Shown here piece by piece: positions 1 to 64,000 of a stretch of 64,000 nt of DNA (its first letter is position 1; every line of letters starts with the position of its first letter). The translations under genes and the position numbers were made by a program. A model generated the notes under the pieces. That model was not told where the DNA came from, made no database searches, and saw nothing but the letters and a program-made list of their open reading frames with translations. The stretch spans positions 776,696 through 840,695 of the forward strand of contig NZ_JARPUQ010000001.1 of assembly GCF_029537735.1 (NCBI RefSeq), given 5' to 3'. This stretch comes from Robiginitalea aestuariiviva (GTDB lineage: Bacteria > Bacteroidota > Bacteroidia > Flavobacteriales > Flavobacteriaceae).

Positions 1-2
1 AG

Positions 3-1145
3 GTAGACCCCGAACTGCTGGAGACCTTCAAGAAACTGGGGATCCCCATCGAAGAGCAGAAAAAACTGGCCGGGGTAGCCGTAGATTTTGTGATGGATTC
101 CGTTTCCGTGGCCACCACCTTCAAAAAGACCCTGGCGGAGAAAGGCATTATCTTCTGTTCCATCTCCGAGGCCATCCGGGAGCATCCGGAACTGGTCCGG
201 AAATACCTGGGTACCGTGGTGCCCCAGAAAGACAATTTTTACGCCGCCCTGAACTCTGCAGTATTCTCCGACGGTTCCTTCTGCTACATCCCCAAAGGGG
301 TGCGCTGCCCAATGGAACTCTCCACCTACTTCCGCATCAATCAGGCCGGGACCGGCCAGTTTGAGCGGACCCTGGTGGTTGCCGACCAGGGCAGTTATGT
401 CAGCTACCTGGAAGGGTGCACAGCGCCTTCCCGGGACGAGAACCAATTGCACGCCGCCGTAGTGGAACTCATTGCCCTGGACGACGCGGAGATCAAATAT
501 TCTACGGTGCAGAACTGGTTCCCCGGCGACAAGGACGGGAAAGGCGGGGTCTTCAATTTTGTGACCAAGCGCGGCCTTTGCGAGCGCAACGCCAAAATTT
601 CATGGACACAGGTAGAAACCGGATCCGCGGTAACCTGGAAATACCCCTCCTGCGTGTTGAAAGGGGATAACTCCATCGGGGAATTCTATTCCATTGCCGT
701 GACCAACAACCACCAGCAGGCCGATACGGGCACCAAGATGATCCACCTGGGGAAAAACACCCGCAGTACCATCATCTCCAAGGGAATTTCCGCCGGCCGT
801 TCCCAGAACAGCTACCGTGGCCTGGTACAGGTAGGGCGCCGGGCACAAAACGCCCGGAACTTCTCCCAGTGCGATTCCCTGCTGATGGGCAACGAATGCG
901 GGGCCCACACCTTCCCCTACATCGAGGCGCGCAACAAGACCGCACAAATTGAACACGAAGCCACCACCAGTAAGATCGGGGAAGACCAGATTTTCTACTG
1001 CAACCAGCGGGGTATCGATACCGAAAAGGCTATTGCCCTGATCGTAAACGGGTTCAGCAAGGAAGTGCTGAACAAACTGCCCATGGAATTTGCGGTGGAG
1101 GCGCAAAAACTTTTGGAAATCAGCCTGGAAGGCTCAGTAGGATAA
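3..1145 (+). CDS. sufB: Fe-S cluster assembly protein SufB (5' end outside window)
   Basis: Frame continues from window start ([21 protein letters not shown]...). Conserved SufB C-terminal region; immediately upstream of sufC/sufD. Confidence 0.9.
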
Positions 1146-1148
1146 GCT

Positions 1149-2030
1149 ATGATCAGAACCGTGACTAAACCCCTTGCCCTGCTAGCGGCCCTGGCCGTAT
1201 TCACGGGTTGCAAGGAAAAAGCCGAGAAAACGGAAGCAGCCGCAGAAAACCCTGCCAAACCGGAAGTACACCTGTATGCCCTGGATGGGGGAACCGTGCA
1301 GGTGAACAACCTGGAAATCTTTGCCCAGGATTCCGTGTACCGGGGCGAAAGCACCACCTTTGCCGATGCGTACTATGTGATTGTTCACCCCAAAGGCACC
1401 CTGATGTGGGATGCCGGCCTGCCGGAAGCCCTGGTGGGCCTGCCGGAGCCCTTTACCTCCCCTGACGGTAATTTTACCGTGTCCCGCCCGGACTCTTTGG
1501 CTGCCCAACTGGCTGCCATTGGCCTGAGCCCGGAGGATATTGATTACTTGTCCCTGTCCCACACCCACTTTGACCACAGCGGGCATGCGGAAAGCGTTCC
1601 CAATGCCACCTGGCTGGTACAGGATACCGAATACGCCTGGATCAGCAGCCCCGAGATGGAGGCGGCCCAGCCGGATATGTTTAACGCTGTGAACGACCTT
1701 ACAAAAGTGCAGCAAATCTCCGGGGATTTTGATGTCTTTGGAGACGGTAGCGTGATGATCAAGGCCATGCCCGGCCACACCCCGGGGCACTCTGCCCTGT
1801 ATGTGGACCTGGCCGAAAACGGCCCGGTTCTGTTGAGCGGCGACCTCTACCACCTGAAGGAAAACCGCCTGCACAAGCGCGTACCCGTATTTAACACCGA
1901 TGTAGACCAGACCCTTGCCAGCATGGAAGCCTTTGAAGCATTTGCCGATTCCACCGGCGCCAAGGTAACCCTGCAACACAGCAAGGAAGATTTCGAATCC
2001 ATGCCTAAAGCACCTGAGTTTTTAAAGTAA
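1149..2030 (+). CDS. Metallo-beta-lactamase-fold hydrolase lipoprotein (AHL-lactonase-like) embedded in suf operon
   Basis: N-terminal signal/lipobox (LAALAVFTGC). HxHxDH zinc motif HTHFDHSGH. Later His/Asp ligands (MPGHTPGH). 4 bp after the sufB stop. Confidence 0.7.
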   Translation: MIRTVTKPLALLAALAVFTGCKEKAEKTEAAAENPAKPEVHLYALDGGTVQVNNLEIFAQDSVYRGESTTFADAYYVIVHPKGTLMWDAGLPEALVGLPEPFTSPDGNFTVSRPDSLAAQLAAIGLSPEDIDYLSLSHTHFDHSGHAESVPNATWLVQDTEYAWISSPEMEAAQPDMFNAVNDLTKVQQISGDFDVFGDGSVMIKAMPGHTPGHSALYVDLAENGPVLLSGDLYHLKENRLHKRVPVFNTDVDQTLASMEAFEAFADSTGAKVTLQHSKEDFESMPKAPEFLK

Positions 2031-2036
2031 GCCCCT

Positions 2037-2789
2037 ATGTTGAAGATAAAGAACCTCCACGCCGGTATTGAAAATAAAAAGATCCTTAAGGGGATCAACC
2101 TGGAAATCAAACCGGGCGAAGTCCATGCCATCATGGGCCCCAACGGCTCCGGGAAAAGTACCCTGGCTTCCGTGATTACCGGGAAGGAAGATTTTGAAGT
2201 AACCCGGGGTCAGATCCTCTTTGACGGGACCGACCTGGACGATATGGCGCCCGAAGAACGCGCCCACCTGGGTATTTTCCTGTCCTTCCAGTACCCGGTG
2301 GAAATCCCCGGGGTTACTGTAACCAATTTTATGAAGACCGCCATCAATGAGACCCGTAAGGCGCAGGGGCTGGAAGAAATGCCGGCCAACCAGATGCTGA
2401 AGCTGATCCGGGAAAAGGCGGAACTGCTGGAAATTGACCGGAAATTTTTATCCCGCTCCCTGAACGAAGGGTTCTCCGGCGGGGAAAAGAAACGGAATGA
2501 AATCTTCCAGATGGCCATGCTGCAGCCCAAACTCGCCATCCTGGACGAAACGGATTCCGGCCTGGATATCGATGCCCTTCGGGTAGTTGCCAATGGAGTA
2601 AACCGCCTGAAAAATGAACAAAATGCCTTTTTGGTGATCACCCACTACCAGCGCCTGCTGGATTACATCGTGCCCGATGTGGTACACGTAATGCACGATG
2701 GGAAGATCGTGAAGTCCGGGGATAAAGAACTGGCCCTGGAACTGGAAGAAAAAGGATACGACTGGATCAAACAGGAAGCCGTCCTGTAA
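2037..2789 (+). CDS. sufC: Fe-S cluster assembly ATPase SufC
   Basis: Walker [13 protein letters not shown] signature FSGGEKKR, Walker [11 protein letters not shown]. 250 aa, typical SufC. Confidence 0.95.
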
Positions 2790-2815
2790 GGAACCCGGCA
2801 CCTAAAGCAAGTACC

Positions 2816-4132
2816 ATGGATCTAAAAGAGAAGCTCCTCTCCTCCTTTATGGCCTTTGAGAATCAGGTGGACCTGGACCACCCCATCCACGAGATGCGCT
2901 CCGAGGCCCTGAAGAATTTTGAAACCAAGGGATTCCCCCACCGCAAGATGGAGGCCTGGAAATACACCTCCCTGGCCGGCCTGCAACAGGTAGACTTCAG
3001 CATCTTCCCCAAGGAAGACAACAACCTGGAGTACCGGGAGGTAAAGCCCTACTTCCTGCACGAGATCGACACCTATAAGATTGTGTTTGTGGACGGGGTA
3101 TACAGCTCTTACCTTTCCGAAACCACGCACGACGGGGTAGACATCTGCCTGATGAGCGCGGCGCTTTCCAAGCCCATGTACCGCCCCATCATTGATGTCT
3201 ACTTCAACAAGGTGGCTTCCAGGGAAGACTCTTTGACCTCCCTAAATACGGCCTTTACCAAGGAAGGGGCCTATATCTATATCCCAAAGAACAAGGCGCC
3301 CCGCAAGCCCGTGGAAATCCTGCATTTCTCTACCGGCAACGAGGCTGCCCTGATGGTACAGCCGCGCAACCTCATCATTGTGGAGGAAAACGCGGAGCTG
3401 CAGGTCATTGAGCGCCACCAGAGTCTGACCTCCAACGAGGTGCTCACCAATTGCGTGACGGAGATCTTTGCCGCTAAAAATGCCATTGTGGATTATTACA
3501 AGGTGCAGAACGACATGCCCGGGGCTTCCCTGATCGACAACACCTACATTGACCAGAAGGACAACAGCCAGGTAAGCGTGCACACCTTTTCCTTCGGGGG
3601 GAAACTTACCCGGAACAACCTGAATTTCTACCAGGACGGGGAACACATCAATTCCATCCTGAAAGGGGTGACCATCCTGGGGGAAAAACAGCATGTAGAC
3701 CACCATACCCTGGTGCACCACCAGCAGCCCAACTGCGAGAGCCACCAGGACTACAAGGGTATTTACGGCTCCCGCTCTACCGGGGTGTTCAACGGGAAGA
3801 TCATTGTAGACAAGATTGCCCAGAAAACCAATGCCTTCCAACAGAACAACAACCTGCTGATTTCGGACCAGGCCGAGGTAAACACCAAGCCGCAGCTCGA
3901 AATCTTTGCAGACGACGTGCGTTGCTCCCACGGATGTACCATTGGGCAGCTGGACGAAGAGGCGCAGTTCTACCTGCGTTCCCGCGGGATCCCGGAAAAA
4001 GAGGCCTCGGCCCTGCTGATGTACGCCTTTGCAAATAATGTGCTGGAGAGCGTGCGTATCCAGGAAGTTAAGGCCCGGATCAATAAACTGATCGCCAAAA
4101 AACTGGGCGTGAATATTGGCTTTAACCTGTAA
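2816..4132 (+). CDS. sufD: Fe-S cluster assembly protein SufD
   Basis: 438 aa, SufB/SufD family C-terminal region, position after sufC. Confidence 0.9.
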   Translation: MDLKEKLLSSFMAFENQVDLDHPIHEMRSEALKNFETKGFPHRKMEAWKYTSLAGLQQVDFSIFPKEDNNLEYREVKPYFLHEIDTYKIVFVDGVYSSYLSETTHDGVDICLMSAALSKPMYRPIIDVYFNKVASREDSLTSLNTAFTKEGAYIYIPKNKAPRKPVEILHFSTGNEAALMVQPRNLIIVEENAELQVIERHQSLTSNEVLTNCVTEIFAAKNAIVDYYKVQNDMPGASLIDNTYIDQKDNSQVSVHTFSFGGKLTRNNLNFYQDGEHINSILKGVTILGEKQHVDHHTLVHHQQPNCESHQDYKGIYGSRSTGVFNGKIIVDKIAQKTNAFQQNNNLLISDQAEVNTKPQLEIFADDVRCSHGCTIGQLDEEAQFYLRSRGIPEKEASALLMYAFANNVLESVRIQEVKARINKLIAKKLGVNIGFNL

Positions 4133-4231
4133 ACCAACAGGACTTAAAGAAATCTCAATTAACGTTTTTGTAGGAATTATCGGCAATTTTATCGGGTAGG
4201 TTTGGAAGACTAACATTTCAAACCCAACCGT

Positions 4232-4798
4232 ATGATTCGATTATTACTCCTCCTGGTATTATGGCTACTGGGACATGCTGTGCAGGCGCAAACGCAGCCC
4301 TGGAACGCCAGCGTCCATTACCCGATTTCCATTGGCGATAGTTTCCGGTCATCCAATCAGGGGATCATTGGCCTGGAAATTGGCCGAACGTTCGCCCAAT
4401 GGGGTAAAGCGCGCATTGGCGCCTCCCTGGCTGGCAGCTGGTTTGCCACTACGATCATCAACGACTCAGATCCCGTACAGGAAAACAAGTATCGGGACGC
4501 CTTTTTTTCCGGTAAGTTTTTTGCCGAATGGGACCTGGACCAGGCAAAACGCCTACATCTGCAAACAGGCCTGGGCTGGGGCTATCAAACCAGTCGTTTT
4601 TCACCGGCTTTTTTTGATGCCAATGGACGGTTGCAAGGTGAAGAGACCAGCCATGGTCCGGTGATCAGCCTTGGACTGGGTTACGACCTTACCCCCAACT
4701 GGTATGTACAAACCCAGGTAGAAGGTATGGGCCTGTTCGGCAAGTCGCCTACCAGTTATGTAGGGCTCTTGCGCATTGGGACGGGTTTCCGGTTTTAA
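4232..4798 (+). CDS. Outer-membrane beta-barrel protein (porin-like), hypothetical
   Basis: Signal peptide MIRLLLLLVLWLLGHAVQAQ. Alternating amphipathic strands. C-terminal ...GTGFRF (terminal Phe typical of OM beta-barrels). Confidence 0.55.
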   Translation: MIRLLLLLVLWLLGHAVQAQTQPWNASVHYPISIGDSFRSSNQGIIGLEIGRTFAQWGKARIGASLAGSWFATTIINDSDPVQENKYRDAFFSGKFFAEWDLDQAKRLHLQTGLGWGYQTSRFSPAFFDANGRLQGEETSHGPVISLGLGYDLTPNWYVQTQVEGMGLFGKSPTSYVGLLRIGTGFRF

Positions 4799-4868
4799 GG
4801 GCTCCGACCCGCATAATCCCCTGGAAACAGGCCCTAAAAAACCCTGGCGTTCGGTATCTTTGTACCCT

Positions 4869-6095
4869 ATGAAAACACCCGTGCTGGACGTAGCTAGAAT
4901 CCGAAAAGATTTTCCCATCCTTACCCGAGAGGTAAACGGGCAGCCCTTGCTGTACCTGGACAATGCGGCCACCTCCCAGACCCCGGTACAGGTGATCGAC
5001 ACCATCGTAGATTACTACAGCCGATACAACGCCAACATTCACCGGGGGGTGCATACCCTTTCCCAGGAAGCCACCGATGCCTACGAGCAGGCCCGGGTGA
5101 AGATCCAGAAGCATTTTAATGCAGCCAAAGCCCATGAAATCCTTTTTACCTCGGGCACCACGCACGGGATAAACCTGGTAGCCCAGGGGTTTACCGAATT
5201 CCTGAAACCAGGCGATGAAATCTGGGTCTCCGCCCTGGAACACCACTCCAATATTGTACCCTGGCAGATGCTCTGCCAGCGTACGGGCGCCCGGCTGCGG
5301 GTGATCCCCATGGATGAAAAAGGGGAACTGGTGCTGCAACCCTTCCGAGAAGGCCTGTCCAATAAAACCAAGCTGGTCTTCTGCAACCACGTCTCCAATG
5401 CCCTGGGGACGGTAAACGACATTGAAGCCATCATTGCCGCCGCCCATGAGGTTGGCGCTGCCGTGCTGGTAGACGGGGCCCAGGCCGCCCCCCATATTGC
5501 CGCAGACCTGCAGGCCCTGGATGTGGACTTCTATACCGTTTCCGCACACAAACTCTGCGGCCCTACCGGGGTAGGCATCCTGTATGGGAAAGAAGCCTGG
5601 CTGGAAAAACTCCCGCCCTACCAGGGAGGGGGCGAAATGATCGAAACGGTCACCTTTGATAAAACCACCTATGCCGGGCTGCCCCACAAATTCGAAGCCG
5701 GTACCCCGAATATCTGCGGCGGCATCGCCTTTGGCGCAGCCCTGGACTACCTCAATGCCATTGGCATGGATGCCATTGCGGCCTACGAAGACCAATTGCT
5801 GGCCCATGCCACGGAAGCCCTGATGAAGATCCCGGGTATGAAAATTTATGGGGAATCCGCTCGTAAAACCTCCGTGATCTCCTTTAACCTGGAGGGGATT
5901 CACCCCTACGATGTGGGGACCCTGCTGGATAAAATGGGGATTGCGGTGCGTACAGGCCACCACTGCGCCCAGCCCATCATGGACTTTTACCGCATCCCGG
6001 GCACCGTTCGGGCCAGTTTCAGCTTCTACAATACCCTGGAAGAAGCGGACCGCCTGGCGGCCGGGGTAGAGCGGGCCCGGCAGATGCTGTCCTAG
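4869..6095 (+). CDS. sufS: Cysteine desulfurase SufS (class V aminotransferase)
   Basis: MKTPVLDVARIRKDFPIL...; PLP-lysine motif (SAHKLCGPTG); HHCAQP near the C-terminus. The six-frame ORF begins at 4776, but conserved N-terminus starts at ATG 4869. Confidence 0.9.
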   Translation: MKTPVLDVARIRKDFPILTREVNGQPLLYLDNAATSQTPVQVIDTIVDYYSRYNANIHRGVHTLSQEATDAYEQARVKIQKHFNAAKAHEILFTSGTTHGINLVAQGFTEFLKPGDEIWVSALEHHSNIVPWQMLCQRTGARLRVIPMDEKGELVLQPFREGLSNKTKLVFCNHVSNALGTVNDIEAIIAAAHEVGAAVLVDGAQAAPHIAADLQALDVDFYTVSAHKLCGPTGVGILYGKEAWLEKLPPYQGGGEMIETVTFDKTTYAGLPHKFEAGTPNICGGIAFGAALDYLNAIGMDAIAAYEDQLLAHATEALMKIPGMKIYGESARKTSVISFNLEGIHPYDVGTLLDKMGIAVRTGHHCAQPIMDFYRIPGTVRASFSFYNTLEEADRLAAGVERARQMLS

Positions 6096-6111
6096 CTTCC
6101 CCCTAAACCGG

Positions 6112-6582
6112 TTGAAAGACAGGCTTTATTATCGTATTTTTGCGGCTATGGAACAGCAAGATATCGCCAGCATACAACAGGACATCGTGGAGGAATTCTC
6201 CATGTTTGACGATTGGATGCAGCGCTACGAATACATGATTGAACTGGGCAAGTCCCTGCCGCAGATTGACCCACAGTACAAGACAGACGACCACCTGATT
6301 AAAGGGTGTCAGAGTAAAGTTTGGGTTCATGCGGCCCTGGAGGACGGGCGCCTGGTCTTTACGGCGGATAGCGATGCCATTATCACCAAAGGTATTATCG
6401 GGATCCTGATCCGGGCCTTCAGCCACCAGAAACCGTCTGATATCATTGCCGCCAAAACGGAATTTATCGACGAAATCGGGCTGAAGGAACACCTCTCGCC
6501 CACCCGGGCCAATGGCCTGGTGAGCATGATCAAACAGTTGAAACTCTACGCCGTGGCGTACGAAACCCAGATGGAGTCCTGA
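6112..6582 (+). CDS. sufE: Cysteine desulfuration protein SufE
   Basis: SufE-like sequence with conserved Cys (IKGCQSKVWV). True start may be the ATG at 6148 (MEQQDIAS...). Confidence 0.8.
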   Translation: MKDRLYYRIFAAMEQQDIASIQQDIVEEFSMFDDWMQRYEYMIELGKSLPQIDPQYKTDDHLIKGCQSKVWVHAALEDGRLVFTADSDAIITKGIIGILIRAFSHQKPSDIIAAKTEFIDEIGLKEHLSPTRANGLVSMIKQLKLYAVAYETQMES

Positions 6583-6601
6583 GGCTCCCAACCCAATACA
6601 A

Positions 6602-6931
6602 ATGGAAGAACAAACAGGCATAGATACGCAGGAACTCGGCGAGAAGATCGTCCGGGTCCTCAAGACCATATACGACCCGGAAATCCCGGTGGACATCTAC
6701 GAGCTCGGGCTTATTTATGACGTCTTTGTCAATGAAGCCCGCGACGTGAAGATCCTGATGACCCTGACCTCCCCCAACTGCCCGGTAGCCGAAAGCCTGC
6801 CCGTAGAGGTGGAGGAAAAGGTAAAATCCCTGGACCTGGTCAATGACGCCGAGGTGGAAATCACCTTTGATCCGCCCTGGACCCAGGAATTGATGAGCGA
6901 GGAAGCCAAACTGGAACTCGGCCTCCTCTAA
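6602..6931 (+). CDS. sufT: DUF59/MIP18-family Fe-S assembly protein (SufT-like)
   Basis: 109 aa; DUF59 hallmark PEIPVDIYELGLIY and TLTSPNCPVAE. Confidence 0.75.
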   Translation: MEEQTGIDTQELGEKIVRVLKTIYDPEIPVDIYELGLIYDVFVNEARDVKILMTLTSPNCPVAESLPVEVEEKVKSLDLVNDAEVEITFDPPWTQELMSEEAKLELGLL

Positions 6932-6945
6932 TTTCCGCTGCGCAC

Positions 6946-7452
6946 ATGGAAGGTGAAATTGTAAACCGCGTTGCCCAAAGCTCCCTGAGGACGCTGGACC
7001 TGGAGGAACTCTACCCCCAGGGTCCGCGGCATGGCCTGGACATCAGCCCCTGGCTGGACCAGGGCATAATCCTGAGGGAACAGCCCTTCCGGGAAGCGGT
7101 AAAGGCCCATGACTGGGCAGCCTACCAGGACGCCTTCGTGTACCTGTACTGCAGCTCGGATGCCATTGTGCCTACCTGGGCCTATATGTTGATAAGTACC
7201 CACCTGGCCCCGGTGGCCCGCAAGGTGGTAGTGGGTTCCCGCGAGCTCCTGGAGAGCGTTATTTTCTCGGAAACCCTGGCTGCCATGGACGTGGAGCCCT
7301 TCCGGGACAAGCCGGTTATTATAAAGGGTTGCAGCCATTTGCCCGTGCCGCCTACCGCCTATACACAAGCCGTGGACCGGCTACTGGGGGTGGCCCGTAC
7401 CATACAGTTCGGGGAGGCCTGTTCTTCCGTGCCCCTCTATCGTCGAAAATAG
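6946..7452 (+). CDS. Hypothetical protein, DUF2480-like (recurrent downstream of suf genes in Bacteroidota)
   Basis: 168-aa ORF with coding-like composition directly after sufT. Family assignment from memory of flavobacterial synteny, not verified. Confidence 0.45.
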   Translation: MEGEIVNRVAQSSLRTLDLEELYPQGPRHGLDISPWLDQGIILREQPFREAVKAHDWAAYQDAFVYLYCSSDAIVPTWAYMLISTHLAPVARKVVVGSRELLESVIFSETLAAMDVEPFRDKPVIIKGCSHLPVPPTAYTQAVDRLLGVARTIQFGEACSSVPLYRRK

Positions 7453-7453
7453 T

Positions 7454-7502
7454 GTTGATAACCAGCCGCATATATCAACAATGATTATTTTTGTTGTTGA
7501 TA
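7454..7502. promoter_or_regulatory. Candidate operator: inverted repeat TGTTGATA-N11-TATCAACA plus a third direct copy TTGTTGATAAAC, 20 bp upstream of the ATG at 7522
   Basis: Read directly: agTGTTGATAaccagccgcataTATCAACAatgattatttttgtTGTTGATAaac. Confidence 0.25.
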
Positions 7503-7521
7503 AACTAAACACTATCCCATT

Positions 7522-8448
7522 ATGAAAAAAATCGTTTTGGCCCTTAGCGGGCTGCTGATCACTGCGTTTGCCCATGCGCAAACCGAAGCGGAACTCAAAG
7601 CCACTTTAGGTGAAAAGAAAGATTCCATTGCGGCCATTCAGGGCCGCGCCAACGCCATCCAGGCACAGATTGACGCCCTGCCGGGGTGGAAAATAGGAGC
7701 CTTCGGGGTCATTGGCGGGAGCATTTCCAACTTCAGCAACTGGTACGCCCAGGGCATCCCGAACAACGCCTCCGGGAACATCGGGTTTACCGTAAATGCC
7801 TTTGCCAACCTGCAGGAGGAAAAGTTTTTTTGGAGGAATTCCGGGAACCTGAACCTGAGCTGGGTGAAGCTGGACGACAAGGACGACCCCAATGACGAGT
7901 CCGGCTTCCGGGAAGCGGTGGATGTCTTTAACATCACCTCCCTTTACGGCCGAAAACTGAGCGAGACCTTTGCCATCTCCACCTTAGGGGAATACCGGAC
8001 CACCCTGTTGAACAACTTCAACAATCCCGGGTATTTGGATATCGGGGTCGGGGCCACCTGGACGCCTGTACAAAACCTGGTGGTGGTGATCCACCCGCTC
8101 AACTACAACTTTGTCTTTTCGGATGCCGACGACATCTTCGAGTCTTCCATGGGGGCCAAAGTGGTTGCCGACTACACCCGGCAGCTGGGTGCCATTGCCT
8201 TTAAGTCCAACCTCTCTGCCTTTATGAGCTACAAGAGCAGCAACCTGAGCAACTGGACCTGGATTAATTCCTTCAGCTATACCCTCTGGAAGAAAATCGG
8301 GGTAGGCTTCGATTTTGGCCTGCGCGGCAACAGGCAGGAAGCCCTGAACTACGCCATCAATACCCTGGGCAATGCCGGTGCCACCTTCGACAACACCGAC
8401 AACGAACTGCAGTCTTACTGGACGCTGGGGATGAGCTACAAGTTCTGA
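7522..8448 (+). CDS. Outer-membrane beta-barrel protein, DUF3078-like hypothetical
   Basis: Signal peptide MKKIVLALSGLLITAFAHAQ; ends ...LGMSYKF (C-terminal Phe). Confidence 0.5.
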   Translation: MKKIVLALSGLLITAFAHAQTEAELKATLGEKKDSIAAIQGRANAIQAQIDALPGWKIGAFGVIGGSISNFSNWYAQGIPNNASGNIGFTVNAFANLQEEKFFWRNSGNLNLSWVKLDDKDDPNDESGFREAVDVFNITSLYGRKLSETFAISTLGEYRTTLLNNFNNPGYLDIGVGATWTPVQNLVVVIHPLNYNFVFSDADDIFESSMGAKVVADYTRQLGAIAFKSNLSAFMSYKSSNLSNWTWINSFSYTLWKKIGVGFDFGLRGNRQEALNYAINTLGNAGATFDNTDNELQSYWTLGMSYKF

Positions 8449-8472
8449 GCCTCAGGCCCGCACCATAAAAAA

Positions 8473-8500
8473 AGCCCTGGTTTTTCGCCAGGGCTTTTCT
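8473..8500. terminator. Rho-independent terminator hairpin (AGCCCTGG-ttttcg-CCAGGGCT followed by TTTT)
   Basis: Perfect 8-bp stem flanked by an A-run and a T-run, between convergent genes (7522..8448 + and hflX -). Confidence 0.5.
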
Positions 8501-8688
8501 GTTGGGGTAGGTTCATACCATCTGATTACGTAACATGTCTTGTGGTACGATCCGGAATAAACACTATCACTTAAACACTGCATAAAGATAGCAGGATATC
8601 CGTATTAAACCGCATATTTTCAAGGTAAATTGCCTGATCGAGTGGGAAGTCCGACAAGCCGGGCGTTTTCATCGACGAGATTCGCCCG

Positions 8689-9939
8689 CTACTCCCCCCC
8701 TTCCTGGCTGTAGTCGTCCAGGTTTTCCGGATAGAGGAAATTATTGTAGGGAAAACGGGTCACGTGGATGTCACGTACCGCCCGGTAAACCCGCTTGCGG
8801 AACTCGTCCATATTCTCCTTTTCCAGGGCCGAAATGAAAATAGCGTCCCCGGAGACACGTTGCATCCAGGTGGTCTTCCATTCCTCTATGGAATAGTGGC
8901 GCGAGGTACGCTCGGTTACCAGGTCGTCCTCGTCCAGGGGCTCCGCTTCGTACAGGTCAATTTTGTTGAACACCATCAGGGTATCCTTGTCCGTACACCC
9001 GATTTCCGAAAGGATCTGGTTCACCGAATCGATATGGTCTTCAAAGCTGGGGTGGGAAATGTCCACCACGTGCAGCAACAGGTCCGCCTCCCGCACCTCG
9101 TCCAGGGTACTTTTAAAACTTTCCACCAACTGGGTGGGCAGCTTGCGGATAAACCCCACCGTATCGCTGAGCAGAAAAGGCAGGTTGCCCAACACCACCT
9201 TGCGCACCGTGGTGTCCAGGGTGGCAAAAAGCTTGTTTTCCGCGAAGACCTCGCTTTTGCTGATCACATTCATGAGGGTGGATTTCCCCACGTTGGTATA
9301 TCCCACCAGGGCCACGCGTACCAGGGAGCCGCGGTTCCCCCGCTGGGTCTCCATCTGCTTGTCGATCTTGGTGAGTTTCTTTTTAAGCAGGGCAATGCGG
9401 TCCCGCACAATCCGGCGGTCGGTTTCAATTTCCGTCTCCCCGGGGCCGCGCATCCCGATCCCCCCGCGTTGGCGTTCCAGGTGGGTCCAGAGGCCGGTCA
9501 GGCGGGGCAAGAGGTATTCGTACTGGGCCAGTTCCACCTGGGTGCGCGCATAGCTGGTGGCGGCCCGCTGGGCAAAAATATCCAGGATCAGGCCGGTGCG
9601 GTCCAGGATCTTGCACCGCAATTCCTTTTCGATATTACGTTGCTGCACCGGGGTGAGCTCGTCGTCAAAAATAACCGACCCCACTTCCTGGGCCTTGACG
9701 TACTCCTGTACCTCGGCCAGCTTCCCACTGCCGATAAAGGTTTTAGGGTTGGGCACGTCTATACGCTGCACAAAACGCTTTACCACTTCCCCCCCGGCCG
9801 TATAGGTGAGGAACTCCAGTTCGTCCAGGTATTCGTTAACCTTTTCCTCCGGTTGCTCCCGGGTAATTACCCCGATGAGTACCGACTTTTCGTATGCGAT
9901 TTCCTTCTTCTCGAGCATAATGCGTATGCGACCCTGCAA
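8689..9939 (-). CDS. hflX: GTPase HflX
   Basis: G1 GYTNVGKST, DTVGF, NKID motifs, HflX N-terminal domain. Start may be the internal Met (MLEKK..., 9918). Confidence 0.9.
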   Translation of the reverse strand: MQGRIRIMLEKKEIAYEKSVLIGVITREQPEEKVNEYLDELEFLTYTAGGEVVKRFVQRIDVPNPKTFIGSGKLAEVQEYVKAQEVGSVIFDDELTPVQQRNIEKELRCKILDRTGLILDIFAQRAATSYARTQVELAQYEYLLPRLTGLWTHLERQRGGIGMRGPGETEIETDRRIVRDRIALLKKKLTKIDKQMETQRGNRGSLVRVALVGYTNVGKSTLMNVISKSEVFAENKLFATLDTTVRKVVLGNLPFLLSDTVGFIRKLPTQLVESFKSTLDEVREADLLLHVVDISHPSFEDHIDSVNQILSEIGCTDKDTLMVFNKIDLYEAEPLDEDDLVTERTSRHYSIEEWKTTWMQRVSGDAIFISALEKENMDEFRKRVYRAVRDIHVTRFPYNNFLYPENLDDYSQEGGE

Positions 9940-9998
9940 AACTACGCAATCGCAGCGAAGTCTTTATTGTATCTTTAGAATCCTTACCCGATTTCACC

Positions 9999-10949
9999 AT
10001 GGCCAGACATTCGCAGTGCATTGTGGGGTTCTACAACCTGGAAAACCTGTTCGACACCCGGGACCAACCGGGGGTGCTGGACGACGACTTTACGCCCGGG
10101 GGCTTTAAGCGATGGACCCCGGAGCGGTATGAAAACAAACTCCATAAACTGGGGCGCACCATTGCCAACCTGGGGCAGGTAGGCCCCCTGGAAGCCCCGG
10201 CCATCCTGGGGGTGGCCGAGCTGGAAAACCATACCGTGCTGGACGACCTGTTGCAAACCGATGCCCTGGAGGGCAGTGGCCTGGAATATATCCATTACGA
10301 TTCCCCGGACGAACGCGGCATTGATACGGCCCTGTGCTACCACCGGGAGTTGTTTGAGCCGGATGCCCAACAGACCATCCCCCTGATGCTGTATGAAACG
10401 GATGGCCGCCGGGATTATACCCGCGACATCCTGCACGTGAGCGGGAAACTGAACGGGGAACCGGTTCATATCTTTGTAAACCACTGGCCCTCCCGCCGGG
10501 ACGGAGATGCAGAAACCGCACACAAGCGGATGACCGCCGCCCAAACCCTGCGGGAAACCATTGAACCCCTGCAGGCCGAAAACCCGGAAACCAATTGTAT
10601 TGTGATGGGCGACTTTAACGACGACCCGCATTCGGAATCCCTGCGTTTTTTGGAAGAAGCCTCGGGGCTGCACAACCCCATGCGCACCCTCTTCCATCCG
10701 GAGCGGGGTTCTGCCAAATACAAAGACCAGTGGATGCTTTTTGACCAGATCCTGCTCTCCCACTCCTATTTAAATTACCAACCCGGCACCCACCGCCTGG
10801 GCCGGGCCGATATTTTTAACCCCGAATTCCTGCAGGAATGGAACGAGCCATTCAAGGGCAAGCCCTTCCGCACCTATGCCGGGCGCAAGTACCTGGGCGG
10901 GTATTCGGACCATTTTCCGGTGTATGTGCAGCTTACCCTGGAACCCTAA
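9999..10949 (+). CDS. Endonuclease/exonuclease/phosphatase (EEP) family protein
   Basis: 316 aa; GFYNLENLFD N-terminal motif, NHWPSRRDGD, MGDFND catalytic motifs. Confidence 0.8.
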   Translation: MARHSQCIVGFYNLENLFDTRDQPGVLDDDFTPGGFKRWTPERYENKLHKLGRTIANLGQVGPLEAPAILGVAELENHTVLDDLLQTDALEGSGLEYIHYDSPDERGIDTALCYHRELFEPDAQQTIPLMLYETDGRRDYTRDILHVSGKLNGEPVHIFVNHWPSRRDGDAETAHKRMTAAQTLRETIEPLQAENPETNCIVMGDFNDDPHSESLRFLEEASGLHNPMRTLFHPERGSAKYKDQWMLFDQILLSHSYLNYQPGTHRLGRADIFNPEFLQEWNEPFKGKPFRTYAGRKYLGGYSDHFPVYVQLTLEP

Positions 10950-10952
10950 CTC

Positions 10953-11672
10953 TTAATCATCTATACGAGTAATATTCCCTTCGGGCAAAAGATCTTCTCC
11001 ACGCAGCCTGAGGAAAACCTGCGCTGTGGTGATCACATCCAATTCGCAGTATTTCCGGATGCGTTCCACATCCTGCTCTTCATAATATACCGATCGTATT
11101 TGACTGCCGTCCAGGTCTTGCTTGGGCGAGGGGATGCCCAGGATATGGGCCAGTAACCGAAGGGAGGTATAGTGTTTGAAATCGCCGAATTTCCAGAGCT
11201 CCATGGTATCCAGGTGGGGCACTTCCCAGGGCTTTTTGCCAAAGAGGTTCAGTTTGGCCGGCAGGGGCAGGCCGTGGATGATCATGCGCCGGGCCAGGTA
11301 GGGAAAATCGAATTCCTTCCCATTATGGGCGCAAAGCAATTTGCGCGGCCCCCGGAAATACCCCTCCAGCAGGGAGGAAAATTCCCGGAGCAACTCCGGC
11401 TCCGAACCCGTAAAACTCTTCACCCGAAAGGTGCGTGGGCCCCCGGACTCCTGAAAGAAACCCGCAGAGATGCATACCACCTTCCCGAACTCGGCCCAGA
11501 TGCCCGCGCGCTCATAGAATTCGGCCGGGGTAAATTCCTCCTTGCGCTGGTAACGCGTTTTATGTTCCCACAGCTCCCGGGCCTCCTGTGTCAGGTCTTC
11601 ATAATCGGCCTGCTCAGGTACGGTTTCAATATCCAGGAAGAGGATGTTTTCCAGAGGGATTTTTTGCAGCAT
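10953..11672 (-). CDS. RNase-H-fold 3'-5' exonuclease (PolB exonuclease-domain-like)
   Basis: FLDIETVP motif at N-terminus (DEDD-type), 239 aa. Confidence 0.7.
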   Translation of the reverse strand: MLQKIPLENILFLDIETVPEQADYEDLTQEARELWEHKTRYQRKEEFTPAEFYERAGIWAEFGKVVCISAGFFQESGGPRTFRVKSFTGSEPELLREFSSLLEGYFRGPRKLLCAHNGKEFDFPYLARRMIIHGLPLPAKLNLFGKKPWEVPHLDTMELWKFGDFKHYTSLRLLAHILGIPSPKQDLDGSQIRSVYYEEQDVERIRKYCELDVITTAQVFLRLRGEDLLPEGNITRIDD

Positions 11673-11923
11673 GGAACTGTTTTCGGACTAAAAAAATACA
11701 AAGAAAGTGCACTTTCCCATCAGGGCCTGCGCGGGAAATATCCCCAATCTGGCCAAATCCCGCCCAAATACCGTTTTCCGACTGCCGGGTCGGTTTGGCG
11801 GTGGCTTCTCCAAGAGGGTTTCTGGATTAACGCCGGACAGGCCGCAGAAATCCCCTGTAAAATGCAGGAATCCGGGCCATTGAGCCGATAAAAAGTCAGT
11901 TATCCGACCAGTGGGTCGGTTTT

Positions 11924-12397
11924 CTAACCGAATAACGAGTGTTGGGGCGTTGGGCTCTCGTGGTTTAAAAGCCATTTCTTCCGGTGAATGCCCCCGGCGT
12001 ATCCCGTCATAGAGCCGTCGGAACCGATCACGCGGTGGCAGGGCACCACAATCCAAAGGGGATTCTTGCCATTGGCGGCCGCCACGGCGCGGATGGCCTT
12101 GGGATCGCCCAGGCGCAGGGTGAGTTCCTGATAGGAAACCGTTTGTCCGTAGGGTATGGCCTCCAGGGCCTGCCAGACCCTTTTCTGGAAGGGCGTGCCT
12201 TCGGGTTGCATGGGGAAATCAAACTGGGTAAGCTCCCCTTCAAAATAGGCCTTCAATTGGGCGCAGGGTACTTGAAGGGTTTCAGGGATGCGCTCCTGCT
12301 TTAGGGTGCCGTCTTCCACCGAAATAGCGCTAACCCCGTCCTGGTTCCCACGGATCACCGCAATCCCCAGGGGGGTCTGTATCCGTGCCTCTTCCAT
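11924..12397 (-). CDS. ogt: Methylated-DNA--protein-cysteine methyltransferase
   Basis: Active-site PCHRVIGSDGSMTGY; 157 aa. Confidence 0.85.
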   Translation of the reverse strand: MEEARIQTPLGIAVIRGNQDGVSAISVEDGTLKQERIPETLQVPCAQLKAYFEGELTQFDFPMQPEGTPFQKRVWQALEAIPYGQTVSYQELTLRLGDPKAIRAVAAANGKNPLWIVVPCHRVIGSDGSMTGYAGGIHRKKWLLNHESPTPQHSLFG

Positions 12398-12398
12398 A

Positions 12399-13499
12399 CT
12401 ATTCGATTATCCCGCTGCGTTTGGCCCGGTCTTCCCAGCGTTTGCGGGCCAGGGCCTGCAGGTCTTCCACGTTGTCACTTTCGTCCATGATTTCCATGCC
12501 CAAAAGGGTTTCGATCACGTCCTCCATGGTCACCAGGCCGCTCACCGAACCGTATTCGTCCACTACCAGGGCAATGTGCTCCCGCTTGCGGATCAGGGTG
12601 TCGAAAAGTTGCGGGATGGGGGTATTGCGGCGGGTTACCTGCAGGTCCCTCCGGATTTCCGAAAGGGGCTGGTCTCCGTTTTCGTTGATCATTTCCTCCA
12701 GTACATTGTCTTTGAGGACAAAGCCGGTAATCATGTCTTCCTGCTCCTGATACACGGGGATACGGGAGAAACGCAGGCGGGGATTCTCCCGGAAAAAGTC
12801 GGCTATGGTCTGGTTTTCCGGGGCAATTTTCATGACCGCTCGTGGCGTCATGATATCCTTCACCTGGATCTCGTCAAATTTCAGGAGGTTCTTAATCACC
12901 TTGCTTTCGGACTCCTCAAAAACCCCTTCCTCGTGGGCCACATCGGCCATGGCCGTAAAGTCCTCCCGGCTGAGCACGCTGTGGGCGTGTCCTTTTCCGA
13001 TAAGTCGGGTAAACAACTGCAGCAGCCACAACAGGCCGGTAACCCGCAGGAACCAGACCATACCGTTCAGCAGGCGGGCCGAAATGGGCGCCAGCTTGCG
13101 CCAGTAGGTGGCCCCCAGGGTTTTGGGGATGATTTCCGAGGCCACCAGGATCAGGATGGTCATCAGGGCGGATACCACCCCAACCATCAGGTCTTCGGTA
13201 AAAGTGACGCCGAGTACCTGGTGTACCTCATCCCCGAACCGCTCCGCATAGGCCACCTTGGCCTGTACCCCCACCAGGATGGCCCCTACGGTGTGGGCAA
13301 TGGTGTTCAGGGTCAGGATGGCGATCAGGGGTTTGTCCACATCCTTTTTCAATTGCTCCAGGGAAGCGGCGTAGTGCCGGCCTTCTTTTTTGCGGATGTT
13401 GATAAAAGTCGGGGTCACGGATAGCAATACCGCCTCCAGGATTGAACAGAGAAAGGAAAAGAAAATCGAAATAAAGGCGTAAAAAAGCAATAAGCCCAT
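12399..13499 (-). CDS. CNNM/HlyC/CorC-family transporter (DUF21-CBS pair-CorC_HlyC)
   Basis: N-terminal TM helices, CBS-like middle region, C-terminal transporter-associated domain; 366 aa. Confidence 0.8.
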   Translation of the reverse strand: MGLLLFYAFISIFFSFLCSILEAVLLSVTPTFINIRKKEGRHYAASLEQLKKDVDKPLIAILTLNTIAHTVGAILVGVQAKVAYAERFGDEVHQVLGVTFTEDLMVGVVSALMTILILVASEIIPKTLGATYWRKLAPISARLLNGMVWFLRVTGLLWLLQLFTRLIGKGHAHSVLSREDFTAMADVAHEEGVFEESESKVIKNLLKFDEIQVKDIMTPRAVMKIAPENQTIADFFRENPRLRFSRIPVYQEQEDMITGFVLKDNVLEEMINENGDQPLSEIRRDLQVTRRNTPIPQLFDTLIRKREHIALVVDEYGSVSGLVTMEDVIETLLGMEIMDESDNVEDLQALARKRWEDRAKRSGIIE

Positions 13500-13536
13500 A
13501 TATAGCGAATGTGAAGTCTAAGTTACAATAATTTCC

Positions 13537-14919
13537 CTATGGCCACCCGGCCTGGCGGAGGGCTTCATAAAAAACCTGCTGCACCCGGGTGCGCAGGTTC
13601 ATTTCGTAGAGCTGCCGGTGTTCCCGGCTGGGGTAAACCCGGTTGGACAGAAATATATATACCAATTGGTACTTTGGGTCCACCCACACGAAAGTGCCCG
13701 TAAAACCACTATGTCCGAAGCTTTCGGGGCTGGCCAGGGGGGCTGGGTAGGCCGCATCCAGGCCCAGGGTGTCATTGCCGAAGAGCGGCTTGTCAAAACC
13801 CAGGCCGCGGCGGTTCTCGTTTTCCGGGAATTGCACCCGGATGCTTTCGCGGACCACGGCAGAATCCAGCACCTGCCGCCCCCCAAAATTCCCATATTGG
13901 GCATAACACTGCAGCAGCACCGCCAGGTCCCTGGCAGAGCCGAACAGGCCTGCATTTCCGGAAATCCCTCCCCTAAGGGATGCATTCTCATCGTGCACCC
14001 ACCCGCGGGTCAGGGTATGCCGATAGAGGGTATCTACCTCCGTGGGCACGGTGCGCGCACCGGGGCGGTTCAGGGCCGGGAGAAAGACCAGGTCCTGCAA
14101 CCCCAAAGGCCCATACACCTCCTGGCGGAGGTACTGGTCAAAAGGCATCCCGCTCAGGTCTTCCACCACCTGGGGAAAAACGAGAAAGGCCAGGCCGGAA
14201 TAGCGATAGGTCTTATCCGCAGAAACCCGGGATCGGTTTACCTGCCGGTACATTTTTCGTATAAAGCGATTACGTACATACAACCCCTCATAGGCCTGCA
14301 AGCGGAACCGGCGGGAAGGTGTATCCCGCACAAACCGGTTTTTAAGGCCCTGGGCTGTGCGCACTTCACTGAGGAAAACGATATAGGGCACCAGGCCTGC
14401 CTGATGTGCCAGGATTTCCCGCAGGGTCAGATCCCTTTTATCCCGGTGCCACTTCCAGGGGGTCCAGTACTGGCTGAAAGGGGCATCCAGGTCTAATTTA
14501 CCTTCACCCACCAGCTTTAACAGGGCCGGAAGGGCCGCCGTGATTTTGGTAACCGATGCCAGGTCGTACAAGTCGGTTGGGGCCACCGGAACCAGGCTAT
14601 CGTAGGTATGGAAGCCATAGGCCTGGTGAAAAAGGACCTGCCCCTGATATGCCACCAGTACCTGCCCGCCCGGAAAGGCCTCCTCCCCAATCCCGGCAGC
14701 CATCAGAGAATCAACCTTTCGGTATAATTCAAGAGAATCCACCCCCAGTGCATCCAGGCTGACCGAGGGCATCTCCAAACCAGTATCAGCCAGCGGTATT
14801 TGAGGCGCCTCGGCCTGTGACCAAGCCTTATTAATACTGAATAGTATGCTTAAAGCAAAATATACAGCTAATCCCTGTAAGGCATTTAAAACAAAAATAT
14901 TAGAACGAATATCTTTCAT
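13537..14919 (-). CDS. Beta-lactamase-family serine hydrolase (class C-like)
   Basis: Signal peptide; SxxK motif LASVTKI; 460 aa. Confidence 0.8.
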   Translation of the reverse strand: MKDIRSNIFVLNALQGLAVYFALSILFSINKAWSQAEAPQIPLADTGLEMPSVSLDALGVDSLELYRKVDSLMAAGIGEEAFPGGQVLVAYQGQVLFHQAYGFHTYDSLVPVAPTDLYDLASVTKITAALPALLKLVGEGKLDLDAPFSQYWTPWKWHRDKRDLTLREILAHQAGLVPYIVFLSEVRTAQGLKNRFVRDTPSRRFRLQAYEGLYVRNRFIRKMYRQVNRSRVSADKTYRYSGLAFLVFPQVVEDLSGMPFDQYLRQEVYGPLGLQDLVFLPALNRPGARTVPTEVDTLYRHTLTRGWVHDENASLRGGISGNAGLFGSARDLAVLLQCYAQYGNFGGRQVLDSAVVRESIRVQFPENENRRGLGFDKPLFGNDTLGLDAAYPAPLASPESFGHSGFTGTFVWVDPKYQLVYIFLSNRVYPSREHRQLYEMNLRTRVQQVFYEALRQAGWP

Positions 14920-14931
14920 AGCCCTCAGGCG

Positions 14932-15921
14932 TTATCCCAGCAGGCGAACGGCATCCTTCGCAAAATAACTGGCCATGAGGTCTGCCCCTGCCCGTTTAAT
15001 GGCGGTTAGCTGTTCCAGCATCACCGCATCGTGGTCCAGCCATCCTTTTTCGGCAGCCGCCTTTAGCATCGCATACTCCCCGGAAACCTGATATACGGCC
15101 ACCGGTACATCTACCGCATTGCGCACTTCCCGTACAATGTCCAAATAGCACAACCCGGGTTTTACCATCACGATGTCTGCACCTTCCGCTACATCCATCC
15201 GGGTTTCCCGAAGGGCTTCGGTGCGGTTGGCCGGATCCATCTGGTAGGTCTTTTTGTCCCGGGGGGCTTCAACGCCTTTCACGGGGGCGGAATCCAGGGC
15301 ATCGCGAAAGGGGCCATAAAAGGCACTCGCATATTTGGCGCTGTAGCTCATGATCCCGGTATCCTGAAAGCCTTCGGCATCCAGATGCCGGCGGATGGCG
15401 CCAATACGGCCATCCATCATGTCGCTGGGGGCCACCATATCGGCTCCTGCCTCGGCGTGGGAGGCCGACATTCGGGCCAGGACCTCCACCGTGGGATCAT
15501 TGGCAATCCTGCCTTCGGATACAATCCCATCATGGCCAAAAGAGGAATAGGGGTCAAGGGCCACGTCCGTCATCACCCATAGGTCCGGGCAGGCATCCTT
15601 TACCGTTTTGACAGCCCGCTGCATCAAACCTTCCGGATTCAGGGCTTCGGTTCCGGCATTGTCCTTCAGGGTATCCGGTACTTTTACAAACAGGAGGACG
15701 GATTTCAGGCCCATGGCCCAGAGTTCCCGGGCTTCCTGAGCCAGGGTGTCCAGGCTCAGGCGGTAATACCCGGGCATGGAAGGGATCTCCTCCCGCAGGC
15801 CGCGGCCTTCCGCTACAAAGAGGGGAACGATAAAATCCCCGGGGTGCAGGTGGGTTTCGCGCACCATGGCACGGATGGCCGGGGTGGTTCGCAAGCGTCG
15901 GTTTCTTCGCATCAAGTCCAT
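14932..15921 (-). CDS. hemB: Porphobilinogen synthase (delta-aminolevulinate dehydratase)
   Basis: 329 aa, conserved HemB sequence with active-site Lys regions; heme operon context. Confidence 0.95.
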   Translation of the reverse strand: MDLMRRNRRLRTTPAIRAMVRETHLHPGDFIVPLFVAEGRGLREEIPSMPGYYRLSLDTLAQEARELWAMGLKSVLLFVKVPDTLKDNAGTEALNPEGLMQRAVKTVKDACPDLWVMTDVALDPYSSFGHDGIVSEGRIANDPTVEVLARMSASHAEAGADMVAPSDMMDGRIGAIRRHLDAEGFQDTGIMSYSAKYASAFYGPFRDALDSAPVKGVEAPRDKKTYQMDPANRTEALRETRMDVAEGADIVMVKPGLCYLDIVREVRNAVDVPVAVYQVSGEYAMLKAAAEKGWLDHDAVMLEQLTAIKRAGADLMASYFAKDAVRLLG

Positions 15922-15925
15922 AGGT

Positions 15926-16723
15926 TTATAGGTTGGGCAGGTAGATTTCTCCTTTCAAATAAGTGATGGCCTGCCCGCCAATGTGTACGCGGGGGCTGTT
16001 ATAGGCATACCGCAACATGCCACCGCGGGGGGAGCGCTGCTGGGCGGACAGGGTGGTCTTGCCCAGGCGGTCTGCCCAGTAGGGAATCAGCATGGTGTGT
16101 GCCGATCCGGTTACGGGGTCCTCGTCTATCCCTGCGGCGGGGGCAAAAAAGCGGGACACAAAATCCACCGCTTCCCCGGGGGCAGTGGCGATAATCCCGC
16201 GCACCTGAAAAGATTTCAGGGCAAAAAAGTTCGGGTCAAGGGCATCGATGGCGGCCTGGTTGTGATACACCAGCATATAATCTGTGAGTCCCTTAAGGCA
16301 GGCTTGGGGTTCGGCCCCCATGGCCGCGGCCAGGCCTTCCGGCAGGGCAGCTTCTGCCGGTACGTCCGCAGGAAAATCCAGCACCAGCCACTCTGCATCC
16401 CGGGATACGGTCAAAGGTCCGCGTTCCCGGCTGTGAAAGGTTATTTCGCTGGTTGCGGTTTCACGGGTCTGAAACAAAACATGGGCAGTGGCTAAAGTAG
16501 CATGTCCACAAAGGGCCACTTCCACGGCTGGGGTAAACCAGCGTATGGCGTATCCATCCGCTTGTGGCACCGCAAAGGCCGTTTCCGCGAGGTTGTTTTC
16601 GGCGGCAATGGCCTGCATCAGGCTATCCGGTAGCCAGGTATCCAAAATGCACACCGCGGCCGGGTTGCCGGTAAAAGGTTCCGGGGCAAAAGCGTCTACC
16701 TGGTACAACTCCAAGGTTTTCAT
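15926..16723 (-). CDS. PhzF-family isomerase
   Basis: MKTLELYQVDAFAPEPFTGNPAAVCIL... typical PhzF/DAP-epimerase-fold N-terminus. ORF extends to 16765 but the conserved start is at 16723. Confidence 0.8.
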   Translation of the reverse strand: MKTLELYQVDAFAPEPFTGNPAAVCILDTWLPDSLMQAIAAENNLAETAFAVPQADGYAIRWFTPAVEVALCGHATLATAHVLFQTRETATSEITFHSRERGPLTVSRDAEWLVLDFPADVPAEAALPEGLAAAMGAEPQACLKGLTDYMLVYHNQAAIDALDPNFFALKSFQVRGIIATAPGEAVDFVSRFFAPAAGIDEDPVTGSAHTMLIPYWADRLGKTTLSAQQRSPRGGMLRYAYNSPRVHIGGQAITYLKGEIYLPNL

Positions 16724-16810
16724 CCGGTGAGGTTTAGGTTTAAAGGTACAATTTATTCCTGCCATCCGTTGGGCGGAAACATTCCATATACCTATTGGTT
16801 TATCTGTGAG

Positions 16811-17722
16811 TTAACCCTCTGATATCCAGTCCCTGGGATGCATCAATACTTCCACAAGGGCAGCCTCCCGCGTGCCTTCCGCAGGGTGGTGGTCGTATTG
16901 CCAGCGCACCACGGGCGGCAGACTCATCAGGATGCTTTCAATGCGGCCGTTGGTGCGTAACCCAAATAAGGTACCCTTGTCGTGCACCAGGTTGAATTCC
17001 ACATACCGGCCCCGGCGTACCTCCTGCCATTCCCGTTCGGCAGGGCCATAAGGCAGGTCCTTGCGCCGTGCCGCAATGGGCAGATAGGCATCCAGGAAGG
17101 AATCCCCCACCCCGGTTACAAAGGCGTACCAGGCTTCGGCATCCCTGCCAGGCTCCGGGCGCAGGTAATCAAAAAACAACCCGCCCACCCCGCGGGCCTC
17201 ACCCCGGTGGTGGTTCCAGAAGTACTGGTCGCATTTCTGCTTGTAGCGGGGGTAGAATTCAGGGTCGTGGGCATCGCAGGCCCCCTTGCACACCTGGTGG
17301 AAATGCCGGGCGTCTTCTTCGAACAGGTAATAGGGGGTCAGGTCCTGCCCCCCGCCAAACCACTGGTCCGCCACCTGCCCATCCGGGCCGTACAATTCAA
17401 AATACCGCCAGTTGGCGTGTACGGTAGGAACCATCGGGTTCTTCGGGTGCAGCACTAGGCTTAACCCACAAGCGTAAAATTCCGAAGGGCCCACCTTAAA
17501 ATAGGCCTGCATGCTTTCCGGCAGGGTACCGTGTACAGCCGAAATGTTGACACCCCCTTTTTCAAATACGGCCCCTTCCTCGATCACACGGGTGCGCCCC
17601 CCGCCGCCCCCGGGGCGTTCCCAGAGGTCTTCCCGGAACCGGGCCTGCCCGTCCAGGGTTTCCAGGGCGCCGGTAATCCGGTCCTGCAAATCGCAGATAT
17701 AGGCGTAGAACTTATCCTTCAT
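16811..17722 (-). CDS. hemF: Oxygen-dependent coproporphyrinogen III oxidase
   Basis: [21 protein letters not shown]... HemF family. Start ATG overlaps the hemE stop by 11 nt (ATGAAGGATAA). Confidence 0.9.
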
Positions 17723-18743
17723 ATTCCTGTACGGCTTTAATAAAGGCCCCAGCGTGCTCCAATGGGATATTGGGCAGGATACCATGGCCCAGGTTGGCAA
17801 TATAGCGGTCCTTGCCAAAGCCGCGGATCATCTCGTGCACCATGGCGCGGATGGTTTGGGGGGGAGACAGCAAACGGGACGGGTCAAAGTTCCCCTGCAG
17901 GGTGATCTTGCCCCCGCTTAGCCTGCGGGCTTCCTGGGGGGAAACGGTCCAATCCACGCCCAGGGCAGCTGCCCCGCTTCCGGCCATTTCCTCCAGGGCA
18001 AACCAGCACCCCTTGGCAAAGGCAATTACAGGCGCCAGATCCTTCAGGGCATCCACAATCTGCTGGAGGTACTGCCAGGAGAATTCCCGGTAATCTCCGG
18101 GGGAGAGCATCCCACCCCAGGAATCGAAGAGTTGTACGGCGTGTACCCCGGCTGCCACTTTGGCTTTCAGGTAGGCAATGGTGGTGTCCGTGATCTTTTG
18201 CAGCAACGCATGGGCCGCTTCCGGGTCTGTAAAGCACAAGGCCTTGGCCTGGTCAAAATTCTTACTCCCCTGCCCCTGCACGGTATAACAGAAAATGGTC
18301 CAGGGAGCGCCCGCAAACCCGATCAGGGGTACGGCCCCGTCCAGCTTGTCCAGGGTCATGCGGATGGCCTCCATCACATACCCCAGGCGGTCCTCCACAT
18401 CCGGAACGCCCACCCGGGCCACATCGGCCGCCGTGCGTACCGGGTTGGGGAGCCAGGGGCCCACCCCCGGCTTCATTTCCACCTCAATATCCATGGCCTG
18501 GGGCACCACCAAAATGTCGCTGAACAAAATGGCAGCGTCCATCCCATACCGACGGATGGGTTGCACCGTAATCTCGGACGCCAGTTCGGGGGTCTGGCAG
18601 CGGGTAAAGAAATCGTATTGCTCGCGCAGGGCGATAAACTCGGGCAGGTAGCGCCCCGCCTGCCGCATCATCCAGACCGGCGGCCTGGAAACGGTTTCGC
18701 CCCTCAGGGCCCGAAGGAATAAATCGTTCTTGGGTGTATTCAT
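17712..18743 (-). CDS. hemE: Uroporphyrinogen decarboxylase
   Basis: 343 aa; [16 protein letters not shown] signature. Confidence 0.95.
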
Positions 18744-19396
18744 GGCTGAAGTTCCATTTCAGAAATCAAGGTTTGCAGCACAGCCTCCACACTGGGGTGA
18801 AGCGCATTGCAATACCGGTTAGTATATTTTTTTGCCGCTGCAGCGGTAGTGGGCCCGATACAAACGGCCAAAGCCTTGCCAATAGGGTTCGCGGAGGTAA
18901 ACGCGGCTATCCCGCTGGGACTGAAAAACAGGAGGGCGTCGAAATTCTGCCCGAATTTCTTCTGGACCAGGGTGGTGGCATACACCTCCCGGGCTTCCAT
19001 CGGGATACCGGCCTGGGCCAGGGCCTCCGGCAAGGTATCCAGGCGGCGGTTGCCGCAGAAAAAGATAATATTCTGTTTGGTATTTTCTTGAATTAAAGCC
19101 TGGGCCAGGGCCCCGGCATTCTCATATACCCCCAACACCTCCTGCCCGGCTTCGCGAAGGGCTTCCGCTGTTTTGGAACCCACGCAATAACAAGAATTAA
19201 CCTGGGTGGCCTTTTGGGCAAAACAGGCACGAACTGCATTGCGGCTGGTGAAGACCAGTAGGTCTTCCGCGGACCAATCCTGTGCTACGGGGAAGCAAGT
19301 GACCTCCAGGGCATCGTATGCCACTAATTCAACGGAATCCGGCAAAAGCAGCCGTTGTTCCGGGGTCAGTATGCGCGTGGAGAGCACCCGAACCAT
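18740..19396 (-). CDS. hemD: Uroporphyrinogen-III synthase
   Basis: HemD-like 218 aa starting [10 protein letters not shown]. The upstream extension of the six-frame ORF is Pro/Arg/Gly-rich read-through. Start shares 1 nt with the hemC stop (TGATG). Confidence 0.8.
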
Positions 19397-20307
19397 CAGG
19401 AAAGGGTTTTTCGGATTTCCTGCATCAGTTCGGCCCCGCCATTTTCCAGGATTTCCCGGGCGCAGGCTATCCCGAAAGTTTCGGGATCTCCGGCAGGGCC
19501 ACTCTGGGCTACCCGCACTTCCCGGGTGCCATCCAGGGAAAACAGGGCCCCTGTAAAATCCAGTTGCCTGGCTTTTAGCTGGGCCAAAGCCCCAATAGGC
19601 GCGGTACAACCGCCCTCCAGTTCCCGCAGGAAAGCCCGTTCCGCTCGTACGCAGGCGTCCGTTGGGGCATGGTGAAGGGATTGGGCGGCAGCGGCGGCTT
19701 CGGCATCGTCTGCCCGGGCCACCACCAGCATGGCCCCCTGGGCCGGGGCCGGCACCATCCATTCCAGGGTGGTGTAGGTCTGCGGCAACAGGCCAATACG
19801 CTCCAGGCCGGCGGCGGCAAACACGGCGCCGTCCCAGCGGTTGTCTTCCAATTTCTGTAATCGGGTATTTACATTCCCCCTCAGGTCTACCACCTCGTGC
19901 AAGGGGTAACGCCGGAGCCACTGGGCTTTGCGACGCAGGCTCCCGGTGGCCACAATCCCTTCGGCATTCAGGAAATCCAGCCCCTTATGGACCAGGATGT
20001 CCATGGGGTTGGCCCGCTCCAACACGGCCACCGGCACAATGCCTTCGGGCAGGGCGGTAGGCACATCTTTCATGGAATGGACGGCCAGGTCAATGCTGCC
20101 GTTTAACAGGGCAATGTCCAGGGTTTTGGTGAAGATCCCGGTTACGCCCAATTCATAGAGGGGCTTATCCAAGATCAGGTCTCCCGTAGATTTTACCGGG
20201 ACCAGGGTAGCTTCCACCCCATGGGCGGCCATGGCCTCCTGTACGGTGCGGGCCTGCCACAGGGCCAGTTCGCTGTCGCGCGTCCCAATGCGCAGGGAAC
20301 GATTCAT
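19396..20307 (-). CDS. hemC: Hydroxymethylbilane synthase (porphobilinogen deaminase)
   Basis: 303 aa; LRIGTRDSELALWQA N-terminus. Confidence 0.9.
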   Translation of the reverse strand: MNRSLRIGTRDSELALWQARTVQEAMAAHGVEATLVPVKSTGDLILDKPLYELGVTGIFTKTLDIALLNGSIDLAVHSMKDVPTALPEGIVPVAVLERANPMDILVHKGLDFLNAEGIVATGSLRRKAQWLRRYPLHEVVDLRGNVNTRLQKLEDNRWDGAVFAAAGLERIGLLPQTYTTLEWMVPAPAQGAMLVVARADDAEAAAAAQSLHHAPTDACVRAERAFLRELEGGCTAPIGALAQLKARQLDFTGALFSLDGTREVRVAQSGPAGDPETFGIACAREILENGGAELMQEIRKTLS

Positions 20308-21560
20308 GTCCGGTCGGTTTCTAACTGGAATACCCGGCTGATCAGCTCCATGTACTCGTCCGTATCGGTCTCGGAGTCCTTCAGCTGGTTGGCAAATTGC
20401 CGGGTGATTTTGTTGATGATGCGATCCGTAACCACATCGGCCTGCTCCATATCGAAGCCTGTCATTTTACGGGATTGGAAATCCAGCTCCTCGTCTTTCA
20501 TGGTCTGCAGCTTGCGCTTCAGGGCGCGCAACACCGGGGCAAACCGCCGGGATTCCAGCCACTGGTTAAAATCCGCATGTACTTCGCGGATAATGTTTTC
20601 GGCATCCGGGATAAATTGCTCCCGCTGGCGCAGGGTCTGGTCCGTAATGCGGGACAGCTGGTCCAGGTCTACCACGGTGGTGCCTTCCACCGCTCCAACC
20701 TCAGGGGCTACGTTGGCCGGGACGGATAAATCCAGCACCCAGCGCGGTTTTCCGGGCCGGATCATACTGGCGGTAAGGGTGGGGGCGGCCGCGCCGGTGG
20801 CCACCACAATCACATCAGCCTGGTCCACCTCGGCCTCCAGGATTTCGATGGGCTTTACCTCCAGGTGCAGCTTCTGCCCCAGGGCCTCGGCCCGTTCCAG
20901 GGTGCGGTTAATAAGGGTGATATGGTCGTGCCCGGTGTGCTTGACCAGGTTTTCGCAGGTGTTGCGGCCAATTTTGCCGGTGCCAAACAACAGGATCTTC
21001 TTTCCGGAAATTTCAGGCACCCGGGCCAGCAGGTATTGCACAGAGGCAAAGGCCACGGAAGTAGCGCCGCTGGAGAGGCCGGTTTCATTTTTGATGCGCT
21101 TGCTCGCCTGGATTACCGCATTGGTCAGCCGTTCCAGGAAAGGGTTGGTGATCCCCTTCTCCCGGGCATTGACAAAAGCCTTTTTCAGCTGGCTGATGAT
21201 TTCAAAATCCCCCAGGATCTGGCTGTCCAGGCCAGAACCAACACGGAACAAATGGGAAATGGCATCCTGGTTTTCGTAAACGTAGCCCACAGCATCGAAC
21301 TCGGCTTCGCAGCCCTGGCTGTGCTGGCACAACAGGCGGATCAGGTGCTGGGGGGCTGCAGCAAAGCCGTGCAGTTCGGTTCGGTTGCAGGTACTGGTAA
21401 CCAGCAACCCGTCAATCCCTTCCTGCCGGGCTTGTTCAAGCAACGCCGCTTCGGCCTCCGGCAACAAGGCAAACCGACCCCGGGTTTCGACGTCGGCTTT
21501 CTCATAATTCAATCCAACCGTGATAAACCGGTTATGCTTGGAAATATGATACTTTTTCAT
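20304..21560 (-). CDS. hemA: Glutamyl-tRNA reductase
   Basis: MKKYHISKHNRFITVGLNYEKADVETR...TSTCNRTE (active-site Cys motif); NADPH-binding GTGKIG. 4-nt overlap with hemC. Confidence 0.9.
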   Translation of the reverse strand: MKKYHISKHNRFITVGLNYEKADVETRGRFALLPEAEAALLEQARQEGIDGLLVTSTCNRTELHGFAAAPQHLIRLLCQHSQGCEAEFDAVGYVYENQDAISHLFRVGSGLDSQILGDFEIISQLKKAFVNAREKGITNPFLERLTNAVIQASKRIKNETGLSSGATSVAFASVQYLLARVPEISGKKILLFGTGKIGRNTCENLVKHTGHDHITLINRTLERAEALGQKLHLEVKPIEILEAEVDQADVIVVATGAAAPTLTASMIRPGKPRWVLDLSVPANVAPEVGAVEGTTVVDLDQLSRITDQTLRQREQFIPDAENIIREVHADFNQWLESRRFAPVLRALKRKLQTMKDEELDFQSRKMTGFDMEQADVVTDRIINKITRQFANQLKDSETDTDEYMELISRVFQLETDRT

Positions 21561-21696
21561 AAAGACCGCACAAAAGTAGGGCGATTGTCGGACGAAAAAT
21601 AACGCCAGAAGTTCTTTTAATACCGATAAGGGAGTTGAAAAGGGGGGATAAGGCCCAATTGCACGAAATCCCGTACTTTTGCCCGTATGACGCCCC

Positions 21697-22650
21697 TTGG
21701 GACGTTTTTTATTTAGAACAAATCTAAATAACATAGTCATTTCCCACGTGAAACCCTCCATCGAAAATATCGCCAGCGGTTCAATCCAGGCCCTTGAGGT
21801 AGAAACGGACTTTACCCTGTTGCGGCTGGACAATGCCGAAGACCGGGATGTGCTGGCCCAATATCCCGTAAAACAAGGGCTTTTACAGGTCCACTGCTGC
21901 CTGAAGGGCAATGCCCGTTTTCTCTATAACCAGGGGGCTTATGCCATGGAAGTACCGGCAGAACAATCCTTACTGCTCTATAACCCACAGACCACCCTGC
22001 CCATGGAGGTGGTGCTGGCCCCGGGTACCCGCATGCTCTCCCTGCTGATTCCCATCCGCAGCTTCCACGCCCTGTTTTCGGCCGAGGCAGATACCATCCC
22101 TTTCCTGAACCCGGATTACAAGGACAAGAAGTACTACCAGCAAAACCCCATTTCGCCTTCCCTGTCTGTGGTATTGAGCCAGCTCTGGAACCAGCATATG
22201 CACCCCTCGGTGATACAGTTGTACCATAAGGCCAAGGTGTACGAATGGCTATCCTTATACTTTAACCGCAATACCGACCCCCAGGCGGAACAATGCCCGT
22301 TCCTGGTGGACGAAGACAACCTGGGGCGCATCCGCCGGGCCAAGGAGATCGTGATTGAACGCATGGCCGAGCCGCCCAGCCTGAAGGACCTGGCCGCCGA
22401 AATCGGGTTGCCGCTTAAAAAATTGAAAGAAGGGTTTAAACAGATTTATGGGGATTCCGTCTACAGTTTCCTGTTCGACTATAAAATGGAGATGGCCCGC
22501 AAGATGCTGGAAACAGGGAAATACAATGTAAATGAAGTGGGGTTGAAGGTGGGCTACAGCACCGCCAGCCATTTTATTGCGGCCTTCCGCAAGAAATACC
22601 ACACCACGCCCAAGAAATACCTGCTTTCCCTGGCCCAACCCGGGCGGTAA
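21697..22650 (+). CDS. AraC-family transcriptional regulator (divergent from hemA)
   Basis: C-terminal HTH_18 region (KDLAAEIGLPLKKLKEGFKQIYG...YSTASHFIAAFRKKY). Confidence 0.8.
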   Translation: MGRFLFRTNLNNIVISHVKPSIENIASGSIQALEVETDFTLLRLDNAEDRDVLAQYPVKQGLLQVHCCLKGNARFLYNQGAYAMEVPAEQSLLLYNPQTTLPMEVVLAPGTRMLSLLIPIRSFHALFSAEADTIPFLNPDYKDKKYYQQNPISPSLSVVLSQLWNQHMHPSVIQLYHKAKVYEWLSLYFNRNTDPQAEQCPFLVDEDNLGRIRRAKEIVIERMAEPPSLKDLAAEIGLPLKKLKEGFKQIYGDSVYSFLFDYKMEMARKMLETGKYNVNEVGLKVGYSTASHFIAAFRKKYHTTPKKYLLSLAQPGR

Positions 22651-22655
22651 TGCCT

Positions 22656-23501
22656 TTAGGGGGTCAGGGGCCGGGCCACCACGATCCCGATATTGCTTTT
22701 GATCTTTTTCAGGTAGTCTGCCAGGGGCTCTTCGCTGATCACCACCTCCCCCACGGTTGAGGCGTGCAGCAGGTGGATGCGCCCACTATCCAGACGAATG
22801 GCCAGGCCCGTGTGCGTTACATCCAGGCCGTCTATTCGCGTGGCCAGGGCAATGATATCGCCGTCCTGCAGCAGGGCCTCCCGCTTGGCTACTTCCTCCC
22901 GGGGCAGGATGCAAACCGGGGCATCCGAAAGGGCGGCCTCCACATCCCGCAGGGCCTCGTAGTTCGTATCGTCCGCCAGGAAAGGGTAAAGCTCCCGGTG
23001 TTCCCCCATAAAATTCAGGGGCTTGTACACGGTTACCCCGTACAGCTCCTCGGTGATGTCCCGAACCAGGCCCTTTTCCTCATTGTCGCGAATCCAGTCT
23101 GTGAAATAATGCAGGCGGGAAACATAGCCATCCAATTTGCCCTTGCGATAACGCACCTCTTCCAGACCTTTCAGGTAATGGTCCCATTTCCAGTCGCCTT
23201 CCCGGGCCAGGCGGCTCAGCACCAGCACATTTTCCACATAGGTGGTGCAATCCAGGCCCCGCAGGTTTACCACCAGCATCTCCGTTTCCCCTTCCTCCAA
23301 AGTTTTGGCCACATAGGGAGTGCCCAGAAAGGCCTTGCCCACCTGTACCATGGCCGGGCCCATGGCGGAATCTTCCAAATGCCCCAGGCCCCTGGACAGG
23401 CTGTCGAAAACCGCCTGGTCGTAGGAATGGAAATGGACCTTGCGGTGTTGGGCTTGCAGCCCGAGGGTTGCGGAAAGGAAGAACAGCAGGAAAAACCGCA
23501 T
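22656..23501 (-). CDS. Secreted DUF1460-like (amidase-like) protein
   Basis: Signal peptide MRFFLLFFLSATLGLQAQ; 281 aa. Family assignment tentative. Confidence 0.45.
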   Translation of the reverse strand: MRFFLLFFLSATLGLQAQHRKVHFHSYDQAVFDSLSRGLGHLEDSAMGPAMVQVGKAFLGTPYVAKTLEEGETEMLVVNLRGLDCTTYVENVLVLSRLAREGDWKWDHYLKGLEEVRYRKGKLDGYVSRLHYFTDWIRDNEEKGLVRDITEELYGVTVYKPLNFMGEHRELYPFLADDTNYEALRDVEAALSDAPVCILPREEVAKREALLQDGDIIALATRIDGLDVTHTGLAIRLDSGRIHLLHASTVGEVVISEEPLADYLKKIKSNIGIVVARPLTP

Positions 23502-23537
23502 AGCAATGATTTTAAATTAAAGGTACATTACATTCCC

Positions 23538-24668
23538 CTATCCGGCAGGGGGGCTGGGGTTAAAATTTTCTGTGGGCTGCAGCAAAACCCGCGTGCGTGC
23601 CAGGTGGTCCGGATAGTGCTCCTGCAGGTAGGCGATCAGTTTTTCACGCACATATACCCTGAGGTCCCAGGCTTTGGTGGCATCCGAGGCACTCACCAGC
23701 ACCCGCAGTTCCACAAACCCCGGCTTGCTGTCCGTTACCTGGATGTTGGCCACCTGTCCGTCCCACAATTCGTGCTCCGAAACCAGGCGCTGCAGCTCCT
23801 TGCGCACGGGTTCAATGGGCAGGGTATAGTCGGTGTACAGGAAAACCACCCCGATCAGGTCCGAGGAAGTCTTGGTCCAGTTCTGGAAGGGCTGTTCAAT
23901 AAAATAAGTGGTGGGCAGCACCAACCGACGCTTGTCCCAGATGCGCACCACCACATAGGTGAGGGTGATCTCCTCGATATTGCCCCATTCCCCTTCCACG
24001 ATTACCACATCGTCCAGGCGGATGGGCTGGGTGATGGCAATTTGTATCCCGGCCAGGATGGTGCCGATCATTTTCTGGGCAGACAACCCGATAATAATCC
24101 CGGCCACCCCGGCGGAGGCAAAGACGCTCACCCCGATTTCCCGGATGCTCTCAAAACTCATCAGGGCCAGGCCCAGGGCCAGGATAATGACAATAAAGAT
24201 CACGATGCGTTCCAGGATGGTGAATTGGGTGTAGACCTTCCGGGCCTTCAGGTTGTCCGACTCCCCGATGTCGTATTTGGCAATGATGAGTTTCTTGACT
24301 ACCCTCAGGGCGCGGATCACCAGCCAGGTAAAGGAAAAGATAAACAACAGGGTGCTGGCCTTGCGAAAGTACCAGCCAAAATCTCCCATCCCCAAAACCT
24401 CGCGCAGGGATTGCATCCGCAGGATAAGGGATACCACCAGCAAAAACAGGGGGATAGCTACCTGGCGCACCGTGCCCCTGGGCAGGAGGTAGTCCGGGTT
24501 TTTACCATAGCGTCGCAGCAGATAGGCCAGGACCAGGTAGGCCATCAAAAAGGCAAAAAGCGCCAGGCTCAGGTACAGGATCGCGCGTTGGGATTCGTCC
24601 TTCAGGATTTCGTTAAGCATGGCCGGCGAGTTTTTCGGGAAGCTAAAAAAATTCAGGGGCATTGCCAA
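23538..24668 (-). CDS. Mechanosensitive ion channel (MscS family)
   Basis: Several TM helices then an MscS beta-domain; 376 aa. Start may be the internal Met (24620). Confidence 0.8.
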   Translation of the reverse strand: MAMPLNFFSFPKNSPAMLNEILKDESQRAILYLSLALFAFLMAYLVLAYLLRRYGKNPDYLLPRGTVRQVAIPLFLLVVSLILRMQSLREVLGMGDFGWYFRKASTLLFIFSFTWLVIRALRVVKKLIIAKYDIGESDNLKARKVYTQFTILERIVIFIVIILALGLALMSFESIREIGVSVFASAGVAGIIIGLSAQKMIGTILAGIQIAITQPIRLDDVVIVEGEWGNIEEITLTYVVVRIWDKRRLVLPTTYFIEQPFQNWTKTSSDLIGVVFLYTDYTLPIEPVRKELQRLVSEHELWDGQVANIQVTDSKPGFVELRVLVSASDATKAWDLRVYVREKLIAYLQEHYPDHLARTRVLLQPTENFNPSPPAG

Positions 24669-24793
24669 TGACCGGGGTCAGAGATTGGTTTTGTTTATGC
24701 CGGTATTGGGATTTGAAGGCTGGCTTTTCGGCGGAATTGCGCGGCTTGGCTTATTTTTGCGCAGCAAACAACCTTCCTGTAATCCCTGCCTGT

Positions 24794-25825
24794 ATGAAAG
24801 GTGTACTACTGGTTAACCTGGGCTCGCCGGACAGCCCCACCCCCAAGGACGTAAAACCGTACCTGGACGAATTCCTGATGGACGAACGGGTGATCGACGC
24901 CCCCAAATGGCTCCGGACCCTGTTGGTGCGGGGCATTATCCTGAACACCCGCCCCAAACGCTCCGCCAAGGCCTATGCCAAAATCTGGTGGGAAGAGGGC
25001 TCGCCCCTGATTATCCTCTCCGAGCGTTTCCGCGAGAAGGTACAGGCCCATACGGAGATGCCTGTGGCCCTGGGGATGCGCTACGGCTCCGGCAGTATTG
25101 AAGAAGGGATGCGGGAACTGGAGGCCAAAGGTGTGGATGAGGTGCTGCTAGTGCCCCTCTACCCCCACTATGCCATGAGCTCCTACGAAACCGTGGTGGT
25201 GAAGGCTCTGGAAGTACAGGCGGCCCATTTCCCGAACATGCGGGTAACTACCTTCCCGGCTTTCTATAAAGACCCCCGCTATATTGAAGTGTTGTCCCGT
25301 TCCATTGCCGAAGGGCTGGAGGGCTTTGAATACGATCACATCTTATTTTCTTACCACGGCATCCCGGAGCGGCACATCCGCAAGTCCGACCCCACGCACT
25401 TTCACTGTAAGATTGACGGGCAGTGCTGCCAGACCAATTCCGTGGCCCACCACACCTGTTACCGCCACCAGTGTTACGACACCACGGAGCTGGTTACCCA
25501 GGCGCTGAACCTGCCTAAGGACAAGGTGAGTACTTCTTTCCAGAGCCGCCTGGCCGGAGACCCGTGGCTGAAGCCGTATACGGATTACGAGCTGGAGCGC
25601 TTTGCCAAGGAAGGCAAAACCCGTCTGGCGGTAATTACCCCGGCCTTTGTTTCGGACTGCCTGGAAACCCTGGAGGAAATTGCCATGGAAGGAAAGGAAG
25701 ATTTCCTGGAAGCCGGGGGCACGGACTACATCCACATCCCCTGCCTGAACGACCGGGAAGACTGGGTGGCTCTGATGGGGCAGTGGATAAACACGTGGAA
25801 AGAAACCGCTGCGCTGCCCGTCTAG
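24794..25825 (+). CDS. hemH: Ferrochelatase
   Basis: MKGVLLVNLGSPDSPTPKDVKPYLDEFLMDERV... The six-frame ORF starts earlier, but the conserved N-terminus is at 24794. Confidence 0.9.
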   Translation: MKGVLLVNLGSPDSPTPKDVKPYLDEFLMDERVIDAPKWLRTLLVRGIILNTRPKRSAKAYAKIWWEEGSPLIILSERFREKVQAHTEMPVALGMRYGSGSIEEGMRELEAKGVDEVLLVPLYPHYAMSSYETVVVKALEVQAAHFPNMRVTTFPAFYKDPRYIEVLSRSIAEGLEGFEYDHILFSYHGIPERHIRKSDPTHFHCKIDGQCCQTNSVAHHTCYRHQCYDTTELVTQALNLPKDKVSTSFQSRLAGDPWLKPYTDYELERFAKEGKTRLAVITPAFVSDCLETLEEIAMEGKEDFLEAGGTDYIHIPCLNDREDWVALMGQWINTWKETAALPV

Positions 25826-25908
25826 GGGCTGCTTTTGTTTTGCAGGATAGCATCCGATCTTGCACCCTAGGGCGGGGGGGCACCCCCAAAGGATGCAATC
25901 GATTTAAA

Positions 25909-25945
25909 AAATGCCCGCCCAAAAGCGGGCATTTGCGTATTTTTA
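25909..25945 (+). terminator. Rho-independent terminator after hemH (ATGCCCGC-ccaaaa-GCGGGCAT then a T-rich tail)
   Basis: Perfect 8-bp stem, A-run upstream, TTTGCGTATTTTT downstream. Confidence 0.5.
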
Positions 25946-25968
25946 AGCTCCCCTGAAAACCCAACCCT

Positions 25969-27660
25969 ATGAAACGTTTTGTACTGCTTTCCTTTTTCCT
26001 GTTTACCCTCTTCAGCCTCCATGCCCAGGACCGGATTACCGGGGCGCTAAACGTGACCCGTTCCGAGGTCCTGGCCCAACATGGCATGGTGGCTACCAGC
26101 CACCCCCTGGCCACCCAGGTGGGGCTGGACATCCTGAAAAAAGGCGGCACGGCTATAGACGCGGCCATTGCCGCGAATGCCACGCTGGGCCTGATGGAGC
26201 CCACCGGCTGCGGAATAGGCGGAGACCTGTTTGCCATTGTCTGGGACGCTAAAACCCAGCAGCTTTACGGCCTGAATGCCAGCGGCCGCTCCCCCCAGGC
26301 CCTGACCCTGGACTACTTTAAAAAAGAGGGGCTGGAAAAGATCCCATCCCACGGCCCCCTGCCGGTAAGCGTACCCGGGGCGGTTAGCGGGTGGTTTGAA
26401 CTCCATGGCAAGTTCGGGTCCATGCCCATGTCCGACCTGCTTGCCCCGGCCATTGACTATGCCGAAAACGGCTTTCCCTTAACCGAGCTTATTGCGTGGT
26501 ACATGCAGAATTCCGTGCCCTTCTATATGCGGCAGGGCTTCCCGAATATCCGGGAGACGTACATGGACCAGAATGGCGGGAAACTGCCCGGGGAAGGCGA
26601 TATCTATAAAAACCCCTTTCTGGCCAACACCTACCGGGCCATTGCCAAAGGCGGGCGGGACGGCTTTTACAAAGGTCGCATTGCCCGCACCATTGCGGAC
26701 TTTGTACAATCCCAGGGCGGCTTCCTCTCCGAGAAAGATTTGGCCAGCCACACCGCGGAATGGGTAACCCCGGTATCCGTGAATTACCGGGGGTACGACG
26801 TTTGGGAGCTGCCGCCCAACGGGCAGGGGATTGCCGCCCTGCAGATGCTGCAGATCCTGGAGGGCTACGACTTTTCCAACATCCCTTTTGGCAGTGCAGA
26901 GCACCTGCACCTCTTTACCGAGGCCAAGAAACTGGCCTTTGAAGACCGGGCCCAGTACTATGCAGACATGGACTTTGCCCAGGTGCCGGTAGAGACCCTA
27001 CTCTCGGACATCTATGCGGACAACCGCCGCCAGCAGATTACCGACCGGGCCGGGGAATACAAGGCCGGGCAGATTTCTGCCGGGGAAACCATTTATATGA
27101 CTGCGGCGGACCAGTATGGGAATATGATTTCCCTGATCCAGAGCAACTACCGCGGCATGGGCTCCGGGATGGTGCCCCCCGGGCTGGGCTTTATGCTGCA
27201 GGACCGGGGCGAGCTCTTCAGCCTGACCGAGGGGCAGGCCAATACCTACGAACCCGGAAAACGTCCCTTCCACACCATTATCCCGGCCTTCATTACCAAG
27301 GACGGGAAGCCCTGGGTGAGCTTCGGGGTGATGGGCGGGGATTTCCAGCCCCAGGGCCACTCCCAGATTGTGATGAACCTCATCGATTTTGGCATGAACC
27401 TGCAGGAAGCCGGGGACGCCCCCCGCTGGGACCACACCGGGGGCTCCAGCCCTACCGGGGCACGCGGGGGCGAAGGCCGGGTGCGCATTGAATCCGGCAT
27501 CCCCTACGAAACGGTACGCGGCCTGATGGACCGCGGCCACACCGTGCAATTTGCCCGGGGCGTTTACGGCGGGTACCAGGCCATCCTTTGGGATGCCGAA
27601 CAGGGCGTGTATCACGGCGCCTCCGAAAGCCGGAAGGACGGGCAGGCAGCGGGGTATTAA
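25969..27660 (+). CDS. ggt: Gamma-glutamyltransferase
   Basis: Signal peptide; 563 aa; conserved autoprocessing-site Thr region (TTHYS-like ...GETIYMTAADQYGNM). Confidence 0.9.
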   Translation: MKRFVLLSFFLFTLFSLHAQDRITGALNVTRSEVLAQHGMVATSHPLATQVGLDILKKGGTAIDAAIAANATLGLMEPTGCGIGGDLFAIVWDAKTQQLYGLNASGRSPQALTLDYFKKEGLEKIPSHGPLPVSVPGAVSGWFELHGKFGSMPMSDLLAPAIDYAENGFPLTELIAWYMQNSVPFYMRQGFPNIRETYMDQNGGKLPGEGDIYKNPFLANTYRAIAKGGRDGFYKGRIARTIADFVQSQGGFLSEKDLASHTAEWVTPVSVNYRGYDVWELPPNGQGIAALQMLQILEGYDFSNIPFGSAEHLHLFTEAKKLAFEDRAQYYADMDFAQVPVETLLSDIYADNRRQQITDRAGEYKAGQISAGETIYMTAADQYGNMISLIQSNYRGMGSGMVPPGLGFMLQDRGELFSLTEGQANTYEPGKRPFHTIIPAFITKDGKPWVSFGVMGGDFQPQGHSQIVMNLIDFGMNLQEAGDAPRWDHTGGSSPTGARGGEGRVRIESGIPYETVRGLMDRGHTVQFARGVYGGYQAILWDAEQGVYHGASESRKDGQAAGY

Positions 27661-27711
27661 CAGATGCCCCTAAAAGGTTTGAGGTGAGTCCCAACCTGGG
27701 GCTCGAAGTTG

Positions 27712-28386
27712 ATCCGCGACTGCCTCGCGGTAGGATCATTCTTTTTTGACCGGACATTATATGCTCCGCGGCTGCGTCGCGTCGCCACTTTATGTTCATT
27801 TTCTTTGCTGGCCCAAAGAAAACGAACCAAAAGAAAAGGCCTTTCCGGCGAACTTCTGTCCCTTGAAATCTACGTCAGGGGTGCTGCCCGCCGCTGACTT
27901 ACTCAGTGCTCAGGCGAATGTATCCATAGTCCCCTCACTTAAATTCATCCACTGGATGAATTTTGGTCGTTCGGCCCTGAAGCGGCTCAACTTCGTTGTC
28001 AGCACGCCCTTCCTCGATTTACTACGGTTCAGAACTTATGCCGGGATTGGGCCCAAACCAAAGAATTGCTAGCGCTAACGAAAGCAAAACTTTACCCAAA
28101 TCCTAGCCCGTAAATTTTACTTCCGCCGCAGGCGGAAAACCCCCGAGGTTCAGCGTAAGGTATCGGAAGCGTTAAGAAGGCGGGAAGCCTTGGACCGTCT
28201 TTAGCTTCCGGTGCCTGGTTTTGCAGTGCAAACTGCAAAAACGCCTAAGCGAGGGCGCCGTTTTCTTTGCTTCGTTTCTTTTATTCACGCTCTAGTTCAT
28301 TTGCTTTTATCGGAGTTCATGAATGCTGCGCATTTGGGCGAGCAAAAGAAATGAAGAGATAGCGCGAGGCGGCGCAGCCGCCGAGC
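27712..28386 (+). mobile_element. MITE-like intergenic repeat, copy A (about 675 bp; contains a 55-bp insertion relative to copies B/C)
   Basis: Shares near-identical segments with copies B and C (for example cggaaaacccccgaggttcagcgtaaggtatcggaagcgttaagaaggcgggaagccttggaccgtc). Imperfect terminal inverted repeats: left gctccgcggctgcgtcgcgtcgccactttatgttcattttctttgctggcccaaagaaaacgaacc, right ...gttcgtttcttttgggcgagcaaaagaaatgaagagatagcgcgaggcggcgcagccgc. Confidence 0.75.
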
Positions 28387-28459
28387 ATACCCCCTTAAAG
28401 GAAAATTCTCTGGCTTTGCCATCCAATTCAATTACCTTTGAACCTCCCTTCAAACCCCT

Positions 28460-29836
28460 ATGGCTAAAGTAACCTCAGACCAACTCGGCACCCAACTCAT
28501 CGGGCCATTGCTGATCCGGCAGGCTGTGCCCGCAGCGATCGGGATTTTGGTGATGAGCCTGAACATCCTGGTAGATACCATCTTTGTGGGCAACTGGATT
28601 GGGTCTATCGCCATTGCTGCCATCAATGTGGTGCTGCCGGTGTCCTTTTTTATTGCGGCCCTGGGGATGGCCATTGGCATTGGGGGCAGCAGTATCATTT
28701 CCCGCGCCCTGGGGGCGGACCACAAGGAAAAAGCGCTGCGCACCTTCGGGAACCAGCTTAGCCTGACCCTCCTGATCACGGTGTCTATGGTGGCCCTGGG
28801 CCTTTGGTTTGCCGACGGGCTAATCCCGGCCTTCGGGGGGAAAGGCGGCATCTTTGAGCCGGCCAAAACCTATTACACCATTGTACTCTACGGGGTGCCC
28901 TTCCTGGCGCTGTGTATGATGGGGAACACGGTAATCCGGGCCGAAGGCAAGCCCAAGTTTGCCATGATTGCCATGATCATCCCCTCGGTGGGGAACCTGG
29001 TTTTTGACTACATCTTTATCTACGTGTTCGACTGGGGGATGGAAGGGGCCGCCTGGGCCACCACCGGCAGCTACCTGGTCTGTTTTGCCTACATTTTCTG
29101 GTTCTTCCTCTCCCAAAACTCCGAACTCAAGATCGGGTGGCACCACCTGGGGCTGGAACCCGGCATCCTGAAGGAGATGGGCGCCCTGGGCTTTGTAACC
29201 CTGGCGCGGCAGGCTGTGACCTCCATCACCTACCTGCTGCTGAACAACATCCTCTTTGAACTGGGCGGGGAGCCCATGGTGGCCGTCTATGCCATTATTG
29301 GGCGCATGCTCATGTTTGCCCTGTTCCCGGTATTCGGGGTTACCCAGGGCTTTTTACCCATTGCCGGGTTCAACTACGGGGCGCATAAATACGCCCGGGT
29401 GAAGGAAACCATCTATACCGCCATCAAATATGCGGCTGCCGTGGCCACCCTGGTCTTTATTTTGCTCATGGCTTTCCCTGCAGAAATTGCCGAGCTTTTC
29501 CTGAGCAACCGGGCGGGGTTGTCTGCGGAGCAAATGGCCAACAATGCCTTTGTGCTGGAGCACACCCCGGGGGCCATGCGGTGGGTGTTTGCCGCCACCC
29601 CCATCATTGCGCTACAGCTTATTGGGGCGGCTTATTTCCAGGCCATCGGGAAAGCCATTCCGGCCCTTTTGCTTACCCTTACCCGCCAGGGCTTTTTCTT
29701 TATCCCCCTGATTTTGATCCTGCCCCGCTTTTTCGGGGAGCTGGGGGTGTGGATCAGCTTTGCCATTGCCGATGTGCTGGCCACCCTAGTGACCGGGTAC
29801 TTCCTGAAACAGGAGGTAGACCGCACCCTGAAGTAA
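28460..29836 (+). CDS. MATE-family efflux transporter
   Basis: 458 aa, 12 predicted TM helices. Confidence 0.85.
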   Translation: MAKVTSDQLGTQLIGPLLIRQAVPAAIGILVMSLNILVDTIFVGNWIGSIAIAAINVVLPVSFFIAALGMAIGIGGSSIISRALGADHKEKALRTFGNQLSLTLLITVSMVALGLWFADGLIPAFGGKGGIFEPAKTYYTIVLYGVPFLALCMMGNTVIRAEGKPKFAMIAMIIPSVGNLVFDYIFIYVFDWGMEGAAWATTGSYLVCFAYIFWFFLSQNSELKIGWHHLGLEPGILKEMGALGFVTLARQAVTSITYLLLNNILFELGGEPMVAVYAIIGRMLMFALFPVFGVTQGFLPIAGFNYGAHKYARVKETIYTAIKYAAAVATLVFILLMAFPAEIAELFLSNRAGLSAEQMANNAFVLEHTPGAMRWVFAATPIIALQLIGAAYFQAIGKAIPALLLTLTRQGFFFIPLILILPRFFGELGVWISFAIADVLATLVTGYFLKQEVDRTLK

Positions 29837-29842
29837 GCCGGG

Positions 29843-30151
29843 TTACACCTCCCCTTTCCAAACGGTATTGAGGCATTCCCCTGAGGGGTTTTGCCGGGCG
29901 ATCAATTGCTGTTGCCGCTCCGGCGGCCAGGCGCGGATCTCCCGCTCCCGCCGGCGGGCACTACGAAAATCCGGATAGGTTTCCAGGTAGAGCAGACAGT
30001 AACAGCCGTGCTTCCCGGCATAGGAAAACCGCAGCCCTTTGCTGTCGTTTTCGTGTTCGGTCAGGCGGCGGTGCAGGTTACGGGTAACCCCAACGTAATA
30101 AACCGTGCGGGCCGTATTGGAGGTGATGTATAACAGATGGGCTGGTGGCAT
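29843..30151 (-). CDS. GIY-YIG nuclease-domain protein
   Basis: VYYVGVTRNLHRRLTEHE motif. Start chosen at MPPAHLLYIT; longer ORF to 30235 is possible. Confidence 0.55.
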   Translation of the reverse strand: MPPAHLLYITSNTARTVYYVGVTRNLHRRLTEHENDSKGLRFSYAGKHGCYCLLYLETYPDFRSARRREREIRAWPPERQQQLIARQNPSGECLNTVWKGEV

Positions 30152-30256
30152 ACCCAAAGGTGCGAAGCCACCCTGCAACCCCATTGCAGGAATAAAAAAA
30201 CCACGCCCGGAGGAATCCGGACATGGCCTTTTCACGTGTTTAAGCAGTGGGGGATG

Positions 30257-30937
30257 TTATTCCTGGATCTCGCCCAGCTTGCGGAGTTGTTCTTTCTTCT
30301 CCTCCAGCTTGACCTTGCCTCTGCGGATGGTCTCTTCCAGTTCGTTGAGCTTGGTTTCCACCTCGCCCAGTTTTTCTTCCTTTTGGGCAATGACCTCCTG
30401 GTCTTCCCCGGCCTCTTTGGCTTTTTCTACCCGTTGGCGGGCTTCGTCAAGCGCAGTGCGGCCGCGGCGCAGCACGCGCTCATCTTCCTCCAGGGCCACC
30501 TGGGCTTCGTCCAGCTTCTGGCGGGCCTGGGAAGCGCGGTACTGTCCAAATTCCCGGCCGGTCATATCGCCTTTGAACTGGCCGTAAGCGTTGCCCTTCT
30601 TCTCGGCCTTCTCTTTCATCTTGCCGGCCTGCTCGCGCATTTCTTCCCGGCCTTCTTCCATTTCCTCTTCCATCTCACGGGCTTTCTCGCGGGCTTCTCC
30701 AGCCTGCTCCTTGCCCTTCTCCTGCATCTCACGGGCTTTCTCCTTGCCTTTTTCGGCCTGGGCTTCCGCCTCTTCCATGGTGCCTTCGGCCTGGTCCTGG
30801 GCCTTCTCTTTCTTCTGCTGCGCCATCTCGCGCTTCTCTTTGGCTTTTTCCTTGCCCTTATCCTGGGCTTTTCCCTGAGCCAGGCCTGTAGCGGTGTACA
30901 TCAGGGCCAGCAGGGCTGCAAATACAATACGTTTCAT
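30257..30937 (-). CDS. Secreted Lys/Glu/Ala-rich low-complexity coiled-coil protein
   Basis: Signal peptide MKRIVFAALLALMYTATGLAQG followed by about 200 aa of E/K/A/R repeats. Confidence 0.55.
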   Translation of the reverse strand: MKRIVFAALLALMYTATGLAQGKAQDKGKEKAKEKREMAQQKKEKAQDQAEGTMEEAEAQAEKGKEKAREMQEKGKEQAGEAREKAREMEEEMEEGREEMREQAGKMKEKAEKKGNAYGQFKGDMTGREFGQYRASQARQKLDEAQVALEEDERVLRRGRTALDEARQRVEKAKEAGEDQEVIAQKEEKLGEVETKLNELEETIRRGKVKLEEKKEQLRKLGEIQE

Positions 30938-30952
30938 ACGGTTAGGGTTTAA

Positions 30953-31159
30953 TTAAATACTGTCTAATTCTTTAATGAGGGCGTCTACCTCTTCGGCCTT
31001 TTCCTTGATCACAGTAGTGGTGGAATCTACCGCCTGTTCTACGGATTCAATGGCTTTTACCTGTTTTTCCACGGCTTCCTGCTCCTTGGCGGAGTCCTTG
31101 CAGGAGGTGGCGAAAAATCCCAGCATCAGGATGCCGGCGAGTAGGGTTTTTGCTTTCAT
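30953..31159 (-). CDS. Small lipoprotein, hypothetical
   Basis: MKAKTLLAGILMLGFFATSCKD lipobox; 68 aa. Confidence 0.4.
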   Translation of the reverse strand: MKAKTLLAGILMLGFFATSCKDSAKEQEAVEKQVKAIESVEQAVDSTTTVIKEKAEEVDALIKELDSI

Positions 31160-31234
31160 AATGGTATTGGGTTTGTAGCTATATACGTTCAGACACCGGT
31201 TTTGGACGTGGGTCACATCCGGGCCGGGCCCAAA

Positions 31235-31264
31235 CAAAAAAAATCCACCTTGCGGTGGATTTTT
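31235..31264 (-). terminator. Rho-independent terminator downstream of the flotillin gene
   Basis: ATCCACC-ttgc-GGTGGAT hairpin flanked by an A8 run and a T5 run. Confidence 0.5.
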
Positions 31265-31280
31265 CTTCGGGGCCTGTGCC

Positions 31281-32720
31281 TTACTCGGGCGACGCCTCCG
31301 ATTCGGGGGCGGCAGGGGGCTCCTGCCCGCCGGCCTCCGGGGTTTTCCCCTTGAGGTAATCCGGCAGTTGCATCCCCGCCATATTGAACATTTCCTGCAG
31401 GGGCGGTACCGACTTGTACATGCCGGAAATAAAATTGGAGGTAGCGGTTTTGCCGTCCTCCCCGGAGCCGCTCTCCCATACCGTAATCTTGTCGATCTTG
31501 ATGTTTTGGATGGCTTCGGCCTGCAGCTTCACCAGCTCCGGCAACTTGTCCGCAATAAGCAGCAGCACCGCATCCTTGGAGTTGTTGCCTGCCGCTTTTA
31601 CAATCTCGTCCAGACCGGCTGCCTGCTTGGTGAGGACCTCGTAGATCCCCTTGGCTTCGGCCTGGGCCTTAAAGAGGATGGCATCGGCCTCCCCCTTGGC
31701 CCTGCGGCGGATCTGCTCGGCCTCGGCTTCGGCATCGATCTCCACCTTGTTCTTGTCGATCTGGGCGGGGACGATAATGTCTGCCATCTGGGAGGCGCGC
31801 TCCCGCTCTGCCCGGGCCTTTTCGGCCTCCTGCTCTGCGGCATAGGACTCTTCCAGGGCCTTAGCGGCCTGTACCTTCTCGGAGGCGATGGCCAAACGCT
31901 CGGCCTCGGCTTCCCGCTGGCGGCGCTCCGCATCGGAGTTGGCAATCTCGATCTTGGCCCGGTTCTCGCCTTCCACTGCCTTGGCGTTGGCGGCCGCTAC
32001 CTGGCTGCGCTCGTCCTGCTGGGCGTTGGCTTCCCCAATGGACCCGTCCCGGTTCTTCTCGGCCACGGACTTCCGGGCGGCGTTAATGGCATGGGCTGCC
32101 GCTTCCTTCCCGAGGGCCTCGATATAGCCGGACTCATCCACGATGTCCGTGATGTTTACGTTAATGAGCTTCAGGCCCACCTTCTTCAGTTCGGACTCCA
32201 CGCTCTGGGAGATGTTGGCCAGGAACTTGTCGCGGTCTGCATTGATCTCTTCAATGTCCATGGAAGCCACCACCAGGCGCAACTGCCCGAAGATGATTTC
32301 CTTGGCGAGCTCCTGTATGTCCTGCAGGCCCAGCCCCAGCAGGCGCTCGGCTGCGTTCTGCATCACCCCGGGCTCTGTGGAGATCCCGATGGTAAAGCGG
32401 GAGGGCACGTTCACCCGGATGTTTTGCTTACTGAGCGCATTGACCAGGTTTACCTCGATGGACATGGGGGTGAGGTCCAGGAATTCGTAGTCCTGGATCA
32501 CGGGCAAAATAAAGGCCGCACCCCCGTGGATGCATTTGGCGGACTGGCCCCCGCCCACTTTTCCGTAGACCACCAGGATGCGGTCGGACGGGCAGCGCTT
32601 GTAACGGCGCACCAGGATAATAAAGAGGATAAAGACAAAGAGGATGGCAAAGCCGATGGTGACCACCTGGGCAAAGCCGTTGCCCTCCTGTGCCTGTAGC
32701 AATAAAAAGAGGTTGATCAT
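31281..32720 (-). CDS. Flotillin-family SPFH/Band-7 protein
   Basis: N-terminal TM helix, SPFH domain, long Ala/Glu-rich coiled-coil (EAEAERLAIASEKVQAAKALEES...). 479 aa. Confidence 0.85.
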   Translation of the reverse strand: MINLFLLLQAQEGNGFAQVVTIGFAILFVFILFIILVRRYKRCPSDRILVVYGKVGGGQSAKCIHGGAAFILPVIQDYEFLDLTPMSIEVNLVNALSKQNIRVNVPSRFTIGISTEPGVMQNAAERLLGLGLQDIQELAKEIIFGQLRLVVASMDIEEINADRDKFLANISQSVESELKKVGLKLINVNITDIVDESGYIEALGKEAAAHAINAARKSVAEKNRDGSIGEANAQQDERSQVAAANAKAVEGENRAKIEIANSDAERRQREAEAERLAIASEKVQAAKALEESYAAEQEAEKARAERERASQMADIIVPAQIDKNKVEIDAEAEAEQIRRRAKGEADAILFKAQAEAKGIYEVLTKQAAGLDEIVKAAGNNSKDAVLLLIADKLPELVKLQAEAIQNIKIDKITVWESGSGEDGKTATSNFISGMYKSVPPLQEMFNMAGMQLPDYLKGKTPEAGGQEPPAAPESEASPE

Positions 32721-33304
32721 TATGTGTTAGTGTTTAAAGGTTCTACAATCAGGATGCCGTTGGCCGTGGTTTCGGTAACCTCTACCACGGTGGCCTGCAG
32801 CAGATCTTCGGGGTGGTCCGTAAGGGCCTCCAGCTCGCGCAGGGACCCCTGTACGGTAATCTGCACCTTCCCAATCCGGGAGCGGGCGCCCCCAACGGTC
32901 AGGTATACTTCCCCGATCAGGCCCACGGCGTTGGCAATCTTAAGGGTGCCGCTGCTGGCCAGCTTGTGGATCTGGTAGATCATAAAGGCCATCACAAACA
33001 TCATGGCCAGGCCGCATAGAAAAGAGAGCAGCACTACCATGACCTTAGACATGCCGGCGTCCAGAAAGGCAATGCCGGACCAGCCAAAGATGGTAAAGAA
33101 GCCTACCAGGTTTTTGAAGGTGAAGAACTGGAACCCGATGCCGGTATCCCCATCCACCTCCGCGTCCACGTCCCCGTCGATCTCGCCGGCGTCGCCACCC
33201 AGCACAGTGCTGACCAGGACAAATACGAAAAAGACGGAGGCTATCAGGGCAATGCCCCAGTAGACCTGCTCAAAGCCCGTTAGGGCAGAAAACCATTCGT
33301 TCAT
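32720..33304 (-). CDS. NfeD-family membrane protein (flotillin partner)
   Basis: TM helices plus a C-terminal OB-fold-like region; directly upstream of, and overlapping, the flotillin gene. Confidence 0.7.
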   Translation of the reverse strand: MNEWFSALTGFEQVYWGIALIASVFFVFVLVSTVLGGDAGEIDGDVDAEVDGDTGIGFQFFTFKNLVGFFTIFGWSGIAFLDAGMSKVMVVLLSFLCGLAMMFVMAFMIYQIHKLASSGTLKIANAVGLIGEVYLTVGGARSRIGKVQITVQGSLRELEALTDHPEDLLQATVVEVTETTANGILIVEPLNTNT

Positions 33305-33633
33305 AGGTGTTGGTATTTAGTGTACTCAATATAGGGACTTTCCCTTTCGAAAGGGGCCTTTGCGCGTGCAAAAAATGCGAAAAGGATTACATAGTAGGCC
33401 CGGCCGCAACGGGGCGCCGGCCTTAAGGGTTCCCCCGGCCCACCACTCTGGGTGGCCTGGGGATATTCGGAAAACATCTTTTGGGAATACCGCCTTATTA
33501 TGAGTCGCAAATGTGGGTTATTTGTTACACGTTGAAGACGTATTTTTTGTATATGCGTATAATATTCTATTTATGAGCGCTTTATATGAGTATTTAGCGA
33601 TTATAGTTGTTGTTTGTTCGGGTGTGATACATA

Positions 33634-34285
33634 GCTCCGCAACTGCGTTGCGTCGCTCTATCTCTTCATTTTTTTTGCTGGTCAACCGCTTTTCCTTCCC
33701 TTCGGAATGGTTTTGTTCCGCAACTGCGTTGCGTCACCTCTTTATGTTCATTTTCTTTGCTGGCCCAAAGAAAACGAACCAAAAGAAAGGGCCTTTCCGG
33801 CGAACTTCTGCCCCTTGAAATCTACGTCAGGGGTGCTGCCCGCCGCTGACTTACGCAGCGCTCAGGCGATTGAATCTATAAACTCCTCACTTAAATTCAT
33901 CCACTGGATGAATTTTGGTCGTTCGGCCCTGAAGCGGCTCAACTTCGTTGTCAGCACGCCCTTCCTCGATTTACTACGGTTCAGAACTTATGCCGGGATT
34001 GGGCCCAAACCAAAGAATTGCTAGCGCTAACGAAAGCAAAACTTTACCCAAATCCTAGCCCGTAAATTTTACTTCCGCCGCAGGCGGAAAACCCCCGAGG
34101 TTCAGCGTAAGGTATCGGAAGCGTTAAGAAGGCGGGAAGCCTTGGACCGTCTTTAGCTTCCGGTGCCTGGTTTTGCAGTGCAAACTGCAAAAACGCCTAA
34201 GCGAGGGCGCCATTTTCTTTGCTTCGTTTCTTTTGGGCGAGCAAAAGAAATGAAGAGATAGGGCGACGCGACGCAGTCGCGGAGC
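33634..34285 (+). mobile_element. MITE-like intergenic repeat, copy B (left TIR region partly duplicated)
   Basis: Right end gggcgacgcgacgcagtcgcggagc is the exact reverse complement of the left-end consensus gctccgcgactgcgtcgcgtcgcc seen in copy C. Internal sequence near-identical to copies A and C. Confidence 0.75.
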
Positions 34286-34344
34286 CATCCTCCTGAAAAG
34301 AAAAAAAAAGTTCTTGCAACGCGGAGCAAACTTCAGCTCAGGCG

Positions 34345-35598
34345 TCAGCCAAGTATTGCTTTTAAAATCGGTTCCGAAAAGTCTTCCTTCGCCATTTCAG
34401 CCCCCAGGGCGGCAGCCTGTTTGTGGTAGGCGGGGTTCTCCCAAAGGTCTTTTAGCAACGGTAGTAGCCGGGCTTTGGAGAGGCGGGTAATCCCGGGGCC
34501 TTTGGGGCCCAGGCCCTGTTCGGCCAGCAGGCGGTTCCACATAAACTGGTCTATGATGTGGGGGATGACCAGGCTGGGGCAGCCGTATTTTACGCCCAGG
34601 TGGGTGGTGCCGGATCCCCCATGGTGCACCATGGCATATACCCGGGGCAGGGCCCAGTCATAAGGGATACCGTCTACAAAATAAAACAGGGAGGTGTCAT
34701 AGGTCCCGGGAACCACCAGCCCGCCCCCTGCCGTGTTAATCAGGGCCGGGATGCCCAGGCGCTCCAGGGTACTAAGCAGGATTTCCGTTTTGCGGGCAGG
34801 CTCCGGGTTGGTCATGCTGCCAAAGGTTACAAACAGCACTTTAGGATGGCCCTCTAACCATTGCACAAGCTCCGGAGGCGGGGTCCAGTTCCGGGTTTTG
34901 TTGCGTTCCTGGTAGCCCAGCACCTGTACATGGGGCGGCCAGTACGGCGGGCGCTTAAACAGGGCAGGGGAAATGGTATAAAGGGTGGGTTGCCTGCGGA
35001 GGATGTCCTTTACCCCGGCCCGGGTAGGCCGGGTGGGCATAGGGATCTTTTTGGTGTCGGACAGGATGGATTGCACCAGGCCAAAATTGGCCAGGCCATA
35101 AGAAGCCCGGTTACCCCGCCTGCCCCAGTTTTTGTTGAACGCAATATGGCTGTGGTGGTTCGTGGGGTGTAACATATAGGGCACAGGGCTCAGCAGGGTG
35201 GCCTGCCCGGGGTGCTGCATGCCCCACACAAATCCATAAATGGTCTTGGCGTGGTGAACCACCCTATCGGGCTGTTCCTGTTCCATGCAAGCGGCCTGCC
35301 GCTGGGCCAGTACCCGCCGCATAGGTGCAAAGACCCTGGCCAGTTTGGCGTAGGCCTTGATCTTCTGCCAGGTAGTCCCGCTGCCGCCCATGGCTGTTTT
35401 CCCCAAAGGGCTTTCCAATAACTCCATGAATTCCGGGCCCAGGCTGCAAAAGCGGTGGCCACCGTCTTCGGCCAGGTTGCGGAACTGCTCCGGGAACAGA
35501 CAAACGGTTTCATGCCCGGCGGCCCGCAACAGGTCTGCCACGGCCAGGAAGGGTTCCATATCGCCTCGGGTGCCCAGGGAAGTAAGGAGGATCTTCAC
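34345..35598 (-). CDS. GT1-family glycosyltransferase (UDP-glycosyltransferase/MGT-like)
   Basis: MKILLTSLGTRGDMEPFLAVADLL... N-terminal acceptor domain; C-terminal HHGGSGTT donor-binding motif. Confidence 0.8.
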   Translation of the reverse strand: MKILLTSLGTRGDMEPFLAVADLLRAAGHETVCLFPEQFRNLAEDGGHRFCSLGPEFMELLESPLGKTAMGGSGTTWQKIKAYAKLARVFAPMRRVLAQRQAACMEQEQPDRVVHHAKTIYGFVWGMQHPGQATLLSPVPYMLHPTNHHSHIAFNKNWGRRGNRASYGLANFGLVQSILSDTKKIPMPTRPTRAGVKDILRRQPTLYTISPALFKRPPYWPPHVQVLGYQERNKTRNWTPPPELVQWLEGHPKVLFVTFGSMTNPEPARKTEILLSTLERLGIPALINTAGGGLVVPGTYDTSLFYFVDGIPYDWALPRVYAMVHHGGSGTTHLGVKYGCPSLVIPHIIDQFMWNRLLAEQGLGPKGPGITRLSKARLLPLLKDLWENPAYHKQAAALGAEMAKEDFSEPILKAILG

Positions 35599-35700
35599 CT
35601 TTCTAAGGTAATGAAATGTGATTGCTTTAGTCGGGAACAGAATTCCGCGGCTGCCAAGGAAAATGGAGTTAAAGCGAACCGCTGCGCAGCAGCGGTGAGC

Positions 35701-36432
35701 TCAAAACCGATTTCTTCTAAAGAGGTTCCCTATCCTCCTAAAGATATTAGAACGGTACACCGCAAACCCTCCTAGGACATCTTCCGTCATCTCCACCTGA
35801 AAGGTAATGTTCGCCCCTTGCCCGGGCTTAACCCGGATTTGCTGGGGGTAAAAGCCCAGATAACTCGATACCAGCAGGAGCTCCTTTTCGGCCAGGACGG
35901 AGGCCAGGCGAATGGTGAAGTTGCCGTCAAAATCGGTTTGGGCAGCCAGGCGGGTGCCTACCACAGAAACCCGGGCGCCAGGGAGGGGTACCCCATCGGC
36001 ATCCATAACCACGCCTTTGATTTCGGTACCGGTTTCGGGCATGGGCAGGGACTCGCGGATAATGCCACCCAGCACGGTCTCGGTTTCTACTTCTTCGGGT
36101 TCCTCCTGGGCCACCTGCACTACTTCCACTTTGGTTTCCTGGGCGGAGACCTCGGCTGCGGTGAACATCAGGGAAGTAAAGCCCAGGGCGGCCACCCCTT
36201 CCCGCCACCGCCGCCGCGACGGGTTAGGCAAGGGAGTATCCAGCTGGTCGGGGCGGAAGCGGCCGCAGAGGTTTTGCCCGCCCTGCAGGCGGCGGCCCAA
36301 TTCGGCCAGGGAGGTTTGGGTAAAGTCGATGACTTCTTTTTCGCAGGACGCGCAAAAGGCGCCTTTTTGGGTGGGGGTCATGTGGTGCCAGTTCTCGGAA
36401 CAGGGCTCGGGGATGTGGATGCGGTAGGCCAT
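35701..36432 (-). CDS. Hypothetical protein with N-terminal Cys-rich zinc-ribbon-like region and C-terminal carboxypeptidase-regulatory-like domain
   Basis: CSENWHHM...CASCEKEV Cys pairs; C-terminal beta-rich VSVVGTRLAAQTDFDGNFTI. Confidence 0.5.
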   Translation of the reverse strand: MAYRIHIPEPCSENWHHMTPTQKGAFCASCEKEVIDFTQTSLAELGRRLQGGQNLCGRFRPDQLDTPLPNPSRRRWREGVAALGFTSLMFTAAEVSAQETKVEVVQVAQEEPEEVETETVLGGIIRESLPMPETGTEIKGVVMDADGVPLPGARVSVVGTRLAAQTDFDGNFTIRLASVLAEKELLLVSSYLGFYPQQIRVKPGQGANITFQVEMTEDVLGGFAVYRSNIFRRIGNLFRRNRF

Positions 36433-36586
36433 GGGGTTGGTTTTTTACGCCAAGTACGGCCACTACCTATCAAAAGAAAAGCCCCAATGCGTGAACGGGT
36501 GGTTTCCGTGCGCAAGGGGACTTTTAGGGTGTGTTAAGTGAGCGGCCTTAGAACCACAGTGTTTTCAGGGATACATGGGCAGGGGT

Positions 36587-37162
36587 TTATTCCTCTCCCT
36601 TCCCGGCGTCGGTATCCTTGTGGGTACAGCTGTAGAAGGCGTCGTAGGCGGCGTACATGGCCTTTTCGGAAGACTTGCCGGCTTCGCGGGCGGCTTCCAG
36701 GGACTTGCGCATAAAGAAGTGCAGGTCTCCCAGCTTGCCTACCGTACCGGCTTTCTTGGCATTCTGGTAGGCCTCTTCGGCAAAATCCCGGGCGTCTATG
36801 GCGGCGCTTTCCGCGTTAATGGAAAAGGTTACCACATCGTCCAGGCCGCAGATCTCTGCGTGGAACTGGGCCTCGGAGGCAAATTGTACGGCCTCGTGGG
36901 CGGCAGCCAGGGCCTGGCCCGCCAGGGCTTCCACCTTGCCGGCGTTGTCTTTGCCATCGGCAAAACGGGCGGCATAGGCGGCGGCTTCGGCATAGACCTT
37001 CAGGGAGTCCGTAAGCTGGCCTACGGTAATCTCAAAGTCCTTTACGTCGTTGATTTCGCTTTTGAACAACGCGCATTGCTGCGCCTGGGCAGAGAGCCCG
37101 CCCAGGACCAAAAGGAGCAGGCCCGCAAATCGGGCTTTCAGGGTAGTTTTTAAAGGCATCAC
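36587..37162 (-). CDS. Secreted Ala-rich hypothetical protein
   Basis: Signal peptide MMPLKTTLKARFAGLLLLVLGGLSAQA; 191 aa. Confidence 0.5.
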   Translation of the reverse strand: MMPLKTTLKARFAGLLLLVLGGLSAQAQQCALFKSEINDVKDFEITVGQLTDSLKVYAEAAAYAARFADGKDNAGKVEALAGQALAAAHEAVQFASEAQFHAEICGLDDVVTFSINAESAAIDARDFAEEAYQNAKKAGTVGKLGDLHFFMRKSLEAAREAGKSSEKAMYAAYDAFYSCTHKDTDAGKGEE

Positions 37163-37286
37163 AGGGGTATCAGTAGGTTATTTACGTATGGTTTTAGCGG
37201 ATTTGGGTCTAGCTATAACGTAAAAATGGGGTGGGGATTGTGTATTGAACAATCACGTCGGTAAGATTAAGTGAATTCTTCTAAAT

Positions 37287-38138
37287 TTGATGAAAATGTA
37301 TAAAATGACTTATTCCGGTCACGAAACCTTTCATTGCAGATTGTTTTGGCTTAAAAAAGGGTACGATTATCTGACTGTTAACGATAATTTTTCGGAAGAG
37401 TCAGGGGTTGATTTAGGTGTAGGTAAGAATATGATTAATTCCATCCGCTATTGGATGAAAGCATTCGGCGCATTGGATGAAGATAACAACCTAAGCGCCT
37501 TATTTCAGCAACTTTTGAATGATGAGGGGTGGGATCCTTACTTGGAACATCAAGGCACTAATTGGTTGCTTCACTATATGATTTGCAAAACGAATAATGC
37601 TAGCATATACCGAGAGATTTTTTCTGAGCTCCGAAAACTAAAACCTGAATTTAGCAAAGAACACTTTGTTTCATTTGCCAAGGGTAATAATTCCCGTCTT
37701 CGTGACAATATACTCGGGAAAGACTTTTCTGTCTTCATTCGCACATACATGGATAAAGGATCTGATGGTGATGGGTTCACTTCAGGTCTGTTAGCCGATC
37801 TAAACTTGGTTCATGAGTTGGGCAAGAACTATTCCGGGGAAATTGTATATCGAATAGAAAATCGATTTCCCGATGATCTCCCGAACAAAATTTTATTATT
37901 CAGCATTTTAGACAATCCCGAATATTCTAATTCTATTGACTTCAATTCACTCTATTCTTCAGTAAATGGGCCTGGAAACATTTTTGCATTGAATGAGAGA
38001 GATCTTGAATCAAAATTGGAAGAATTAGCGGATAATTACCCAAGTATAGTTTACAAAAATGAAGCTGGGGTAAAGGAGTTACAATTCAAACAGCCAATTG
38101 ATAAATGGGAAATACTTGATGAATTTTATGCCGAATAA
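37287..38138 (+). CDS. Hypothetical protein, DUF4007-like (tentative); first gene of island operon
   Basis: 283 aa; N-terminal ...SGHETFHCRLFWLKKGY resembles the DUF4007 N-terminus as I remember it. True start may be ATG 37290 or 37305. A TAAATTTG (-7-like) element sits at 37282-37289. Confidence 0.45.
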   Translation: MMKMYKMTYSGHETFHCRLFWLKKGYDYLTVNDNFSEESGVDLGVGKNMINSIRYWMKAFGALDEDNNLSALFQQLLNDEGWDPYLEHQGTNWLLHYMICKTNNASIYREIFSELRKLKPEFSKEHFVSFAKGNNSRLRDNILGKDFSVFIRTYMDKGSDGDGFTSGLLADLNLVHELGKNYSGEIVYRIENRFPDDLPNKILLFSILDNPEYSNSIDFNSLYSSVNGPGNIFALNERDLESKLEELADNYPSIVYKNEAGVKELQFKQPIDKWEILDEFYAE

Positions 38139-41100
38139 CTATTCCACTTCTGTAAATGTAATTAGAGATGAAAATATTGACTTTAATTACATCCCCACTC
38201 CCAATGCTTCAAAGGCAGCATTAGATATTTTCAATAATATACGCGTAACCCATGCATTTAATATTATTGGGTCTTATGGTACGGGGAAGTCATCCTTTTT
38301 ATGGGCTTTAGAAAAAAGCCTTAAAGGAGAGAAGCCATATTTCGGTTTAAACCGGGGCAATTTTAATGACTCTTTCGGCTTCATTAAACTAATTGGTGAA
38401 TATGCCTCTCTCAGGAGCTCGTTTAATGAATACTTCGGAATTAAGGAGGATTACAAGGGCAATCAACTTCTGTTTGAGAAGATTTTCGAAGAATACGAAA
38501 AACTAAATTCAGGATTGCTTGTCATTATAATTGATGAATTTGGAAAACATTTGGAATACGCTTCTAAGAATTCCCCTGAGGAGGAGATATATTTCATCCA
38601 AAAGTTGGCTGAATTTGTCAATGCCCCAAATAGAAATATAATTCTGATTACCTCCCAACACCAAAATTTTAATGCCTACAGTCAAGGATTAGAAGAAGTC
38701 CTGGCAATTGAATGGAGAAAAATCGAAGGCCGATTTAAACAAATATTGTTCAATGAGCCTATTGAACAGCTGCTTCATTTAGCGTTTAGAGGCATACAAA
38801 AACCAAATCAGAATATTGCCCAATCCGAACTTCTGGATCTATTATCAAGTCACCACTTATTTAAATGTTCTAAGGCTCAATTACAGGAAATTGTTGAAGG
38901 TATTTATCCCTTCGATATCATTTCCATTTATGCATTGGCTATTTGTATTCAGAAATATGGACAAAATGAAAGGTCTCTTTTTAACTTTCTCAATTCAGAC
39001 ACCTTCTTGCAGGCTGAAAAAGGGGCAAAGAGAATTTCATTAGATTTTATCTATGACTATGTCTATTCGGAATTCTATTCATTCATTGTAAGCAAAGTAA
39101 ATCCAGATTATTCTCATTGGGCTATTATAAAGGATTCAATTGAACGAGCGGAATCTCTTGTTGAGGGCGAACAAGACACTGCTCTTAAATTAATCAAATC
39201 AATTGGCTTATTGAATCTACTAGCTACAAAGGGTGCTAGAATCGACCTTTCGTTTTTAAAGTCCTATTATTCTAATATTAAAAATCTGACGTCAGGCATT
39301 AAGGAACTTGAAGCCTATCAGATAATTAGATACAATAAATTCAGTCATTCTTACAAACTATTTGAAGGCACAGATCTGGATATTAACCATGCACTTGCAA
39401 CAGCGCAGAATCAGATAGATGCATCAATTGACATTTATAGCCGACTTGGTGCTCATTTAAACCTTAAGCCAGTAATTGCCAAAGCCATTTCTTTTAACAA
39501 AGGAACTCCTAGGATCTTTGAGTTCATTATATCCAACACTCCTGTTAGTAAGATCCCTATTGGTGAAGTCGACGGTTATATTAATCTAATCCTTAACAAT
39601 GAATTAGATATAACCAATCTTATTCAAAGTTTTGAGGCTAATGATGAGGCAATATTGTTTGGAATACTTAGTAAGTCCCATGAAATAGAACTGTCTCTTA
39701 TTGAAATTGAAAAAGTTGAAACTGTTTTAAAAAACGCCACCAATCAACATGACAAAATTGCGCAACGGGAATTAAAATCCATAAAAGAAAGCCACCTTAA
39801 GTTGTTGGAACACTATGTTACAAAGAGTTTTTACAATGGTAACATCCGTTGGTTTGACAATACAGAAGAATTAACATTTCAAAATATTGGAGCATTAAAT
39901 CAAAGACTTTCTCTTATTTGCCAAAGGGTTTATCACGCCACTCCTACATTCTATCATGAGCTAATAAATAGACATAAAGTTTCCGGTTCCATTTCTACGG
40001 CTCGAAACAACCTATTTAAGGCTCTTGTTCAAAGTTGGGAGGAAGAAAATTTTGGATTTCCGGAAAAAAAATGGCCTGCAGAGAAAACAATCTATTACTC
40101 TCTTTTAAAGCGCACTGGTATTCATCGGAAACAAGAAAATCAATTTGAGCTTGGAAGGCCAGAGGAAGTTTCATTTCATGCGCTATGGGATACGTGCGAT
40201 TCATTTCTCGGTGAATCGGTCCATTATCCCTTGCCTATTACGGAATTGCAGGAGCGATTGAAGACAAAACCATTCAAGTTAAAAGAAGGGTTTATTGATT
40301 TTTGGATCCCCATATTTCTTTTTATTCGTAGAAGTGATTTTGCTTTATATAAAGAGGGTAAATATTTGCCTCAAATTAAAGATAACACCCTGCATTTCTT
40401 AATTCGATCGCCTAAAGATTTCGCCTTAAAGGGCTTTCAACTTAGCGACCTAAGGTTGGAACTTTTTAACCGTTATAGGGCATTCTTACATGGGAAAAAA
40501 GTAAGTCGATTTAATAACAGTTCTTTTATAGAAACAATTCGTCCTTTACTTACCTTTTATCAAGGTCTCCCTGATTATTCCAAGAAAACAAATTCAATTT
40601 CCCTTGAGGTTAAACAATTCAGAGAAGCTATAGTCTCCGCTAAAGACCCGGAGAACACTTTTTTTGTGGACATACCAAACGCATTGGGTTATAATGCTGA
40701 ACTACTAGTAAATGATTCGAAAAATTTTGACGTCTACATTCAAAAACTTCAATCCGCAATTGAAGAACTTCGAACCGCTTTCCAAGCTCTAATCGAGCGT
40801 CTTGAGGCCTGTTTTCAGGAAGAAGTATTCAAGGAGAAGTTGGAATTCCCAGAATATAAATTACGTCTAATTGATCGGTATAGTAACATACGCGATTATA
40901 AACTAAACAATGCTCTAAGGAATTTCATCAATAGGCTAGGTGCGCCAATTGATGATCGTGACTCTTGGATATCTTCACTCTCTTTCGTTGTGCTTAATAA
41001 ACCATTAGAGCAACTTTTAGACACTGAGGAACCATTGTTGAAAGAAAAGTTTATTGAGATCTTTAGGTCATTAGATAATCTTTCCGACCTCTCGAATACT

Positions 41101-41307
41101 AAACCTGTATCGGGTGAACGCTTAGTAAAGCTGGATATCACGACGGAAGAAAATGGCATGTCTAGCCAAATTGTCCGAATTCAAAAAAATGAGTTAGAAG
41201 CCAGAGCTGATCGCATATCAGAAATTGAAGCCTTGCTAGAAAAAGAAAATAGCATGAAAATTCCTATATTGACTGAACTCCTCCGAAAAGCACTTACCAA
41301 TGAGTAA
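38098..41307 (+). CDS. Large P-loop NTPase (1069 aa), uncharacterised
   Basis: Walker A GSYGTGKSS (residues about 59-67), Walker B LLVIIIDEFGK about 100 aa downstream. Long alpha-rich C-terminal region with no recognisable domain. Start probably ATG 38128 (11-nt overlap with the upstream gene). Confidence 0.65.
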   Translation: MINGKYLMNFMPNNYSTSVNVIRDENIDFNYIPTPNASKAALDIFNNIRVTHAFNIIGSYGTGKSSFLWALEKSLKGEKPYFGLNRGNFNDSFGFIKLIGEYASLRSSFNEYFGIKEDYKGNQLLFEKIFEEYEKLNSGLLVIIIDEFGKHLEYASKNSPEEEIYFIQKLAEFVNAPNRNIILITSQHQNFNAYSQGLEEVLAIEWRKIEGRFKQILFNEPIEQLLHLAFRGIQKPNQNIAQSELLDLLSSHHLFKCSKAQLQEIVEGIYPFDIISIYALAICIQKYGQNERSLFNFLNSDTFLQAEKGAKRISLDFIYDYVYSEFYSFIVSKVNPDYSHWAIIKDSIERAESLVEGEQDTALKLIKSIGLLNLLATKGARIDLSFLKSYYSNIKNLTSGIKELEAYQIIRYNKFSHSYKLFEGTDLDINHALATAQNQIDASIDIYSRLGAHLNLKPVIAKAISFNKGTPRIFEFIISNTPVSKIPIGEVDGYINLILNNELDITNLIQSFEANDEAILFGILSKSHEIELSLIEIEKVETVLKNATNQHDKIAQRELKSIKESHLKLLEHYVTKSFYNGNIRWFDNTEELTFQNIGALNQRLSLICQRVYHATPTFYHELINRHKVSGSISTARNNLFKALVQSWEEENFGFPEKKWPAEKTIYYSLLKRTGIHRKQENQFELGRPEEVSFHALWDTCDSFLGESVHYPLPITELQERLKTKPFKLKEGFIDFWIPIFLFIRRSDFALYKEGKYLPQIKDNTLHFLIRSPKDFALKGFQLSDLRLELFNRYRAFLHGKKVSRFNNSSFIETIRPLLTFYQGLPDYSKKTNSISLEVKQFREAIVSAKDPENTFFVDIPNALGYNAELLVNDSKNFDVYIQKLQSAIEELRTAFQALIERLEACFQEEVFKEKLEFPEYKLRLIDRYSNIRDYKLNNALRNFINRLGAPIDDRDSWISSLSFVVLNKPLEQLLDTEEPLLKEKFIEIFRSLDNLSDLSNTKPVSGERLVKLDITTEENGMSSQIVRIQKNELEARADRISEIEALLEKENSMKIPILTELLRKALTNE

Positions 41308-42439
41308 TGTAAGGCATGTACTAGGAATCTCCGGAGGCAAGGATAGCGCAGCCTTAGCGATCTATCTGCACGAGAAATATCCTCAGATAGACTTTGAGTA
41401 TTATTTCTGTGACACAGGGAAAGAATTAGATGAGACTTATCAATTAATTGAAAAGCTGGAGTCTTATTTAGGTAAATCAATCCTAAAACTCGAAAATGAG
41501 GAATTGCATGGATTGAATGAAGACCCCTTCGATTATTACTACAAAATTTTTCGAGGTTACCTCCCCTCATCTCAAGCTCGTTGGTGTACGGCAATGATGA
41601 AGCTAAAACCCTTCGAAAATTTCGTACAAAACGATCCTACTCTTTCGTATGTGGGTATCCGAGGTGACGAGGATCGGGAAGGATATATTTCTAGGCAAGA
41701 AAATATTCAGTCCATCTTCCCATTTCGTAAAAATATTTGGAGCGTAGATGTGCTCAACTTGATTTTTAATCCTAGCAATATTGATCACATTCTCGATTGT
41801 TATAACGAGTATTTAAGCGGTGACAAATTGGATTATGTGCATCATGTTTTTTCTAAACCTATCCCATTTGACCGAAATAGAAGGGCTGAAAAAAATGCAC
41901 TAATAAAAGAAAGTACTGAAAGTCTTCTAAACCTGGGTGTTCCGGAATTCAATCATGTCGTTTTCAAATTCCTTAAATCGACAAACTATAGCGTCGCCTT
42001 ATTGGATGATTTTCCACTCTTAGACAACGAAGATGTTTTGATTCGAGATGATATCTTCAAAATCCTTGAAGAAAGACCAGTGGGTGTCCCGAAATACTAC
42101 GAAAAGATTCCTTTCGAGGTCGATGGTCAAAAAGGAGAATATGCAAGAAGTCGTTCCGGTTGTTATTTCTGTTTCTTTCAGCAAAAAATAGAATGGGTTT
42201 GGCTTTATGAACAACATCCCAATTTGTTTAGGAAAGCCATGCATTATGAAAATGTAGATGAACATTTTACTTGGACATCCGATGAAAGTTTAGAGGAATT
42301 AATCCAACCTGAAAGAATCCGCCAAATTAAGCTGGATCATATTCATAGATCCAATCGTGAAAAGTCAAATAATTCCCCCTTTCTGATTGACATTTTGGAA
42401 GGTACCGAAAGGGATGGGTGTAATACTTGTTTTTTGTAG
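41300..42439 (+). CDS. PP-loop ATP-pyrophosphatase of the PAPS-reductase family (DndC/BrxP-like)
   Basis: SGGKDS PP-loop motif at residues 11-16 (LGISGGKDSAALA). C-terminal Cys cluster (CYFCFF...CNTCF). 8-nt overlap with the upstream ATPase gene. Confidence 0.8.
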   Translation: MSNVRHVLGISGGKDSAALAIYLHEKYPQIDFEYYFCDTGKELDETYQLIEKLESYLGKSILKLENEELHGLNEDPFDYYYKIFRGYLPSSQARWCTAMMKLKPFENFVQNDPTLSYVGIRGDEDREGYISRQENIQSIFPFRKNIWSVDVLNLIFNPSNIDHILDCYNEYLSGDKLDYVHHVFSKPIPFDRNRRAEKNALIKESTESLLNLGVPEFNHVVFKFLKSTNYSVALLDDFPLLDNEDVLIRDDIFKILEERPVGVPKYYEKIPFEVDGQKGEYARSRSGCYFCFFQQKIEWVWLYEQHPNLFRKAMHYENVDEHFTWTSDESLEELIQPERIRQIKLDHIHRSNREKSNNSPFLIDILEGTERDGCNTCFL

Positions 42440-43518
42440 TCATGGACTATCATTTTAAATCAATGAAAATAAGCGATATCGTAGACTTGATAGACAAAGA
42501 CAAAGTCAATCTATCGCCTTATTATCAACGCAAGGATATTTGGACGAAAAATGATCAGGAAGCACTAATTGATTCTATTCTTAACAACTATCCATTACCA
42601 AATTTATTTATTTATAATAATGAAGGGATAATGGAAGTCGTTGATGGTCAACAAAGAATTAGAACTATTTATCGGTTTGTTAAAAACAATATTTCATCTT
42701 CCAGGGGTGAATATTTCAATTCTATTAAAAAAGAAGAATTCCTAAATTATAAGCTTCCTATTATCGAAATATTCAACTTGGATGCCGATGATGATATAGC
42801 TGAATTCTATGTTTTAGTTAATAAAAAAGGTAAGCACTTAACAACACCTGAATTATATAAAGCTGAGTTTCATGACAAAAAATTTATGAAGCTCGCTGAA
42901 GAGATTTTGGATGAGCAATCATTCATTGACCTCAATTTGTTTACAGAGGCAAGCTCAAAAAGAATGAATGATAGAAGCTATGTTGAAGAATTATTGGCCT
43001 ATTTGAAATACGGAATACAGGACAAAAAATCAAATATTGAAACTATATATAAGAACGATATTAGTGACGAGGAGTATGAATTTCTAAAGGACCTTTTTAT
43101 AAAAGTTTTAACCCCGATTCACGCTTTAAATGATGTCCATAATTTGAGCAGGACACGATATAAACAAAAGAATGATTTCTATACTTTGTTCAACTTTGTT
43201 CATCAAAATTTAAATCAGGATCTCAAAACATTCAAAGCACAATATAAAGTCCTCTTGTTAATTTCAGAATATATATCTCCTTCAAACGACGATTGTGAAC
43301 CTCTTAAGAACTATGCTTTGGATTGTGTTTCACAATCCAATTCCAAAAAAGCGCGGGAAAGGAGATTGATGTTTTTCAATTACATTTTAAAGAACAAATC
43401 TGAATCATTAGAGGATAATGAAGTTCTTGGTGAGATTGCCAATTACATTGAAAAAGGACAATTTTTCCCCTTTACCTTAAATAAGGTAGATGAATATTAC
43501 TTGTTAGATATTAAATGA
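42427..43518 (+). CDS. DUF262 (ParB-like/GmrSD N-terminal-like) domain protein
   Basis: DGQQR motif (VVDGQQRIRTI) preceded by an NYPLPNLF segment. 363 aa. Start possibly ATG 42442. Confidence 0.75.
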   Translation: MFFVVMDYHFKSMKISDIVDLIDKDKVNLSPYYQRKDIWTKNDQEALIDSILNNYPLPNLFIYNNEGIMEVVDGQQRIRTIYRFVKNNISSSRGEYFNSIKKEEFLNYKLPIIEIFNLDADDDIAEFYVLVNKKGKHLTTPELYKAEFHDKKFMKLAEEILDEQSFIDLNLFTEASSKRMNDRSYVEELLAYLKYGIQDKKSNIETIYKNDISDEEYEFLKDLFIKVLTPIHALNDVHNLSRTRYKQKNDFYTLFNFVHQNLNQDLKTFKAQYKVLLLISEYISPSNDDCEPLKNYALDCVSQSNSKKARERRLMFFNYILKNKSESLEDNEVLGEIANYIEKGQFFPFTLNKVDEYYLLDIK

Positions 43519-44522
43519 GTATTGTGAAAATTACTTTCCCAAAAACAATAGTCATTAATAAATATGTAATTAGGATAGATCTATCCAAACCTTTCATGAA
43601 TATCGTCAATATAGATGGGGTGGATTATATACCATATTACTTAGATAACCATTCGCCAGGAAATAGAGGAGGTAATTCTCATGTCCTAAAGCTAATTGAA
43701 GCACAATCCTTCGATGAGGATGAAGGCTATCCCGATGAACCTGATTTAGTTATAAAAATCTGCAACTCAGAAAAAGGGAGAAAGCGTGAGGATAACAGGA
43801 GTAAAAGATTTGATATAGAAATTCAGGCTTTACTTGAGTGTTCTGCTAAACGTATACCTAATCTAATGAAAATATATCACAATGGATTGGCGCAAATTGA
43901 AGACAAACGAGGATTAAAGTGCCAGCATAGGTTCTATACTATGCAATATGCGGCATGCGATTTATCTACATATCTTGCTAATAATAAGCTGAGCCTGATT
44001 GATAAAATTCAACTTTTAATTGATATCGCCAATTCACTGAAGAATCTTTGGGAGTTAAAGTATTATCATAGGGATCTCAAGCCTGATAACATTCTTTTTA
44101 TTGACAATGAATGGGTTATTTCAGATTTGGGATTAATCGATAAGAGGGATGAAAATTTTGAAATCGATAAACCAGCAGAATGGATTGGTCCAAGAGGTTG
44201 GATGAGTCCCGAATCAATGAACAAATTTTTGTGTGAAGGGAGGCCTTGGGAAAGTCATCATGACTGTAAGATCGATCATAGTTCAGATCTATATCAGCTT
44301 GGTAAGATTTATTGGTTTATTCTTCAAGGTAACTCACCAGAAGGTGGCATTAGACGTTCAGATTTTCAAATTCAAGATGAAGGGCTTTATCAAATCATTA
44401 GAACTTTGCTGAACAATTCGAAAAATCGAAGAATTTCTGATATAGAAGACTTAATAGGCTTATTAAAAAGGCAATATTTTAGATCTATCGAAAAATATTC
44501 CTTTCAAAAGTCCATAGCTTAG
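43515..44522 (+). CDS. Hanks-type Ser/Thr protein kinase-like protein
   Basis: Glycine-rich loop GNRGGNSHV, beta3 Lys LVIKIC, alphaC Glu EIQAL, catalytic loop YHRDLKPDNILF, DLG (DFG variant), SPE (APE variant). 4-nt overlap with the upstream gene. Confidence 0.75.
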   Translation: MSIVKITFPKTIVINKYVIRIDLSKPFMNIVNIDGVDYIPYYLDNHSPGNRGGNSHVLKLIEAQSFDEDEGYPDEPDLVIKICNSEKGRKREDNRSKRFDIEIQALLECSAKRIPNLMKIYHNGLAQIEDKRGLKCQHRFYTMQYAACDLSTYLANNKLSLIDKIQLLIDIANSLKNLWELKYYHRDLKPDNILFIDNEWVISDLGLIDKRDENFEIDKPAEWIGPRGWMSPESMNKFLCEGRPWESHHDCKIDHSSDLYQLGKIYWFILQGNSPEGGIRRSDFQIQDEGLYQIIRTLLNNSKNRRISDIEDLIGLLKRQYFRSIEKYSFQKSIA

Positions 44523-44527
44523 TAAAG

Positions 44528-45130
44528 ATGAATAGTTTAATCTCATCATTCTCATTTTATGAGATTCTAAGAATATTACTTCCCGGGACATACCTTTATT
44601 TGGGATTAAAGGAGTCAATTATCGGCGAAATAGCTAGAAACTTAAATACTGATCCTGGGATTTACCAAAACACTTTAGTTGAGGTTATTTTAATTTGTGT
44701 GTTTGGATTGTTTATCTATGCTTGGGATTTTCCAAAAATGTTCAAGAAATTTCAAAAAGATCTACCCACAAATAAAATTCAAAAAATTACGGGCATCGAA
44801 TACAAAAAGGTGTTAATTAATTATTATGATTTCTATTCGACATTATCAGAAAGTGAAAAATTAAAGACTGAGAAATATAGTGGATTCTTTCACCTCAGTG
44901 TAAACCTTTCATGCTGTGCCTTTTTTCTTATTTGCCTTGAAATCATTTCAATAATGAAAATGGGTTTAACCAATTTTTTATTGTTGAATATCTTGATTTT
45001 TGTATTATCTATCTCAACGGTATTTTTGATCTATACTAGAAGACTAAAAGTTGCTTTTATTAGGCATTTGGACCAACATTTTGAGTCGAAATACTTTCAA
45101 AAATTACAATCAGGAATTAATAACCCCTAA
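44528..45130 (+). CDS. Four-TM integral membrane protein, hypothetical (possible effector)
   Basis: Four hydrophobic segments (ILRILLPGTYLYLGL, VEVILICVFGLFIYAW, CCAFFLICLEIISIM, LLLNILIFVLSISTVFLIY). Last gene of the plus-strand operon. Confidence 0.5.
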   Translation: MNSLISSFSFYEILRILLPGTYLYLGLKESIIGEIARNLNTDPGIYQNTLVEVILICVFGLFIYAWDFPKMFKKFQKDLPTNKIQKITGIEYKKVLINYYDFYSTLSESEKLKTEKYSGFFHLSVNLSCCAFFLICLEIISIMKMGLTNFLLLNILIFVLSISTVFLIYTRRLKVAFIRHLDQHFESKYFQKLQSGINNP

Positions 45131-47616
45131 TCCTCTAGTCCTTGCATCATCTCTTCCATACCTCCAAAATTCAAAATAAAAGTGGAATAATAATGATCAA
45201 AAAGATCCTTTAGGTATTGTCCTAATTCCACATGCTCTAATTCCTCCTTACCCTCCATTTTCTGGCGAATCTCATACCCGCGATTTTTACTAATTGTATA
45301 TAAGAACAGAGTATGGAAATAAACAGAAGTATAAAACTTCCTATTCGCCAGTTCCAATTGCTCTTGGTTGGGATTTTTATACTTAGAGATAAAGTTTCTT
45401 AGGACAGCCGAATCCATATTTATAAAAATGGATTTCAAAACGTCTCCCTCGGCCTCAGGCACCATGACCGTCTGCCAATCTATTGCCAATCCTGTTGCCT
45501 CTTCTACCGCTTCCCATGCAACTTGAGCTTCAATTTCAGGATTCGGTTCCTTATATGTGAATATTAGTTGTGGTAGGCCTAATGGCTCTTGCCCTTCGTC
45601 CTCCTTGGGTTTCTTTTCCTTAGGCTTTTCTTTGTCTGCAATTTTCACCCAAAAAATTTCATCAAAGTCTTTCCCAGGACTTGTTAGGGTAACCTTCATT
45701 TGAACGGCATCGCCCACTGAAACCTCATCTTTTGGATTCAGGGAGATCTTTATGGTTCCTCTATTTGGACTACTTCGAACGATATTAAATAACTCGGATG
45801 GCTCCTTTGGCTCCCCTGGTTTATTCCCACCTTGAGTCTCATTATTCTGAATATTTAGAATGGCAATCTGAAGATCACCTGGTTCCTCAATACGATCAAA
45901 ATAGTCGTTTTCTACATCCGTAGTAAACTTGATGATTCGCTCCCCTCCCAAGGGGATTTTAGTGATTTCCGTTTTACCATCGTTTCTCGCCTCTACCTTA
46001 AACTGTGATGGGAATCGTTGGGGATTAAATGGCACTACTTCTTTCTCGTGTTTAGAAGGCCTTTTATTCTGTTTTGATTTCTTATCCTTTTCGAGATCTA
46101 ATTTGAATGTCTGATTAAGTAATTTTAAAAGATCAGAATCCAATGGTAAATCCTTGGTGAAGCTTTTTAATAATTCCCCTGTGTTTGAAGAGGTATCTAT
46201 GTTTACCGCTTCCTTCCTTCTCTTTTCAATTTCAGCCAGCCGCCCATCTTTTTTACTTAGTTGGGTTGCCAAATACTGTCTGAGATATTGTGTTTCATCG
46301 CCGTCCTTAAGGCGATCCCTTGAGGCCATAAAGAGTTCTTTGCGGAACTCATACTTCATCTCTGTACAATCCACATGAATAAGCAAATGGTTCTTAAGGA
46401 GATTTAGTTTTAAAGACCTTGTGATGAACTCAGAGGTGTAATTTCCGTGAACCTGTCCGTTTAATGAAAACATTACAGACATATAGTTCTTGAAGTATCT
46501 GTTCTGAATAACTTCCTTGGAACGTTTTAAATCAAAGTCTCGAATTTTCGTTTTAAATACGAAACAGGAAACTTTCATCTTCCCTATTGTATCGTCTTCA
46601 AATATCTCCGAAAATTTGTCGTCTAAATATTCTGATTCTTCGCTGGTTAACCTTCGTTTAAGTCCATACAAATCTTGAACCAATACCTTGTTATTAGGGT
46701 ACCTTTCTGCAGTATCTTTTGTAAGGATTGGGAGTGCAGGACTGAACAAAAACTCATTTATGCTTTGATTCAGGTCTTGCGCAAAACCAGAATACCCCTT
46801 AGGAAACTGATACGAATACATCTTAATAATGGTTCCTGTCTGGAATAACCTGTCTTCCAATCCGAGATCCAATTGAGTAATTGGAAAAGAAGGAATTTTA
46901 CCATCAATTAATAGATACTCATACCAAGTTTCCTTTGCATGGTCAGATTCCCTTTTGGGGTGTTCCCGAATAAGGGTAAAACCAAAATCACCATCATTAG
47001 TGAATCGCTTTGAGGCAATTAACTGATACCGTTTTTTCCCACAAAAAACAATAGCACCACTTCCTCCCATATTGTACTTACCCTGAACAAAATGTACATC
47101 ATTCTTATTACCTCTTAGTAAGGACAGAAAGGTGTTTTCAAAATCGGCCGGATGTTGACCTTCGCCATTATCGTAGACCAAAACCGAGGTTGGATATTGG
47201 CTTCTTTGAGTACGTGGACCCTTTCCATCGGCGATGATTTGAATATCCTGTGCCTGTTTCCGTCTAAAGCTTTGAAGATCCCAATTATTATCAGGAAAAA
47301 ATAATTCGATTGCCTCGTCCATTGATTTAGGAGCATTCTCGGAGGCTGGATCTATTTTCTCTTCTTGACATCTTTTGGTCAGAAGTGCATCAATAGAATT
47401 GGTAACTTTCTCAATTAGAGCCGCTACTGGATTGGATTGTTGGTTCTTTACAACACCATAATTGCTTTTATTGTTGCCGAGAGGTTTCCAATTGGAATCT
47501 TCGAAAATTTTTGGTGATTCATCAATAATGGCAACGAGATCCTCCTCATCTTTTGCGTGGAAAAGTTGGAAAAAGATCTTTTCCGTTTCTATCTTTTTCA
47601 TTCGCGCTGAATACAA
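45127..47616 (-). CDS. GHKL-superfamily (Bergerat-fold) ATPase, 829 aa
   Basis: N-box AALIEKVTNSIDALL (ExxxNxxDA), G1 box LVYDNGEGQ (DxGxG), G2 box GKYNMGGSGA. Long C-terminal region uncharacterised. Convergent with the plus-strand operon (4-nt overlap of stops). Confidence 0.7.
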   Translation of the reverse strand: MYSARMKKIETEKIFFQLFHAKDEEDLVAIIDESPKIFEDSNWKPLGNNKSNYGVVKNQQSNPVAALIEKVTNSIDALLTKRCQEEKIDPASENAPKSMDEAIELFFPDNNWDLQSFRRKQAQDIQIIADGKGPRTQRSQYPTSVLVYDNGEGQHPADFENTFLSLLRGNKNDVHFVQGKYNMGGSGAIVFCGKKRYQLIASKRFTNDGDFGFTLIREHPKRESDHAKETWYEYLLIDGKIPSFPITQLDLGLEDRLFQTGTIIKMYSYQFPKGYSGFAQDLNQSINEFLFSPALPILTKDTAERYPNNKVLVQDLYGLKRRLTSEESEYLDDKFSEIFEDDTIGKMKVSCFVFKTKIRDFDLKRSKEVIQNRYFKNYMSVMFSLNGQVHGNYTSEFITRSLKLNLLKNHLLIHVDCTEMKYEFRKELFMASRDRLKDGDETQYLRQYLATQLSKKDGRLAEIEKRRKEAVNIDTSSNTGELLKSFTKDLPLDSDLLKLLNQTFKLDLEKDKKSKQNKRPSKHEKEVVPFNPQRFPSQFKVEARNDGKTEITKIPLGGERIIKFTTDVENDYFDRIEEPGDLQIAILNIQNNETQGGNKPGEPKEPSELFNIVRSSPNRGTIKISLNPKDEVSVGDAVQMKVTLTSPGKDFDEIFWVKIADKEKPKEKKPKEDEGQEPLGLPQLIFTYKEPNPEIEAQVAWEAVEEATGLAIDWQTVMVPEAEGDVLKSIFINMDSAVLRNFISKYKNPNQEQLELANRKFYTSVYFHTLFLYTISKNRGYEIRQKMEGKEELEHVELGQYLKDLFDHYYSTFILNFGGMEEMMQGLED

Positions 47617-47666
47617 TTATTAAACTTGCTGCTCTTACTTCTGACGCTTAACTATTTGCTTTAATT

Positions 47667-47888
47667 CTATTGTTTTATGAAAATATCTAATAGCTCTCTG
47701 AGCTCTTTCGCCTTCTGTTTGTCGAACTGAATATTCTGTTTTGACCCTCGCCCCCTTGTTAAATCGCCCATAGCATAAGTTCTTATTTGCATCCAATGTT
47801 TTTCGATAATAACATCCCCTATCACACTCCCTTGGCGAATACTAATGTTATCCTCTGTTTCTTTGATAATTCTTCCTAAAACTGCCAT
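47667..47888 (-). CDS. Small hypothetical protein upstream of the GHKL ATPase gene
   Basis: 73-aa ORF starting MAVLGRIIKETEDN...; AT-rich codon usage like the rest of the island; no recognisable motif. Confidence 0.3.
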   Translation of the reverse strand: MAVLGRIIKETEDNISIRQGSVIGDVIIEKHWMQIRTYAMGDLTRGRGSKQNIQFDKQKAKELRELLDIFIKQ

Positions 47889-48056
47889 GATTTTATTTTC
47901 AAATAGTATGATATCTAGAATAACATTGTGCCGGATTCGAAATAAACCCCGCCCATAATTGAACATGGATAATAGCCTAATTCGTAAAAATCCCTCTCAC
48001 ATCTCATGAGTTAGAGCTGAGTTCACTCCTGGATTCGATATGAAGTTAGCTTCGGC

Positions 48057-49394
48057 TTAAAACTTCCGATACTTCCCCTTTAAAAACTTATTCGCCTTCC
48101 CTTCCTTAAAGCGGGCTTTTTTGGCATCCCAATGCAGGGTTTCCCCGGGGAAGTTGCCGGCAATGACGCCTAAGAGGATGGTTTCGGTCAGGCGGGCGGC
48201 ATAGCTAAAGGGGGCAGAGGTTTCGCCCTTGCCCAGGCAGGCGTCCACAAACTGGTGGTAGTGCTTGGGGCTCTCGGTGGCGTAATTGCGAATGGGGGTG
48301 CCCAGGTTGTATTTGGCCACGTCTATGTCCTGATACTGCCCATCTACAATCAGCTTGGGTTCCAGCATAAAGTGCGGGAGGTAGAGGCGGCCCTTTTCGC
48401 CCATAAACATCGCGCCCTGGTCGTGCAGGGCCTCGCCTCCGGGGAGTTCCAGGTCCGGATGGGGGGCGGGGGCGCCGGGGCCGTCGGACCAGATCCAGGT
48501 AAGGGTTTCCGCCGTTTGGGGCGTGCCCGGGAATTCATAGGTTACCGTATTGTTTTCCGGGTAGCCAAAGCCATTGGGCGGGCGGCAATCCGTCTTGATG
48601 GTGCGGGGTACGTCCAGTTCCAGGGCGTTGTAGGGGGTGTCGAAGATGTGCACGCCCATATCGCCCAGGGTGCCGCAGCCGTAGTCCACAATCTTACGCC
48701 AGTTGGTGGGGTGGTAAAAGCCTTCCTTGTACGGGCGTTCCGGGGAGGTGCCCAGCCAGAGGTTCCAGTCCAGGGTTTCCGGTACGGGGTCTGCCCCTTC
48801 CGGCACCGGGCCGTTGTAGCCCCAGGTCTTGGGGCTCCAGGCGCGTACGGTGTGCACCTTGCCAATAATGCCGTCGCGAATCAGCAGGGTGCCCAGCATA
48901 TAGTCGTAAAAGCTGTGTACCTGTATGCCCATCTGGGTGACCAGGCCTTTTTCCTCGGCCAGTTTTTTCATGTCGCGGGACTCGGACACAAAGTGGGTAA
49001 GGGGCTTCTGGCAGTACACCGGCTTGTCCATCTCCATGGCCATCATGGCTACGGGGGCGTGCATGTGGTCCGGGGTGGCTACAATAACGGCGTCAATGCC
49101 GTCTCCCATTTCCTTGAGCATTTCCCGGTAGTCCTTGTAGGTCTTGGCGCCGGGGTGCAGGGCCAGGCAGCGTTCCAGGTTGTTCTGGTCCACATCGCAG
49201 AGGGCCACCACATCTACCTGGGGGTGGGAGGAAATGTCCCGCAGGTCGTCAAACCCCTGGAAGCCCAGGCCTACGTGGGCGGTGCGCAGGCGCGCATCCG
49301 GACCCAGGTGTTTCATGTTTTGTAAAAAGGAGGGGGCCAGGGCTACCCCAAGGGCGCCCAGGCTGCTTTTCTTGATAAAATCCCGTTTGTTCAT
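48057..49394 (-). CDS. Gfo/Idh/MocA-family oxidoreductase with Tat-like signal
   Basis: MNKRDFIKKSSLGALGVALAPSF (Tat-like), Rossmann GLGFQG; 445 aa. Confidence 0.85.
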   Translation of the reverse strand: MNKRDFIKKSSLGALGVALAPSFLQNMKHLGPDARLRTAHVGLGFQGFDDLRDISSHPQVDVVALCDVDQNNLERCLALHPGAKTYKDYREMLKEMGDGIDAVIVATPDHMHAPVAMMAMEMDKPVYCQKPLTHFVSESRDMKKLAEEKGLVTQMGIQVHSFYDYMLGTLLIRDGIIGKVHTVRAWSPKTWGYNGPVPEGADPVPETLDWNLWLGTSPERPYKEGFYHPTNWRKIVDYGCGTLGDMGVHIFDTPYNALELDVPRTIKTDCRPPNGFGYPENNTVTYEFPGTPQTAETLTWIWSDGPGAPAPHPDLELPGGEALHDQGAMFMGEKGRLYLPHFMLEPKLIVDGQYQDIDVAKYNLGTPIRNYATESPKHYHQFVDACLGKGETSAPFSYAARLTETILLGVIAGNFPGETLHWDAKKARFKEGKANKFLKGKYRKF

Positions 49395-49410
49395 ATCGGT
49401 CGGTTTGGGT

Positions 49411-50202
49411 TTAACGTTTGCGAATTTTAATGTTGCGGAACCAGATGGGGCTGGCGTGGTCCTGCAGGGCAATGTAGCCGGATTTGTGGATGCCGTAATC
49501 CGGGCTGGTTTTCCATTTGTCGGAGTTCTTCTGGGCCTCCCAGGCCTCGTCCCAGGGCACGAAGGATAGTACCATTTTCCCGTTCAGCCAGTGCTCTACC
49601 CGCTCTGGGGTAAAGACAATTTTGGAGGAATTCCACTCCCCTACCGGGTGCAGGATTTTCCCCGGGTCCGGGGGGTGCATGGCGTAGTCCGCCCCGGTAG
49701 ATTGCAGGGGCTTTAACTGCTCCGGGTGGTCCGTATAGCCCAGGCTAAGGTTGTATTCGGTGAGGTCGTGGATGTTCTCGTAATTCTCATCGTCTATGAG
49801 CTGGTATTCCGGGGCCACCTGGGGGATGCCGTCATAGCCCTCCTTTACGTGGTAGAAGATGCCGCTGTTGCCGCCCGCGGGCAGCTTCCATTCCAGGTAA
49901 AGCTCAAAGTTGTCGAACTCCTCCGCCCCGTAAAGGATGTCTACCCCGCCGGTGTATTCCTGCTCCAGGCCCAGCTGGGTATCGAAGGCCAGGGTGCTGT
50001 CCTGAATGGTCCAGCCGGGGGGCAAGCTGTCCAGGTTGTAGCCGCGCCACCCCTCCAGGGAGGTGCCATCAAAGAGGTATTGCCATTCGGATTCCACAAC
50101 CTCGGCTGTGTCTTCCGCAGCGGGTTCCATTTCTTTTTTGGGGTCGGTTTTACACGAGAAAATAACGGCCAGAAGGGCCAGGGAAAAGATGGTTTTTTTC
50201 AT
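49411..50202 (-). CDS. DUF1080 (3-keto-disaccharide-hydrolase-like) lipoprotein
   Basis: Lipobox LAVIFSC; ...WQYLFDGTSLEGWRG... typical DUF1080; partners with the Gfo/Idh/MocA gene. Confidence 0.75.
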   Translation of the reverse strand: MKKTIFSLALLAVIFSCKTDPKKEMEPAAEDTAEVVESEWQYLFDGTSLEGWRGYNLDSLPPGWTIQDSTLAFDTQLGLEQEYTGGVDILYGAEEFDNFELYLEWKLPAGGNSGIFYHVKEGYDGIPQVAPEYQLIDDENYENIHDLTEYNLSLGYTDHPEQLKPLQSTGADYAMHPPDPGKILHPVGEWNSSKIVFTPERVEHWLNGKMVLSFVPWDEAWEAQKNSDKWKTSPDYGIHKSGYIALQDHASPIWFRNIKIRKR

Positions 50203-50268
50203 TTGGGTGGTTTGAATGGCTTAAGGTACGAAATCGGAATAAAAATTTTGAGAAGATGTTAAGCTAAC

Positions 50269-50876
50269 CGCCGCTGCGCCGCGGTAGGCTCATTCCTTTC
50301 TGAACGGATATTAGATGCTCTGCGGCTGCACCGCGGTAGGCTCATTCCTTTCTGAATGGATATTATATGCTCCGCGACTGCGTCGCGTCGCCACTTTATG
50401 TTCATTTTCTTTGCTGGCCCAAAGAAAACGAACCAAAAGAAAAGGCCTTTCCGGCGAACTTCTGCCCCTTGAAATCTACGTCAGGCCAGTCGCACGCTGC
50501 GTAAACTACGCGGCTGCGCCGCTCCGACCCAGCTTGCCTTCGGCAGCGACTAACCTTCCTCGATTTCTTACGGTTCAGAACTTATGCCGGCATTGGGATA
50601 AAACCAAGGAATTCTTGGCGCTAACGGAGGCAATGCTTATCCCAAGCCCAAGCCCGTAAATTATAATTCCGCCGCAGGCGGAAAACCCCCGAGGTTCAGC
50701 GTAAGGTATCGGAAGCGTTAAGAAGGCGGGAAGCCTTGGACCGTCTTTAGCTTCCGGTGCCTGGTTTTGCAGTGCAAACTGAAAAAACGCCTAAGCGAGG
50801 GCGCCGTTTTCTTTGCTTCGTTTCTTTTGGGCGAGCAAAAGAAATGAAGAGATAGGGCGAGGCGGCGCAGCCGCCG
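50269..50876 (+). mobile_element. MITE-like intergenic repeat, copy C (internal segment replaced; left sub-repeat duplicated about 2.3 times)
   Basis: Left TIR gctccgcgactgcgtcgcgtcgccactttatgttc..., right TIR ...gagatagggcgaggcggcgcagccgccgagc. Tandem 48-bp unit ccgcggtaggctcattcctttctgaa(c/t)ggatatta(g/t)atgctc.gcg repeated. Confidence 0.75.
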
Positions 50877-50912
50877 AGCCTTTTGCCCCTGCCAGGAAAT
50901 TTAGGCCTCCCC

Positions 50913-52022
50913 CTATTCTTTCAAGACTTGAAGTACTTTGCTCATATCGAGCGCCTCGATGGTACCCCGATGTCCCGACAGGGTTTCCGCTGCGGTAAGC
51001 GCATTCCAAATGGCCTCTTCGGTGGCTTCAATGGCCGCCAGGAACAGGGGAGACATGGCGTCGTTATGCAAGGTTTCCACGGTGGCGGTAATGCCGTTTG
51101 GGGTGTACAGAATGCGGTTCTGGGGGGCGGTGGAAACGGCAATCACATAGTCCCCGCTGCCGTTGCTGGCAATGCCCCCGGTGCGGGCCAGGCCCAGCAT
51201 GCAGCGCTTGGCCAAACGTTTCAGGTTGCGGGCATCCAGGGGGGCATCCGTAAGCACCACCATCATACAGGAGCCGTCCGTGTCGTAGCGGTAGTTGCGG
51301 GGGATGCGGTTCAGGGCAGCCGCCAGGTTTTTTCCATTCAAAGTCAGGACCCCGCCAAAGTTGGCCTGTACCAACACGCCCACCGTGTAGCCGTTGGATT
51401 TCTCCGGCAACACCCGGGAGGCGGTGCCAATCCCCCCCTTAAACCCAAAGGCAATGGTGCCCGTACCGGCCCCTACATTTCCCTCGGCTACCGGACCGGG
51501 GCCGGCTGCGGCAATGGCCTGCAACACATCGGCCTGGGTCAGGTGGCGCCCGCGGATGTCGTTCAGGTAGCCGTCGTTGGTTTCCCCCACCACGGCGTTT
51601 ACCGAGCGCACCTCTTCATTTCCCGGCTGGGTAAGCGTATAGGAAACCAGGGCCTCCACCCCCGTGGCCACACCTAAGGTATTGGTGAGCACAATGGGGG
51701 TTTCCAGGTTCCCCAGTTCCTCTACCTGGGAGTACCCGGCCAGCTTCCCGAAGCCGTTGCCCAGGTAAATGGCCGCCGGCACCTTTTCCTGGAAGAGGTT
51801 GCCGCTGTGCGGCAGGATGGCCGTTACCCCCGTGCGGATGGAATCCCCTTCTACCCGGGTGGTGTGCCCCACGGTTACTCCGGGGACGTCGGTAATGGCG
51901 TTATGGGTGCCCGGGCGCAGCACGCCCAGGGCAATGCCGTAATCCCGCAGGCGGGTCTGGCTGTGGAGGGATGGGGCCATAAGGCAACAAAGCATTAGGG
52001 TGAGGACAACAATGGGCTTCAT
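50913..52022 (-). CDS. DmpA/S58 (P1) family aminopeptidase/esterase
   Basis: Signal peptide; 369 aa; family assigned by overall resemblance to DmpA-type peptidases, no catalytic motif located. Confidence 0.75.
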   Translation of the reverse strand: MKPIVVLTLMLCCLMAPSLHSQTRLRDYGIALGVLRPGTHNAITDVPGVTVGHTTRVEGDSIRTGVTAILPHSGNLFQEKVPAAIYLGNGFGKLAGYSQVEELGNLETPIVLTNTLGVATGVEALVSYTLTQPGNEEVRSVNAVVGETNDGYLNDIRGRHLTQADVLQAIAAAGPGPVAEGNVGAGTGTIAFGFKGGIGTASRVLPEKSNGYTVGVLVQANFGGVLTLNGKNLAAALNRIPRNYRYDTDGSCMMVVLTDAPLDARNLKRLAKRCMLGLARTGGIASNGSGDYVIAVSTAPQNRILYTPNGITATVETLHNDAMSPLFLAAIEATEEAIWNALTAAETLSGHRGTIEALDMSKVLQVLKE

Positions 52023-52120
52023 AGGGGGTAAGGTACTAAATGTTCGGGGTGGGGTGCAAGGGGGTTGCAGGGTGGAGGGGTAGCTTGTCGCCGGGTGGGC
52101 GGGTGGGCTCCCTAAGGCCT

Positions 52121-53527
52121 TCAGCCGCCACTGCCCCAAACCACCGTGTTGATTTCCCCGGCTTCCATGCGGAACTGCACGCGGGTGCCTCCCAGGCTTA
52201 CCGCCACTTCCCGGGGCGTGCCGGAGGTGTTCTGCAGCAGCAGGGCCACCCCGCCGTCCGGGGTGTGGTAGGCCACATTGTTCAGCCCTTCCGGCTGGGT
52301 GGAGCCCATGCGCACCGAGCCTGGGGGGATGAATTTGGAACTCTGGGCCACAATGTAATAGGCCGGGTTGCGCGTTACCACGTCCCCCTGCAGGGTTACC
52401 CCGCCCAAACAGCGGTCACAGCCGCCGCGGTCCGTATGCGGGTCCTGGTTTTCGTCCGCCGCCAGGTTCCATTGCAGCACCACTTTCGCCCAGTTGTTGG
52501 GCGCGCCAATCATCAGGTTTTCGGTATGCCAGGCCACGTTGTCCGCAAAATCCCCCGGGGCCCCGATCCACTGTTCGGTAAAGTAGAGGTGCTTGCTGGG
52601 GTGGCGGGCATGCACCTGGCTTAAGGCGTCTATACTTCCCCCATAGAGGTGAAAGGCCGAGCCGTCTATAAAGGGAGCGGCATCCGGGCGGTCCAGGATG
52701 GAAATGGGATATTCCGGCTTGTCTGCGTTGTGGTCGTAGATCACAATTTTGGTGGTAATCCCGGCGGCCTTAAAAGCCGGCCCCAGGTGGTTGGCGATAA
52801 AATCTGCCTGGGCTTCGGCCGGCATGTACAGGCTGGGGTTGTTGCCCGGGTGCAGGGGTTCGTTCTGCACCGTAATGGCATCGATGCGGATGCCGTGACC
52901 GGCCATCCCCTGCAGGTATTTGACGAAGTATTGGGCGTAGGCGGGGTAGTACTCCGGCAGCAGGCTGCCGCCCCGGGTGTCTTTGTTGTCCTTCATCCAG
53001 GCCGGGGGCGACCAGGGGGAACCCATAAGCGTTATCCCGGGCTGGATCTCCAGGATTTCCTTCAGGGTGGGGATCAGGTACAGGGTATCGTACCCCAAAG
53101 AAAAATGCTCCAGGTTGGGGTCGGTTTCCCCTGCCGGCCTGTCGTTATACGACCAGGGAAATTCATCCAAATCCGAAGCGCCTACACTCAGGCGCAAGTA
53201 GCTGATGCCTATGGCCTCCGGGCGCCTTCCAAACAGCTCTTCCAGCAGGGCCTGGCGGGCCCCGGCCTGCATGCGTTGCAGGTTTAGCGCACTGCCGCCG
53301 GTCAGGGTAAACCCGAAGCCGTCCATGGTCTGGAAGGTTTGGCCCGGATCCAGGGTAATGGACACCGCTGCAGGGTTTTCGGCCGGGGCTGTAACCAGGG
53401 TATCCGGCTGCAGGAGCAGGGCCTGGTCCAGGGTAGTCCGGTAGCGGATGGCGCCATTTTCCTCCGCCTCAGGGGGGTGGCAGGCGGCCAGGGCCAGGAA
53501 CATCAGCGGGAATATTTTGAATTTCAT
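52121..53527 (-). CDS. Glycoside hydrolase family 30 (glucosylceramidase-like) lipoprotein
   Basis: Lipobox LALAAC; GH30 N-terminal MDGFGFTLTGGSA and catalytic-region similarity; 468 aa. Confidence 0.8.
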   Translation of the reverse strand: MKFKIFPLMFLALAACHPPEAEENGAIRYRTTLDQALLLQPDTLVTAPAENPAAVSITLDPGQTFQTMDGFGFTLTGGSALNLQRMQAGARQALLEELFGRRPEAIGISYLRLSVGASDLDEFPWSYNDRPAGETDPNLEHFSLGYDTLYLIPTLKEILEIQPGITLMGSPWSPPAWMKDNKDTRGGSLLPEYYPAYAQYFVKYLQGMAGHGIRIDAITVQNEPLHPGNNPSLYMPAEAQADFIANHLGPAFKAAGITTKIVIYDHNADKPEYPISILDRPDAAPFIDGSAFHLYGGSIDALSQVHARHPSKHLYFTEQWIGAPGDFADNVAWHTENLMIGAPNNWAKVVLQWNLAADENQDPHTDRGGCDRCLGGVTLQGDVVTRNPAYYIVAQSSKFIPPGSVRMGSTQPEGLNNVAYHTPDGGVALLLQNTSGTPREVAVSLGGTRVQFRMEAGEINTVVWGSGG

Positions 53528-53552
53528 TGGGGCGGTCATGTTAGGGTGTGCT

Positions 53553-55139
53553 TTATTCGTCATTGGCCTCAAAGCGCACATCCAGTTGCTGCACTTTGGG
53601 GTCCTTTTCCGGGGTCAGGGTAAAGAAAATGGAGACCTTGCCCTTTTGAGCCGGCAGCTCAAAACGCCCCCGGAGTTGATTTTCGGGTTCCAGGGGGTCT
53701 ATGCCTGCAATTTCCCCGGCCTGTTCCAATACTTCATCGATTTCGGCCCGGCGGGCCTCCCGGGACTGGTCCAGGAAGAAATTTTCGGCCATCAGCCGGG
53801 CTTCCAGCTCCGGGTTGCCGGTGCGGACCCAATCGGCCACTTCGGCCTGCCGCTGCTCCAGGATTTCCGAAACCGGGAGTTTGCGGGGTTGAAGTTCCAG
53901 GGTGTCGAACAAGAGTTTATAAATCTCCCGCAGGGGCCAGGGGGAGGTGTAGGTGAGGTTCCCAAAGGCCATCAGCCCCACCCCGTATTCCGGAAAGAAC
54001 ACATAGTTGCTGCCAAAGCCTGGCAGGGCGCCCCCGTGAGTCACCTGCCGCACCCCGTTGCAGAACGTGGTGCTGCCCAGGCCATAGCCGTAGCCGGAAA
54101 GCACCGGGCAGGGTTCCCCCCGCCAGTCGCGCCCCTGGGCATAGAGTCGGGGGTACCTGGGTTGGTGCATTTCCCGCAGGCTGCTGCGTGATATGGGGCC
54201 GGCATCCTCCCCGGAACGGGGGGGCCAGGCCGAGAGGTGGAAGCTTACATATTTACTGAAATCCTCAATGGTAGTAATAAGCCCGCCCATGGCCCCGTAG
54301 GAGCCGTCGTGCAGCATGGGTTCGGTTTTCCATTGCTCGTCTTCCCACCGGTACCCATGGGCCAGCAGGGCTGCCGGCACGCTGTCGTATTCCCAGCAGG
54401 AATTGCGCATGCCCAAGGGCTCAAAGATGTGCTCCCGGATATACGCCTGGTAGGGCTGGCCCGAGACCCGGGAAACGATTTCGCCCAAAAGGGCGTAACC
54501 GGTATTGCTGTATTCATAGCCAAAGGAGGCGGGGTTGCTAAAGGAGACCCCTCCCTCCATCAGGTCGGTGAGCATCTGCACCGGTTCGTCCAGCTGCCGG
54601 TCGCCCCAGGGGTTGTCTTCCGGGAAGCCGGCCGTCATGGTGAGCAGATTCTGTATGGTGATGGGTGGGGTATCCGAGGTGAGGGTTTCCAGCCCTGCCA
54701 TTTCGGGGATGTATTTCGCCGCCGGGTCGCTTAGGGCAAGTTTGCCCTGGTCCCGCAACCGCACTATGGCCATGGCGGTAAAGCTCTTGGTCATTGAGGC
54801 AATGCGGAAGGCGGAAGCGGGGGTAGCGGCCGCCTCGGTGTCCAGGTTTAACACCCCGGAGGAGGATGCGATCACCAGTTGGTCATCCACCACTACCCCA
54901 TAGGCCATGCCGGGGATGTGTTTCTCCTTTTGGTGGGCTTCCATCAGCTCCTGCAGCTGCCCGGCAATGCCCCGGATCTTTTCGGCCCGGTCATCCGTCT
55001 CAAATTGGGCGGGGCGGTAGGTGGCCGATACGGGATGGGCCAACATTGGGGTTTGAATTTCATTTTGGGGTTCATTTTTGCAGGCGAAGAGGCCCGCAAG
55101 CAGAAGGGCCGGGGCCAGGAGGCGGAAAGGCGTTTTCAT
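53553..55139 (-). CDS. Beta-lactamase-family serine hydrolase lipoprotein with extra C-terminal domain
   Basis: Lipobox LAGLFAC; SxxK ASMTKSF; 528 aa. Confidence 0.8.
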   Translation of the reverse strand: MKTPFRLLAPALLLAGLFACKNEPQNEIQTPMLAHPVSATYRPAQFETDDRAEKIRGIAGQLQELMEAHQKEKHIPGMAYGVVVDDQLVIASSSGVLNLDTEAAATPASAFRIASMTKSFTAMAIVRLRDQGKLALSDPAAKYIPEMAGLETLTSDTPPITIQNLLTMTAGFPEDNPWGDRQLDEPVQMLTDLMEGGVSFSNPASFGYEYSNTGYALLGEIVSRVSGQPYQAYIREHIFEPLGMRNSCWEYDSVPAALLAHGYRWEDEQWKTEPMLHDGSYGAMGGLITTIEDFSKYVSFHLSAWPPRSGEDAGPISRSSLREMHQPRYPRLYAQGRDWRGEPCPVLSGYGYGLGSTTFCNGVRQVTHGGALPGFGSNYVFFPEYGVGLMAFGNLTYTSPWPLREIYKLLFDTLELQPRKLPVSEILEQRQAEVADWVRTGNPELEARLMAENFFLDQSREARRAEIDEVLEQAGEIAGIDPLEPENQLRGRFELPAQKGKVSIFFTLTPEKDPKVQQLDVRFEANDE

Positions 55140-55294
55140 CGGTTCAGGTTTGCTGCTAATAAGGTACGAATTCGCATGAAGAAATAGGGGGTGGGCGCTT
55201 TCAGGAATTGGAGACTGCTGGGAAGTTGCAGGCTTGGACCCGATCTTGTTGCCGGGTGGGCGGGTGGGCCCCCTAAGCGGCACCGCCCCGCGCC

Positions 55295-55639
55295 CTACTT
55301 CCGCTTCACAAACAGCCGCAGGTAAAACAGCCCCAACAACATCAGCCACCCGGCCGGGTATGGCAACAGAAGCACCGCCCAGCCATTGGCCAGGGTGCTC
55401 TTGCCTCCGAACCCACCCAGGGCGGAGAGGAGCCATAGGGCCGCCACCCCAAAACCGATGAGCCCGGCAGCCATTTTGTAGTAGCGCGCATGGGGGTCCT
55501 GGTAGCTGTGGGTTACCCAGGCCAGTACCCCGGCCCCCAGGGCAATGAGCAGGCTGCCTTCCAGGGGGTCCAGGGTGCCCAGCAATACCAGCACCACCCC
55601 GGCAATAAACCCGAGCTGCAATCGCTTTTCCCGCTTCAT
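55295..55639 (-). CDS. Small membrane protein, hypothetical
   Basis: Three hydrophobic helices, 114 aa; weak. Confidence 0.3.
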   Translation of the reverse strand: MKREKRLQLGFIAGVVLVLLGTLDPLEGSLLIALGAGVLAWVTHSYQDPHARYYKMAAGLIGFGVAALWLLSALGGFGGKSTLANGWAVLLLPYPAGWLMLLGLFYLRLFVKRK

Positions 55640-55766
55640 CTTATAAAGGTACGCTTTTGCATGGGCCCGGCAGGCATTCGGCCCCCTTCTTTCCCCCGGA
55701 TATGCCATTTGAAAAGACAAACAATTTGTATCTTCAACAGCTGACTAATTCGAATACCATCCAAAT

Positions 55767-58700
55767 ATGAAAACACTTCTGTTTCGGGCAGGCCTGCTAG
55801 TCCTTGCCCTCTGCCTGCTTCCCCTATCTGCGGAAGCCCAGCGCAGGAACCGTGCCCAGACCAACACCTACCCGGAATCCCTGTACTCGTCCATGGAGTA
55901 CCGCCTGGTAGGGCCCTTCCGCGGCGGGCGTTCCGCTGCAGTTACCGGCGTGCCCGGCCAGCCCAACCTCTTTTACTTTGGCGCCACCGGCGGCGGGGTA
56001 TGGCGCACCCAGAACGGGGGGCGCACCTGGGAGAACATTTCCGACGGCTACTTTGGCGGCAGTATTGGCGCCGTGGAAGTAGCGCCCAGCGACCCCAACG
56101 TGATTTACGTGGGCGGGGGCGAGACCACCGTACGCGGGAATGTCTCCAGCGGGTACGGGGTATGGAAAAGCGAGGATGCCGGGAAGACCTGGACGGCCGC
56201 CGGCCTGGAAAAATCCCGCCACATCCCCCGGCTGCGGGTGCACCCCACGGACCACAACATCGTGTTTGCGGCCGTGCTCGGGAATATCTACAAGCCCACC
56301 CAGGAACGGGGCATCTATAAGAGTACGGACGGGGGCCAGAGCTGGCGCAAGGTCCACTTTGTAAACGACATGGCCGGGGCGGTAGACCTCACCTTCGACC
56401 CCACCAACCCCCGCATCCTCTACGCCAGCACCTGGCGGGTGCAGCGTACCCCCTACAGCCTGAGCAGCGGGGGCGACGGTTCCGCCCTGTGGAAGTCTAC
56501 GGACAGCGGGGAAACCTGGACCGAAATCTCTAAAAATGAAGGCTTCCCGGAAGGCACCCTGGGCATTATCGGGGTAACGGTATCCCCGGCAAACCCCCAG
56601 CGGGTTTGGGCCATTGTGGAAAACAAGGACAAGGGCGGGCTCTACCGCTCCGAAGACGGGGGCAAAACCTGGGCCCAGGTAAACAGCGAGCGCAAACTGC
56701 GCCAGCGTGCCTGGTACTACACCCGGGTGTATGCCGATACCCACGATGAAGATGTAGTCTATGTGTTGAACGTACAGTACCACAAATCTACCGACGGGGG
56801 CAGCTCCTTCAGCACCTTTAACGCCCCCCATGGCGACCACCACGACCTGTGGATTGCCCCGGAAGACCCCCAGCGCATGATTATGGGAGACGACGGGGGC
56901 GCCCAGATCTCCTACGACGGGGGAACCACCTGGAGCACCTACTACAACCAGCCCACGGCCCAGTTCTACCGGGTGACCACGGACAACGCCTTCCCCTACC
57001 GCATCTATGCGGCCCAGCAGGACAACAGTACGGTGCGGATCCGCCACCGCTCGGATGGAGGGGCCATAGACGAGAACGACTGGGAACCCACCGCCGGGGG
57101 GGAATCCGCCCATATTGCGGTAGACCCCGAAAATGACGACATCGTATACGGCGGCAGCTACGGCGGGTACCTGACCCGGGTAAACCACGACACCGGCACC
57201 GAACGCGGTATTAACGTCTGGCCGGACAACCCCATGGGGTACGGGGCCGAAGGGATGAAATACCGCTTCCAGTGGAACTTCCCCATCATCTTCAGCAAAC
57301 ACGACCCCAAGAAGCTCTACACCTTCTCCAACCACGTGCACATGAGCACCAATGAAGGGCAGAGCTGGGAGCTCCTAAGCCCGGACCTGACCCGCAACGA
57401 CCCGGAGAAACTGGTCTCCAGCGGCGGACCCATTACCCAGGACAATACCGGGGTGGAATACTACTGTACCATCTTTGCCGCCAACGAAAGCCCGCTGAAG
57501 GAAGGCCTGCTGTGGGTAGGCAGCGACGATGGCCTGATCCACGTCTCCCGCAACGGGGGCGACACCTGGGAAAATGTAACCCCGGCCAACATGCCGGAGT
57601 GGAACATGATCAACAGCATTGAGCCTTCTGCTTTTGACGAGGGCACCTGCTATGTGGCGGCCACCCGTTACAAACTGGGAGATTTCCAGCCCTACCTGTA
57701 CAAGACTACGGACTACGGGAAAACCTGGCAGCAGATCACCAATGGGATCGACAGCGAGCATTTTACCCGTGTGGTACGGGAAGATCCGAAGCGCAAAGGC
57801 CTGCTCTATGCAGGTACCGAAACAGGCATGTACATCTCTTTTGACGACGGGGCTTCCTGGAATCCCTTCCAGCTGAACCTGCCCATTGTGCCCATCACGG
57901 ACCTGACCATTAAGGATAACAACCTGATTGTGGCCACCCAGGGGCGCAGCCTGTATATCCTGGACGATCTGACCGTGCTCCACCAACTGGACGATGCCAA
58001 GCGCAACGCCGCGGCGGTGCTGTACCAGCCCAAGGACGCCTACCGCACCAAGGGGCGGGCCAGCAGCACCCCCTCCCTCACTGAAGGGCAGAACCACCCG
58101 GCCGGGGTAGTCACGCATTTTTACCTGAAGGCATTCGGGGAAAAGGACAGCGTGGCCCTGACCTATACCACCACTGCCGGCGATACCCTGGCCAGCTTCA
58201 GCACTTTTGCCAAGGAACGGCGGGAAAAACTGGAGGTGAAAAAAGGCGGGAATACCCATGTGTGGGACACCCGCGGGAAAGGGGCCGAACGCCTGCCGGG
58301 CATGATCCTATGGGCGGCGCGTCTCACCGGGCCCAAAGCCGTACCCGGCACCTATCAGGTGCACCTGACGGCCGGGGGCACCACCCAGTCCCAGACCTTT
58401 AACATTGTCCCGGACCCGCGGGCCGAGGTTTCCGTGGCAGACATGCAGCGGCAGCACGACTTTATTACCGAAGTCAATGAAACGGTAGACCGGGCCCACC
58501 AATCCATCAAAAAGATCCGTAAGATCAATGAGCAGCTGGATGCCTTTATGAAGCAATACAAAGGGAATGAAGCCACAGCCGAACTCCTGGAAAAAGCCAA
58601 GGCGATGAAGGAAGGTTTCGGGGATATCGAAAAAGCCCTGTACCAAACCCAGAACCGCAGCAACCAGGACCCGCTGAACTTCCCGATCAAGCTCACCAAC

Positions 58701-58898
58701 AAGCTGGCCCACCTGAACAGCCTGGTTGGCCGGGACGACTTCCCGCCCACGGCCCAGGACCTGGCGGTGAAACAGGAACTCAGCGCGGCCATCCACACCC
58801 AGCTGGAGGCCTTCGACAAGATGGTGGACGAGGAAATAACTGCCTTTAACAAGGCTTTCAACGCCCTGAACCTAAACTACCTCTTTATTGAAGAGTAG
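55767..58898 (+). CDS. Secreted Asp-box/BNR-repeat (sortilin/Vps10-like) beta-propeller protein
   Basis: Signal peptide; at least 8 SxDxGxTW Asp-box repeats (SEDAGKTW, STDGGQSW, STDSGETW, SEDGGKTW, TTDYGKTW...); 1043 aa. Confidence 0.75.
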   Translation: MKTLLFRAGLLVLALCLLPLSAEAQRRNRAQTNTYPESLYSSMEYRLVGPFRGGRSAAVTGVPGQPNLFYFGATGGGVWRTQNGGRTWENISDGYFGGSIGAVEVAPSDPNVIYVGGGETTVRGNVSSGYGVWKSEDAGKTWTAAGLEKSRHIPRLRVHPTDHNIVFAAVLGNIYKPTQERGIYKSTDGGQSWRKVHFVNDMAGAVDLTFDPTNPRILYASTWRVQRTPYSLSSGGDGSALWKSTDSGETWTEISKNEGFPEGTLGIIGVTVSPANPQRVWAIVENKDKGGLYRSEDGGKTWAQVNSERKLRQRAWYYTRVYADTHDEDVVYVLNVQYHKSTDGGSSFSTFNAPHGDHHDLWIAPEDPQRMIMGDDGGAQISYDGGTTWSTYYNQPTAQFYRVTTDNAFPYRIYAAQQDNSTVRIRHRSDGGAIDENDWEPTAGGESAHIAVDPENDDIVYGGSYGGYLTRVNHDTGTERGINVWPDNPMGYGAEGMKYRFQWNFPIIFSKHDPKKLYTFSNHVHMSTNEGQSWELLSPDLTRNDPEKLVSSGGPITQDNTGVEYYCTIFAANESPLKEGLLWVGSDDGLIHVSRNGGDTWENVTPANMPEWNMINSIEPSAFDEGTCYVAATRYKLGDFQPYLYKTTDYGKTWQQITNGIDSEHFTRVVREDPKRKGLLYAGTETGMYISFDDGASWNPFQLNLPIVPITDLTIKDNNLIVATQGRSLYILDDLTVLHQLDDAKRNAAAVLYQPKDAYRTKGRASSTPSLTEGQNHPAGVVTHFYLKAFGEKDSVALTYTTTAGDTLASFSTFAKERREKLEVKKGGNTHVWDTRGKGAERLPGMILWAARLTGPKAVPGTYQVHLTAGGTTQSQTFNIVPDPRAEVSVADMQRQHDFITEVNETVDRAHQSIKKIRKINEQLDAFMKQYKGNEATAELLEKAKAMKEGFGDIEKALYQTQNRSNQDPLNFPIKLTNKLAHLNSLVGRDDFPPTAQDLAVKQELSAAIHTQLEAFDKMVDEEITAFNKAFNALNLNYLFIEE

Positions 58899-58924
58899 TT
58901 TTTTTTTTTTTGAATACACACACA

Positions 58925-58953
58925 AAAACCCCGGCCAGGTGGCCGGGGTTTTT
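58925..58953 (+). terminator. Rho-independent terminator (CCCCGGCC-aggt-GGCCGGGG followed by TTTTT)
   Basis: Perfect 8-bp GC stem followed by a T-run, 27 bp after the stop codon. Confidence 0.55.
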
Positions 58954-59077
58954 AATTGGCAAATACGTGAATTTGAAAATCTGAAAGTGGGATTTGCGGT
59001 CGGCTGAAAATCGTGTTGAGAACTCCCGCAGCACACGTCGATACCCATGCGCTGACGCACATTCACCCGGGGTGACA

Positions 59078-60370
59078 CTAGGCATTCATCAAGGCCTCGA
59101 TTTCCTCGGCCAGGATGGGGATGCCCGCCATCAGGTTTACCGGGGCCCCGGTTTCCTGGATCACCACATCGTCTTCCAGGCGAATGCCGAATCCCTCTGC
59201 AGGAATGTAGATGCCGGGTTCCACGGTAAAGACCATATTGGGTTTCATAGGGGTTTTAAGCGCCCCGTAGTCGTGGGTGTCCAGCCCCAGGTGGTGGCTG
59301 GTGCCGTGCATAAAGTACTTTTTATAAGCCGGCCAATCCGGGTTTTCCTGCTGTACGTCTGCCTTGTCCAGCAGGCCCAGGCCCAGGAGTTCGGAAGTCA
59401 TGATCTTCCCCACCTCCTTGTGGTACTCCGCCCAGAGGGTGCCGGGCACCAGCATTTGGGTGGCGGCGTCCTTCACGCGCAATACGGCGTCGTACACCTC
59501 CCGCTGCCGCTTGGTGAACTGCCCGCTTACGGGGATGGTGCGCGTCATATCGCTGGAGAAATTGGCGTATTCGGCCCCCACATCCATGAGGATCAGATGG
59601 CCCGCCTGGCATTGCTGGTTGTTTTCGACATAATGCAGCACATTAGCATTGTTCCCAGAGGCGATAATCGGGGTATAGGCAAAGCCGCGGGAGCGGTTGC
59701 GCACAAATTCATGCAGGAATTCCGCTTCGATCTCGTATTCCCAGACCCCGGGTTTCACAAAGCCCAGGACCCGGCGGAACCCTTTCTCGGTTATGCTGCA
59801 TGCGGTGCGAATCTGCTCGATTTCCTCGGCCTCCTTCACCCCGCGTATCTCCTGCAGGATGGGGTTGCTCTTGGCCACGCGGTGGGCGGGAAACTTCTCC
59901 TTGCAGGTTTTAATAAAACGGGCCTCCCGGGTTTCGGTCTCCACGGCCTGCCGGTAGTGTTCATTGGTGTTGAAGTAGATGGTTTCCGCTTCGGTCATCA
60001 GGTCAAAGAACACCTTGTCGAAATCCGTGAGCCAGTACACGGTGCGAATCCCTGAAACGGCATAGGCCTGCTCCTTGGTGAGTTTAGCGCCCTCCCAGAT
60101 GGCGATGTGTTCATTGGTTTCCCGCACAAAAAGGACTTCTTTGTGTTTGGGGTCCAGGGCATCCGGGAAGAGCAACAGGATGGATTCTTCCTGGTCCACC
60201 CCGCTCAGGTACAGGATATCCGAATGCTGGCGGAAGGGCATGGTGCTGTCCGCACTAATGGGATAAATGTCATTGGAATTGAACACCGCCAGGCTTTTTG
60301 GCGCCATATGTGCCGTGAATTTGCGCCGGTTGCGCACGTACAGGTCCGATGGGATCGGGTCGTATTTCAT
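59078..60370 (-). CDS. pepP: Xaa-Pro aminopeptidase (M24B)
   Basis: M24 metal-ligand motifs (LILMDVGAEYANFSSDMTRT, HGTSHHLGLDTHD, GIRLEDDVVI); 430 aa. Confidence 0.9.
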   Translation of the reverse strand: MKYDPIPSDLYVRNRRKFTAHMAPKSLAVFNSNDIYPISADSTMPFRQHSDILYLSGVDQEESILLLFPDALDPKHKEVLFVRETNEHIAIWEGAKLTKEQAYAVSGIRTVYWLTDFDKVFFDLMTEAETIYFNTNEHYRQAVETETREARFIKTCKEKFPAHRVAKSNPILQEIRGVKEAEEIEQIRTACSITEKGFRRVLGFVKPGVWEYEIEAEFLHEFVRNRSRGFAYTPIIASGNNANVLHYVENNQQCQAGHLILMDVGAEYANFSSDMTRTIPVSGQFTKRQREVYDAVLRVKDAATQMLVPGTLWAEYHKEVGKIMTSELLGLGLLDKADVQQENPDWPAYKKYFMHGTSHHLGLDTHDYGALKTPMKPNMVFTVEPGIYIPAEGFGIRLEDDVVIQETGAPVNLMAGIPILAEEIEALMNA

Positions 60371-60460
60371 GGGAATTTTCGCTTTGTTTCAAAGGTAGGG
60401 AATCGACATAAAAAAAGGGGACTCCAAGGAGCCCCCATCGGTATTTAGGTTGGTTAATTA

Positions 60461-60760
60461 CTAACGGGTAAAGGCGTTTTTCAGGGCGCCGATCACAGCC
60501 ATGACCACACCACCTCCTACGCCGCCGCCGGCAACGCTTCCCAGGATGGAGGAGAGGTCCATGCTCCCGGCCGCTTCGGCCATTTCTCCACCGCCAAGGC
60601 CCAGCATGCCCAGCAGCCAGCCGCCTACTCCCCCGCCAACGATACCGGCCAGGGAATTCCCGACGGTGCCCAGCGAGAGATTTTTCAATATCTTTCCGGC
60701 TACATTGCCGCCTACGGCACCGGAAACCAGCTGAATAATTAATGGGAGGTATTCTTCCAT
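60461..60760 (-). CDS. Gly-rich small membrane protein (GlsB/YeaQ/YmgE-like)
   Basis: 99 aa, GxxxG-rich hydrophobic helices (GIVGGGVGGWLLGMLGLGGG). Confidence 0.45.
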   Translation of the reverse strand: MEEYLPLIIQLVSGAVGGNVAGKILKNLSLGTVGNSLAGIVGGGVGGWLLGMLGLGGGEMAEAAGSMDLSSILGSVAGGGVGGGVVMAVIGALKNAFTR

Positions 60761-60872
60761 ATGTTCTAAAGGTTAGGTTTAAACAGGAAATAAATTAACA
60801 AAATATTAAGCAACCCCGCAATCGTTTGTGTAAAAATTTGAGGATTCCACAATCCAGCCAAAAACCCTTCCT

Positions 60873-63722
60873 ATGACACGTATCCGTATTTCCCTGCTGC
60901 TCTTATTATGCTCCCCCGCACTCTTTGCCCAATCCCGGGCCACTTCTGCCCAGGATGTCTGGGCGGCCCTGGACCAGATGGCCCGGATGCAGGAGGCCTC
61001 CCTGGTGAAGAACCTCCGCCTGGAAAATATCGGCCCCAGCATTATGAGCGGGCGGGTGGTCGAACTGGCCGTAAACCCGGCCCGCCCCGAGGAATTCTTT
61101 GTGGCCTATGCCTCTGGGGGGCTGTGGCATACCCGCAATAACGGGACGCACTTTGAGCCGGTTATGGACCAGACCCCTACCCAGAACCTGGGGGCCGTAG
61201 CCGTTCACTGGCCCTCGAAGACCGTCTGGGCCGGTACGGGCGAAAACAATGCCTCCCGTTCTTCCTATGCGGGCATCGGGCTGTATAAATCCACCGACCT
61301 GGGAAAAACCTGGACCCATATGGGCCTGCCGGATTCCCACCACATTGGCCGCATTGTAATCCACCCGGACAACCCGGACGTGGTGGTCGTGGCCGTAGCC
61401 GGGCACCTGTATTCCGAAAACGGGGAACGGGGGATCTACCGCACGGCGGATGGGGGCCAGACCTGGACCCGCACCCTGTTTGTGGATGAAGCCACCGGCG
61501 CCATAGACCTGGTGGCCGCACCCGGGCGCCCGGATATCCTGTACGCCTCCTTCTGGGAACGGGATCGCAAAGCGTGGAACTTTACCGGCAATGGCCCCGG
61601 TTCCGGCATTTATAAAAGTATAGACGGGGGCATAACCTGGAACCTGGTGAGCGAACCCGGTGCCGGTTTCCCTACCGGGGAAGGGGTAGGCCGCATTGGC
61701 CTGGCCGCCTTCGACGCCAATACGGTTTACGCCGTGGTGGACAACCAGGACCGCAGGCCCGAGGCAGCAGACCCATCCGAAGACACGGGCCTATCCAAGG
61801 AAGATTTCAAAGGCATGTCTGCCAAGGCCTTCCTGGCCCTGGATAACGGGGAGCTGGCAGAATACCTGCGCAACAATCGCTTTCCGCGGGAGTATTCGGC
61901 CCGGTCGGTGAAAGATATGGTCCGCAAGGGCACCGCCAAGCCGGCGGACCTGGCCACCTACCTGGAAGACGCCAACAGCCTGCTCTTCGATACCCCGGTG
62001 GTGGGGGCGGAAGTCTACCGTTCGGAAGACGGGGGCCGTTCCTGGCAGAAAACACATGAAGGTTATATAGACGACCTGTATTACAGCTATGGCTACTACT
62101 TCGGTCAGATTGAGGTAGCGGCCTACGACAAAAACCAGATCTACATTGCCGGGGTGCCCCAACTGCGCTCCACGGACGGCGGCAAGACCTTTGCTGCTAT
62201 CGATGGGGACAATGTGCATTCGGACCACCATGCCCTCTGGATTAACCCGGATAACCCCGGCCACCTGATTAACGGGAACGACGGGGGGGTGAATATCTCC
62301 TACGACTACGGCGCCCACTGGATCAAAAACAACGCCCCCCAGGTGGGGCAGTTCTACGCCATTGCCGTAGACAACCAGAAGCCCTACAACGTCTATGGCG
62401 GGCTGCAGGACAACGGGGTGTGGAAGGGCCCGCACAACGCCACGGAATCCACCTCCTGGCACGGCAATGGGGAGTATCCCTGGAAACGCCTGCTGGGCGG
62501 GGACGGCATGCAGGTACAGGTAGACCCCCGCAATGCCAGTACGGTATATACCGGCTTCCAGTTCGGGAATTACTTCCGCCTGGAGCTGGACCAGGACAAG
62601 CGCACCCCCATTCAGCCCAAGCATACCCTGGGCGAAGCGCCCTACCGGTTTAACTGGCAAACCCCCATCTTGCTCTCTTCCCACAATGCCGATATTCTTT
62701 ACCTGGGCGGGAATAAACTCCACCGCTCCATGGACCGGGGCGATACCTGGGCGGCCATTTCCGAAGACCTGACCACGGGCGGGAAAAAAGGAAACGTCGC
62801 CTTCGGCACCCTGACCACCATATCCGAATCCCCCTTCCAGTTTGGCCTGCTCTACACCGGCAGCGACGACGGCCTGGTGCACCTGAGCCGCGATGGAGGC
62901 GGCAGCTGGACACGGATTTCCGACAGCTTCCCGAAAGGCCTCTGGGTAAGCCGGGTGGCTGCCTCCGCCCACGAAAAGGGCCGGGTCTATGTGGCCCTGA
63001 ACGGCTACCGCTGGGATGATTTTACCCCGTATGTGTATGTAAGCGAAGATTACGGCAACACCTGGAAATCCCTGGCTAAAGGGATTCCGGCTTCGCCGGT
63101 GAATGTGGTCCTGGAAGACCCGAAGAACCCGGACCTGCTCTATGTGGGCACGGATAACGGCCTGTACGTGTCCCTGGACCGCGGCCAGCACTGGCAACTG
63201 ATGCAGAACGGCATGCCCCGGGTGGCCGTACACGACCTGGTGGTACAGCCCGAGGCCGGCCACCTCTTGGTGGGCACCCATGGGCGCAGCATTTATAAGG
63301 CAGACATCCGCCCCCTGCAAAACACCGGGGCTGCAGACCTGGAAAAACCCCTGCTGGTCTACGACCTGGAAAATCTGCGGCATTCCGGCCGCTGGGGCAG
63401 CTCCTGGTCTACCTGGGGCGAGGCCTTTACCCCCGGGGTGGACGTGCGCTTTTACAGCGCGAAAGGCGGCGTGGTTTCGGCCGAGGTCCGGAGCGCGGAC
63501 GGGGTGGTGGTGAGCGCCACAGAGATGGAGGCCGACCCCGGCTTTAATGTGCTCTCGTATGACGTGGCCTTCTCCAAGGAAGGGAAAAGCGCTTACCTGA
63601 AGAAAAACAAGGCCAAGCTGGAGGTGGCAGACAACGGCAAGACCTACCTGCCCAAAGGGGAATACACCGTGGTGCTGAGCCTGGGCGGGGCCACAGCCGA
63701 AGGCAGTTTTACGATCGAATAA
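60873..63722 (+). CDS. Secreted Asp-box/BNR-repeat (sortilin/Vps10-like) beta-propeller protein, paralogue of 55767..58898
   Basis: Signal peptide; repeated SxDxGxTW motifs (STDLGKTW, TADGGQTW, SIDGGITW, SEDGGRSW, STDGGKTF, SMDRGDTW, SRDGGGSW); 949 aa. Confidence 0.75.
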   Translation: MTRIRISLLLLLCSPALFAQSRATSAQDVWAALDQMARMQEASLVKNLRLENIGPSIMSGRVVELAVNPARPEEFFVAYASGGLWHTRNNGTHFEPVMDQTPTQNLGAVAVHWPSKTVWAGTGENNASRSSYAGIGLYKSTDLGKTWTHMGLPDSHHIGRIVIHPDNPDVVVVAVAGHLYSENGERGIYRTADGGQTWTRTLFVDEATGAIDLVAAPGRPDILYASFWERDRKAWNFTGNGPGSGIYKSIDGGITWNLVSEPGAGFPTGEGVGRIGLAAFDANTVYAVVDNQDRRPEAADPSEDTGLSKEDFKGMSAKAFLALDNGELAEYLRNNRFPREYSARSVKDMVRKGTAKPADLATYLEDANSLLFDTPVVGAEVYRSEDGGRSWQKTHEGYIDDLYYSYGYYFGQIEVAAYDKNQIYIAGVPQLRSTDGGKTFAAIDGDNVHSDHHALWINPDNPGHLINGNDGGVNISYDYGAHWIKNNAPQVGQFYAIAVDNQKPYNVYGGLQDNGVWKGPHNATESTSWHGNGEYPWKRLLGGDGMQVQVDPRNASTVYTGFQFGNYFRLELDQDKRTPIQPKHTLGEAPYRFNWQTPILLSSHNADILYLGGNKLHRSMDRGDTWAAISEDLTTGGKKGNVAFGTLTTISESPFQFGLLYTGSDDGLVHLSRDGGGSWTRISDSFPKGLWVSRVAASAHEKGRVYVALNGYRWDDFTPYVYVSEDYGNTWKSLAKGIPASPVNVVLEDPKNPDLLYVGTDNGLYVSLDRGQHWQLMQNGMPRVAVHDLVVQPEAGHLLVGTHGRSIYKADIRPLQNTGAADLEKPLLVYDLENLRHSGRWGSSWSTWGEAFTPGVDVRFYSAKGGVVSAEVRSADGVVVSATEMEADPGFNVLSYDVAFSKEGKSAYLKKNKAKLEVADNGKTYLPKGEYTVVLSLGGATAEGSFTIE

Positions 63723-63925
63723 GGCCGATGGGCCGGCGCCCGAAAGCCCTCGTATGGTGATGAACTGCATCCCCCCGCAAATCCCCGGAAAAATGCCGAT
63801 TTGCAGCCCGAAGGCGAGGCAGGCACTTTAAATCCGTTCTAAATGCTGCAGCATCAGGGGCAAAGTTTGTTAAAACGCCTTCCGGGCTGTATTTTTGTAA
63901 GGCTAAAAAATTAAACCAAATCCAT

Positions 63926-64000
63926 ATGAGCGGATTCGCTACCTCATCCATTGCCCGAAAGGTCGTTATGGCGCTTTCCGGGCTTTTCCTGGTGCTTTTC
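63926..64000 (+). CDS. Start of a membrane protein, possibly succinate dehydrogenase/fumarate reductase cytochrome b subunit (3' end outside window)
   Basis: MSGFATSSIARKVVMALSGLFLVLF resembles the N-terminus of Bacteroidota SdhC/FrdC as I remember it; only 25 codons are visible. Confidence 0.3.
   Translation, partial: MSGFATSSIARKVVMALSGLFLVLF

What the first reader, a model, noticed from the sequence alone, without database searches (positions are those of the whole stretch)
27712..28386. Novel MITE-like repeat family: three intergenic copies with long terminal inverted repeats
Copies at 27712-28386, 33634-34285 and 50269-50876 share long near-identical stretches, read directly in the sequence. 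Their ends are inverted repeats: the right end of copy B, ggcgacgcgacgcagtcgcggagc, is the exact reverse complement of the left-end consensus gctccgcgactgcgtcgcgtcgcc, and the imperfect complementarity extends for about 75 bp. None has a consistent ORF across copies. All sit in intergenic regions in the same orientation. Three copies in 64 kb implies a high genomic copy number and recent mobility. Conserved internal hairpins (TTCCGCC-gca-GGCGGAA; TTGCAG-tgcaaa-CTGCAA) could act as terminators or an sRNA.
Basis: seen in the sequence. Interest (0 to 1): 0.7.

Follow-up and report, generated by a model that had tools for sequence, protein, structure and literature searches.

The report
Structured intergenic repeat with triplex-like ends
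Three non-coding repeats of about 600 bp in a Robiginitalea genome are real, and they belong to an apparently undescribed family of folded elements that sit just after genes; the 50-base end module of this family is almost identical across bacterial phyla and varies in the way expected of a three-stranded RNA (or single-stranded DNA) helix.

Summary
Three intergenic, non-coding copies are present, with inverted ends about 76-79 nt long and about 80% complementary.

The "MITE" label is only partly supported. Each copy consists of two different hairpin units, L and R, placed tail to tail. The "TIR" is two inverted copies of one ~50-nt module followed by a GC hairpin (H0). That module is 96-100% identical in Flavobacteriia, Lysobacteraceae and Desulfobacterales, where it mostly occurs singly.

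The folded strand runs in the direction of the upstream gene. It carries 63 G.U cells that would be A.C on the other strand, and single units lie 21:4 co-directional with flanking tandem genes. Units often start within about 60 nt of a stop codon.

On that strand the module reads U-tract, GG, 4-bp clamp, U-tract, loop, A-tract. In every variant family the first U-tract is the mirror of the second, never a copy. This is the signature of a U.A-U / C+.G-C triple helix, in the same strand order as MALAT1.

I found no target-site duplication, no transposase partner and no match in Rfam or the literature. Sister species have empty sites.

Best reading: a mobile, modular 3'-UTR element. The mechanism is inferred, not shown.

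The parts
27711..27762 (+). Extra 52-nt unit outside copy A: a GC hairpin with a TGC loop, then GGTAGGATCATTC...ATTATAT
   Evidence: family D7 (three copies: 27716, 50270, 50322); sequence
27763..27786 (-). Copy A, left terminal GC hairpin H0 (GCTC-CGCGGC-TGC-GTCGCG-TCGCC)
   Evidence: (I7); the sequence differs between copies and species but the pairing is kept
27794..27841 (-). Copy A, L-arm end module, type a. Read on the minus strand: UUUCUUUU-GG-UUCG-UUUUCUUU-GGGCCAGC-AAAGAAAA-UGAAC
   Evidence: nhmmer 61 bits; 96-100% identical to modules in other phyla; Y1/R1/R2 table
27845..28044 (-). Copy A, L-unit long hairpin (closing stem ccggcgaacttctg / cagaacttatgccgg) with a variable apical part
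   Evidence: fold_alignment A4: 48 pairs, 9 with compensatory changes
28106..28259 (+). Copy A, R-unit body: 5' hairpin TTCCGCC-gca-GGCGGAA (28121-28137), a long hairpin with apical loop GAAGCCTTGGA, hairpin TTTTGCAG-tgcaaa-CTGCAAAA, and a small GC hairpin
   Evidence: A2: 97.4% of cells paired; 15 pairs changed on both sides versus 6.1 +/- 1.8 in shuffles
28260..28361 (+). Copy A, R-arm end module, type b, interrupted by a 53-nt insertion (about 28283-28335) between the U-rich arm and the loop
   Evidence: 53-column gap in the other copies; nhmmer detects only a fragment
28362..28386 (+). Copy A, right terminal GC hairpin H0 (GGCGGC-GCA-GCCGCC)
   Evidence: (D4)
33634..33681 (-). Truncated extra end outside copy B: H0 plus the 5' half of an all-T version of the module hairpin, broken at the loop
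   Evidence: I1; (B_outer: 42 of 46 identical to the right arm)
33716..33791 (-). Copy B, left H0 (33716-33738) and L-arm end module, type a (33746-33791)
   Evidence: (62 bits); sense-strand fold -34.3 kcal/mol versus -23.1 for the other strand
33797..33996 (-). Copy B, L-unit long hairpin
34058..34211 (+). Copy B, R-unit body (5' hairpin at 34073-34089)
34212..34254 (+). Copy B, R-arm end module, type b: AUUUUCUUUG-C-UUCG-UUUCUUUUG-GGCGAG-CAAAAGAAA-UGAA
   Evidence: (56 bits); sense fold -35.0 versus -26.9 kcal/mol
34262..34285 (+). Copy B, right terminal GC hairpin H0
   Evidence: I5 (exact reverse complement of 50369-50392)
50270..50373 (+). Two tandem 52-nt units outside copy C
   Evidence: D7 (90% identical to each other)
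50369..50445 (-). Copy C, left H0 (50369-50392) and L-arm end module, type a (50400-50445)
   Evidence: 61 bits
50451..50590 (-). Copy C, L-unit long hairpin with a different, shorter apical segment (50476-50556). Its only relative in the held data is Robiginitalea MAG locus L017
50652..50805 (+). Copy C, R-unit body (5' hairpin at 50667-50683)
50806..50879 (+). Copy C, R-arm end module, type b (50806-50848) and right H0 (50856-50879)
   Evidence: (56 bits)

Best explanation
The window comes from Robiginitalea sp. M366. Each copy is a composite of two unrelated hairpin units of about 200-300 nt, set tail to tail. The L unit has its functional strand on the window's minus strand and the R unit on the plus strand.

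Each unit, read on its own functional strand, is a multi-stem fold that ends in the same ~50-nt module followed by a GC hairpin (H0). Because the two modules face outwards in opposite orientation, they look like a long terminal inverted repeat.

The module is the defining part of a large family of intergenic repeats found in Flavobacteriia, Lysobacteraceae, Desulfobacterales and other groups. In most of those genomes it occurs as single units placed directly after a gene and pointing the same way as that gene.

I propose that the units are transcribed as part of the 3' untranslated region of the upstream gene. The composite form in Robiginitalea and Luteimonas would work for transcripts arriving from either side.

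I further propose that the module folds into a 'paperclip'. The first U-rich tract would lie in the major groove of the hairpin formed by the second U-rich tract and the A-rich tract. This would give about eight U.A-U / C+.G-C base triples, in the same strand order as the MALAT1/PAN ENE+A triple helix. Such a structure would mark or protect the RNA 3' end, acting as a terminator or stabiliser cassette.

The family spreads and turns over between intergenic 3' flanks by a mechanism I could not identify.

Shown: the family exists; it is modular; it has a strand-specific conserved secondary structure; it is oriented with, and adjacent to, upstream genes; the three tracts covary as mirror images; it is present or absent between species.

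Inferred: that it is transcribed, that the triple helix forms, that it acts on 3' ends, and how it moves.
For: Family and module:
- The module is 52-56 nt at 96-100% identity across phyla, while the rest of each unit is unrelated.

Strand:
- The reverse complement of the 'H1-forward' strand folds better in 123 of 138 units (mean 6.6 kcal/mol, p = 7e-20).
- In stems predicted on both strands, A.C cells outnumber G.U cells 38 to 13 on the forward strand.
- In the R-unit alignment 97.4% of cells pair. Fifteen pairs changed on both sides, against 6.1 +/- 1.8 in shuffles (0 of 500) and 0-4 in slid controls. Sixty-three cells are G.U, which would be A.C on the other strand.
- Module fold energies are -35.0 and -34.3 kcal/mol on the sense strand against -26.9 and -23.1 on the antisense strand.
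- The Lysobacteraceae units and the L units also show compensatory pairs.

Position:
- Outside one repeat-rich MAG, tandem-gene spacers hold 21 sense and 4 antisense units (p = 0.0009). Ten units lie in convergent spacers and only 3 in divergent ones.
- The distance from the upstream stop codon to the far end of the unit is 203-300 nt in 14 of 30 cases, for units of about 190-250 nt. This leaves no room for a promoter of their own.
- In the window every copy starts 34-60 nt after the stop of a gene that reads into it: GGT, GT28 and peptidase S58.
- One copy lies at the cysS 3' end in at least 6 Lysobacteraceae (sequence).

Triplex rule. The search pattern fixed only one tract, yet the two free tracts follow it in every case.
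- Type a: UUUCUUUU / UUUUCUUU / AAAGAAAA.
- Type b: UUUUCUUU / UUUCUUUU / AAAAGAAA.
- Type c: UUUCCUUU / UUUCCUUU / AAAGGAAA.
- Type d, all-U / all-U / all-A, was the only true hit of a metagenome scan for other variants.
- Independent variants with other clamps and loops keep the rule and the tract length: 5/5/5, 6/6/6 and 8/8/8.
- The first tract is always the mirror of the second and never a copy. This excludes a simple alternative Watson-Crick hairpin in full register.

Turnover: empty sites in R. marina and Robiginitalea sp. SC105.
Against: - There are no expression data, so transcription and the position of RNA 3' ends are unknown.
- No U-run follows the module or H0, so what creates a 3' end is unclear.
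- If the upstream hairpin plus the first U-tract is itself an efficient terminator, the downstream hairpin would not be transcribed and the triplex could not form in RNA.
- The a/b/c/d variants may be a few old haplotypes shuffled as blocks, so the number of independent covariation events is small.
- About 15 of 139 module hairpins lack the first U-tract.
- A triple helix does not explain why the loop, the clamp and the GGCGCC flank are nearly invariant across phyla. That argues for a protein partner, possibly a mobilising enzyme acting on DNA.
- Orientation also correlates with local GC skew (p = 0.005). In Galbibacter it switches once along a 1.6-Mb contig. A single-stranded-DNA mechanism tied to replication would predict both.
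- G.T wobbles are tolerated in DNA hairpins, so the G.U evidence does not separate RNA from ssDNA.
Confidence: 0.45

Rival explanations
1. Classical MITE. The copies would be deletion derivatives of a DDE-type insertion sequence. The ~75-bp inverted ends would be transposase binding sites, and the copies would be mobilised in trans by a transposase encoded elsewhere in the genome. The internal structure would be incidental.
For: The copies are small and non-coding, with long inverted ends. There are multiple near-identical copies within one genome (95-97%). Sister species have empty sites. Luteimonas and other Robiginitalea elements also carry two inverted ends.
Against: - No target-site duplication at any copy.
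- No autonomous partner in about 1 Mb of loci, in plasmids or in viral contigs.
- The outermost hairpin varies in sequence but keeps its pairing.
- Most family members have a single module and no inverted partner.
- Strand-specific G.U pairs and gene-linked orientation are not expected of a double-stranded DNA binding site.
- The mirror covariation of three tracts has no explanation through dsDNA binding.
- MITE clusters are about 95% genus-specific in a large census (PMC11602168), whereas this module crosses phyla.
Confidence: 0.15
2. REP/BIME-like or PATE-like element moved as single-stranded DNA. The hairpin, or a DNA triplex, would form on the lagging-strand template and be recognised and cut by a tyrosine HUH transposase (of RAYT, 'TIRYT' or IS200/IS605 type). 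The RNA-level features would be side effects of where such elements are tolerated.
For: - No target duplication, as for IS200/IS605 and REPs.
- The structure is strand-specific.
- Orientation correlates with GC skew and switches once along a Galbibacter contig.
- Same-orientation tandem arrays are bounded by the module hairpin and interleaved with GTAG-type REPs in Flavobacterium BFFFF2.
- Breakpoints and insertions cluster at the hairpin loop and just after the clamp.
- The near-invariant loop and clamp suggest a protein partner.
- There is precedent for tyrosine transposases flanked by long inverted repeats that form moderately abundant repeat families (PMC3733652). The same paper reports the same genomic distribution for REPs: after genes, in unidirectional and convergent spacers.
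Against: - No HUH-type ORF was found near any module (a crude motif screen only).
- The composite copies carry modules on opposite strands, so they cannot move as one unit on a single strand.
- H0 does not fit the GTAG- or CGTC-tagged REP definitions. The CGTC in H0 is inside the stem, and the stems lack the A/T first positions described in PMC3733652.
- Units abut stop codons in the sense orientation. A replication bias alone would produce this only indirectly.
Confidence: 0.2
3. Pair of divergent small-RNA genes. Each unit would be an independently transcribed sRNA of about 200 nt, starting in the middle of the element and ending at the module, with a trans-acting regulatory role.
For: Each unit has conserved, covarying structure on one strand. 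The R unit begins with a stable 5' hairpin preceded by TAAATTTT, which is close to the Bacteroidetes -7 box TAnnTTTG (the consensus is from my own knowledge). Galbibacter units have a conserved TAnnnTTGAAA upstream of the fold.
Against: The central region is not conserved between species, and no -33 box sits at the right spacing. Many single units start within about 60 nt of the upstream stop codon. The Lysobacteraceae copy starts about 15 nt after the cysS stop, by my estimate from the sequence. The apical parts are freely exchangeable, which is unusual for a trans-acting RNA.
Confidence: 0.1
4. Segmental duplication or chance similarity.
For: None.
Against: Similarity ends at the element boundaries and the flanking genes are unrelated. 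Related copies occur in many genomes.
Confidence: 0.01

Closest known systems
Bacterial MITEs with long inverted ends that fold when transcribed (Correia/NEMIS of Neisseria, ERIC/IRU of enterobacteria, RUP of pneumococcus); comparison from my own knowledge plus the reviews found
   Same: Small, non-coding, multicopy, intergenic, with inverted ends. They can be co-transcribed with neighbouring genes and fold into long hairpins. They are present or absent between relatives.
   Different: Known MITEs have target duplications (TA for Correia) and ends matching an IS family, and are largely genus-specific (PMC11602168). Here there is no duplication and no IS partner. The inverted ends are two copies of a module that usually occurs singly. 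The module is shared across phyla. The interior is a covarying, strand-specific fold.
REP / BIME elements and REPINs (GTAG- and CGTC-tagged palindromes; PMC3733652)
   Same: Hairpin-based repeats located after genes, mostly in unidirectional and convergent spacers. They are often paired in inverted orientation or stacked in mosaics, are probably transcribed, have been proposed as mRNA stabilisers or terminators, and make no target duplication.
   Different: REPs are 20-40 nt single palindromes with an unpaired GTAG or CGTC tag, and are associated with RAYT genes. These units are 190-300 nt multi-stem folds with a 50-nt three-tract module. The terminal hairpin H0 lacks such a tag. No RAYT association was found.
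BOX elements of Streptococcus pneumoniae (modular boxA-boxB(n)-boxC); from my own knowledge
   Same: A modular build from exchangeable sub-units, intergenic location, and stable predicted RNA folds.
   Different: No sequence relation, a different module logic, and BOX elements are confined to one genus.
ENE + A-rich tract triple helices (MALAT1, MEN-beta, KSHV PAN) and the double ENEs of plant and fungal transposon RNAs (reviews PMC7583470 and PMC13541005)
   Same: The order along the strand is the same: Hoogsteen U-rich tract, then Watson-Crick U-rich tract, then A-rich tract near the 3' end. There are U.A-U triples with an interspersed C+.G-C. The structure is located at the 3' end of a transcript unit, and there is precedent in mobile-element RNAs.
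   Different: ENEs clamp the A tract inside a U-rich internal loop of a stem-loop. Here the two U tracts are joined by GG plus a 4-bp clamp, a 'paperclip' without the ENE stem. The 2026 review lists no bacterial example of this kind; bacterial triplexes there are riboswitch pseudoknots and group II introns. Formation is not demonstrated here.
Intrinsic (bidirectional) terminators
   Same: A GC-closed hairpin followed by a U-rich tract on the sense strand, and in Galbibacter an A-run/U-run pair flanking the long hairpin. The elements lie right after stop codons.
   Different: The U-tract is separated from the stem by CGCC or GGCGCC. It is followed by a conserved hairpin that mirrors it, which ordinary terminators do not have. 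The simple terminator scan was not enriched over shuffles (4 found versus 2.7 expected).

Membership tests
MITE (non-autonomous DDE transposon) | Small size, no coding capacity, multiple copies | tested here: met
   Copies are 510-675 bp. Their ORFs have no Pfam hit. There are three copies in the window, three in 10 kb of R. sediminis, and many elsewhere.
MITE (non-autonomous DDE transposon) | Terminal inverted repeats | tested here: met
   76-79 aligned columns at about 80% identity, and a 24-nt exact core. However, the outermost 24 nt vary between copies and species while keeping a hairpin.
MITE (non-autonomous DDE transposon) | Target-site duplication flanking each copy | tested here: not met
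   The flanks of A, B and C share no direct repeat. Empty sites in R. marina and SC105 are too diverged to align base by base.
MITE (non-autonomous DDE transposon) | A cognate autonomous IS with the same ends | tested here: inconclusive
   No inverted module pair more than 700 bp apart, and no recurrent transposase-like ORF, in 123 loci. None in plasmids or viral contigs.
MITE (non-autonomous DDE transposon) | Insertion polymorphism between relatives | tested here: met
   The GGT-MatE spacer is 800 bp here and 477 bp with an element in R. sediminis. It is 168 bp in SC105 and 78 bp in R. marina, both without an element.
REP / REPIN (RAYT-associated) | A 20-40 nt palindrome with an unpaired GTAG or CGTC tag | tested here: not met
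   H0 is GCTC-stem-loop-stem-(T/C)CGC. Where CGTC occurs it lies inside the stem. The stems lack the A/T first positions described for CGTC families (sequences).
REP / REPIN (RAYT-associated) | A flanking RAYT (Y1 HUH) gene somewhere in the genome | not testable with these tools
   Only 8-kb pieces around matches were available. A motif screen of their ORFs found nothing.
IS200/IS605-derived PATE | Different left and right subterminal hairpins on the same strand, and no inverted ends | tested here: not met
   In the composite copies the two modules are on opposite strands, as true inverted repeats with inverted loops and flanks.
ENE-type RNA triple helix | Two U-rich strands and one A-rich strand, in the order Hoogsteen, Watson-Crick, purine, with matching register | tested here: met
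   All variants keep first tract = mirror of second tract = parallel complement of the A tract. Tract length covaries (5, 6 or 8).
ENE-type RNA triple helix | U-rich internal loop within a stem-loop that clamps the A tract (ENE architecture) | tested here: not met
   The two U tracts are joined by GG plus a 4-bp clamp, with no intervening stem-loop.
ENE-type RNA triple helix | Physical formation of base triples and protection of the 3' end | not testable with these tools
   Secondary-structure programs do not model triples, and there are no expression or decay data.
Any Rfam family | Score at or above the family's gathering threshold | tested here: not met
   Zero hits in the window and in 18 loci. 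Only chance-level or unrelated hits at relaxed thresholds.
Intrinsic terminator | A GC-rich hairpin immediately followed by a U-run | tested here: inconclusive
   Terminator-like sites were called at 34194-34209 on the plus strand and at H0 on the minus strand, but they were not enriched over shuffles. The U tract is 2-6 nt from the stem.

The most novel reading that the evidence does not exclude
The ~50-nt module would be a bacterial counterpart of the MALAT1/PAN-type 3'-end triple helix. It would be a self-contained U.A-U / C+.G-C 'paperclip' carried by a mobile, modular 3'-UTR element, spread across at least three phyla. It would protect or define the 3' ends of the mRNAs it lands behind. 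That would make it the first ENE-like RNA-stability triplex in bacteria and the first known case of one being disseminated by a bacterial repeat family.
Probability: 0.3. Interest if true: 0.9.

Novelty: new variant of a known kind. Interest (0 to 1): 0.72.

Why it matters
If only the secure part holds, this is an undescribed and very widespread family of structured intergenic repeats. It occupies the 3' flanks of genes in marine Flavobacteriia, Lysobacteraceae and Desulfobacterales. Its 50-nt core is more conserved across phyla than most non-coding RNA. It therefore deserves an Rfam or ISfinder entry and would improve annotation of these genomes.

If the triple-helix reading holds, bacteria would have a portable RNA 3'-end structure of a kind so far documented only in eukaryotic, viral and eukaryotic-transposon RNAs. 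The natural variants (types a, b, c, d and the 5-, 6- and 8-triple versions) would be a ready-made mutational series for testing it.

The near-invariant loop and clamp also point to an unknown conserved protein partner or mobilising enzyme.

Tried and rejected
- Coding potential: the ORFs across the copies have no Pfam hit. A conserved 'RBS + ATG' next to the module in Arenibacter opens only a 17-codon ORF. The a/b variants change the peptide in every frame while keeping the pairing.
- Known RNA families: none.
- Phage or plasmid origin: none.
- Literature: sequence strings and keywords found no description.
- Protein database: a search with all translated frames of the module, meant to gauge taxonomic spread, gave only 14 weak hits and was uninformative.
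- Exact-protein look-up of the window's GGT failed. The homologue search then identified the source organism.
- Target-site duplications: none. Empty sites in relatives are too diverged to fix the junctions.
- Autonomous partner: there are no widely spaced inverted module pairs. Recurrent ORF clusters were syntenic housekeeping genes. An HUH motif screen was empty.
- Alternative Watson-Crick partners for the first U tract: (i) The A tract in full register is rejected because the relation is mirror, not direct. (ii) An A-rich spacer after the hairpin pairs in some Robiginitalea copies but is absent in Lysobacteraceae and Galbibacter. (iii) The T-run beyond the long hairpin lacks the matching C.
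- CGTC-tagged REP membership for H0 is rejected.
- attC, IS91 and Tn3-end resemblances recalled from memory did not fit the sequence.
- GC skew as a replication proxy is significant but confounded with gene strand, so I did not use it to choose between RNA and ssDNA.
Full report
**1. The observation**

A three-way alignment shows similarity that begins and ends at the elements and does not include the neighbouring genes.

The repeat finder returns three copies of a 300-nt block at 92-94% identity. It also returns a 49-nt inverted pair at 90% in copy B, and the exact 24-nt reverse complement between the right end of B and the left end of C.

Aligning each left arm with the reverse complement of its right arm gives 76-79 columns with 60-63 identities. 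The arm core occurs 5 times against 0.00 expected, and the terminal hairpin motif 8 times against 0.13 expected.

The ORFs crossing the copies have no Pfam match. Rfam has nothing at curated or relaxed thresholds.

Details to correct:
- Copy A's stated start and copy C's first 100 nt are extra 52-nt units stacked outside the element.
- Copy B has a truncated extra end.
- Copy A's right arm is split by a 53-nt insertion.
- The apical part of the left half differs in copy C.

**2. Where the window comes from, and presence/absence**

The gamma-glutamyltransferase next to copy A is 100% identical to that of Robiginitalea sp. M366.

The same GGT-MatE spacer is 78 bp in R. marina and 168 bp in Robiginitalea sp. 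SC105, with no element. It is 800 bp here.

R. sediminis has three elements within 10 kb, all in the same orientation relative to GGT as the three copies in this window. One lies after GGT, which is the position of copy A. One lies after the 3' end of the GT28 glycosyltransferase, which is the position of copy B.

Despite this, R units are 95-97% identical within M366 and 89% within R. sediminis, but only 73-83% identical between genomes. Positional counterparts are no closer than other pairs. So the family turns over, but not simply by recent random insertion. Either copies are homogenised within a genome, or the same 3' flanks are repeatedly re-occupied. I cannot tell which.

**3. The inverted ends are two copies of a cross-phylum module**

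I scanned one representative genome per species for the 23-nt arm core. The hits were in:
- Flavobacteriia (Flavobacterium, Aquimarina, Kordia, Arenibacter, Galbibacter, Salegentibacter, Robiginitalea and others);
- Lysobacteraceae isolates (Luteimonas aquatica, L. marina, L. vadosa);
- several Desulfobacterales MAGs;
- single Nitrospirae and Saprospiraceae MAGs, and one MAG labelled Lachnospiraceae.

BLAST shows that only 52-56 nt are shared with these genomes, at 96-100% identity. What follows the module falls into unrelated clusters by lineage.

Only other Robiginitalea share the ~180-nt body of the window's right half. In Galbibacter the unit is about 190 nt with a single module and no inverted partner. 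In Luteimonas and Robiginitalea two modules face each other.

The window's copies are therefore composites:
- an L unit, with a type-a module (loop CTGGCC);
- an R unit, with a type-b module (loop CTCGCC);
- the two set tail to tail, each capped by a GC hairpin H0 whose sequence varies while its pairing is kept.

A large census reports that about 95% of prokaryotic MITE clusters are genus-specific (PMC11602168). A module shared across phyla is therefore unusual.

**4. Which strand folds**

For 138 units, the strand complementary to the one I first read (the 'H1-forward' strand) folds better in 123. The mean difference is 6.6 kcal/mol (p = 7e-20). In stems predicted on both strands, A.C cells outnumber G.U cells 38 to 13 on the forward strand.

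For the R unit this means the window's plus strand. Eight sequences from five genomes give 62 pairs, with 97.4% of cells paired. Fifteen pairs changed on both sides. Shuffles give 6.1 +/- 1.8 (0 of 500 reach 15), and slid controls give 0-4. Sixty-three cells are G.U, including four invariant G.U pairs, and these would be A.C mismatches on the other strand.

The Lysobacteraceae units and the L units behave in the same way. The module itself folds at -35.0 and -34.3 kcal/mol on this strand, against -26.9 and -23.1 on the other.

**5. Position and orientation**

In low-GC genomes other than one repeat-rich MAG, units in spacers between tandem genes point with the genes 21 times and against them 4 times (p = 0.0009). 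Ten units lie between convergent genes and only three between divergent genes.

The distance from the upstream stop codon to the far end of the unit clusters at 203-300 nt, for units of about 190-250 nt. Many units therefore begin within about 60 nt of the stop, leaving no room for a promoter of their own.

One copy sits at the 3' end of cysS in at least six Lysobacteraceae (sequences).

In the window each copy begins 34-60 nt after the stop of a gene that reads into it. Because the composites carry one unit in each direction, they present a sense unit to transcripts arriving from either side.

This is the distribution reported for REP elements, which are also thought to act as RNA (PMC3733652).

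**6. The three-tract rule**

On the folded strand the module reads:

GGCGCC - U-rich tract - GG - UUCG - U-rich tract - GGCSAG loop - A-rich tract - UGAA.

The second U tract and the A tract, together with the UUCG/UGAA clamp that includes an invariant G.U, form a hairpin of 13-14 bp.

My search pattern fixed only the A/G pattern of one arm. The other arm and the upstream tract were free, yet they follow it without exception in about 120 modules:

| Type | First tract | Second tract | A tract | Source |
|---|---|---|---|---|
| a | UUUCUUUU | UUUUCUUU | AAAGAAAA | |
| b | UUUUCUUU | UUUCUUUU | AAAAGAAA | |
| c | UUUCCUUU | UUUCCUUU | AAAGGAAA | |
| d | U8 | U8 | A8 | |

Type d came from a metagenome scan designed to find any variant with A at both central positions. 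It returned one true hit (type d) and one chance hit.

Variants with different clamps and loops obey the same rule:
- UGAC/GUUA clamp (L031);
- CUC/GAG clamp with another loop (L062);
- an 8-nt loop (Luteimonas partner arms);
- shorter versions with 5/5/5 (R. sediminis E1 and E3) and 6/6/6 tracts (L049, L050).

The first tract is always the mirror image of the second, never a copy. A competing Watson-Crick hairpin would need a copy. A protein reading double-stranded DNA would have no use for a mirror.

A mirror is what a pyrimidine-motif triple helix requires. The first tract would run parallel to the A tract and pair U.A-U and C+.G-C in the major groove. The order along the strand (Hoogsteen tract, Watson-Crick tract, purine tract) is that of the MALAT1/PAN ENE+A triplex. 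A recent review lists bacterial triplexes only in riboswitch pseudoknots and group II introns (PMC13541005).

Caveats:
- The variants may be a few old haplotypes shuffled as blocks.
- About 15 of 139 hairpins lack the first tract.
- The same rule would also hold for single-stranded DNA.
- Nothing here shows that the structure actually forms.

**7. What I think it is**

The secure part: this is a member of a large, apparently undescribed family of modular, non-coding, strand-specifically folded repeats that occupy the 3' flanks of genes.

The most likely mechanism (confidence about 0.45): the units are co-transcribed as 3'-UTR elements, and their end module marks or protects the RNA 3' end through a hairpin-plus-third-strand structure.

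How they move is unknown. Several observations keep a single-stranded-DNA route through a tyrosine/HUH transposase alive (about 0.2):
- there is no target duplication;
- breakpoints cluster at the hairpin loop and just after the clamp;
- same-orientation arrays are interleaved with GTAG REPs in Flavobacterium BFFFF2;
- the loop and clamp are nearly invariant;
- orientation correlates with GC skew and switches once along a Galbibacter contig.

A classical DDE MITE is less likely (about 0.15), and a pair of free-standing sRNA genes less likely still (about 0.1). Segmental duplication is excluded.

**8. Verdict**

Novelty: a new variant of a known kind (structured intergenic repeat). There is a roughly 0.3 chance that its end module is a categorically new bacterial RNA triple-helix element.

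Noticed in passing
window 28283-28335: A 53-nt insertion (ATTCACGCTCTAGTTCATTTGC...GCTGCGCA) sits inside the right-arm hairpin of copy A, between the U-rich arm and the loop, with a possible TTT duplication. It has no other copy in the window or in the held loci.
   Followed up: partly
window 27711-27762, 50270-50321, 50322-50373: 52-nt units are stacked outside the left end of copy A (one unit) and copy C (two units). Each is a GC hairpin with a TGC loop, then GGTAGGCTCATTCC..GAATGG..ATATTATAT. They were found only in this window. The same GGTAGGCTC junction precedes an element in Robiginitalea MAG locus L111.
   Followed up: partly
window 33634-33681: A truncated extra element end lies outside copy B. 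It consists of H0 plus the 5' half of an all-T version of the module hairpin, and is broken at the loop, the same place where truncated modules end in Flavobacterium BFFFF2.
   Followed up: partly
L008 1668-1790, L018, L037, L098; L034 about 7160-7240: A separate nested mini-element of about 115 nt contains the palindrome ATGCAAATCGTTGCAT. In four Arenibacter/Sediminicola loci it is inserted exactly after the module clamp (CGAA). In a Robiginitalea MAG it is inserted inside the apical loop of an R unit.
   Followed up: no
L102 1480-1660 and 4180-4560; L015 4300-4470; L005: GTAG-tagged REP-like hairpins (GTAGGGGCGACC..GGTCGCCC) are interleaved with module hairpins in same-orientation arrays in Flavobacterium sp. 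BFFFF2. A GTAGGAGCG REP pair lies inside a Luteimonas marina element.
   Followed up: no
L001 3456-3500, L011, L043, L084, L087, L094, L114: Purine-rich microsatellite-like tracts (AGAAGAAAGAGAAAAG)n directly follow truncated module hairpins in Flavobacterium sp. BFFFF2.
   Followed up: no
L009, L012, L021, L026, L059, L061 (for example L021 1490-1735): One family member sits immediately after the cysS stop codon, in the sense orientation, at a syntenic position in at least six Lysobacteraceae. This suggests long-term retention as that gene's 3' UTR.
   Followed up: partly
window 56641-62750: Six copies of a 32-nt motif (TCTACCGCTCCGAAGACGGGGGCAAAACCTGG, 69-81% identical) are spread over 6 kb. 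They probably encode Asp-box/BNR-type protein repeats (S-x-D-G-G-x-T-W).
   Followed up: no
window 52055-52116 and 55216-55277: A 62-nt direct repeat at 76% identity, ending in GCCGGGTGGGCGGGTGGGCYCCCTAAG. Its first 21 nt are also the reverse complement of 30168-30188.
   Followed up: no
L021 3835-3956: The Xanthomonadaceae sRNA Xoo5 (RF02242, 68.7 bits) lies about 2 kb from the element and is unrelated to it.
   Followed up: no
proteins P0126, P0127: Hypothetical proteins of Chitiniphilus shinanonensis (Betaproteobacteria) match translated frames of the module, which hints that the family extends to further classes.
   Followed up: no

What the first reader, a model, noticed from the sequence alone, without database searches (positions are those of the whole stretch)
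37165..48056. 10.9-kb AT-rich genomic island with a candidate multi-gene defence/DNA-modification system
GC content falls abruptly from about 60% to about 30-35% at about 37.17 kb and returns to about 60% at about 48.06 kb, directly visible in the sequence. All nine ORFs inside use AT-rich codons, unlike every other gene in the window, which argues for recent horizontal acquisition. The island holds no integrase, transposase, tRNA or methyltransferase. The gene set combines a PP-loop DndC/BrxP-like enzyme, a DUF262 ParB/DndB-like protein, a large P-loop NTPase, a eukaryotic-like Ser/Thr kinase, a 4-TM protein and a GHKL ATPase. This mixture recalls pieces of Dnd/Ssp phosphorothioation, BREX type 4 and kinase-based abortive-infection systems but matches none of them as a whole, as far as I can tell from memory.
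Basis: partly seen in the sequence, partly recalled or inferred. Interest (0 to 1): 0.88.

Follow-up and report, generated by a model that had tools for sequence, protein, structure and literature searches.

The report
Phosphorothioation defence island with new partners
This horizontally acquired island is an Ssp-type system predicted to mark the host's DNA backbone with sulfur, and it is coupled to partner genes not described before (a MORC-like ATPase and a DNA-sensor/protein-kinase/membrane-protein trio) that probably turn the mark into virus defence.

Summary
The GC drop is real: 0.355 inside 37.17-48.06 kb against 0.572 outside, and GC3 0.30-0.37 against 0.72-0.76. The window matches Robiginitalea sp. 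M366.

SspA is absent, but a SufS-type desulfurase lies 31 kb away.

The other genes are not covered by any described system, yet they are not random neighbours.
- The 829-aa GHKL protein (g7) is MORC/MutL-like by fold. In 51 of 53 related loci with enough flank it lies next to SspBCD, including on Hymenobacter and Ensifer plasmids.
- Between SspD and g7 lies a variable slot. It usually holds a ParB-superfamily protein (DUF262 or DndB-like) plus a swappable partner.
- That partner is a Ser/Thr kinase (as here), a ThsA-like SIR2, the g6 membrane protein, or an unknown protein.
- Kinase-type loci that lack g7 often carry PbeABCD, a known PT-linked restriction module, instead.

Best reading: SspBCD writes the mark, DUF262 reads DNA and drives the kinase/membrane effector, and g7 is the restriction-like ATPase.

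This is a new variant of a known kind. The mechanism of the partner genes is inferred, not shown.

The parts
37165..48056 (.). AT-rich horizontally acquired island (whole cassette)
   Evidence: GC 0.355 against 0.572 outside. GC3 0.30-0.37 against 0.72-0.76. Synteny with R. sediminis and R. biformata ends exactly at 48057.
37287..38138 (+). g1 = SspB (DUF4007; DNA-binding/nicking subunit of the PT writer). The likely true start is the ATG at 37305.
   Evidence: PADLOC SspB 6.4e-88. Pfam DUF4007 1e-62. Crystallised SspB 6JUF/6LB9 at 1.8e-21. Present in all related loci that are complete.
38098..41307 (+). g2 = SspC (large ATPase, BrxC/PglY-like). A Walker A motif GSYGTGKSS lies near residue 60.
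   Evidence: PADLOC SspC E=0, 1166.6 bits, full length. BrxC 1.2e-57. The motif is read from the translation.
41300..42439 (+). g3 = SspD (PAPS-reductase-fold ATP pyrophosphatase). PP-loop SGGKDS at residues 11-16; C-terminal CxxC pairs.
   Evidence: PADLOC SspD 2.9e-92. Pfam PAPS_reduct 3.5e-9. DndC and BrxP hits are weak only. 50-70% identical in related loci.
42427..43518 (+). g4 = ParB-superfamily DUF262 NTPase plus a helical C-terminal domain (NsnA/DndB/SspE-N+M architecture) with no nuclease domain. Inferred DNA/PT sensor. The likely start is 42442.
   Evidence: Pfam GmrSD_N 3.2e-22, with no GmrSD_C/DUF1524 hit. PADLOC NsnA 8.3e-27, with no SspE hit. The P-YQR---W and DGQQR motifs are invariant. 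Always adjacent to the kinase.
43515..44522 (+). g5 = minimal Hanks-type Ser/Thr kinase. Its start overlaps the g4 stop (ATGA). Inferred effector or signal transducer.
   Evidence: Pfam Pkinase 1e-15. K81, E102, HRD185-187, N192, DLG204-206 and SPE231-233 are invariant in 33 homologs. 93 close homologs. All 9 kinase-anchored loci hold SspD and DUF262. A ThsA-like SIR2 occupies the same slot in other loci.
44528..45130 (+). g6 = 200-aa membrane protein (3-4 hydrophobic segments). Inferred accessory membrane effector.
   Evidence: Hydropathy analysis. A real family of 67 cluster representatives. Homologs follow a kinase in L172 and L177, and follow DUF262 directly with no kinase in L178. g7 is convergent in L177 and L178. 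Weak Csx27 similarity, 1.8e-4.
45127..47616 (-). g7 = 829-aa MORC/MutL-like GHKL + S5-transducer ATPase with Ig-like and unassigned C-terminal domains. It is the conserved Ssp partner and the inferred restriction-like component. The NCBI start is 47601.
47667..47966 (-). g8 = 99-aa ORF upstream of g7. Function unknown; membership of the system is doubtful.
   Evidence: No family hit in any library. The only homolog is in L091 (64% identity), at the other end of that cassette next to SspB.
4776..6095 (+). SufS-type cysteine desulfurase in the core genome. Candidate trans-acting sulfur donor replacing the missing SspA.
   Evidence: Pfam Aminotran_5 6.7e-151. 27% identical to the SspA of locus L003, E=3e-27. 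Precedent for SufS/IscS substitution: PMC12914056.

Best explanation
The island is a mobile, self-contained Ssp-type DNA phosphorothioation (PT) defence cassette.

1. Writer (identified by homology): SspB, SspC and SspD are predicted to install sequence-specific single-strand PT marks on host DNA. Sulfur probably comes from the housekeeping SufS, because SspA is missing (inferred).

2. Sensor and effector (inferred from anatomy and comparative genomics): g4 is a ParB/DUF262 NTPase with the architecture of the PT-sensing N-terminal and middle part of SspE, but it has no nuclease. It reads DNA or PT status. It controls the translationally coupled Ser/Thr kinase g5 and the small membrane protein g6. 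Together these act as an abortive-infection-type effector arm, replacing the HNH nuclease of SspE.

3. Restriction-like component (inferred): g7 is a MORC/MutL-like GHKL ATPase and the family-wide partner of this SspBCD lineage. It acts on unmarked invading DNA, probably by ATP-driven clamping, looping or compaction and not by cleavage of its own.
For: Writer:
- SspB, SspC and SspD hits are near full-length and very strong.
- A SufS-type desulfurase is present in the window.

Linkage of DUF262 and kinase to Ssp:
- All 9 kinase-anchored loci hold SspD and DUF262. SspB and SspC are present in all but L005, which is cut at the contig end. L087 has a permuted gene order.
- The g4 stop and g5 start overlap.
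- Identities of DUF262 and kinase to the window copies co-vary across loci, rho 0.77.

Predicted activity:
- The kinase catalytic residues and the DUF262 NTPase motifs are invariant.

Effector role of the kinase:
- The same slot holds DUF262 + ThsA-like SIR2 (PADLOC ThsA 4.6e-35), DUF262 + a g6-like TM protein without a kinase, or DndB-like + unknown partners.

g7:
- 51 of 53 loci with enough flank carry SspD next to g7.
- The same cassette is bracketed by recombinases on a Hymenobacter plasmid. g7 lies next to SspABCD on an Ensifer plasmid.
- g7 and PbeABCD never co-occur among the 25 kinase-type loci: Pbe is in 0 of 18 with g7 and 4 of 7 without.
- Its fold is MORC/SMCHD1/MutL-like.
- A distant g7 relative in a haloarchaeon sits beside a DNA methyltransferase.

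Literature:
- SspE's DUF262 domain senses PT.
- 84% of sspBCD clusters have no known partner (PMC8092258).
- ParB-DUF262 acts as a sensor with polymorphic effectors in Menshen (PMC12065111).
- MORC and paraMORC ATPases occur in restriction-modification operons (PMC2292703).
Against: - No experiment exists. PT modification in this strain, defence activity and every partner function are untested.
- g4 does not hit SspE models. Its PT sensing is argued by analogy of architecture only.
- DndB-family proteins are known in Dnd systems as negative regulators of modification. They occupy the same slot in 12 of 56 loci, so a regulatory role for the ParB-type gene is plausible.
- No nuclease fold or motif was found in g7. 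Its C-terminal roughly 150 residues are poorly modelled.
- The g7 loci were retrieved through g7 itself and are mostly Bacteroidota at 54% identity or more. Linkage is lost in relatives at 35% identity or less (L089, Pontibacillus).
- The g7/Pbe exclusivity rests on small, non-randomly sampled numbers.
Confidence: 0.6

Rival explanations
1. The DUF262-kinase(-TM) trio is a regulator of the modification machinery, not an immune effector. Like DndB in Dnd systems, g4 would limit or tune PT writing, with the kinase phosphorylating Ssp proteins. g7 alone would be the restriction component.
For: DndB-family ParB proteins fill the same slot in 12 of 56 loci. DndB is described as a negative regulator of PT modification (PMC10853773). 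g4 gives a weak DGQHR/DndB-type hit. Kinases control modification activity in the proposed models for PglW in BREX type 2 (PMC12839542).
Against: The kinase's positional equivalents include a ThsA-like SIR2 and a small multi-TM protein. Both are typical toxic effectors, not regulators. g4 is closer to the Menshen sensor NsnA (8e-27) than to DndB.
Confidence: 0.22
2. The island is a mosaic of independent systems that merely cluster as a defence island: an orphan epigenetic SspBCD, a stand-alone DUF262/kinase abortive-infection pair, and a stand-alone GHKL protein.
For: Defence genes cluster in general. Neighbouring loci also carry unrelated defence genes such as TIR, AbiH, STAND and GmrSD. Single-gene kinase defences exist, for example the PD-T4-6 and Stk2 hits. 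Distant g7 relatives occur without Ssp.
Against: 51 of 53 g7 loci hold SspD. All 9 kinase-anchored loci hold SspD, and SspB and SspC are missing only from the truncated L005. Relative order and orientation are conserved. Linkage persists across Bacteroidota, Balneolales and Alphaproteobacteria and through gene-order permutation. No member of the kinase family was seen outside an Ssp context.
Confidence: 0.1
3. g7 is itself a nuclease-type restriction enzyme (paraMORC3-like, with a C-terminal endonuclease) that cleaves unmodified DNA, and not a non-nucleolytic clamp.
For: Several paraMORC families carry C-terminal restriction-endonuclease-fold, TIR or HxH domains (PMC2292703). g7 has a conserved but unassigned C-terminal region, residues 683-829. 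It occupies the slot taken elsewhere by the nuclease-containing PbeABCD.
Confidence: 0.2

Closest known systems
SspABCD-SspE (single-strand DNA phosphorothioation defence; Xiong et al. 2020, Gao et al. 2022)
   Same: SspB, SspC and SspD are clear homologs in the canonical order. A DUF262 ParB-type NTPase gene follows SspD, as sspE does.
   Different: There is no SspA in the cassette. The DUF262 protein is 363 aa, lacks the DUF1524/HNH nuclease and does not hit SspE models. It is paired with a Ser/Thr kinase and a membrane protein. A MORC-like GHKL gene is an additional conserved partner.
SspABCD-SspFGH (Wang et al. 2021, PMC8092258)
   Same: Both pair SspBCD with a multi-gene partner that need not degrade DNA. 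SspFGH suppresses phage DNA replication and is toxic without PT.
   Different: No island protein has the FtsK/SpoIIIE-like region described for SspH. The partners here are a GHKL ATPase, a ParB-type NTPase, a kinase and a TM protein.
PbeABCD (PT-linked restriction module; Xiong et al. 2019, PMC6459918; re-annotated in PMC10853773)
   Same: In sister loci (L001, L005, L084, L086) a PbeABCD block follows the same SspBCD-DUF262-kinase core, in the position that g7 takes here.
   Different: The window has no Pbe genes. Pbe was described with Dnd systems, not Ssp systems.
Menshen (NsnABC; PMC12065111)
   Same: g4 has the NsnA architecture (ParB-DUF262 plus a helical DNA-binding domain; PADLOC NsnA 8e-27). 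The logic of one ParB sensor with polymorphic effector partners is the same.
   Different: There is no NsnB ABC ATPase and no NsnC RNase. The module is embedded in a PT modification operon.
Prokaryotic MORC/paraMORC GHKL ATPases of restriction-modification operons (Iyer, Abhiman and Aravind 2008, PMC2292703)
   Same: g7 has a GHKL + S5 module with intact ATP-binding motifs, and MORC3/SMCHD1/MutL are its best structural matches. It is linked to a DNA-modification enzyme set and is laterally mobile.
   Different: The linked modification is backbone phosphorothioation, not methylation. The window has no partner helicase or nuclease. The Pfam HATPase_c_3 hit is below threshold, so g7 is a divergent family with Ig-like C-terminal domains.
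Kinase-based defences (Stk2, PD-T4-6, MADS mad6, PglW of BREX type 2)
   Same: g5 is an active-looking Hanks-type kinase inside a defence locus.
   Different: Similarity is at kinase-domain level only (51-64 bits). g5 has no sensor domain of its own and is strictly coupled to a DUF262 protein and to SspBCD.

Membership tests
SspABCD phosphorothioation writer | SspB: DUF4007 DNA-binding/nicking protein | tested here: met
   Pfam DUF4007 1e-62. PADLOC SspB 6.4e-88. PDB SspB 6JUF at 1.8e-21.
SspABCD phosphorothioation writer | SspC: large ATPase of about 1,000 aa with a Walker A motif | tested here: met
   PADLOC SspC E=0, 1166.6 bits over positions 1-1029 of 1039. GTGKS is visible in the translation.
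SspABCD phosphorothioation writer | SspD: PAPS-reductase-fold PP-loop ATP pyrophosphatase | tested here: met
   PADLOC SspD 2.9e-92. Pfam PAPS_reduct 3.5e-9. SGGKDS motif.
SspABCD phosphorothioation writer | SspA cysteine desulfurase in or beside the cluster | tested here: not met
   There is none in the island. A SufS-type Aminotran_5 gene lies at 4776-6095. The literature accepts replacement by IscS or SufS (PMC12914056), so this does not exclude membership. Sister loci L003, L005, L084, L085 and L094 do carry SspA.
SspABCD phosphorothioation writer | PT-modified DNA at a consensus motif in the host genome | not testable with these tools
   Needs LC-MS/MS or PT-seq of genomic DNA.
SspE | N-terminal DUF262 NTPase with QR / DGQQR motifs | tested here: met
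   Pfam GmrSD_N 3.2e-22. The motifs are invariant.
SspE | C-terminal DUF1524 (His-Me/HNH) nuclease | tested here: not met
   g4 is 363 aa with no GmrSD_C/DUF1524 hit and no PADLOC SspE hit. No SspE chain appears in the PDB search.
SspFGH | Three-gene partner including an FtsK/SpoIIIE-like SspH | tested here: not met
   No island protein has an FtsK/SpoIIIE-type hit in Pfam or NCBIfam. The SspFGH sequences themselves were not available for direct comparison.
PbeABCD | PbeA (HKD nuclease + SF2 helicase) and PbeC (CxC ABC ATPase) | tested here: not met
   tblastn with PbeA and PbeC from L001 gives no hit in window 30-55 kb. Both are present in the sister loci L001, L005, L084 and L086.
BREX type 4 | BrxP fusion (PAPS reductase + DUF4007) with BrxC, PglZ and BrxL | tested here: not met
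   The PAPS-reductase and DUF4007 domains are on separate genes. BrxP hits are weak (1e-4 and 2e-10). No PglZ or BrxL hit.
Dnd (DndABCDE / DndFGH) | DndC, DndD and DndE | tested here: not met
   DndC hits are marginal only (9e-7; NCBIfam 20.7 bits against a cutoff of 290). No DndD or DndE hit.
Menshen (NsnABC) | NsnA (ParB-DUF262 + ParBDB) followed by the NsnB ABC ATPase and the NsnC effector | tested here: not met
   An NsnA-like protein is present (8.3e-27), but there is no NsnB or NsnC. A kinase and a TM protein follow instead.
MORC/paraMORC GHKL ATPases of R-M systems | GHKL ATP-binding motifs plus an S5-fold transducer domain | tested here: met
MORC/paraMORC GHKL ATPases of R-M systems | Conserved neighbourhood with a DNA-modification enzyme and a nuclease or helicase | tested here: inconclusive
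   A modification enzyme set (SspBCD) is linked in 51 of 53 loci. No helicase or nuclease gene is linked in the window. Assignment to a specific paraMORC family was not possible.

The most novel reading that the evidence does not exclude
The MORC-like GHKL protein is a non-nucleolytic restriction factor guided by the phosphorothioate mark. On this reading it is a bacterial counterpart of eukaryotic MORC/SMCHD1 silencing that clamps or compacts unmarked invading DNA. In parallel, the ParB-DUF262 protein converts PT or DNA sensing into a phosphorylation signal through the kinase and the membrane protein, triggering abortive infection. Together these would form a two-armed epigenetic immune system and would account for part of the roughly 84% of sspBCD clusters that have no known restriction partner.
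Probability: 0.2. Interest if true: 0.85.

Novelty: new variant of a known kind. Interest (0 to 1): 0.68.

Why it matters
Most sspBCD clusters (about 84% in PMC8092258) have no known restriction partner. How the sulfur mark is converted into immunity in those genomes is an open question.

This locus and about 60 relatives point to concrete, testable candidates:
- a highly conserved MORC-like ATPase, 54-78% identical across Bacteroidota and about 46% in Alphaproteobacteria;
- a plug-in slot in which a ParB-type sensor is combined with a kinase, a SIR2 protein, a membrane protein or another effector.

The kinase-type core (SspBCD-DUF262-kinase, there with PbeABCD) is also common in Bacteroides thetaiotaomicron and human-gut assemblies (cluster P0072: 144 sequences, 289 index blocks). 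The hypothesis can therefore be tested in a tractable model organism.

If the GHKL protein acts without cutting DNA, it would link bacterial restriction to the MORC/SMCHD1 type of epigenetic silencing.

Tried and rejected
- The genome-contig scan with the kinase alignment chose generic kinase motifs (HRDLKPDN). It returned almost only unrelated kinases; only L004 and L005 were useful.
- Flanking direct or inverted repeats that could mark an integration site: nothing convincing. No tRNA target.
- Sigma-70 promoter and terminator scans gave counts no higher than shuffled sequence, and they do not model Bacteroidota promoters.
- Clean empty site in relatives: not demonstrable. Only the right flank is syntenic.
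- PDB sequence searches for g3, g4 and g7: no hits, or only BrxU at 0.002 for the g4 profile.
- A separate AlphaFold model of g7 residues 531-829 was worse than the full-length model (pLDDT 58), so I ran no fold search on it.
- The afdb50 library was not available.
- PHROGs and NCBIfam gave nothing for g6, g7 or g8.
- No kinase-family homolog was found on plasmids.
- Conserved island ends: only L091 shares the g8 segment.
- Literature searches for Ssp with kinase, DUF4007 with kinase, phosphorothioate with GHKL, and recent SspABCD papers found no prior description. The library lacks most subscription-journal papers, so this absence is not proof.
- BREX type 4, Dnd and Menshen membership were considered and rejected on missing core genes.

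Full report
OBSERVATION.
The compositional break is real and sharp. GC is 0.56-0.61 on both sides and 0.29-0.42 inside. Island GC is 0.355 against 0.572 for the rest of the window. GC3 of the island genes is 0.295-0.371, against 0.718-0.761 in the flanking genes. The transitions fall at about 37,150-37,200 and 48,050-48,100.

The island holds eight credible ORFs, not nine. Six are co-directional and tightly packed on the + strand (g1-g6). Two are on the - strand (g7, g8), and g7 is convergent with g6. There is no tRNA in the window, no flanking repeat pair, and no integrase, transposase or methyltransferase hit among the island proteins.

The kinase and the GHKL protein are 100% identical to proteins of Robiginitalea sp. 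M366. In R. sediminis and R. biformata the right flank is collinear, and synteny stops exactly at the stop codon of the Gfo/Idh/MocA gene, which is the island edge. Neither relative has the island there. Their sequence beyond that point differs from each other and from this window (R. sediminis has an NB-ARC/TPR protein and a PIF1 helicase). The site is therefore a variable hotspot and not a clean empty site.

WHAT THE GENES ARE.
g1, g2 and g3 are SspB, SspC and SspD, the writer of single-strand DNA phosphorothioation.
- g1: PADLOC SspB 6.4e-88, Pfam DUF4007 1e-62, crystallised SspB 6JUF/6LB9 at 1.8e-21.
- g2: PADLOC SspC E=0, 1167 bits, full length, with a GTGKS Walker A motif.
- g3: PADLOC SspD 2.9e-92, Pfam PAPS_reduct, and an SGGKDS PP-loop.

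Hits to DndC and BrxP are marginal, and no DndD, DndE, PglZ or BrxL is present, so Dnd and BREX type 4 are excluded. SspA is absent from the island. A SufS-type cysteine desulfurase lies at 4776-6095 (Aminotran_5 6.7e-151; 27% identical to the SspA of a sister locus). Replacement of SspA/DndA by IscS or SufS is accepted in the literature (PMC12914056).

g4 is a 363-aa ParB-superfamily DUF262 protein.
- Pfam GmrSD_N 3.2e-22.
- The P-YQR---W and DGQQR motifs are invariant.
- It has a helical C-terminal half, the architecture described for NsnA, DndB and the N-terminal and middle part of SspE (PMC12065111).
- It has no DUF1524 nuclease and no SspE model hit. Its best PADLOC hit is NsnA at 8.3e-27.

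g5 is a minimal Hanks-type Ser/Thr kinase. All catalytic residues are invariant across 33 homologs. Its ATG overlaps the g4 stop codon.

g6 is a 200-aa protein with 3-4 hydrophobic segments. It belongs to a real family of 67 cluster representatives.

g7 (829 aa) has the GHKL motifs: E69/N73/D76, D149-G-E-G and G184-G-x-G, all invariant. Its model (pLDDT 68) aligns best with the following:

| Search | Best matches |
|---|---|
| Foldseek | ParE 2e-8, TRAP1 7e-6 |

The GHKL + S5 module is followed by helices, a Lys/Glu-rich disordered linker, an Ig-like beta-sandwich, and an unassigned alpha/beta C-terminus. No nuclease was detected.

g8 (99 aa) matches nothing.

ARE THE PARTNERS REALLY PART OF THE SYSTEM?
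The kinase family is small, with 93 close homologs, almost all from Bacteroidota and relatives. All 9 loci anchored on it hold SspD and the DUF262 protein next to the kinase. These are the window, a B. thetaiotaomicron-type contig, Balneolales, Marinoscillum, Sediminibacterium and others. SspB and SspC are present wherever the contig allows (L005 is cut). In L087 the order is permuted to DUF262-kinase-SspBCD and the linkage survives. Identities of DUF262 and kinase to the window copies co-vary across 24 loci (rho 0.77).

The g7 family is much larger, with more than 3,200 hits. Of 82 loci fetched through g7, 53 have at least 6 kb beyond its 3' end, and 51 of those contain SspD, usually as a convergent SspB-C-D.

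Annotated plasmids confirm this independently.
- Hymenobacter plasmid: recombinase | g7 (54% identical) | SIR2 | DUF262 | PAPS reductase | SspC | DUF4007 | recombinase fragments.
- Ensifer adhaerens plasmid: SspA-B-C-D, then two genes, then g7 (46% identical).

Linkage fades in distant relatives. One haloarchaeal homolog (25% identical) sits beside a DNA methyltransferase instead.

A VARIABLE SLOT.
Between SspD and g7 the loci carry alternative cassettes. Counts are out of 56 loci with both g7 and SspD:

| Slot content | Loci |
|---|---|
| DUF262 + kinase | 18 |
| DndB-family protein, with or without a 165-179-aa unknown | 12 |
| NsnA-like DUF262 + ThsA-like SIR2 (ThsA 4.6e-35) | 8 |
| Second GHKL (HATPase_c_3) + GIY-YIG nuclease | 7 |
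| Three-gene set of unknowns | 7 |
| Other | remainder |

g6 belongs to this slot too. Its homologs follow a kinase in L172 and L177. In L178 a g6 homolog follows the DUF262 gene directly with no kinase. g7 is convergent in L177 and L178. The recurring grammar in most of these cassettes is 'ParB-superfamily protein + swappable second gene', as in the Menshen system (PMC12065111).

Kinase-type loci that lack g7 carry PbeABCD in 4 of 7 cases (PbeA E=0, 1075 bits). PbeABCD is a PT-linked restriction module (PMC6459918; re-annotated in PMC10853773). The other three carry an Mrr-like gene, a GHKL/helicase/STAND set, or nothing. Pbe is never found together with g7 (0 of 18 against 4 of 7; about p = 0.003, but the sampling is small and biased).

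MECHANISM.
Supported by strong homology but not by experiment: SspBCD is a PT writer.

Inferred:
(i) SufS supplies the sulfur.
(ii) g4 binds DNA and senses PT status through its NTPase cycle, as SspE's DUF262 domain does. It controls g5, with g6 as a membrane effector. Because SIR2 and TM proteins occupy the same position, the kinase is more likely an abortive-infection-type effector than a housekeeping regulator.
(iii) g7 is the restriction-like component that this lineage uses where others use PbeABCD. I found no nuclease in it, and its closest folds are DNA-clamping ATPases (MORC, SMCHD1, MutL). I therefore favour ATP-driven clamping, looping or compaction of unmarked DNA, in line with the model proposed for prokaryotic MORCs in restriction-modification operons (PMC2292703). 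This step is the weakest.

Rival readings:
- The ParB-kinase pair is a DndB-like regulator of modification (0.22).
- g7 has a cryptic C-terminal nuclease (0.2).
- The modules are independent and merely co-located (0.1). The linkage statistics argue against this one.

COMPARISON AND NOVELTY.
The writer is a member of the SspABCD family, with every defining feature met except a linked SspA. The locus is not SspE-type (no DUF1524), not SspFGH-type (no FtsK-like protein), not Pbe-type in this genome, and not Menshen, BREX type 4 or Dnd.

I found no paper describing SspBCD coupled to a MORC-like GHKL protein, or to a DUF262 + Ser/Thr kinase pair. The searched library is incomplete for subscription journals. 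Wang et al. (PMC8092258) explicitly noted that about 84% of sspBCD clusters lack sspE or sspFGH and proposed that other partners exist.

I therefore class this as a new variant of a known kind. It is a solid known core with partner modules that are recurrent, mobile and so far undescribed.

VERDICT.
Interest is moderately high, because the locus supplies specific and testable candidates for the missing effector side of Ssp systems.

Noticed in passing
window 90-6095: A run of co-directional ORFs ends in a SufS-type cysteine desulfurase (4776-6095, Aminotran_5 6.7e-151). It is probably the housekeeping suf operon and a candidate sulfur donor for the SspA-less island. Only the desulfurase was annotated.
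   Followed up: partly
window 33250-34000: A second, smaller GC dip (0.45-0.46) lies in otherwise 0.55-0.60 DNA. It contains a 105-aa ORF (33707-34024) with no Pfam hit.
   Followed up: no
window 37282-37289: TAAATTTG matches the Bacteroidota -7 promoter consensus TAnnTTTG (consensus recalled from my own knowledge). It overlaps the mechanical TTG start of g1. Together with the SspB profile starting at residue 6-9, this suggests the real start is the ATG at 37305.
   Followed up: no
window 43515-44522: The public annotation of the kinase (P0001, 308 aa) starts 27 codons later than the 335-aa ORF. Homologs align from residue 3-6, so the longer form, whose ATG overlaps the g4 stop, is the likely true gene.
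   Followed up: partly
L001, L005, L084, L086: PbeABCD was described as a Dnd-linked module. Here it is coupled to SspBCD-DUF262-kinase. In L084 and L005 SspA lies beyond the Pbe block. The L001 type is very common in Bacteroides thetaiotaomicron and human-gut assemblies (kinase cluster P0072: 144 sequences, 289 index blocks).
   Followed up: partly
L094, L096, L097 (for example L094 7046-21483): A subgroup has g7 co-directional with SspBCD, followed by a second GHKL (HATPase_c_3, 589 aa) + GIY-YIG nuclease pair and a convergent SspA. RteC and an HTH_17 excisionase-like gene lie upstream, which points to carriage on a Bacteroidetes conjugative transposon.
   Followed up: partly
L084 7795-8864: A 225-aa unknown gene and a nucleoside 2-deoxyribosyltransferase-like gene (130 aa) are inserted between SspD and the DUF262 gene.
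   Followed up: no
L107 12491-15430, L105, L138, L004 11011-13881; L170 13210-15906: NB-ARC + TPR STAND proteins of about 900-980 aa recur next to g7 or the kinase. One also lies in the R. sediminis region adjoining the same Gfo/Idh/MocA gene. This may be another defence module that favours the same hotspot.
   Followed up: no
L176 (Halogeometricum borinquense pHBOR02) 1789-5963: A distant g7 homolog (25% identity) is divergently paired with a site-specific DNA methyltransferase. This suggests the GHKL family can partner with methylation as well as phosphorothioation.
   Followed up: no
window 47667-47966 and L091 10985-11242: The only homolog of g8 (64% identity, with an in-frame stop in the fetched frame) lies at the opposite end of its cassette, beside SspB. 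This is what would be expected if the cassette were a circularly permuted mobile unit. It is a single instance.
   Followed up: partly

Follow-up and report, generated by a model that had tools for sequence, protein, structure and literature searches.

A 10.9-kb low-GC island in the window (the whole 64,000-nucleotide stretch of Robiginitalea aestuariiviva DNA that was analysed) encodes full-length homologues of SspB, SspC and SspD, i.e., the already known SspBCD module of DNA sulfur modification, of which the three genes themselves are only a new example from the Bacteroidota. This machinery substitutes sulfur for an oxygen of the DNA backbone, which allows a cell to distinguish its DNA from viral DNA. 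The sequence-only reading had likewise proposed a DNA sulfur-modification module, and had known of no characterised function for the pairing of a DUF4007 protein with a PAPS-reductase-family protein; this pair corresponds to SspB and SspD of SspABCD phosphorothioation (PMC8092258, PMC7188994). The explanation we prefer for the island as a whole, with a probability of roughly 0.85, is that sspBCD constitutes the core of an Ssp phosphorothioate (PT) system which depends on an outside desulfurase, with a DUF262 protein as reader of the modification, a swappable effector, and a GHKL ATPase as partner.

Island layout and the sspBCD genes

The features of the island are as follows.

37170..48050, unstranded: low-GC genomic island, delimited by composition
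37287..38138, + strand: sspB, DUF4007 protein (Pfam, PADLOC, PDB match)
38098..41307, + strand: sspC, 1069-aa BrxC/PglY-like P-loop ATPase (PADLOC SspC, motifs)
41300..42439, + strand: sspD, PP-loop ATP pyrophosphatase with PAPS-reductase fold, long form (PADLOC, Pfam, alignment)
42442..43518, + strand: ParB/Srx-fold DUF262 NTPase, 358 aa (Pfam GmrSD_N, PADLOC NsnA, AF2 fold)
42523–42531, 42643–42657 and 42805–42822, + strand: DUF262 motifs YQR, DGQQR and FxxxN, respectively
43515..44522, + strand: Hanks-type Ser/Thr protein kinase, 335 aa (Pfam Pkinase, 1e-15)
44528..45130, + strand: predicted membrane protein, 200 aa, last operon gene
45127..47616, − strand: GHKL ATPase, 829 aa (motifs, weak Pfam match, Foldseek)
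47386–47412, 47155–47175 and 47056–47082, − strand: GHKL motifs EKVTNSIDA, YDNGEGQ and GKYNMGGSG, respectively
47667..47966, − strand: 99-aa ORF upstream of the GHKL gene, no family match

The GC content of the island is 35.5%, as compared to 56.9% in the left and 59.8% in the right flank; no tRNA, integrase or convincing flanking direct repeats were found. The three ORFs previously delimited are real, all on the plus strand, and code for proteins of 283, 1069 and 379 aa. Judged from the starts of homologues, translation of sspB probably begins at one of the ATGs at 37290–37305, and that of sspC probably at ATG 38119 or 38128, because homologues of the ATPase begin near "M..NYSPSVNIVRD". Depending on the start of sspC, the sspB/sspC overlap amounts to 11 nt (ATG 38128), 20 nt (ATG 38119) or 41 nt (TTG 38098), while sspC and sspD overlap by 8 nt (41300–41307); the overlaps of 11 and 8 nt reported earlier are thus borne out by the ORF coordinates. 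With overlaps of 11–20 nt and 8 nt on the same strand, sspB-sspC-sspD form one operon. Since the order B-C-D recurs in 18/18 genomic loci examined and in 53 metagenomic loci, the coupling of the three genes is not due to chance. The unit extends beyond 42439, the limit of the earlier reading: conserved with the trio are no fewer than two further co-transcribed genes and, in convergent orientation, a GHKL gene. The full operon comprises sspB-sspC-sspD and the genes of the ParB-like DUF262 NTPase, the Ser/Thr kinase and the membrane protein, with the convergent GHKL ATPase gene opposite.

Identification of the three core proteins rests on sequence homology, on intact motifs and on the conserved linkage of their genes. 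The first gene product was correctly recognized as a DUF4007 protein (Pfam DUF4007, 1e-62, 212 bits versus a cutoff of 27); it matches PADLOC SspB over its full length (6.4e-88) as well as crystallised SspB (6juf/6lb9, 1.8e-21), and as a homologue of this crystallised nickase it is the predicted DNA-binding and nicking subunit. The 1069-aa ATPase contains intact Walker A (GSYGTGKSS, aa 58–66, nt 38269–38295) and Walker B (IIIDEFGK, aa 143–150, nt 38524–38547) motifs. About 800 aa of this protein had been left unassigned, but the PADLOC SspC profile (E = 0, 1166 bits) spans that sequence end to end, aligning aa 22–1035 with profile positions 1–1029 of 1039; the match to PADLOC BrxC is weaker (1.2e-57).

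The product of 41300–42439 matches PADLOC SspD (2.9e-92) and, as anticipated, Pfam PAPS_reduct (3.5e-9, 37.4 bits versus a cutoff of 22.5). Its SGGKDS PP-loop is located at aa 11–16 (nt 41330–41347), and its Cys cluster comprises CYFCFF (aa 288–293) and CNTCF (aa 374–378), so that all motifs quoted in the sequence-only reading were found in the trio. SGGKDS, C96, C288, C291 and C377 are invariant across the SspD alignment (A5); an insertion of about 100 aa is located at aa ~146–253. In a PDB search, the SspD family profile matched MnmA thiouridylases. Of the proposal of a DndC-type or BrxP-like PP-loop enzyme, the assignment to the sulfur-inserting kind holds, but the protein is an SspD rather than a DndC.

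Partner genes and their possible roles

The DUF262 gene begins 3 nt past the sspD stop, and the start of its product is confirmed by a 100% identical NCBI protein (P0121). The protein matches Pfam GmrSD_N (3.2e-22) and, nearly over its full length, PADLOC NsnA (8.3e-27); no PADLOC SspE model matched. The NTPase motifs QR, DGQQR and FxxxN, as used by the SspE and GmrSD sensors, are intact. The best fold match of the AF2 model (pLDDT 89) is ParB-CDP (6sdk, 5e-4), with a weak match to SspE (6jiv, E = 0.09), and a nuclease domain is absent according to Pfam, the AF2 model and fold search. By its profile matches and modelled fold, the protein is NsnA-like and predicted to be analogous to DndB and to the N-terminal domain of SspE. 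Its gene directly follows sspD in 18/18 genomic loci.

The end of the DUF262 gene and the start of the kinase gene share 4 nt (ATGA), and the kinase gene follows the DUF262 gene in 17 of the 18 genomic loci. PADLOC matches of the kinase are mad6, PD-T4-6 and Stk2. Its catalytic set is intact, K81, E102, HRD185–187, N192, DLG204–206 and SPE231–233 being invariant in alignment A6. A SIR2_2 protein takes the place of the kinase in five metagenomic loci and on one Hymenobacter plasmid; kinases and SIR2 proteins are known as interchangeable defence effectors (Stk2, PD-T4-6, MADS mad6). The 200-aa membrane protein encoded by the last gene showed a weak PADLOC match to Csx27 (1.8e-4) and none in Pfam. 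Its membership in the system is doubtful because it is not conserved: tblastn yielded nothing in any related locus.

The gene of the 829-aa protein is convergent with the ssp operon, which it overlaps by 4 nt at its 3' end. Known associates of restriction-modification systems include GHKL ATPases, and there are defence proteins that contain GHKL domains. Examples are paraMORC (PMC2292703) and VcSduA (PMC12137116). Bergerat motifs I–III (ExxxNxxD, DxGxG and the Gly-rich lid) are invariant in the family, and Pfam HATPase_c_3 matched weakly (1.6e-3). In an AF2 model of only moderate quality (pLDDT 64.7), a Bergerat fold plus transducer as in Hsp90/MORC/GyrB is followed by Ig-like beta-sandwiches and a helical C-terminus. 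Foldseek with this model retrieved the SMCHD1 ATPase as best match (1.2e-8), besides topoisomerase IV ParE, HtpG and TRAP1, with E values for SMCHD1, ParE and Hsp90 in the range of 1e-8 to 1e-6. Motifs and model place the protein in the GHKL ATPase superfamily; a nuclease domain was not recognisable in it, and no PADLOC model matched. Among metagenomic homologues with 53–78% identity, sspC/D lie within 10 kb of the GHKL gene in 53 of the 54 informative loci. GHKL genes adjoin ssp genes also in Kordia, Psychroflexus, Balneolales, Hymenobacter and Ensifer; one such neighbourhood is an alphaproteobacterial plasmid (46% identity of the GHKL protein). Coupling of the GHKL gene to sspA in 11 loci fits a modification role as well as a defence role. 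The 99-aa ORF sits where some related loci have sspA, and a homologue (64% identity) adjoins sspB in locus L025; it is a doubtful member of the system.

The DUF262 NTPase and the kinase might instead be regulators of PT synthesis, comparable to DndB, an ATP sensor that keeps dnd expression in check, restriction being left to the GHKL protein or to nothing. A Pfam DndB-family protein fills the slot of the DUF262 gene in some other loci, and the ParB superfamily has been described as including SspE and DndB as equivalent members (PMC10853773). Moreover, sspFGH are located downstream of the kinase gene in four related loci (L013, L014, L016 and L018) and could supply restriction there, so that the DUF262-kinase pair may be regulatory rather than a restriction arm. 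However, replacement of the kinase by SIR2_2 is typical of interchangeable abortive-infection effectors and not of regulators, and the NTPase motifs of the SspE/GmrSD sensors are retained; we therefore consider a regulatory pair rather unlikely.

Less probable still is an orphan, epigenetic SspBCD, whose PT would serve redox buffering or gene regulation and whose apparent partners would be independent defence genes sharing the island. As many as 83.9% of sspBCD clusters lack a known restriction partner, and other roles have been proposed for solitary PT systems (PMC8092258); the resemblance of the kinase to the single-gene defences PD-T4-6 and Stk2 points in the same direction. Against this stand the 3-nt spacing between sspD and the DUF262 gene, the 4-nt overlap of the latter with the kinase gene, recurrence of the arrangement in 18/18 loci from at least five bacterial phyla, and the presence of GHKL genes by ssp genes in 53/54 informative loci, for which chance co-location in defence islands is an insufficient explanation. 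We regard the partner genes as a plausible PT-linked sensor/effector set; no description of this set (DUF262, kinase and GHKL genes with sspBCD) was found in the literature searched.

Sulfur source and proposed mechanism

Pfam and PADLOC revealed no class V aminotransferase among the eight island proteins, in agreement with the earlier statement that the island lacks a desulfurase, and sspA, sspE, sspF, sspG and sspH are absent among them as judged by PADLOC profiles. The chromosomal sufS noted previously was identified as the gene of a SufS-type class V aminotransferase (4776–6095) in a sufBCDS cluster about 31 kb upstream; this type II enzyme is the only cysteine desulfurase visible in the window. 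As the island has no sspA, sulfur would have to come from a chromosomal desulfurase, which upholds the idea of a borrowed enzyme. In related loci, sspA is adjacent to the ssp genes in only some cases. Clusters of sspBCD without sspA are documented and can be served by IscS (PMC8092258, PMC12914056), and sspBCD without sspA is accepted as a minimal set (PMC12914056); a report of SufS serving Ssp was not found in the literature searched. Vibrio cyclitrophicus FF75 no longer contained PT when sspA was lost, although its chromosome carries iscS (PMC7188994), indicating that a module lacking sspA can be inactive. PT may be absent from the host DNA.

The biochemical steps of the proposed mechanism are drawn from characterised homologues and not from this locus; what we infer is the activity of the genes, the origin of the sulfur, the motif that is modified and what each partner gene does. 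A cysteine desulfurase would form a persulfide, from which SspD with its conserved four-Cys set would take up and activate the sulfur. SspB, a DUF4007 multi-wHTH protein, would bind and nick the target strand, with energy supplied by the SspC ATPase. For SspD, ATP pyrophosphatase activity and binding to SspA have been described, and for SspB nickase activity (PMC7188994). The expected product is a single-strand RP phosphorothioate, located at C(ps)CA-type sites in the systems studied. The co-transcribed ParB-like DUF262 NTPase, similar to the PT-sensing N-domain of SspE but nuclease-less, would read the mark and might control the swappable effector, for which the island encodes a Ser/Thr kinase and other loci a SIR2 protein. 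The GHKL ATPase would be a further, near-obligate partner of the present Ssp subtype.

Whether the locus represents an undescribed Ssp subtype is a tentative matter, to which we give somewhat less than an even chance. In such a subtype, PT would be read without SspE or SspFGH, and sspBCD and the GHKL gene would frame a variable cassette of a ParB-family NTPase (nuclease-less DUF262 or DndB-type) and an effector (kinase, SIR2 or other small proteins). The discoverers of Ssp raised the question of what partners the 84% of sspBCD clusters which lack sspE and sspFGH (PMC8092258); the locus and its about 70 relatives provide candidates, namely the GHKL ATPase and the ParB-like NTPase with its swappable kinase or SIR2. 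If the subtype is real, part of the ~84% "orphan" sspBCD clusters would possess a restriction or abortive-infection arm without DNA cleavage, acting by protein phosphorylation or NAD depletion, and the core components of Ssp would gain a new member in the GHKL protein. Upon confirmation, effector arms that are not nucleases would form part of PT-based immunity.

Comparison with known systems

It is very improbable that the island encodes a BREX type 4 (BrxP-BrxC-PglZ-BrxL) or Dnd system instead of Ssp. PT synthesis in BREX type 4 likewise involves a PAPS-reductase domain, DUF4007 and an ATPase similar to BrxC (PMC12914056, PMC12839542); in BrxP, the DUF4007 and PAPS-reductase domains are joined in one protein, which practically amounts to SspD fused to SspB, and BrxC is homologous to SspC (PMC12914056). 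The insertion of the long-form SspD and its Cys-rich tail resemble BrxP and a subset of SspD proteins, and PADLOC yielded weak BrxP matches of SspD (2.4e-10) and SspB (9.9e-5), besides the BrxC match and one to DndC (9.3e-7). The Ssp profiles, however, score far above these, the two domains are encoded by separate genes, and none of the eight island proteins matched PglZ, BrxL, DndD or DndE. DndABCDE resembles the island in its sulfur relay from desulfurase to a PP-loop enzyme with Cys ligands and on to an ATPase, and in a ParB-superfamily protein encoded with the modification genes, but the DndC equivalog model TIGR03183 scored far below threshold (20.7 versus 290.4 bits), and Ssp differs in making single-strand PT through a nickase. 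A sulfate-assimilation context with a CysH-type PAPS reductase can be dismissed, as only the generic PAPS_reduct match speaks for it, whereas the surrounding genes, which code for DUF4007, an ATPase of the SspC type, DUF262 and a kinase, include no cys genes, no NCBIfam CysH model matched, and all homologous loci have a defence-type context.

The Menshen system shares an NsnA-like DUF262 protein with the island, but NsnB and NsnC are absent (PADLOC). To our knowledge, neither Menshen nor GHKL or kinase/SIR2 defence systems are tied to sspBCD.

SspABCD-SspE is known from V. cyclitrophicus FF75, E. coli 3234/A and Streptomyces (Xiong et al. 2020, as cited in PMC7188994 and PMC9646914). The island has sspB, sspC and sspD in the same tightly coupled order, and the ParB-like DUF262 protein with its DGQQR motif is encoded directly after sspD, where sspE sits. 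It differs in the lack of sspA, in the separate Ser/Thr kinase gene after the DUF262 gene, and in that the 358-aa DUF262 protein is devoid of the DUF1524/His-Me nuclease half of SspE. From IscS-SspBCD-SspFGH of Vibrio anguillarum FF-93 (PMC8092258) it is distinguished by the absence of sspF, sspG and sspH from the window and by the 829-aa GHKL ATPase at the convergent downstream position. Both, however, have sspBCD without sspA and rely, in the island presumably, on a housekeeping desulfurase, and the four relatives mentioned above carry sspFGH past the kinase gene.

Identity of the three coupled genes

Three overlapping genes of a low-GC island (about 37170–48050; 10.9 kb of 35.5% GC, with flanks of 56.9% and 59.8% GC) encode SspB, SspC and SspD of the phosphorothioate (PT) DNA-modification system Ssp. 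The locus is composed as follows:

37287–38138, + strand: sspB, 283 aa
38098–41307, + strand: sspC, 1069 aa
41300–42439, + strand: sspD, 379 aa
42442–43518, + strand: DUF262 gene
43515–44522, + strand: Ser/Thr kinase gene, overlapping the DUF262 gene by ATGA
44528–45130, + strand: gene of a 200-aa membrane protein, last in the operon
45127–47616, – strand: gene of an 829-aa GHKL ATPase, convergent with the ssp operon
47667–47966, – strand: orf99, 99 aa, upstream of the GHKL gene

The first three open reading frames, proposed previously in a sequence-only reading, proved to be real at these coordinates, as did the 8-nt overlap of the second and third genes. The proposed 11-nt overlap of the first and second genes holds if ATG 38128 is the start of sspC, but amounts to 20 nt if ATG 38119 is used; the starts of homologues correspond to either codon. 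All of the motifs quoted for the three proteins (Walker A, Walker B, SGGKDS, CYFCFF and CNTCF) were recovered. Two of the island products have 100% identical counterparts among the proteins of Robiginitalea sp. M366 (Flavobacteriaceae). Neither a tRNA gene nor convincing flanking direct repeats were found at the borders of the island, and counts of promoter and terminator consensus sequences at the locus were at chance level.

Pfam searches returned the two families expected from the sequence-only reading, DUF4007 (1e-62) in the first protein and PAPS_reduct (3.5e-9, above threshold) in the third. PADLOC profiles matched all three proteins over their full length, as SspB (6.4e-88), SspC (E=0, 1166 bits, profile positions 1–1029 of 1039) and SspD (2.9e-92), while matches to BrxP, BrxC and DndC were much weaker. 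The first protein also matched the crystallised SspB nickase (6juf/6lb9; 1.8e-21); a search of the PDB by sequence yielded no solved relative of SspC. An alignment of SspD homologues revealed an invariant PP-loop and four invariant cysteines, namely C96 (RWCT), C288 and C291 (SGCYFCFFQ), and C377, which fits a sulfur- or cluster-binding site, and the SspD family profile detected the thiouridylase MnmA in the PDB. According to the alignment, SspD of the window belongs to a long form: it has about 100 inserted residues that the 269-aa versions do not possess. The insertion matches the extra alpha+beta domain reported for some SspD and some BrxP proteins (PMC12839542).

Based on the Pfam, PADLOC, crystallised-SspB and SspD-alignment evidence, the DUF4007/PAPS-reductase pair, formerly regarded as lacking a characterised function, is therefore the characterised pair SspB/SspD. 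The trio, which shows every feature of SspBCD that can be assessed from sequence, is an already characterised system and no mystery pairing, and its interpretation as a DNA sulfur-modification module was correct. Assignment of the third protein to the DndC type had to be abandoned, given a score of 20.7 bits with the DndC equivalog model TIGR03183 (cutoff, 290.4) as compared to 2.9e-92 for SspD. On the Pfam, PADLOC and NCBIfam profiles, membership of the trio in Dnd, BREX type 4, Menshen or CysH was rejected.

In Ssp systems, persulfide sulfur passes from SspA to the ATP pyrophosphatase SspD, SspB is a DNA-nicking protein, and the product is single-strand PT (PMC7188994, PMC8092258). The minimal set for PT synthesis is sspBCD, a housekeeping desulfurase often standing in for sspA (PMC12914056). 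PADLOC searches of the remaining island proteins gave no match to SspA, SspE, SspF, SspG or SspH. The chromosomal sufS invoked earlier is indeed present, as part of a sufB/sufC/sufD/sufS cluster at 90–6095 with a SufS-type desulfurase:

4776–6095: SufS-like class-V aminotransferase; no other cysteine desulfurase was seen in the window

The absence of sspA from the island may affect the activity of the predicted PT module, because mutation of sspA abolished PT in V. cyclitrophicus FF75 although that strain possesses iscS (PMC7188994).

Genes associated with sspBCD

On the same strand, sspD is followed almost without spacing by the DUF262, kinase and membrane protein genes. The true start of the DUF262 gene is ATG 42442, as confirmed by a 100% identical NCBI protein. 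Its product contains three motifs known from GmrSD/SspE-type NTPases (QR, DGQQR and FxxxN, as defined in PMC12137116). The structure, predicted with high confidence (pLDDT 89), combines a head of ParB/Srx fold with a helical body, with CDP-bound ParB as best fold match (5e-4) and weak matches to SspE (E=0.09) and BrxU; no nuclease domain was recognised in the model or by fold comparison. Sequence and profile searches of the PDB returned only the N-terminus of BrxU, and the best PADLOC profile was NsnA of Menshen (8.3e-27). No catalytic residue of the kinase varies among aligned homologues. The multi-pass membrane protein, which shows a weak Csx27-like match (1.8e-4), is island-specific and not conserved in related loci.

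The 829-aa protein has invariant GHKL motifs. Its homologues number more than 3000, none of which carries a protein name. In the PDB, neither the single sequence nor a profile found a match. A model of moderate quality (pLDDT 64.7) matched the GHKL-plus-transducer modules of SMCHD1, topoisomerase IV ParE and Hsp90 (1e-8 to 1e-6), with Ig-like domains following this part.

A scan with the DUF262 protein, using one genome per species, identified 18 loci from Bacteroidota, Ignavibacteria, Acidobacteriota, Verrucomicrobiota and Victivallales. sspB-sspC-sspD lies directly upstream of the DUF262 gene in all 18, and the kinase gene directly downstream in 17, the last locus ending too early to judge; sspA is adjacent in four. 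Beyond the kinase gene the 18 loci differ: eight of them, like the window, have a convergent GHKL gene, four have canonical sspFGH (PADLOC 1e-203, 8e-195 and 0), and three have a PbeA/PbeC-like helicase-ATPase cassette. The sspFGH loci (L013, L014, L016 and L018, from Acidobacteriota and Verrucomicrobiota) read sspB-C-D-DUF262-kinase-sspF-G-H in one direction and code for the short, 269-aa SspD without the insertion of about 100 aa. The Pbe-type cassette (L007 of Prevotella corporis, 4747–9992; L001 and L008) encodes a PbeA-like helicase (PADLOC 4e-296) and, besides a 175-aa protein, an ABC ATPase resembling PbeC; in L007 it has been inserted after sspD and before the DUF262 gene.

Linkage was also evident from the GHKL protein. 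Its gene adjoins sspBCD in Kordia, Psychroflexus and a Balneolales MAG. It also has ssp neighbours on plasmids of Hymenobacter and of Ensifer adhaerens, the Ensifer protein being 46% identical. A GHKL profile retrieved 80 metagenomic loci, of which 54 were flanked well enough to judge, and 53 of these contain sspC/D within 10 kb of the GHKL gene; among GHKL loci flanked by 10 kb at both ends, L037 alone has no ssp gene. Homologues of 25–29% identity (Pontibacillus, L107; haloarchaea) are not adjacent to ssp, and the one on the Halogeometricum plasmid pHBOR02 (L108, 1789–5963) is transcribed divergently from the gene of a site-specific DNA methyltransferase. The unit extends beyond the trio, with the DUF262, kinase and convergent GHKL genes conserved alongside sspBCD.

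Variable cassettes and neighbours of the GHKL gene

The gene set between sspD and the GHKL gene varies by locus:

DUF262 + Ser/Thr kinase: 17 metagenomic loci
DUF262 + SIR2_2 protein (Pfam 2.8e-25): 5 metagenomic loci and the Hymenobacter plasmid
DndB-family protein + protein of about 175 aa: 12 metagenomic loci
Rarer cassettes: the rest of the metagenomic loci

A SIR2_2 gene takes the place of the kinase gene after DUF262 on the Hymenobacter plasmid NZ_CP110137 (L109, 13448–15326) and in L034, L045, L058, L074 and L084, suggesting that this slot is an interchangeable effector position. The third cassette (e.g. L019, 12497–14263, and L022, 12540–14295) consists of an unannotated protein of about 175 aa and one of about 410 aa that Pfam assigns to the DndB family. 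Pairing of a ParB-superfamily protein with an interchangeable kinase or SIR2 protein is what is usually seen where a sensor has exchangeable abortive-infection effectors, from which we infer that the DUF262–kinase pair may fill the role of the fused nuclease in SspE. Alternatively, the pair could be regulatory, like DndB, as sspFGH follows the kinase gene in some loci.

In 11 loci (L009, L012, L051, L072, L074, L080, L086, L093, L095, L096 and L100), the gene directly upstream of GHKL, in the same orientation and at a gap of –10 to +62 nt, is sspA, which suggests that sspA and the GHKL gene form an operon convergent with sspBCD. This translational coupling is consistent with the possibility that the GHKL protein serves modification and not restriction. 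In the window, the corresponding place is occupied by orf99, which is otherwise specific to this island and whose only homologue in related loci (64% identity) lies beside sspB in L025. An HNH_2 (PF13391) endonuclease gene adjoins the GHKL gene on its upstream side in a few loci (L020, 9000–9767; L022, 9026–9988; L038, L044 and L053); orf99 is not a remnant of such a gene, and the window contains no HNH_2 remnant.

Relation to known Ssp systems

Complete Ssp defence includes SspE or SspFGH, and the locus has neither. The literature searched, coverage of which was incomplete, did not describe sspBCD in association with GHKL or with DUF262-kinase, which is only suggestive of novelty. The main value of the locus lies in its conserved, apparently unstudied partner genes and not in the trio alone. 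Wang et al. (PMC8092258) reported no known partner for 83.9% of sspBCD clusters and proposed that there are partners yet to be discovered; the partner genes at this locus are concrete candidates for them.
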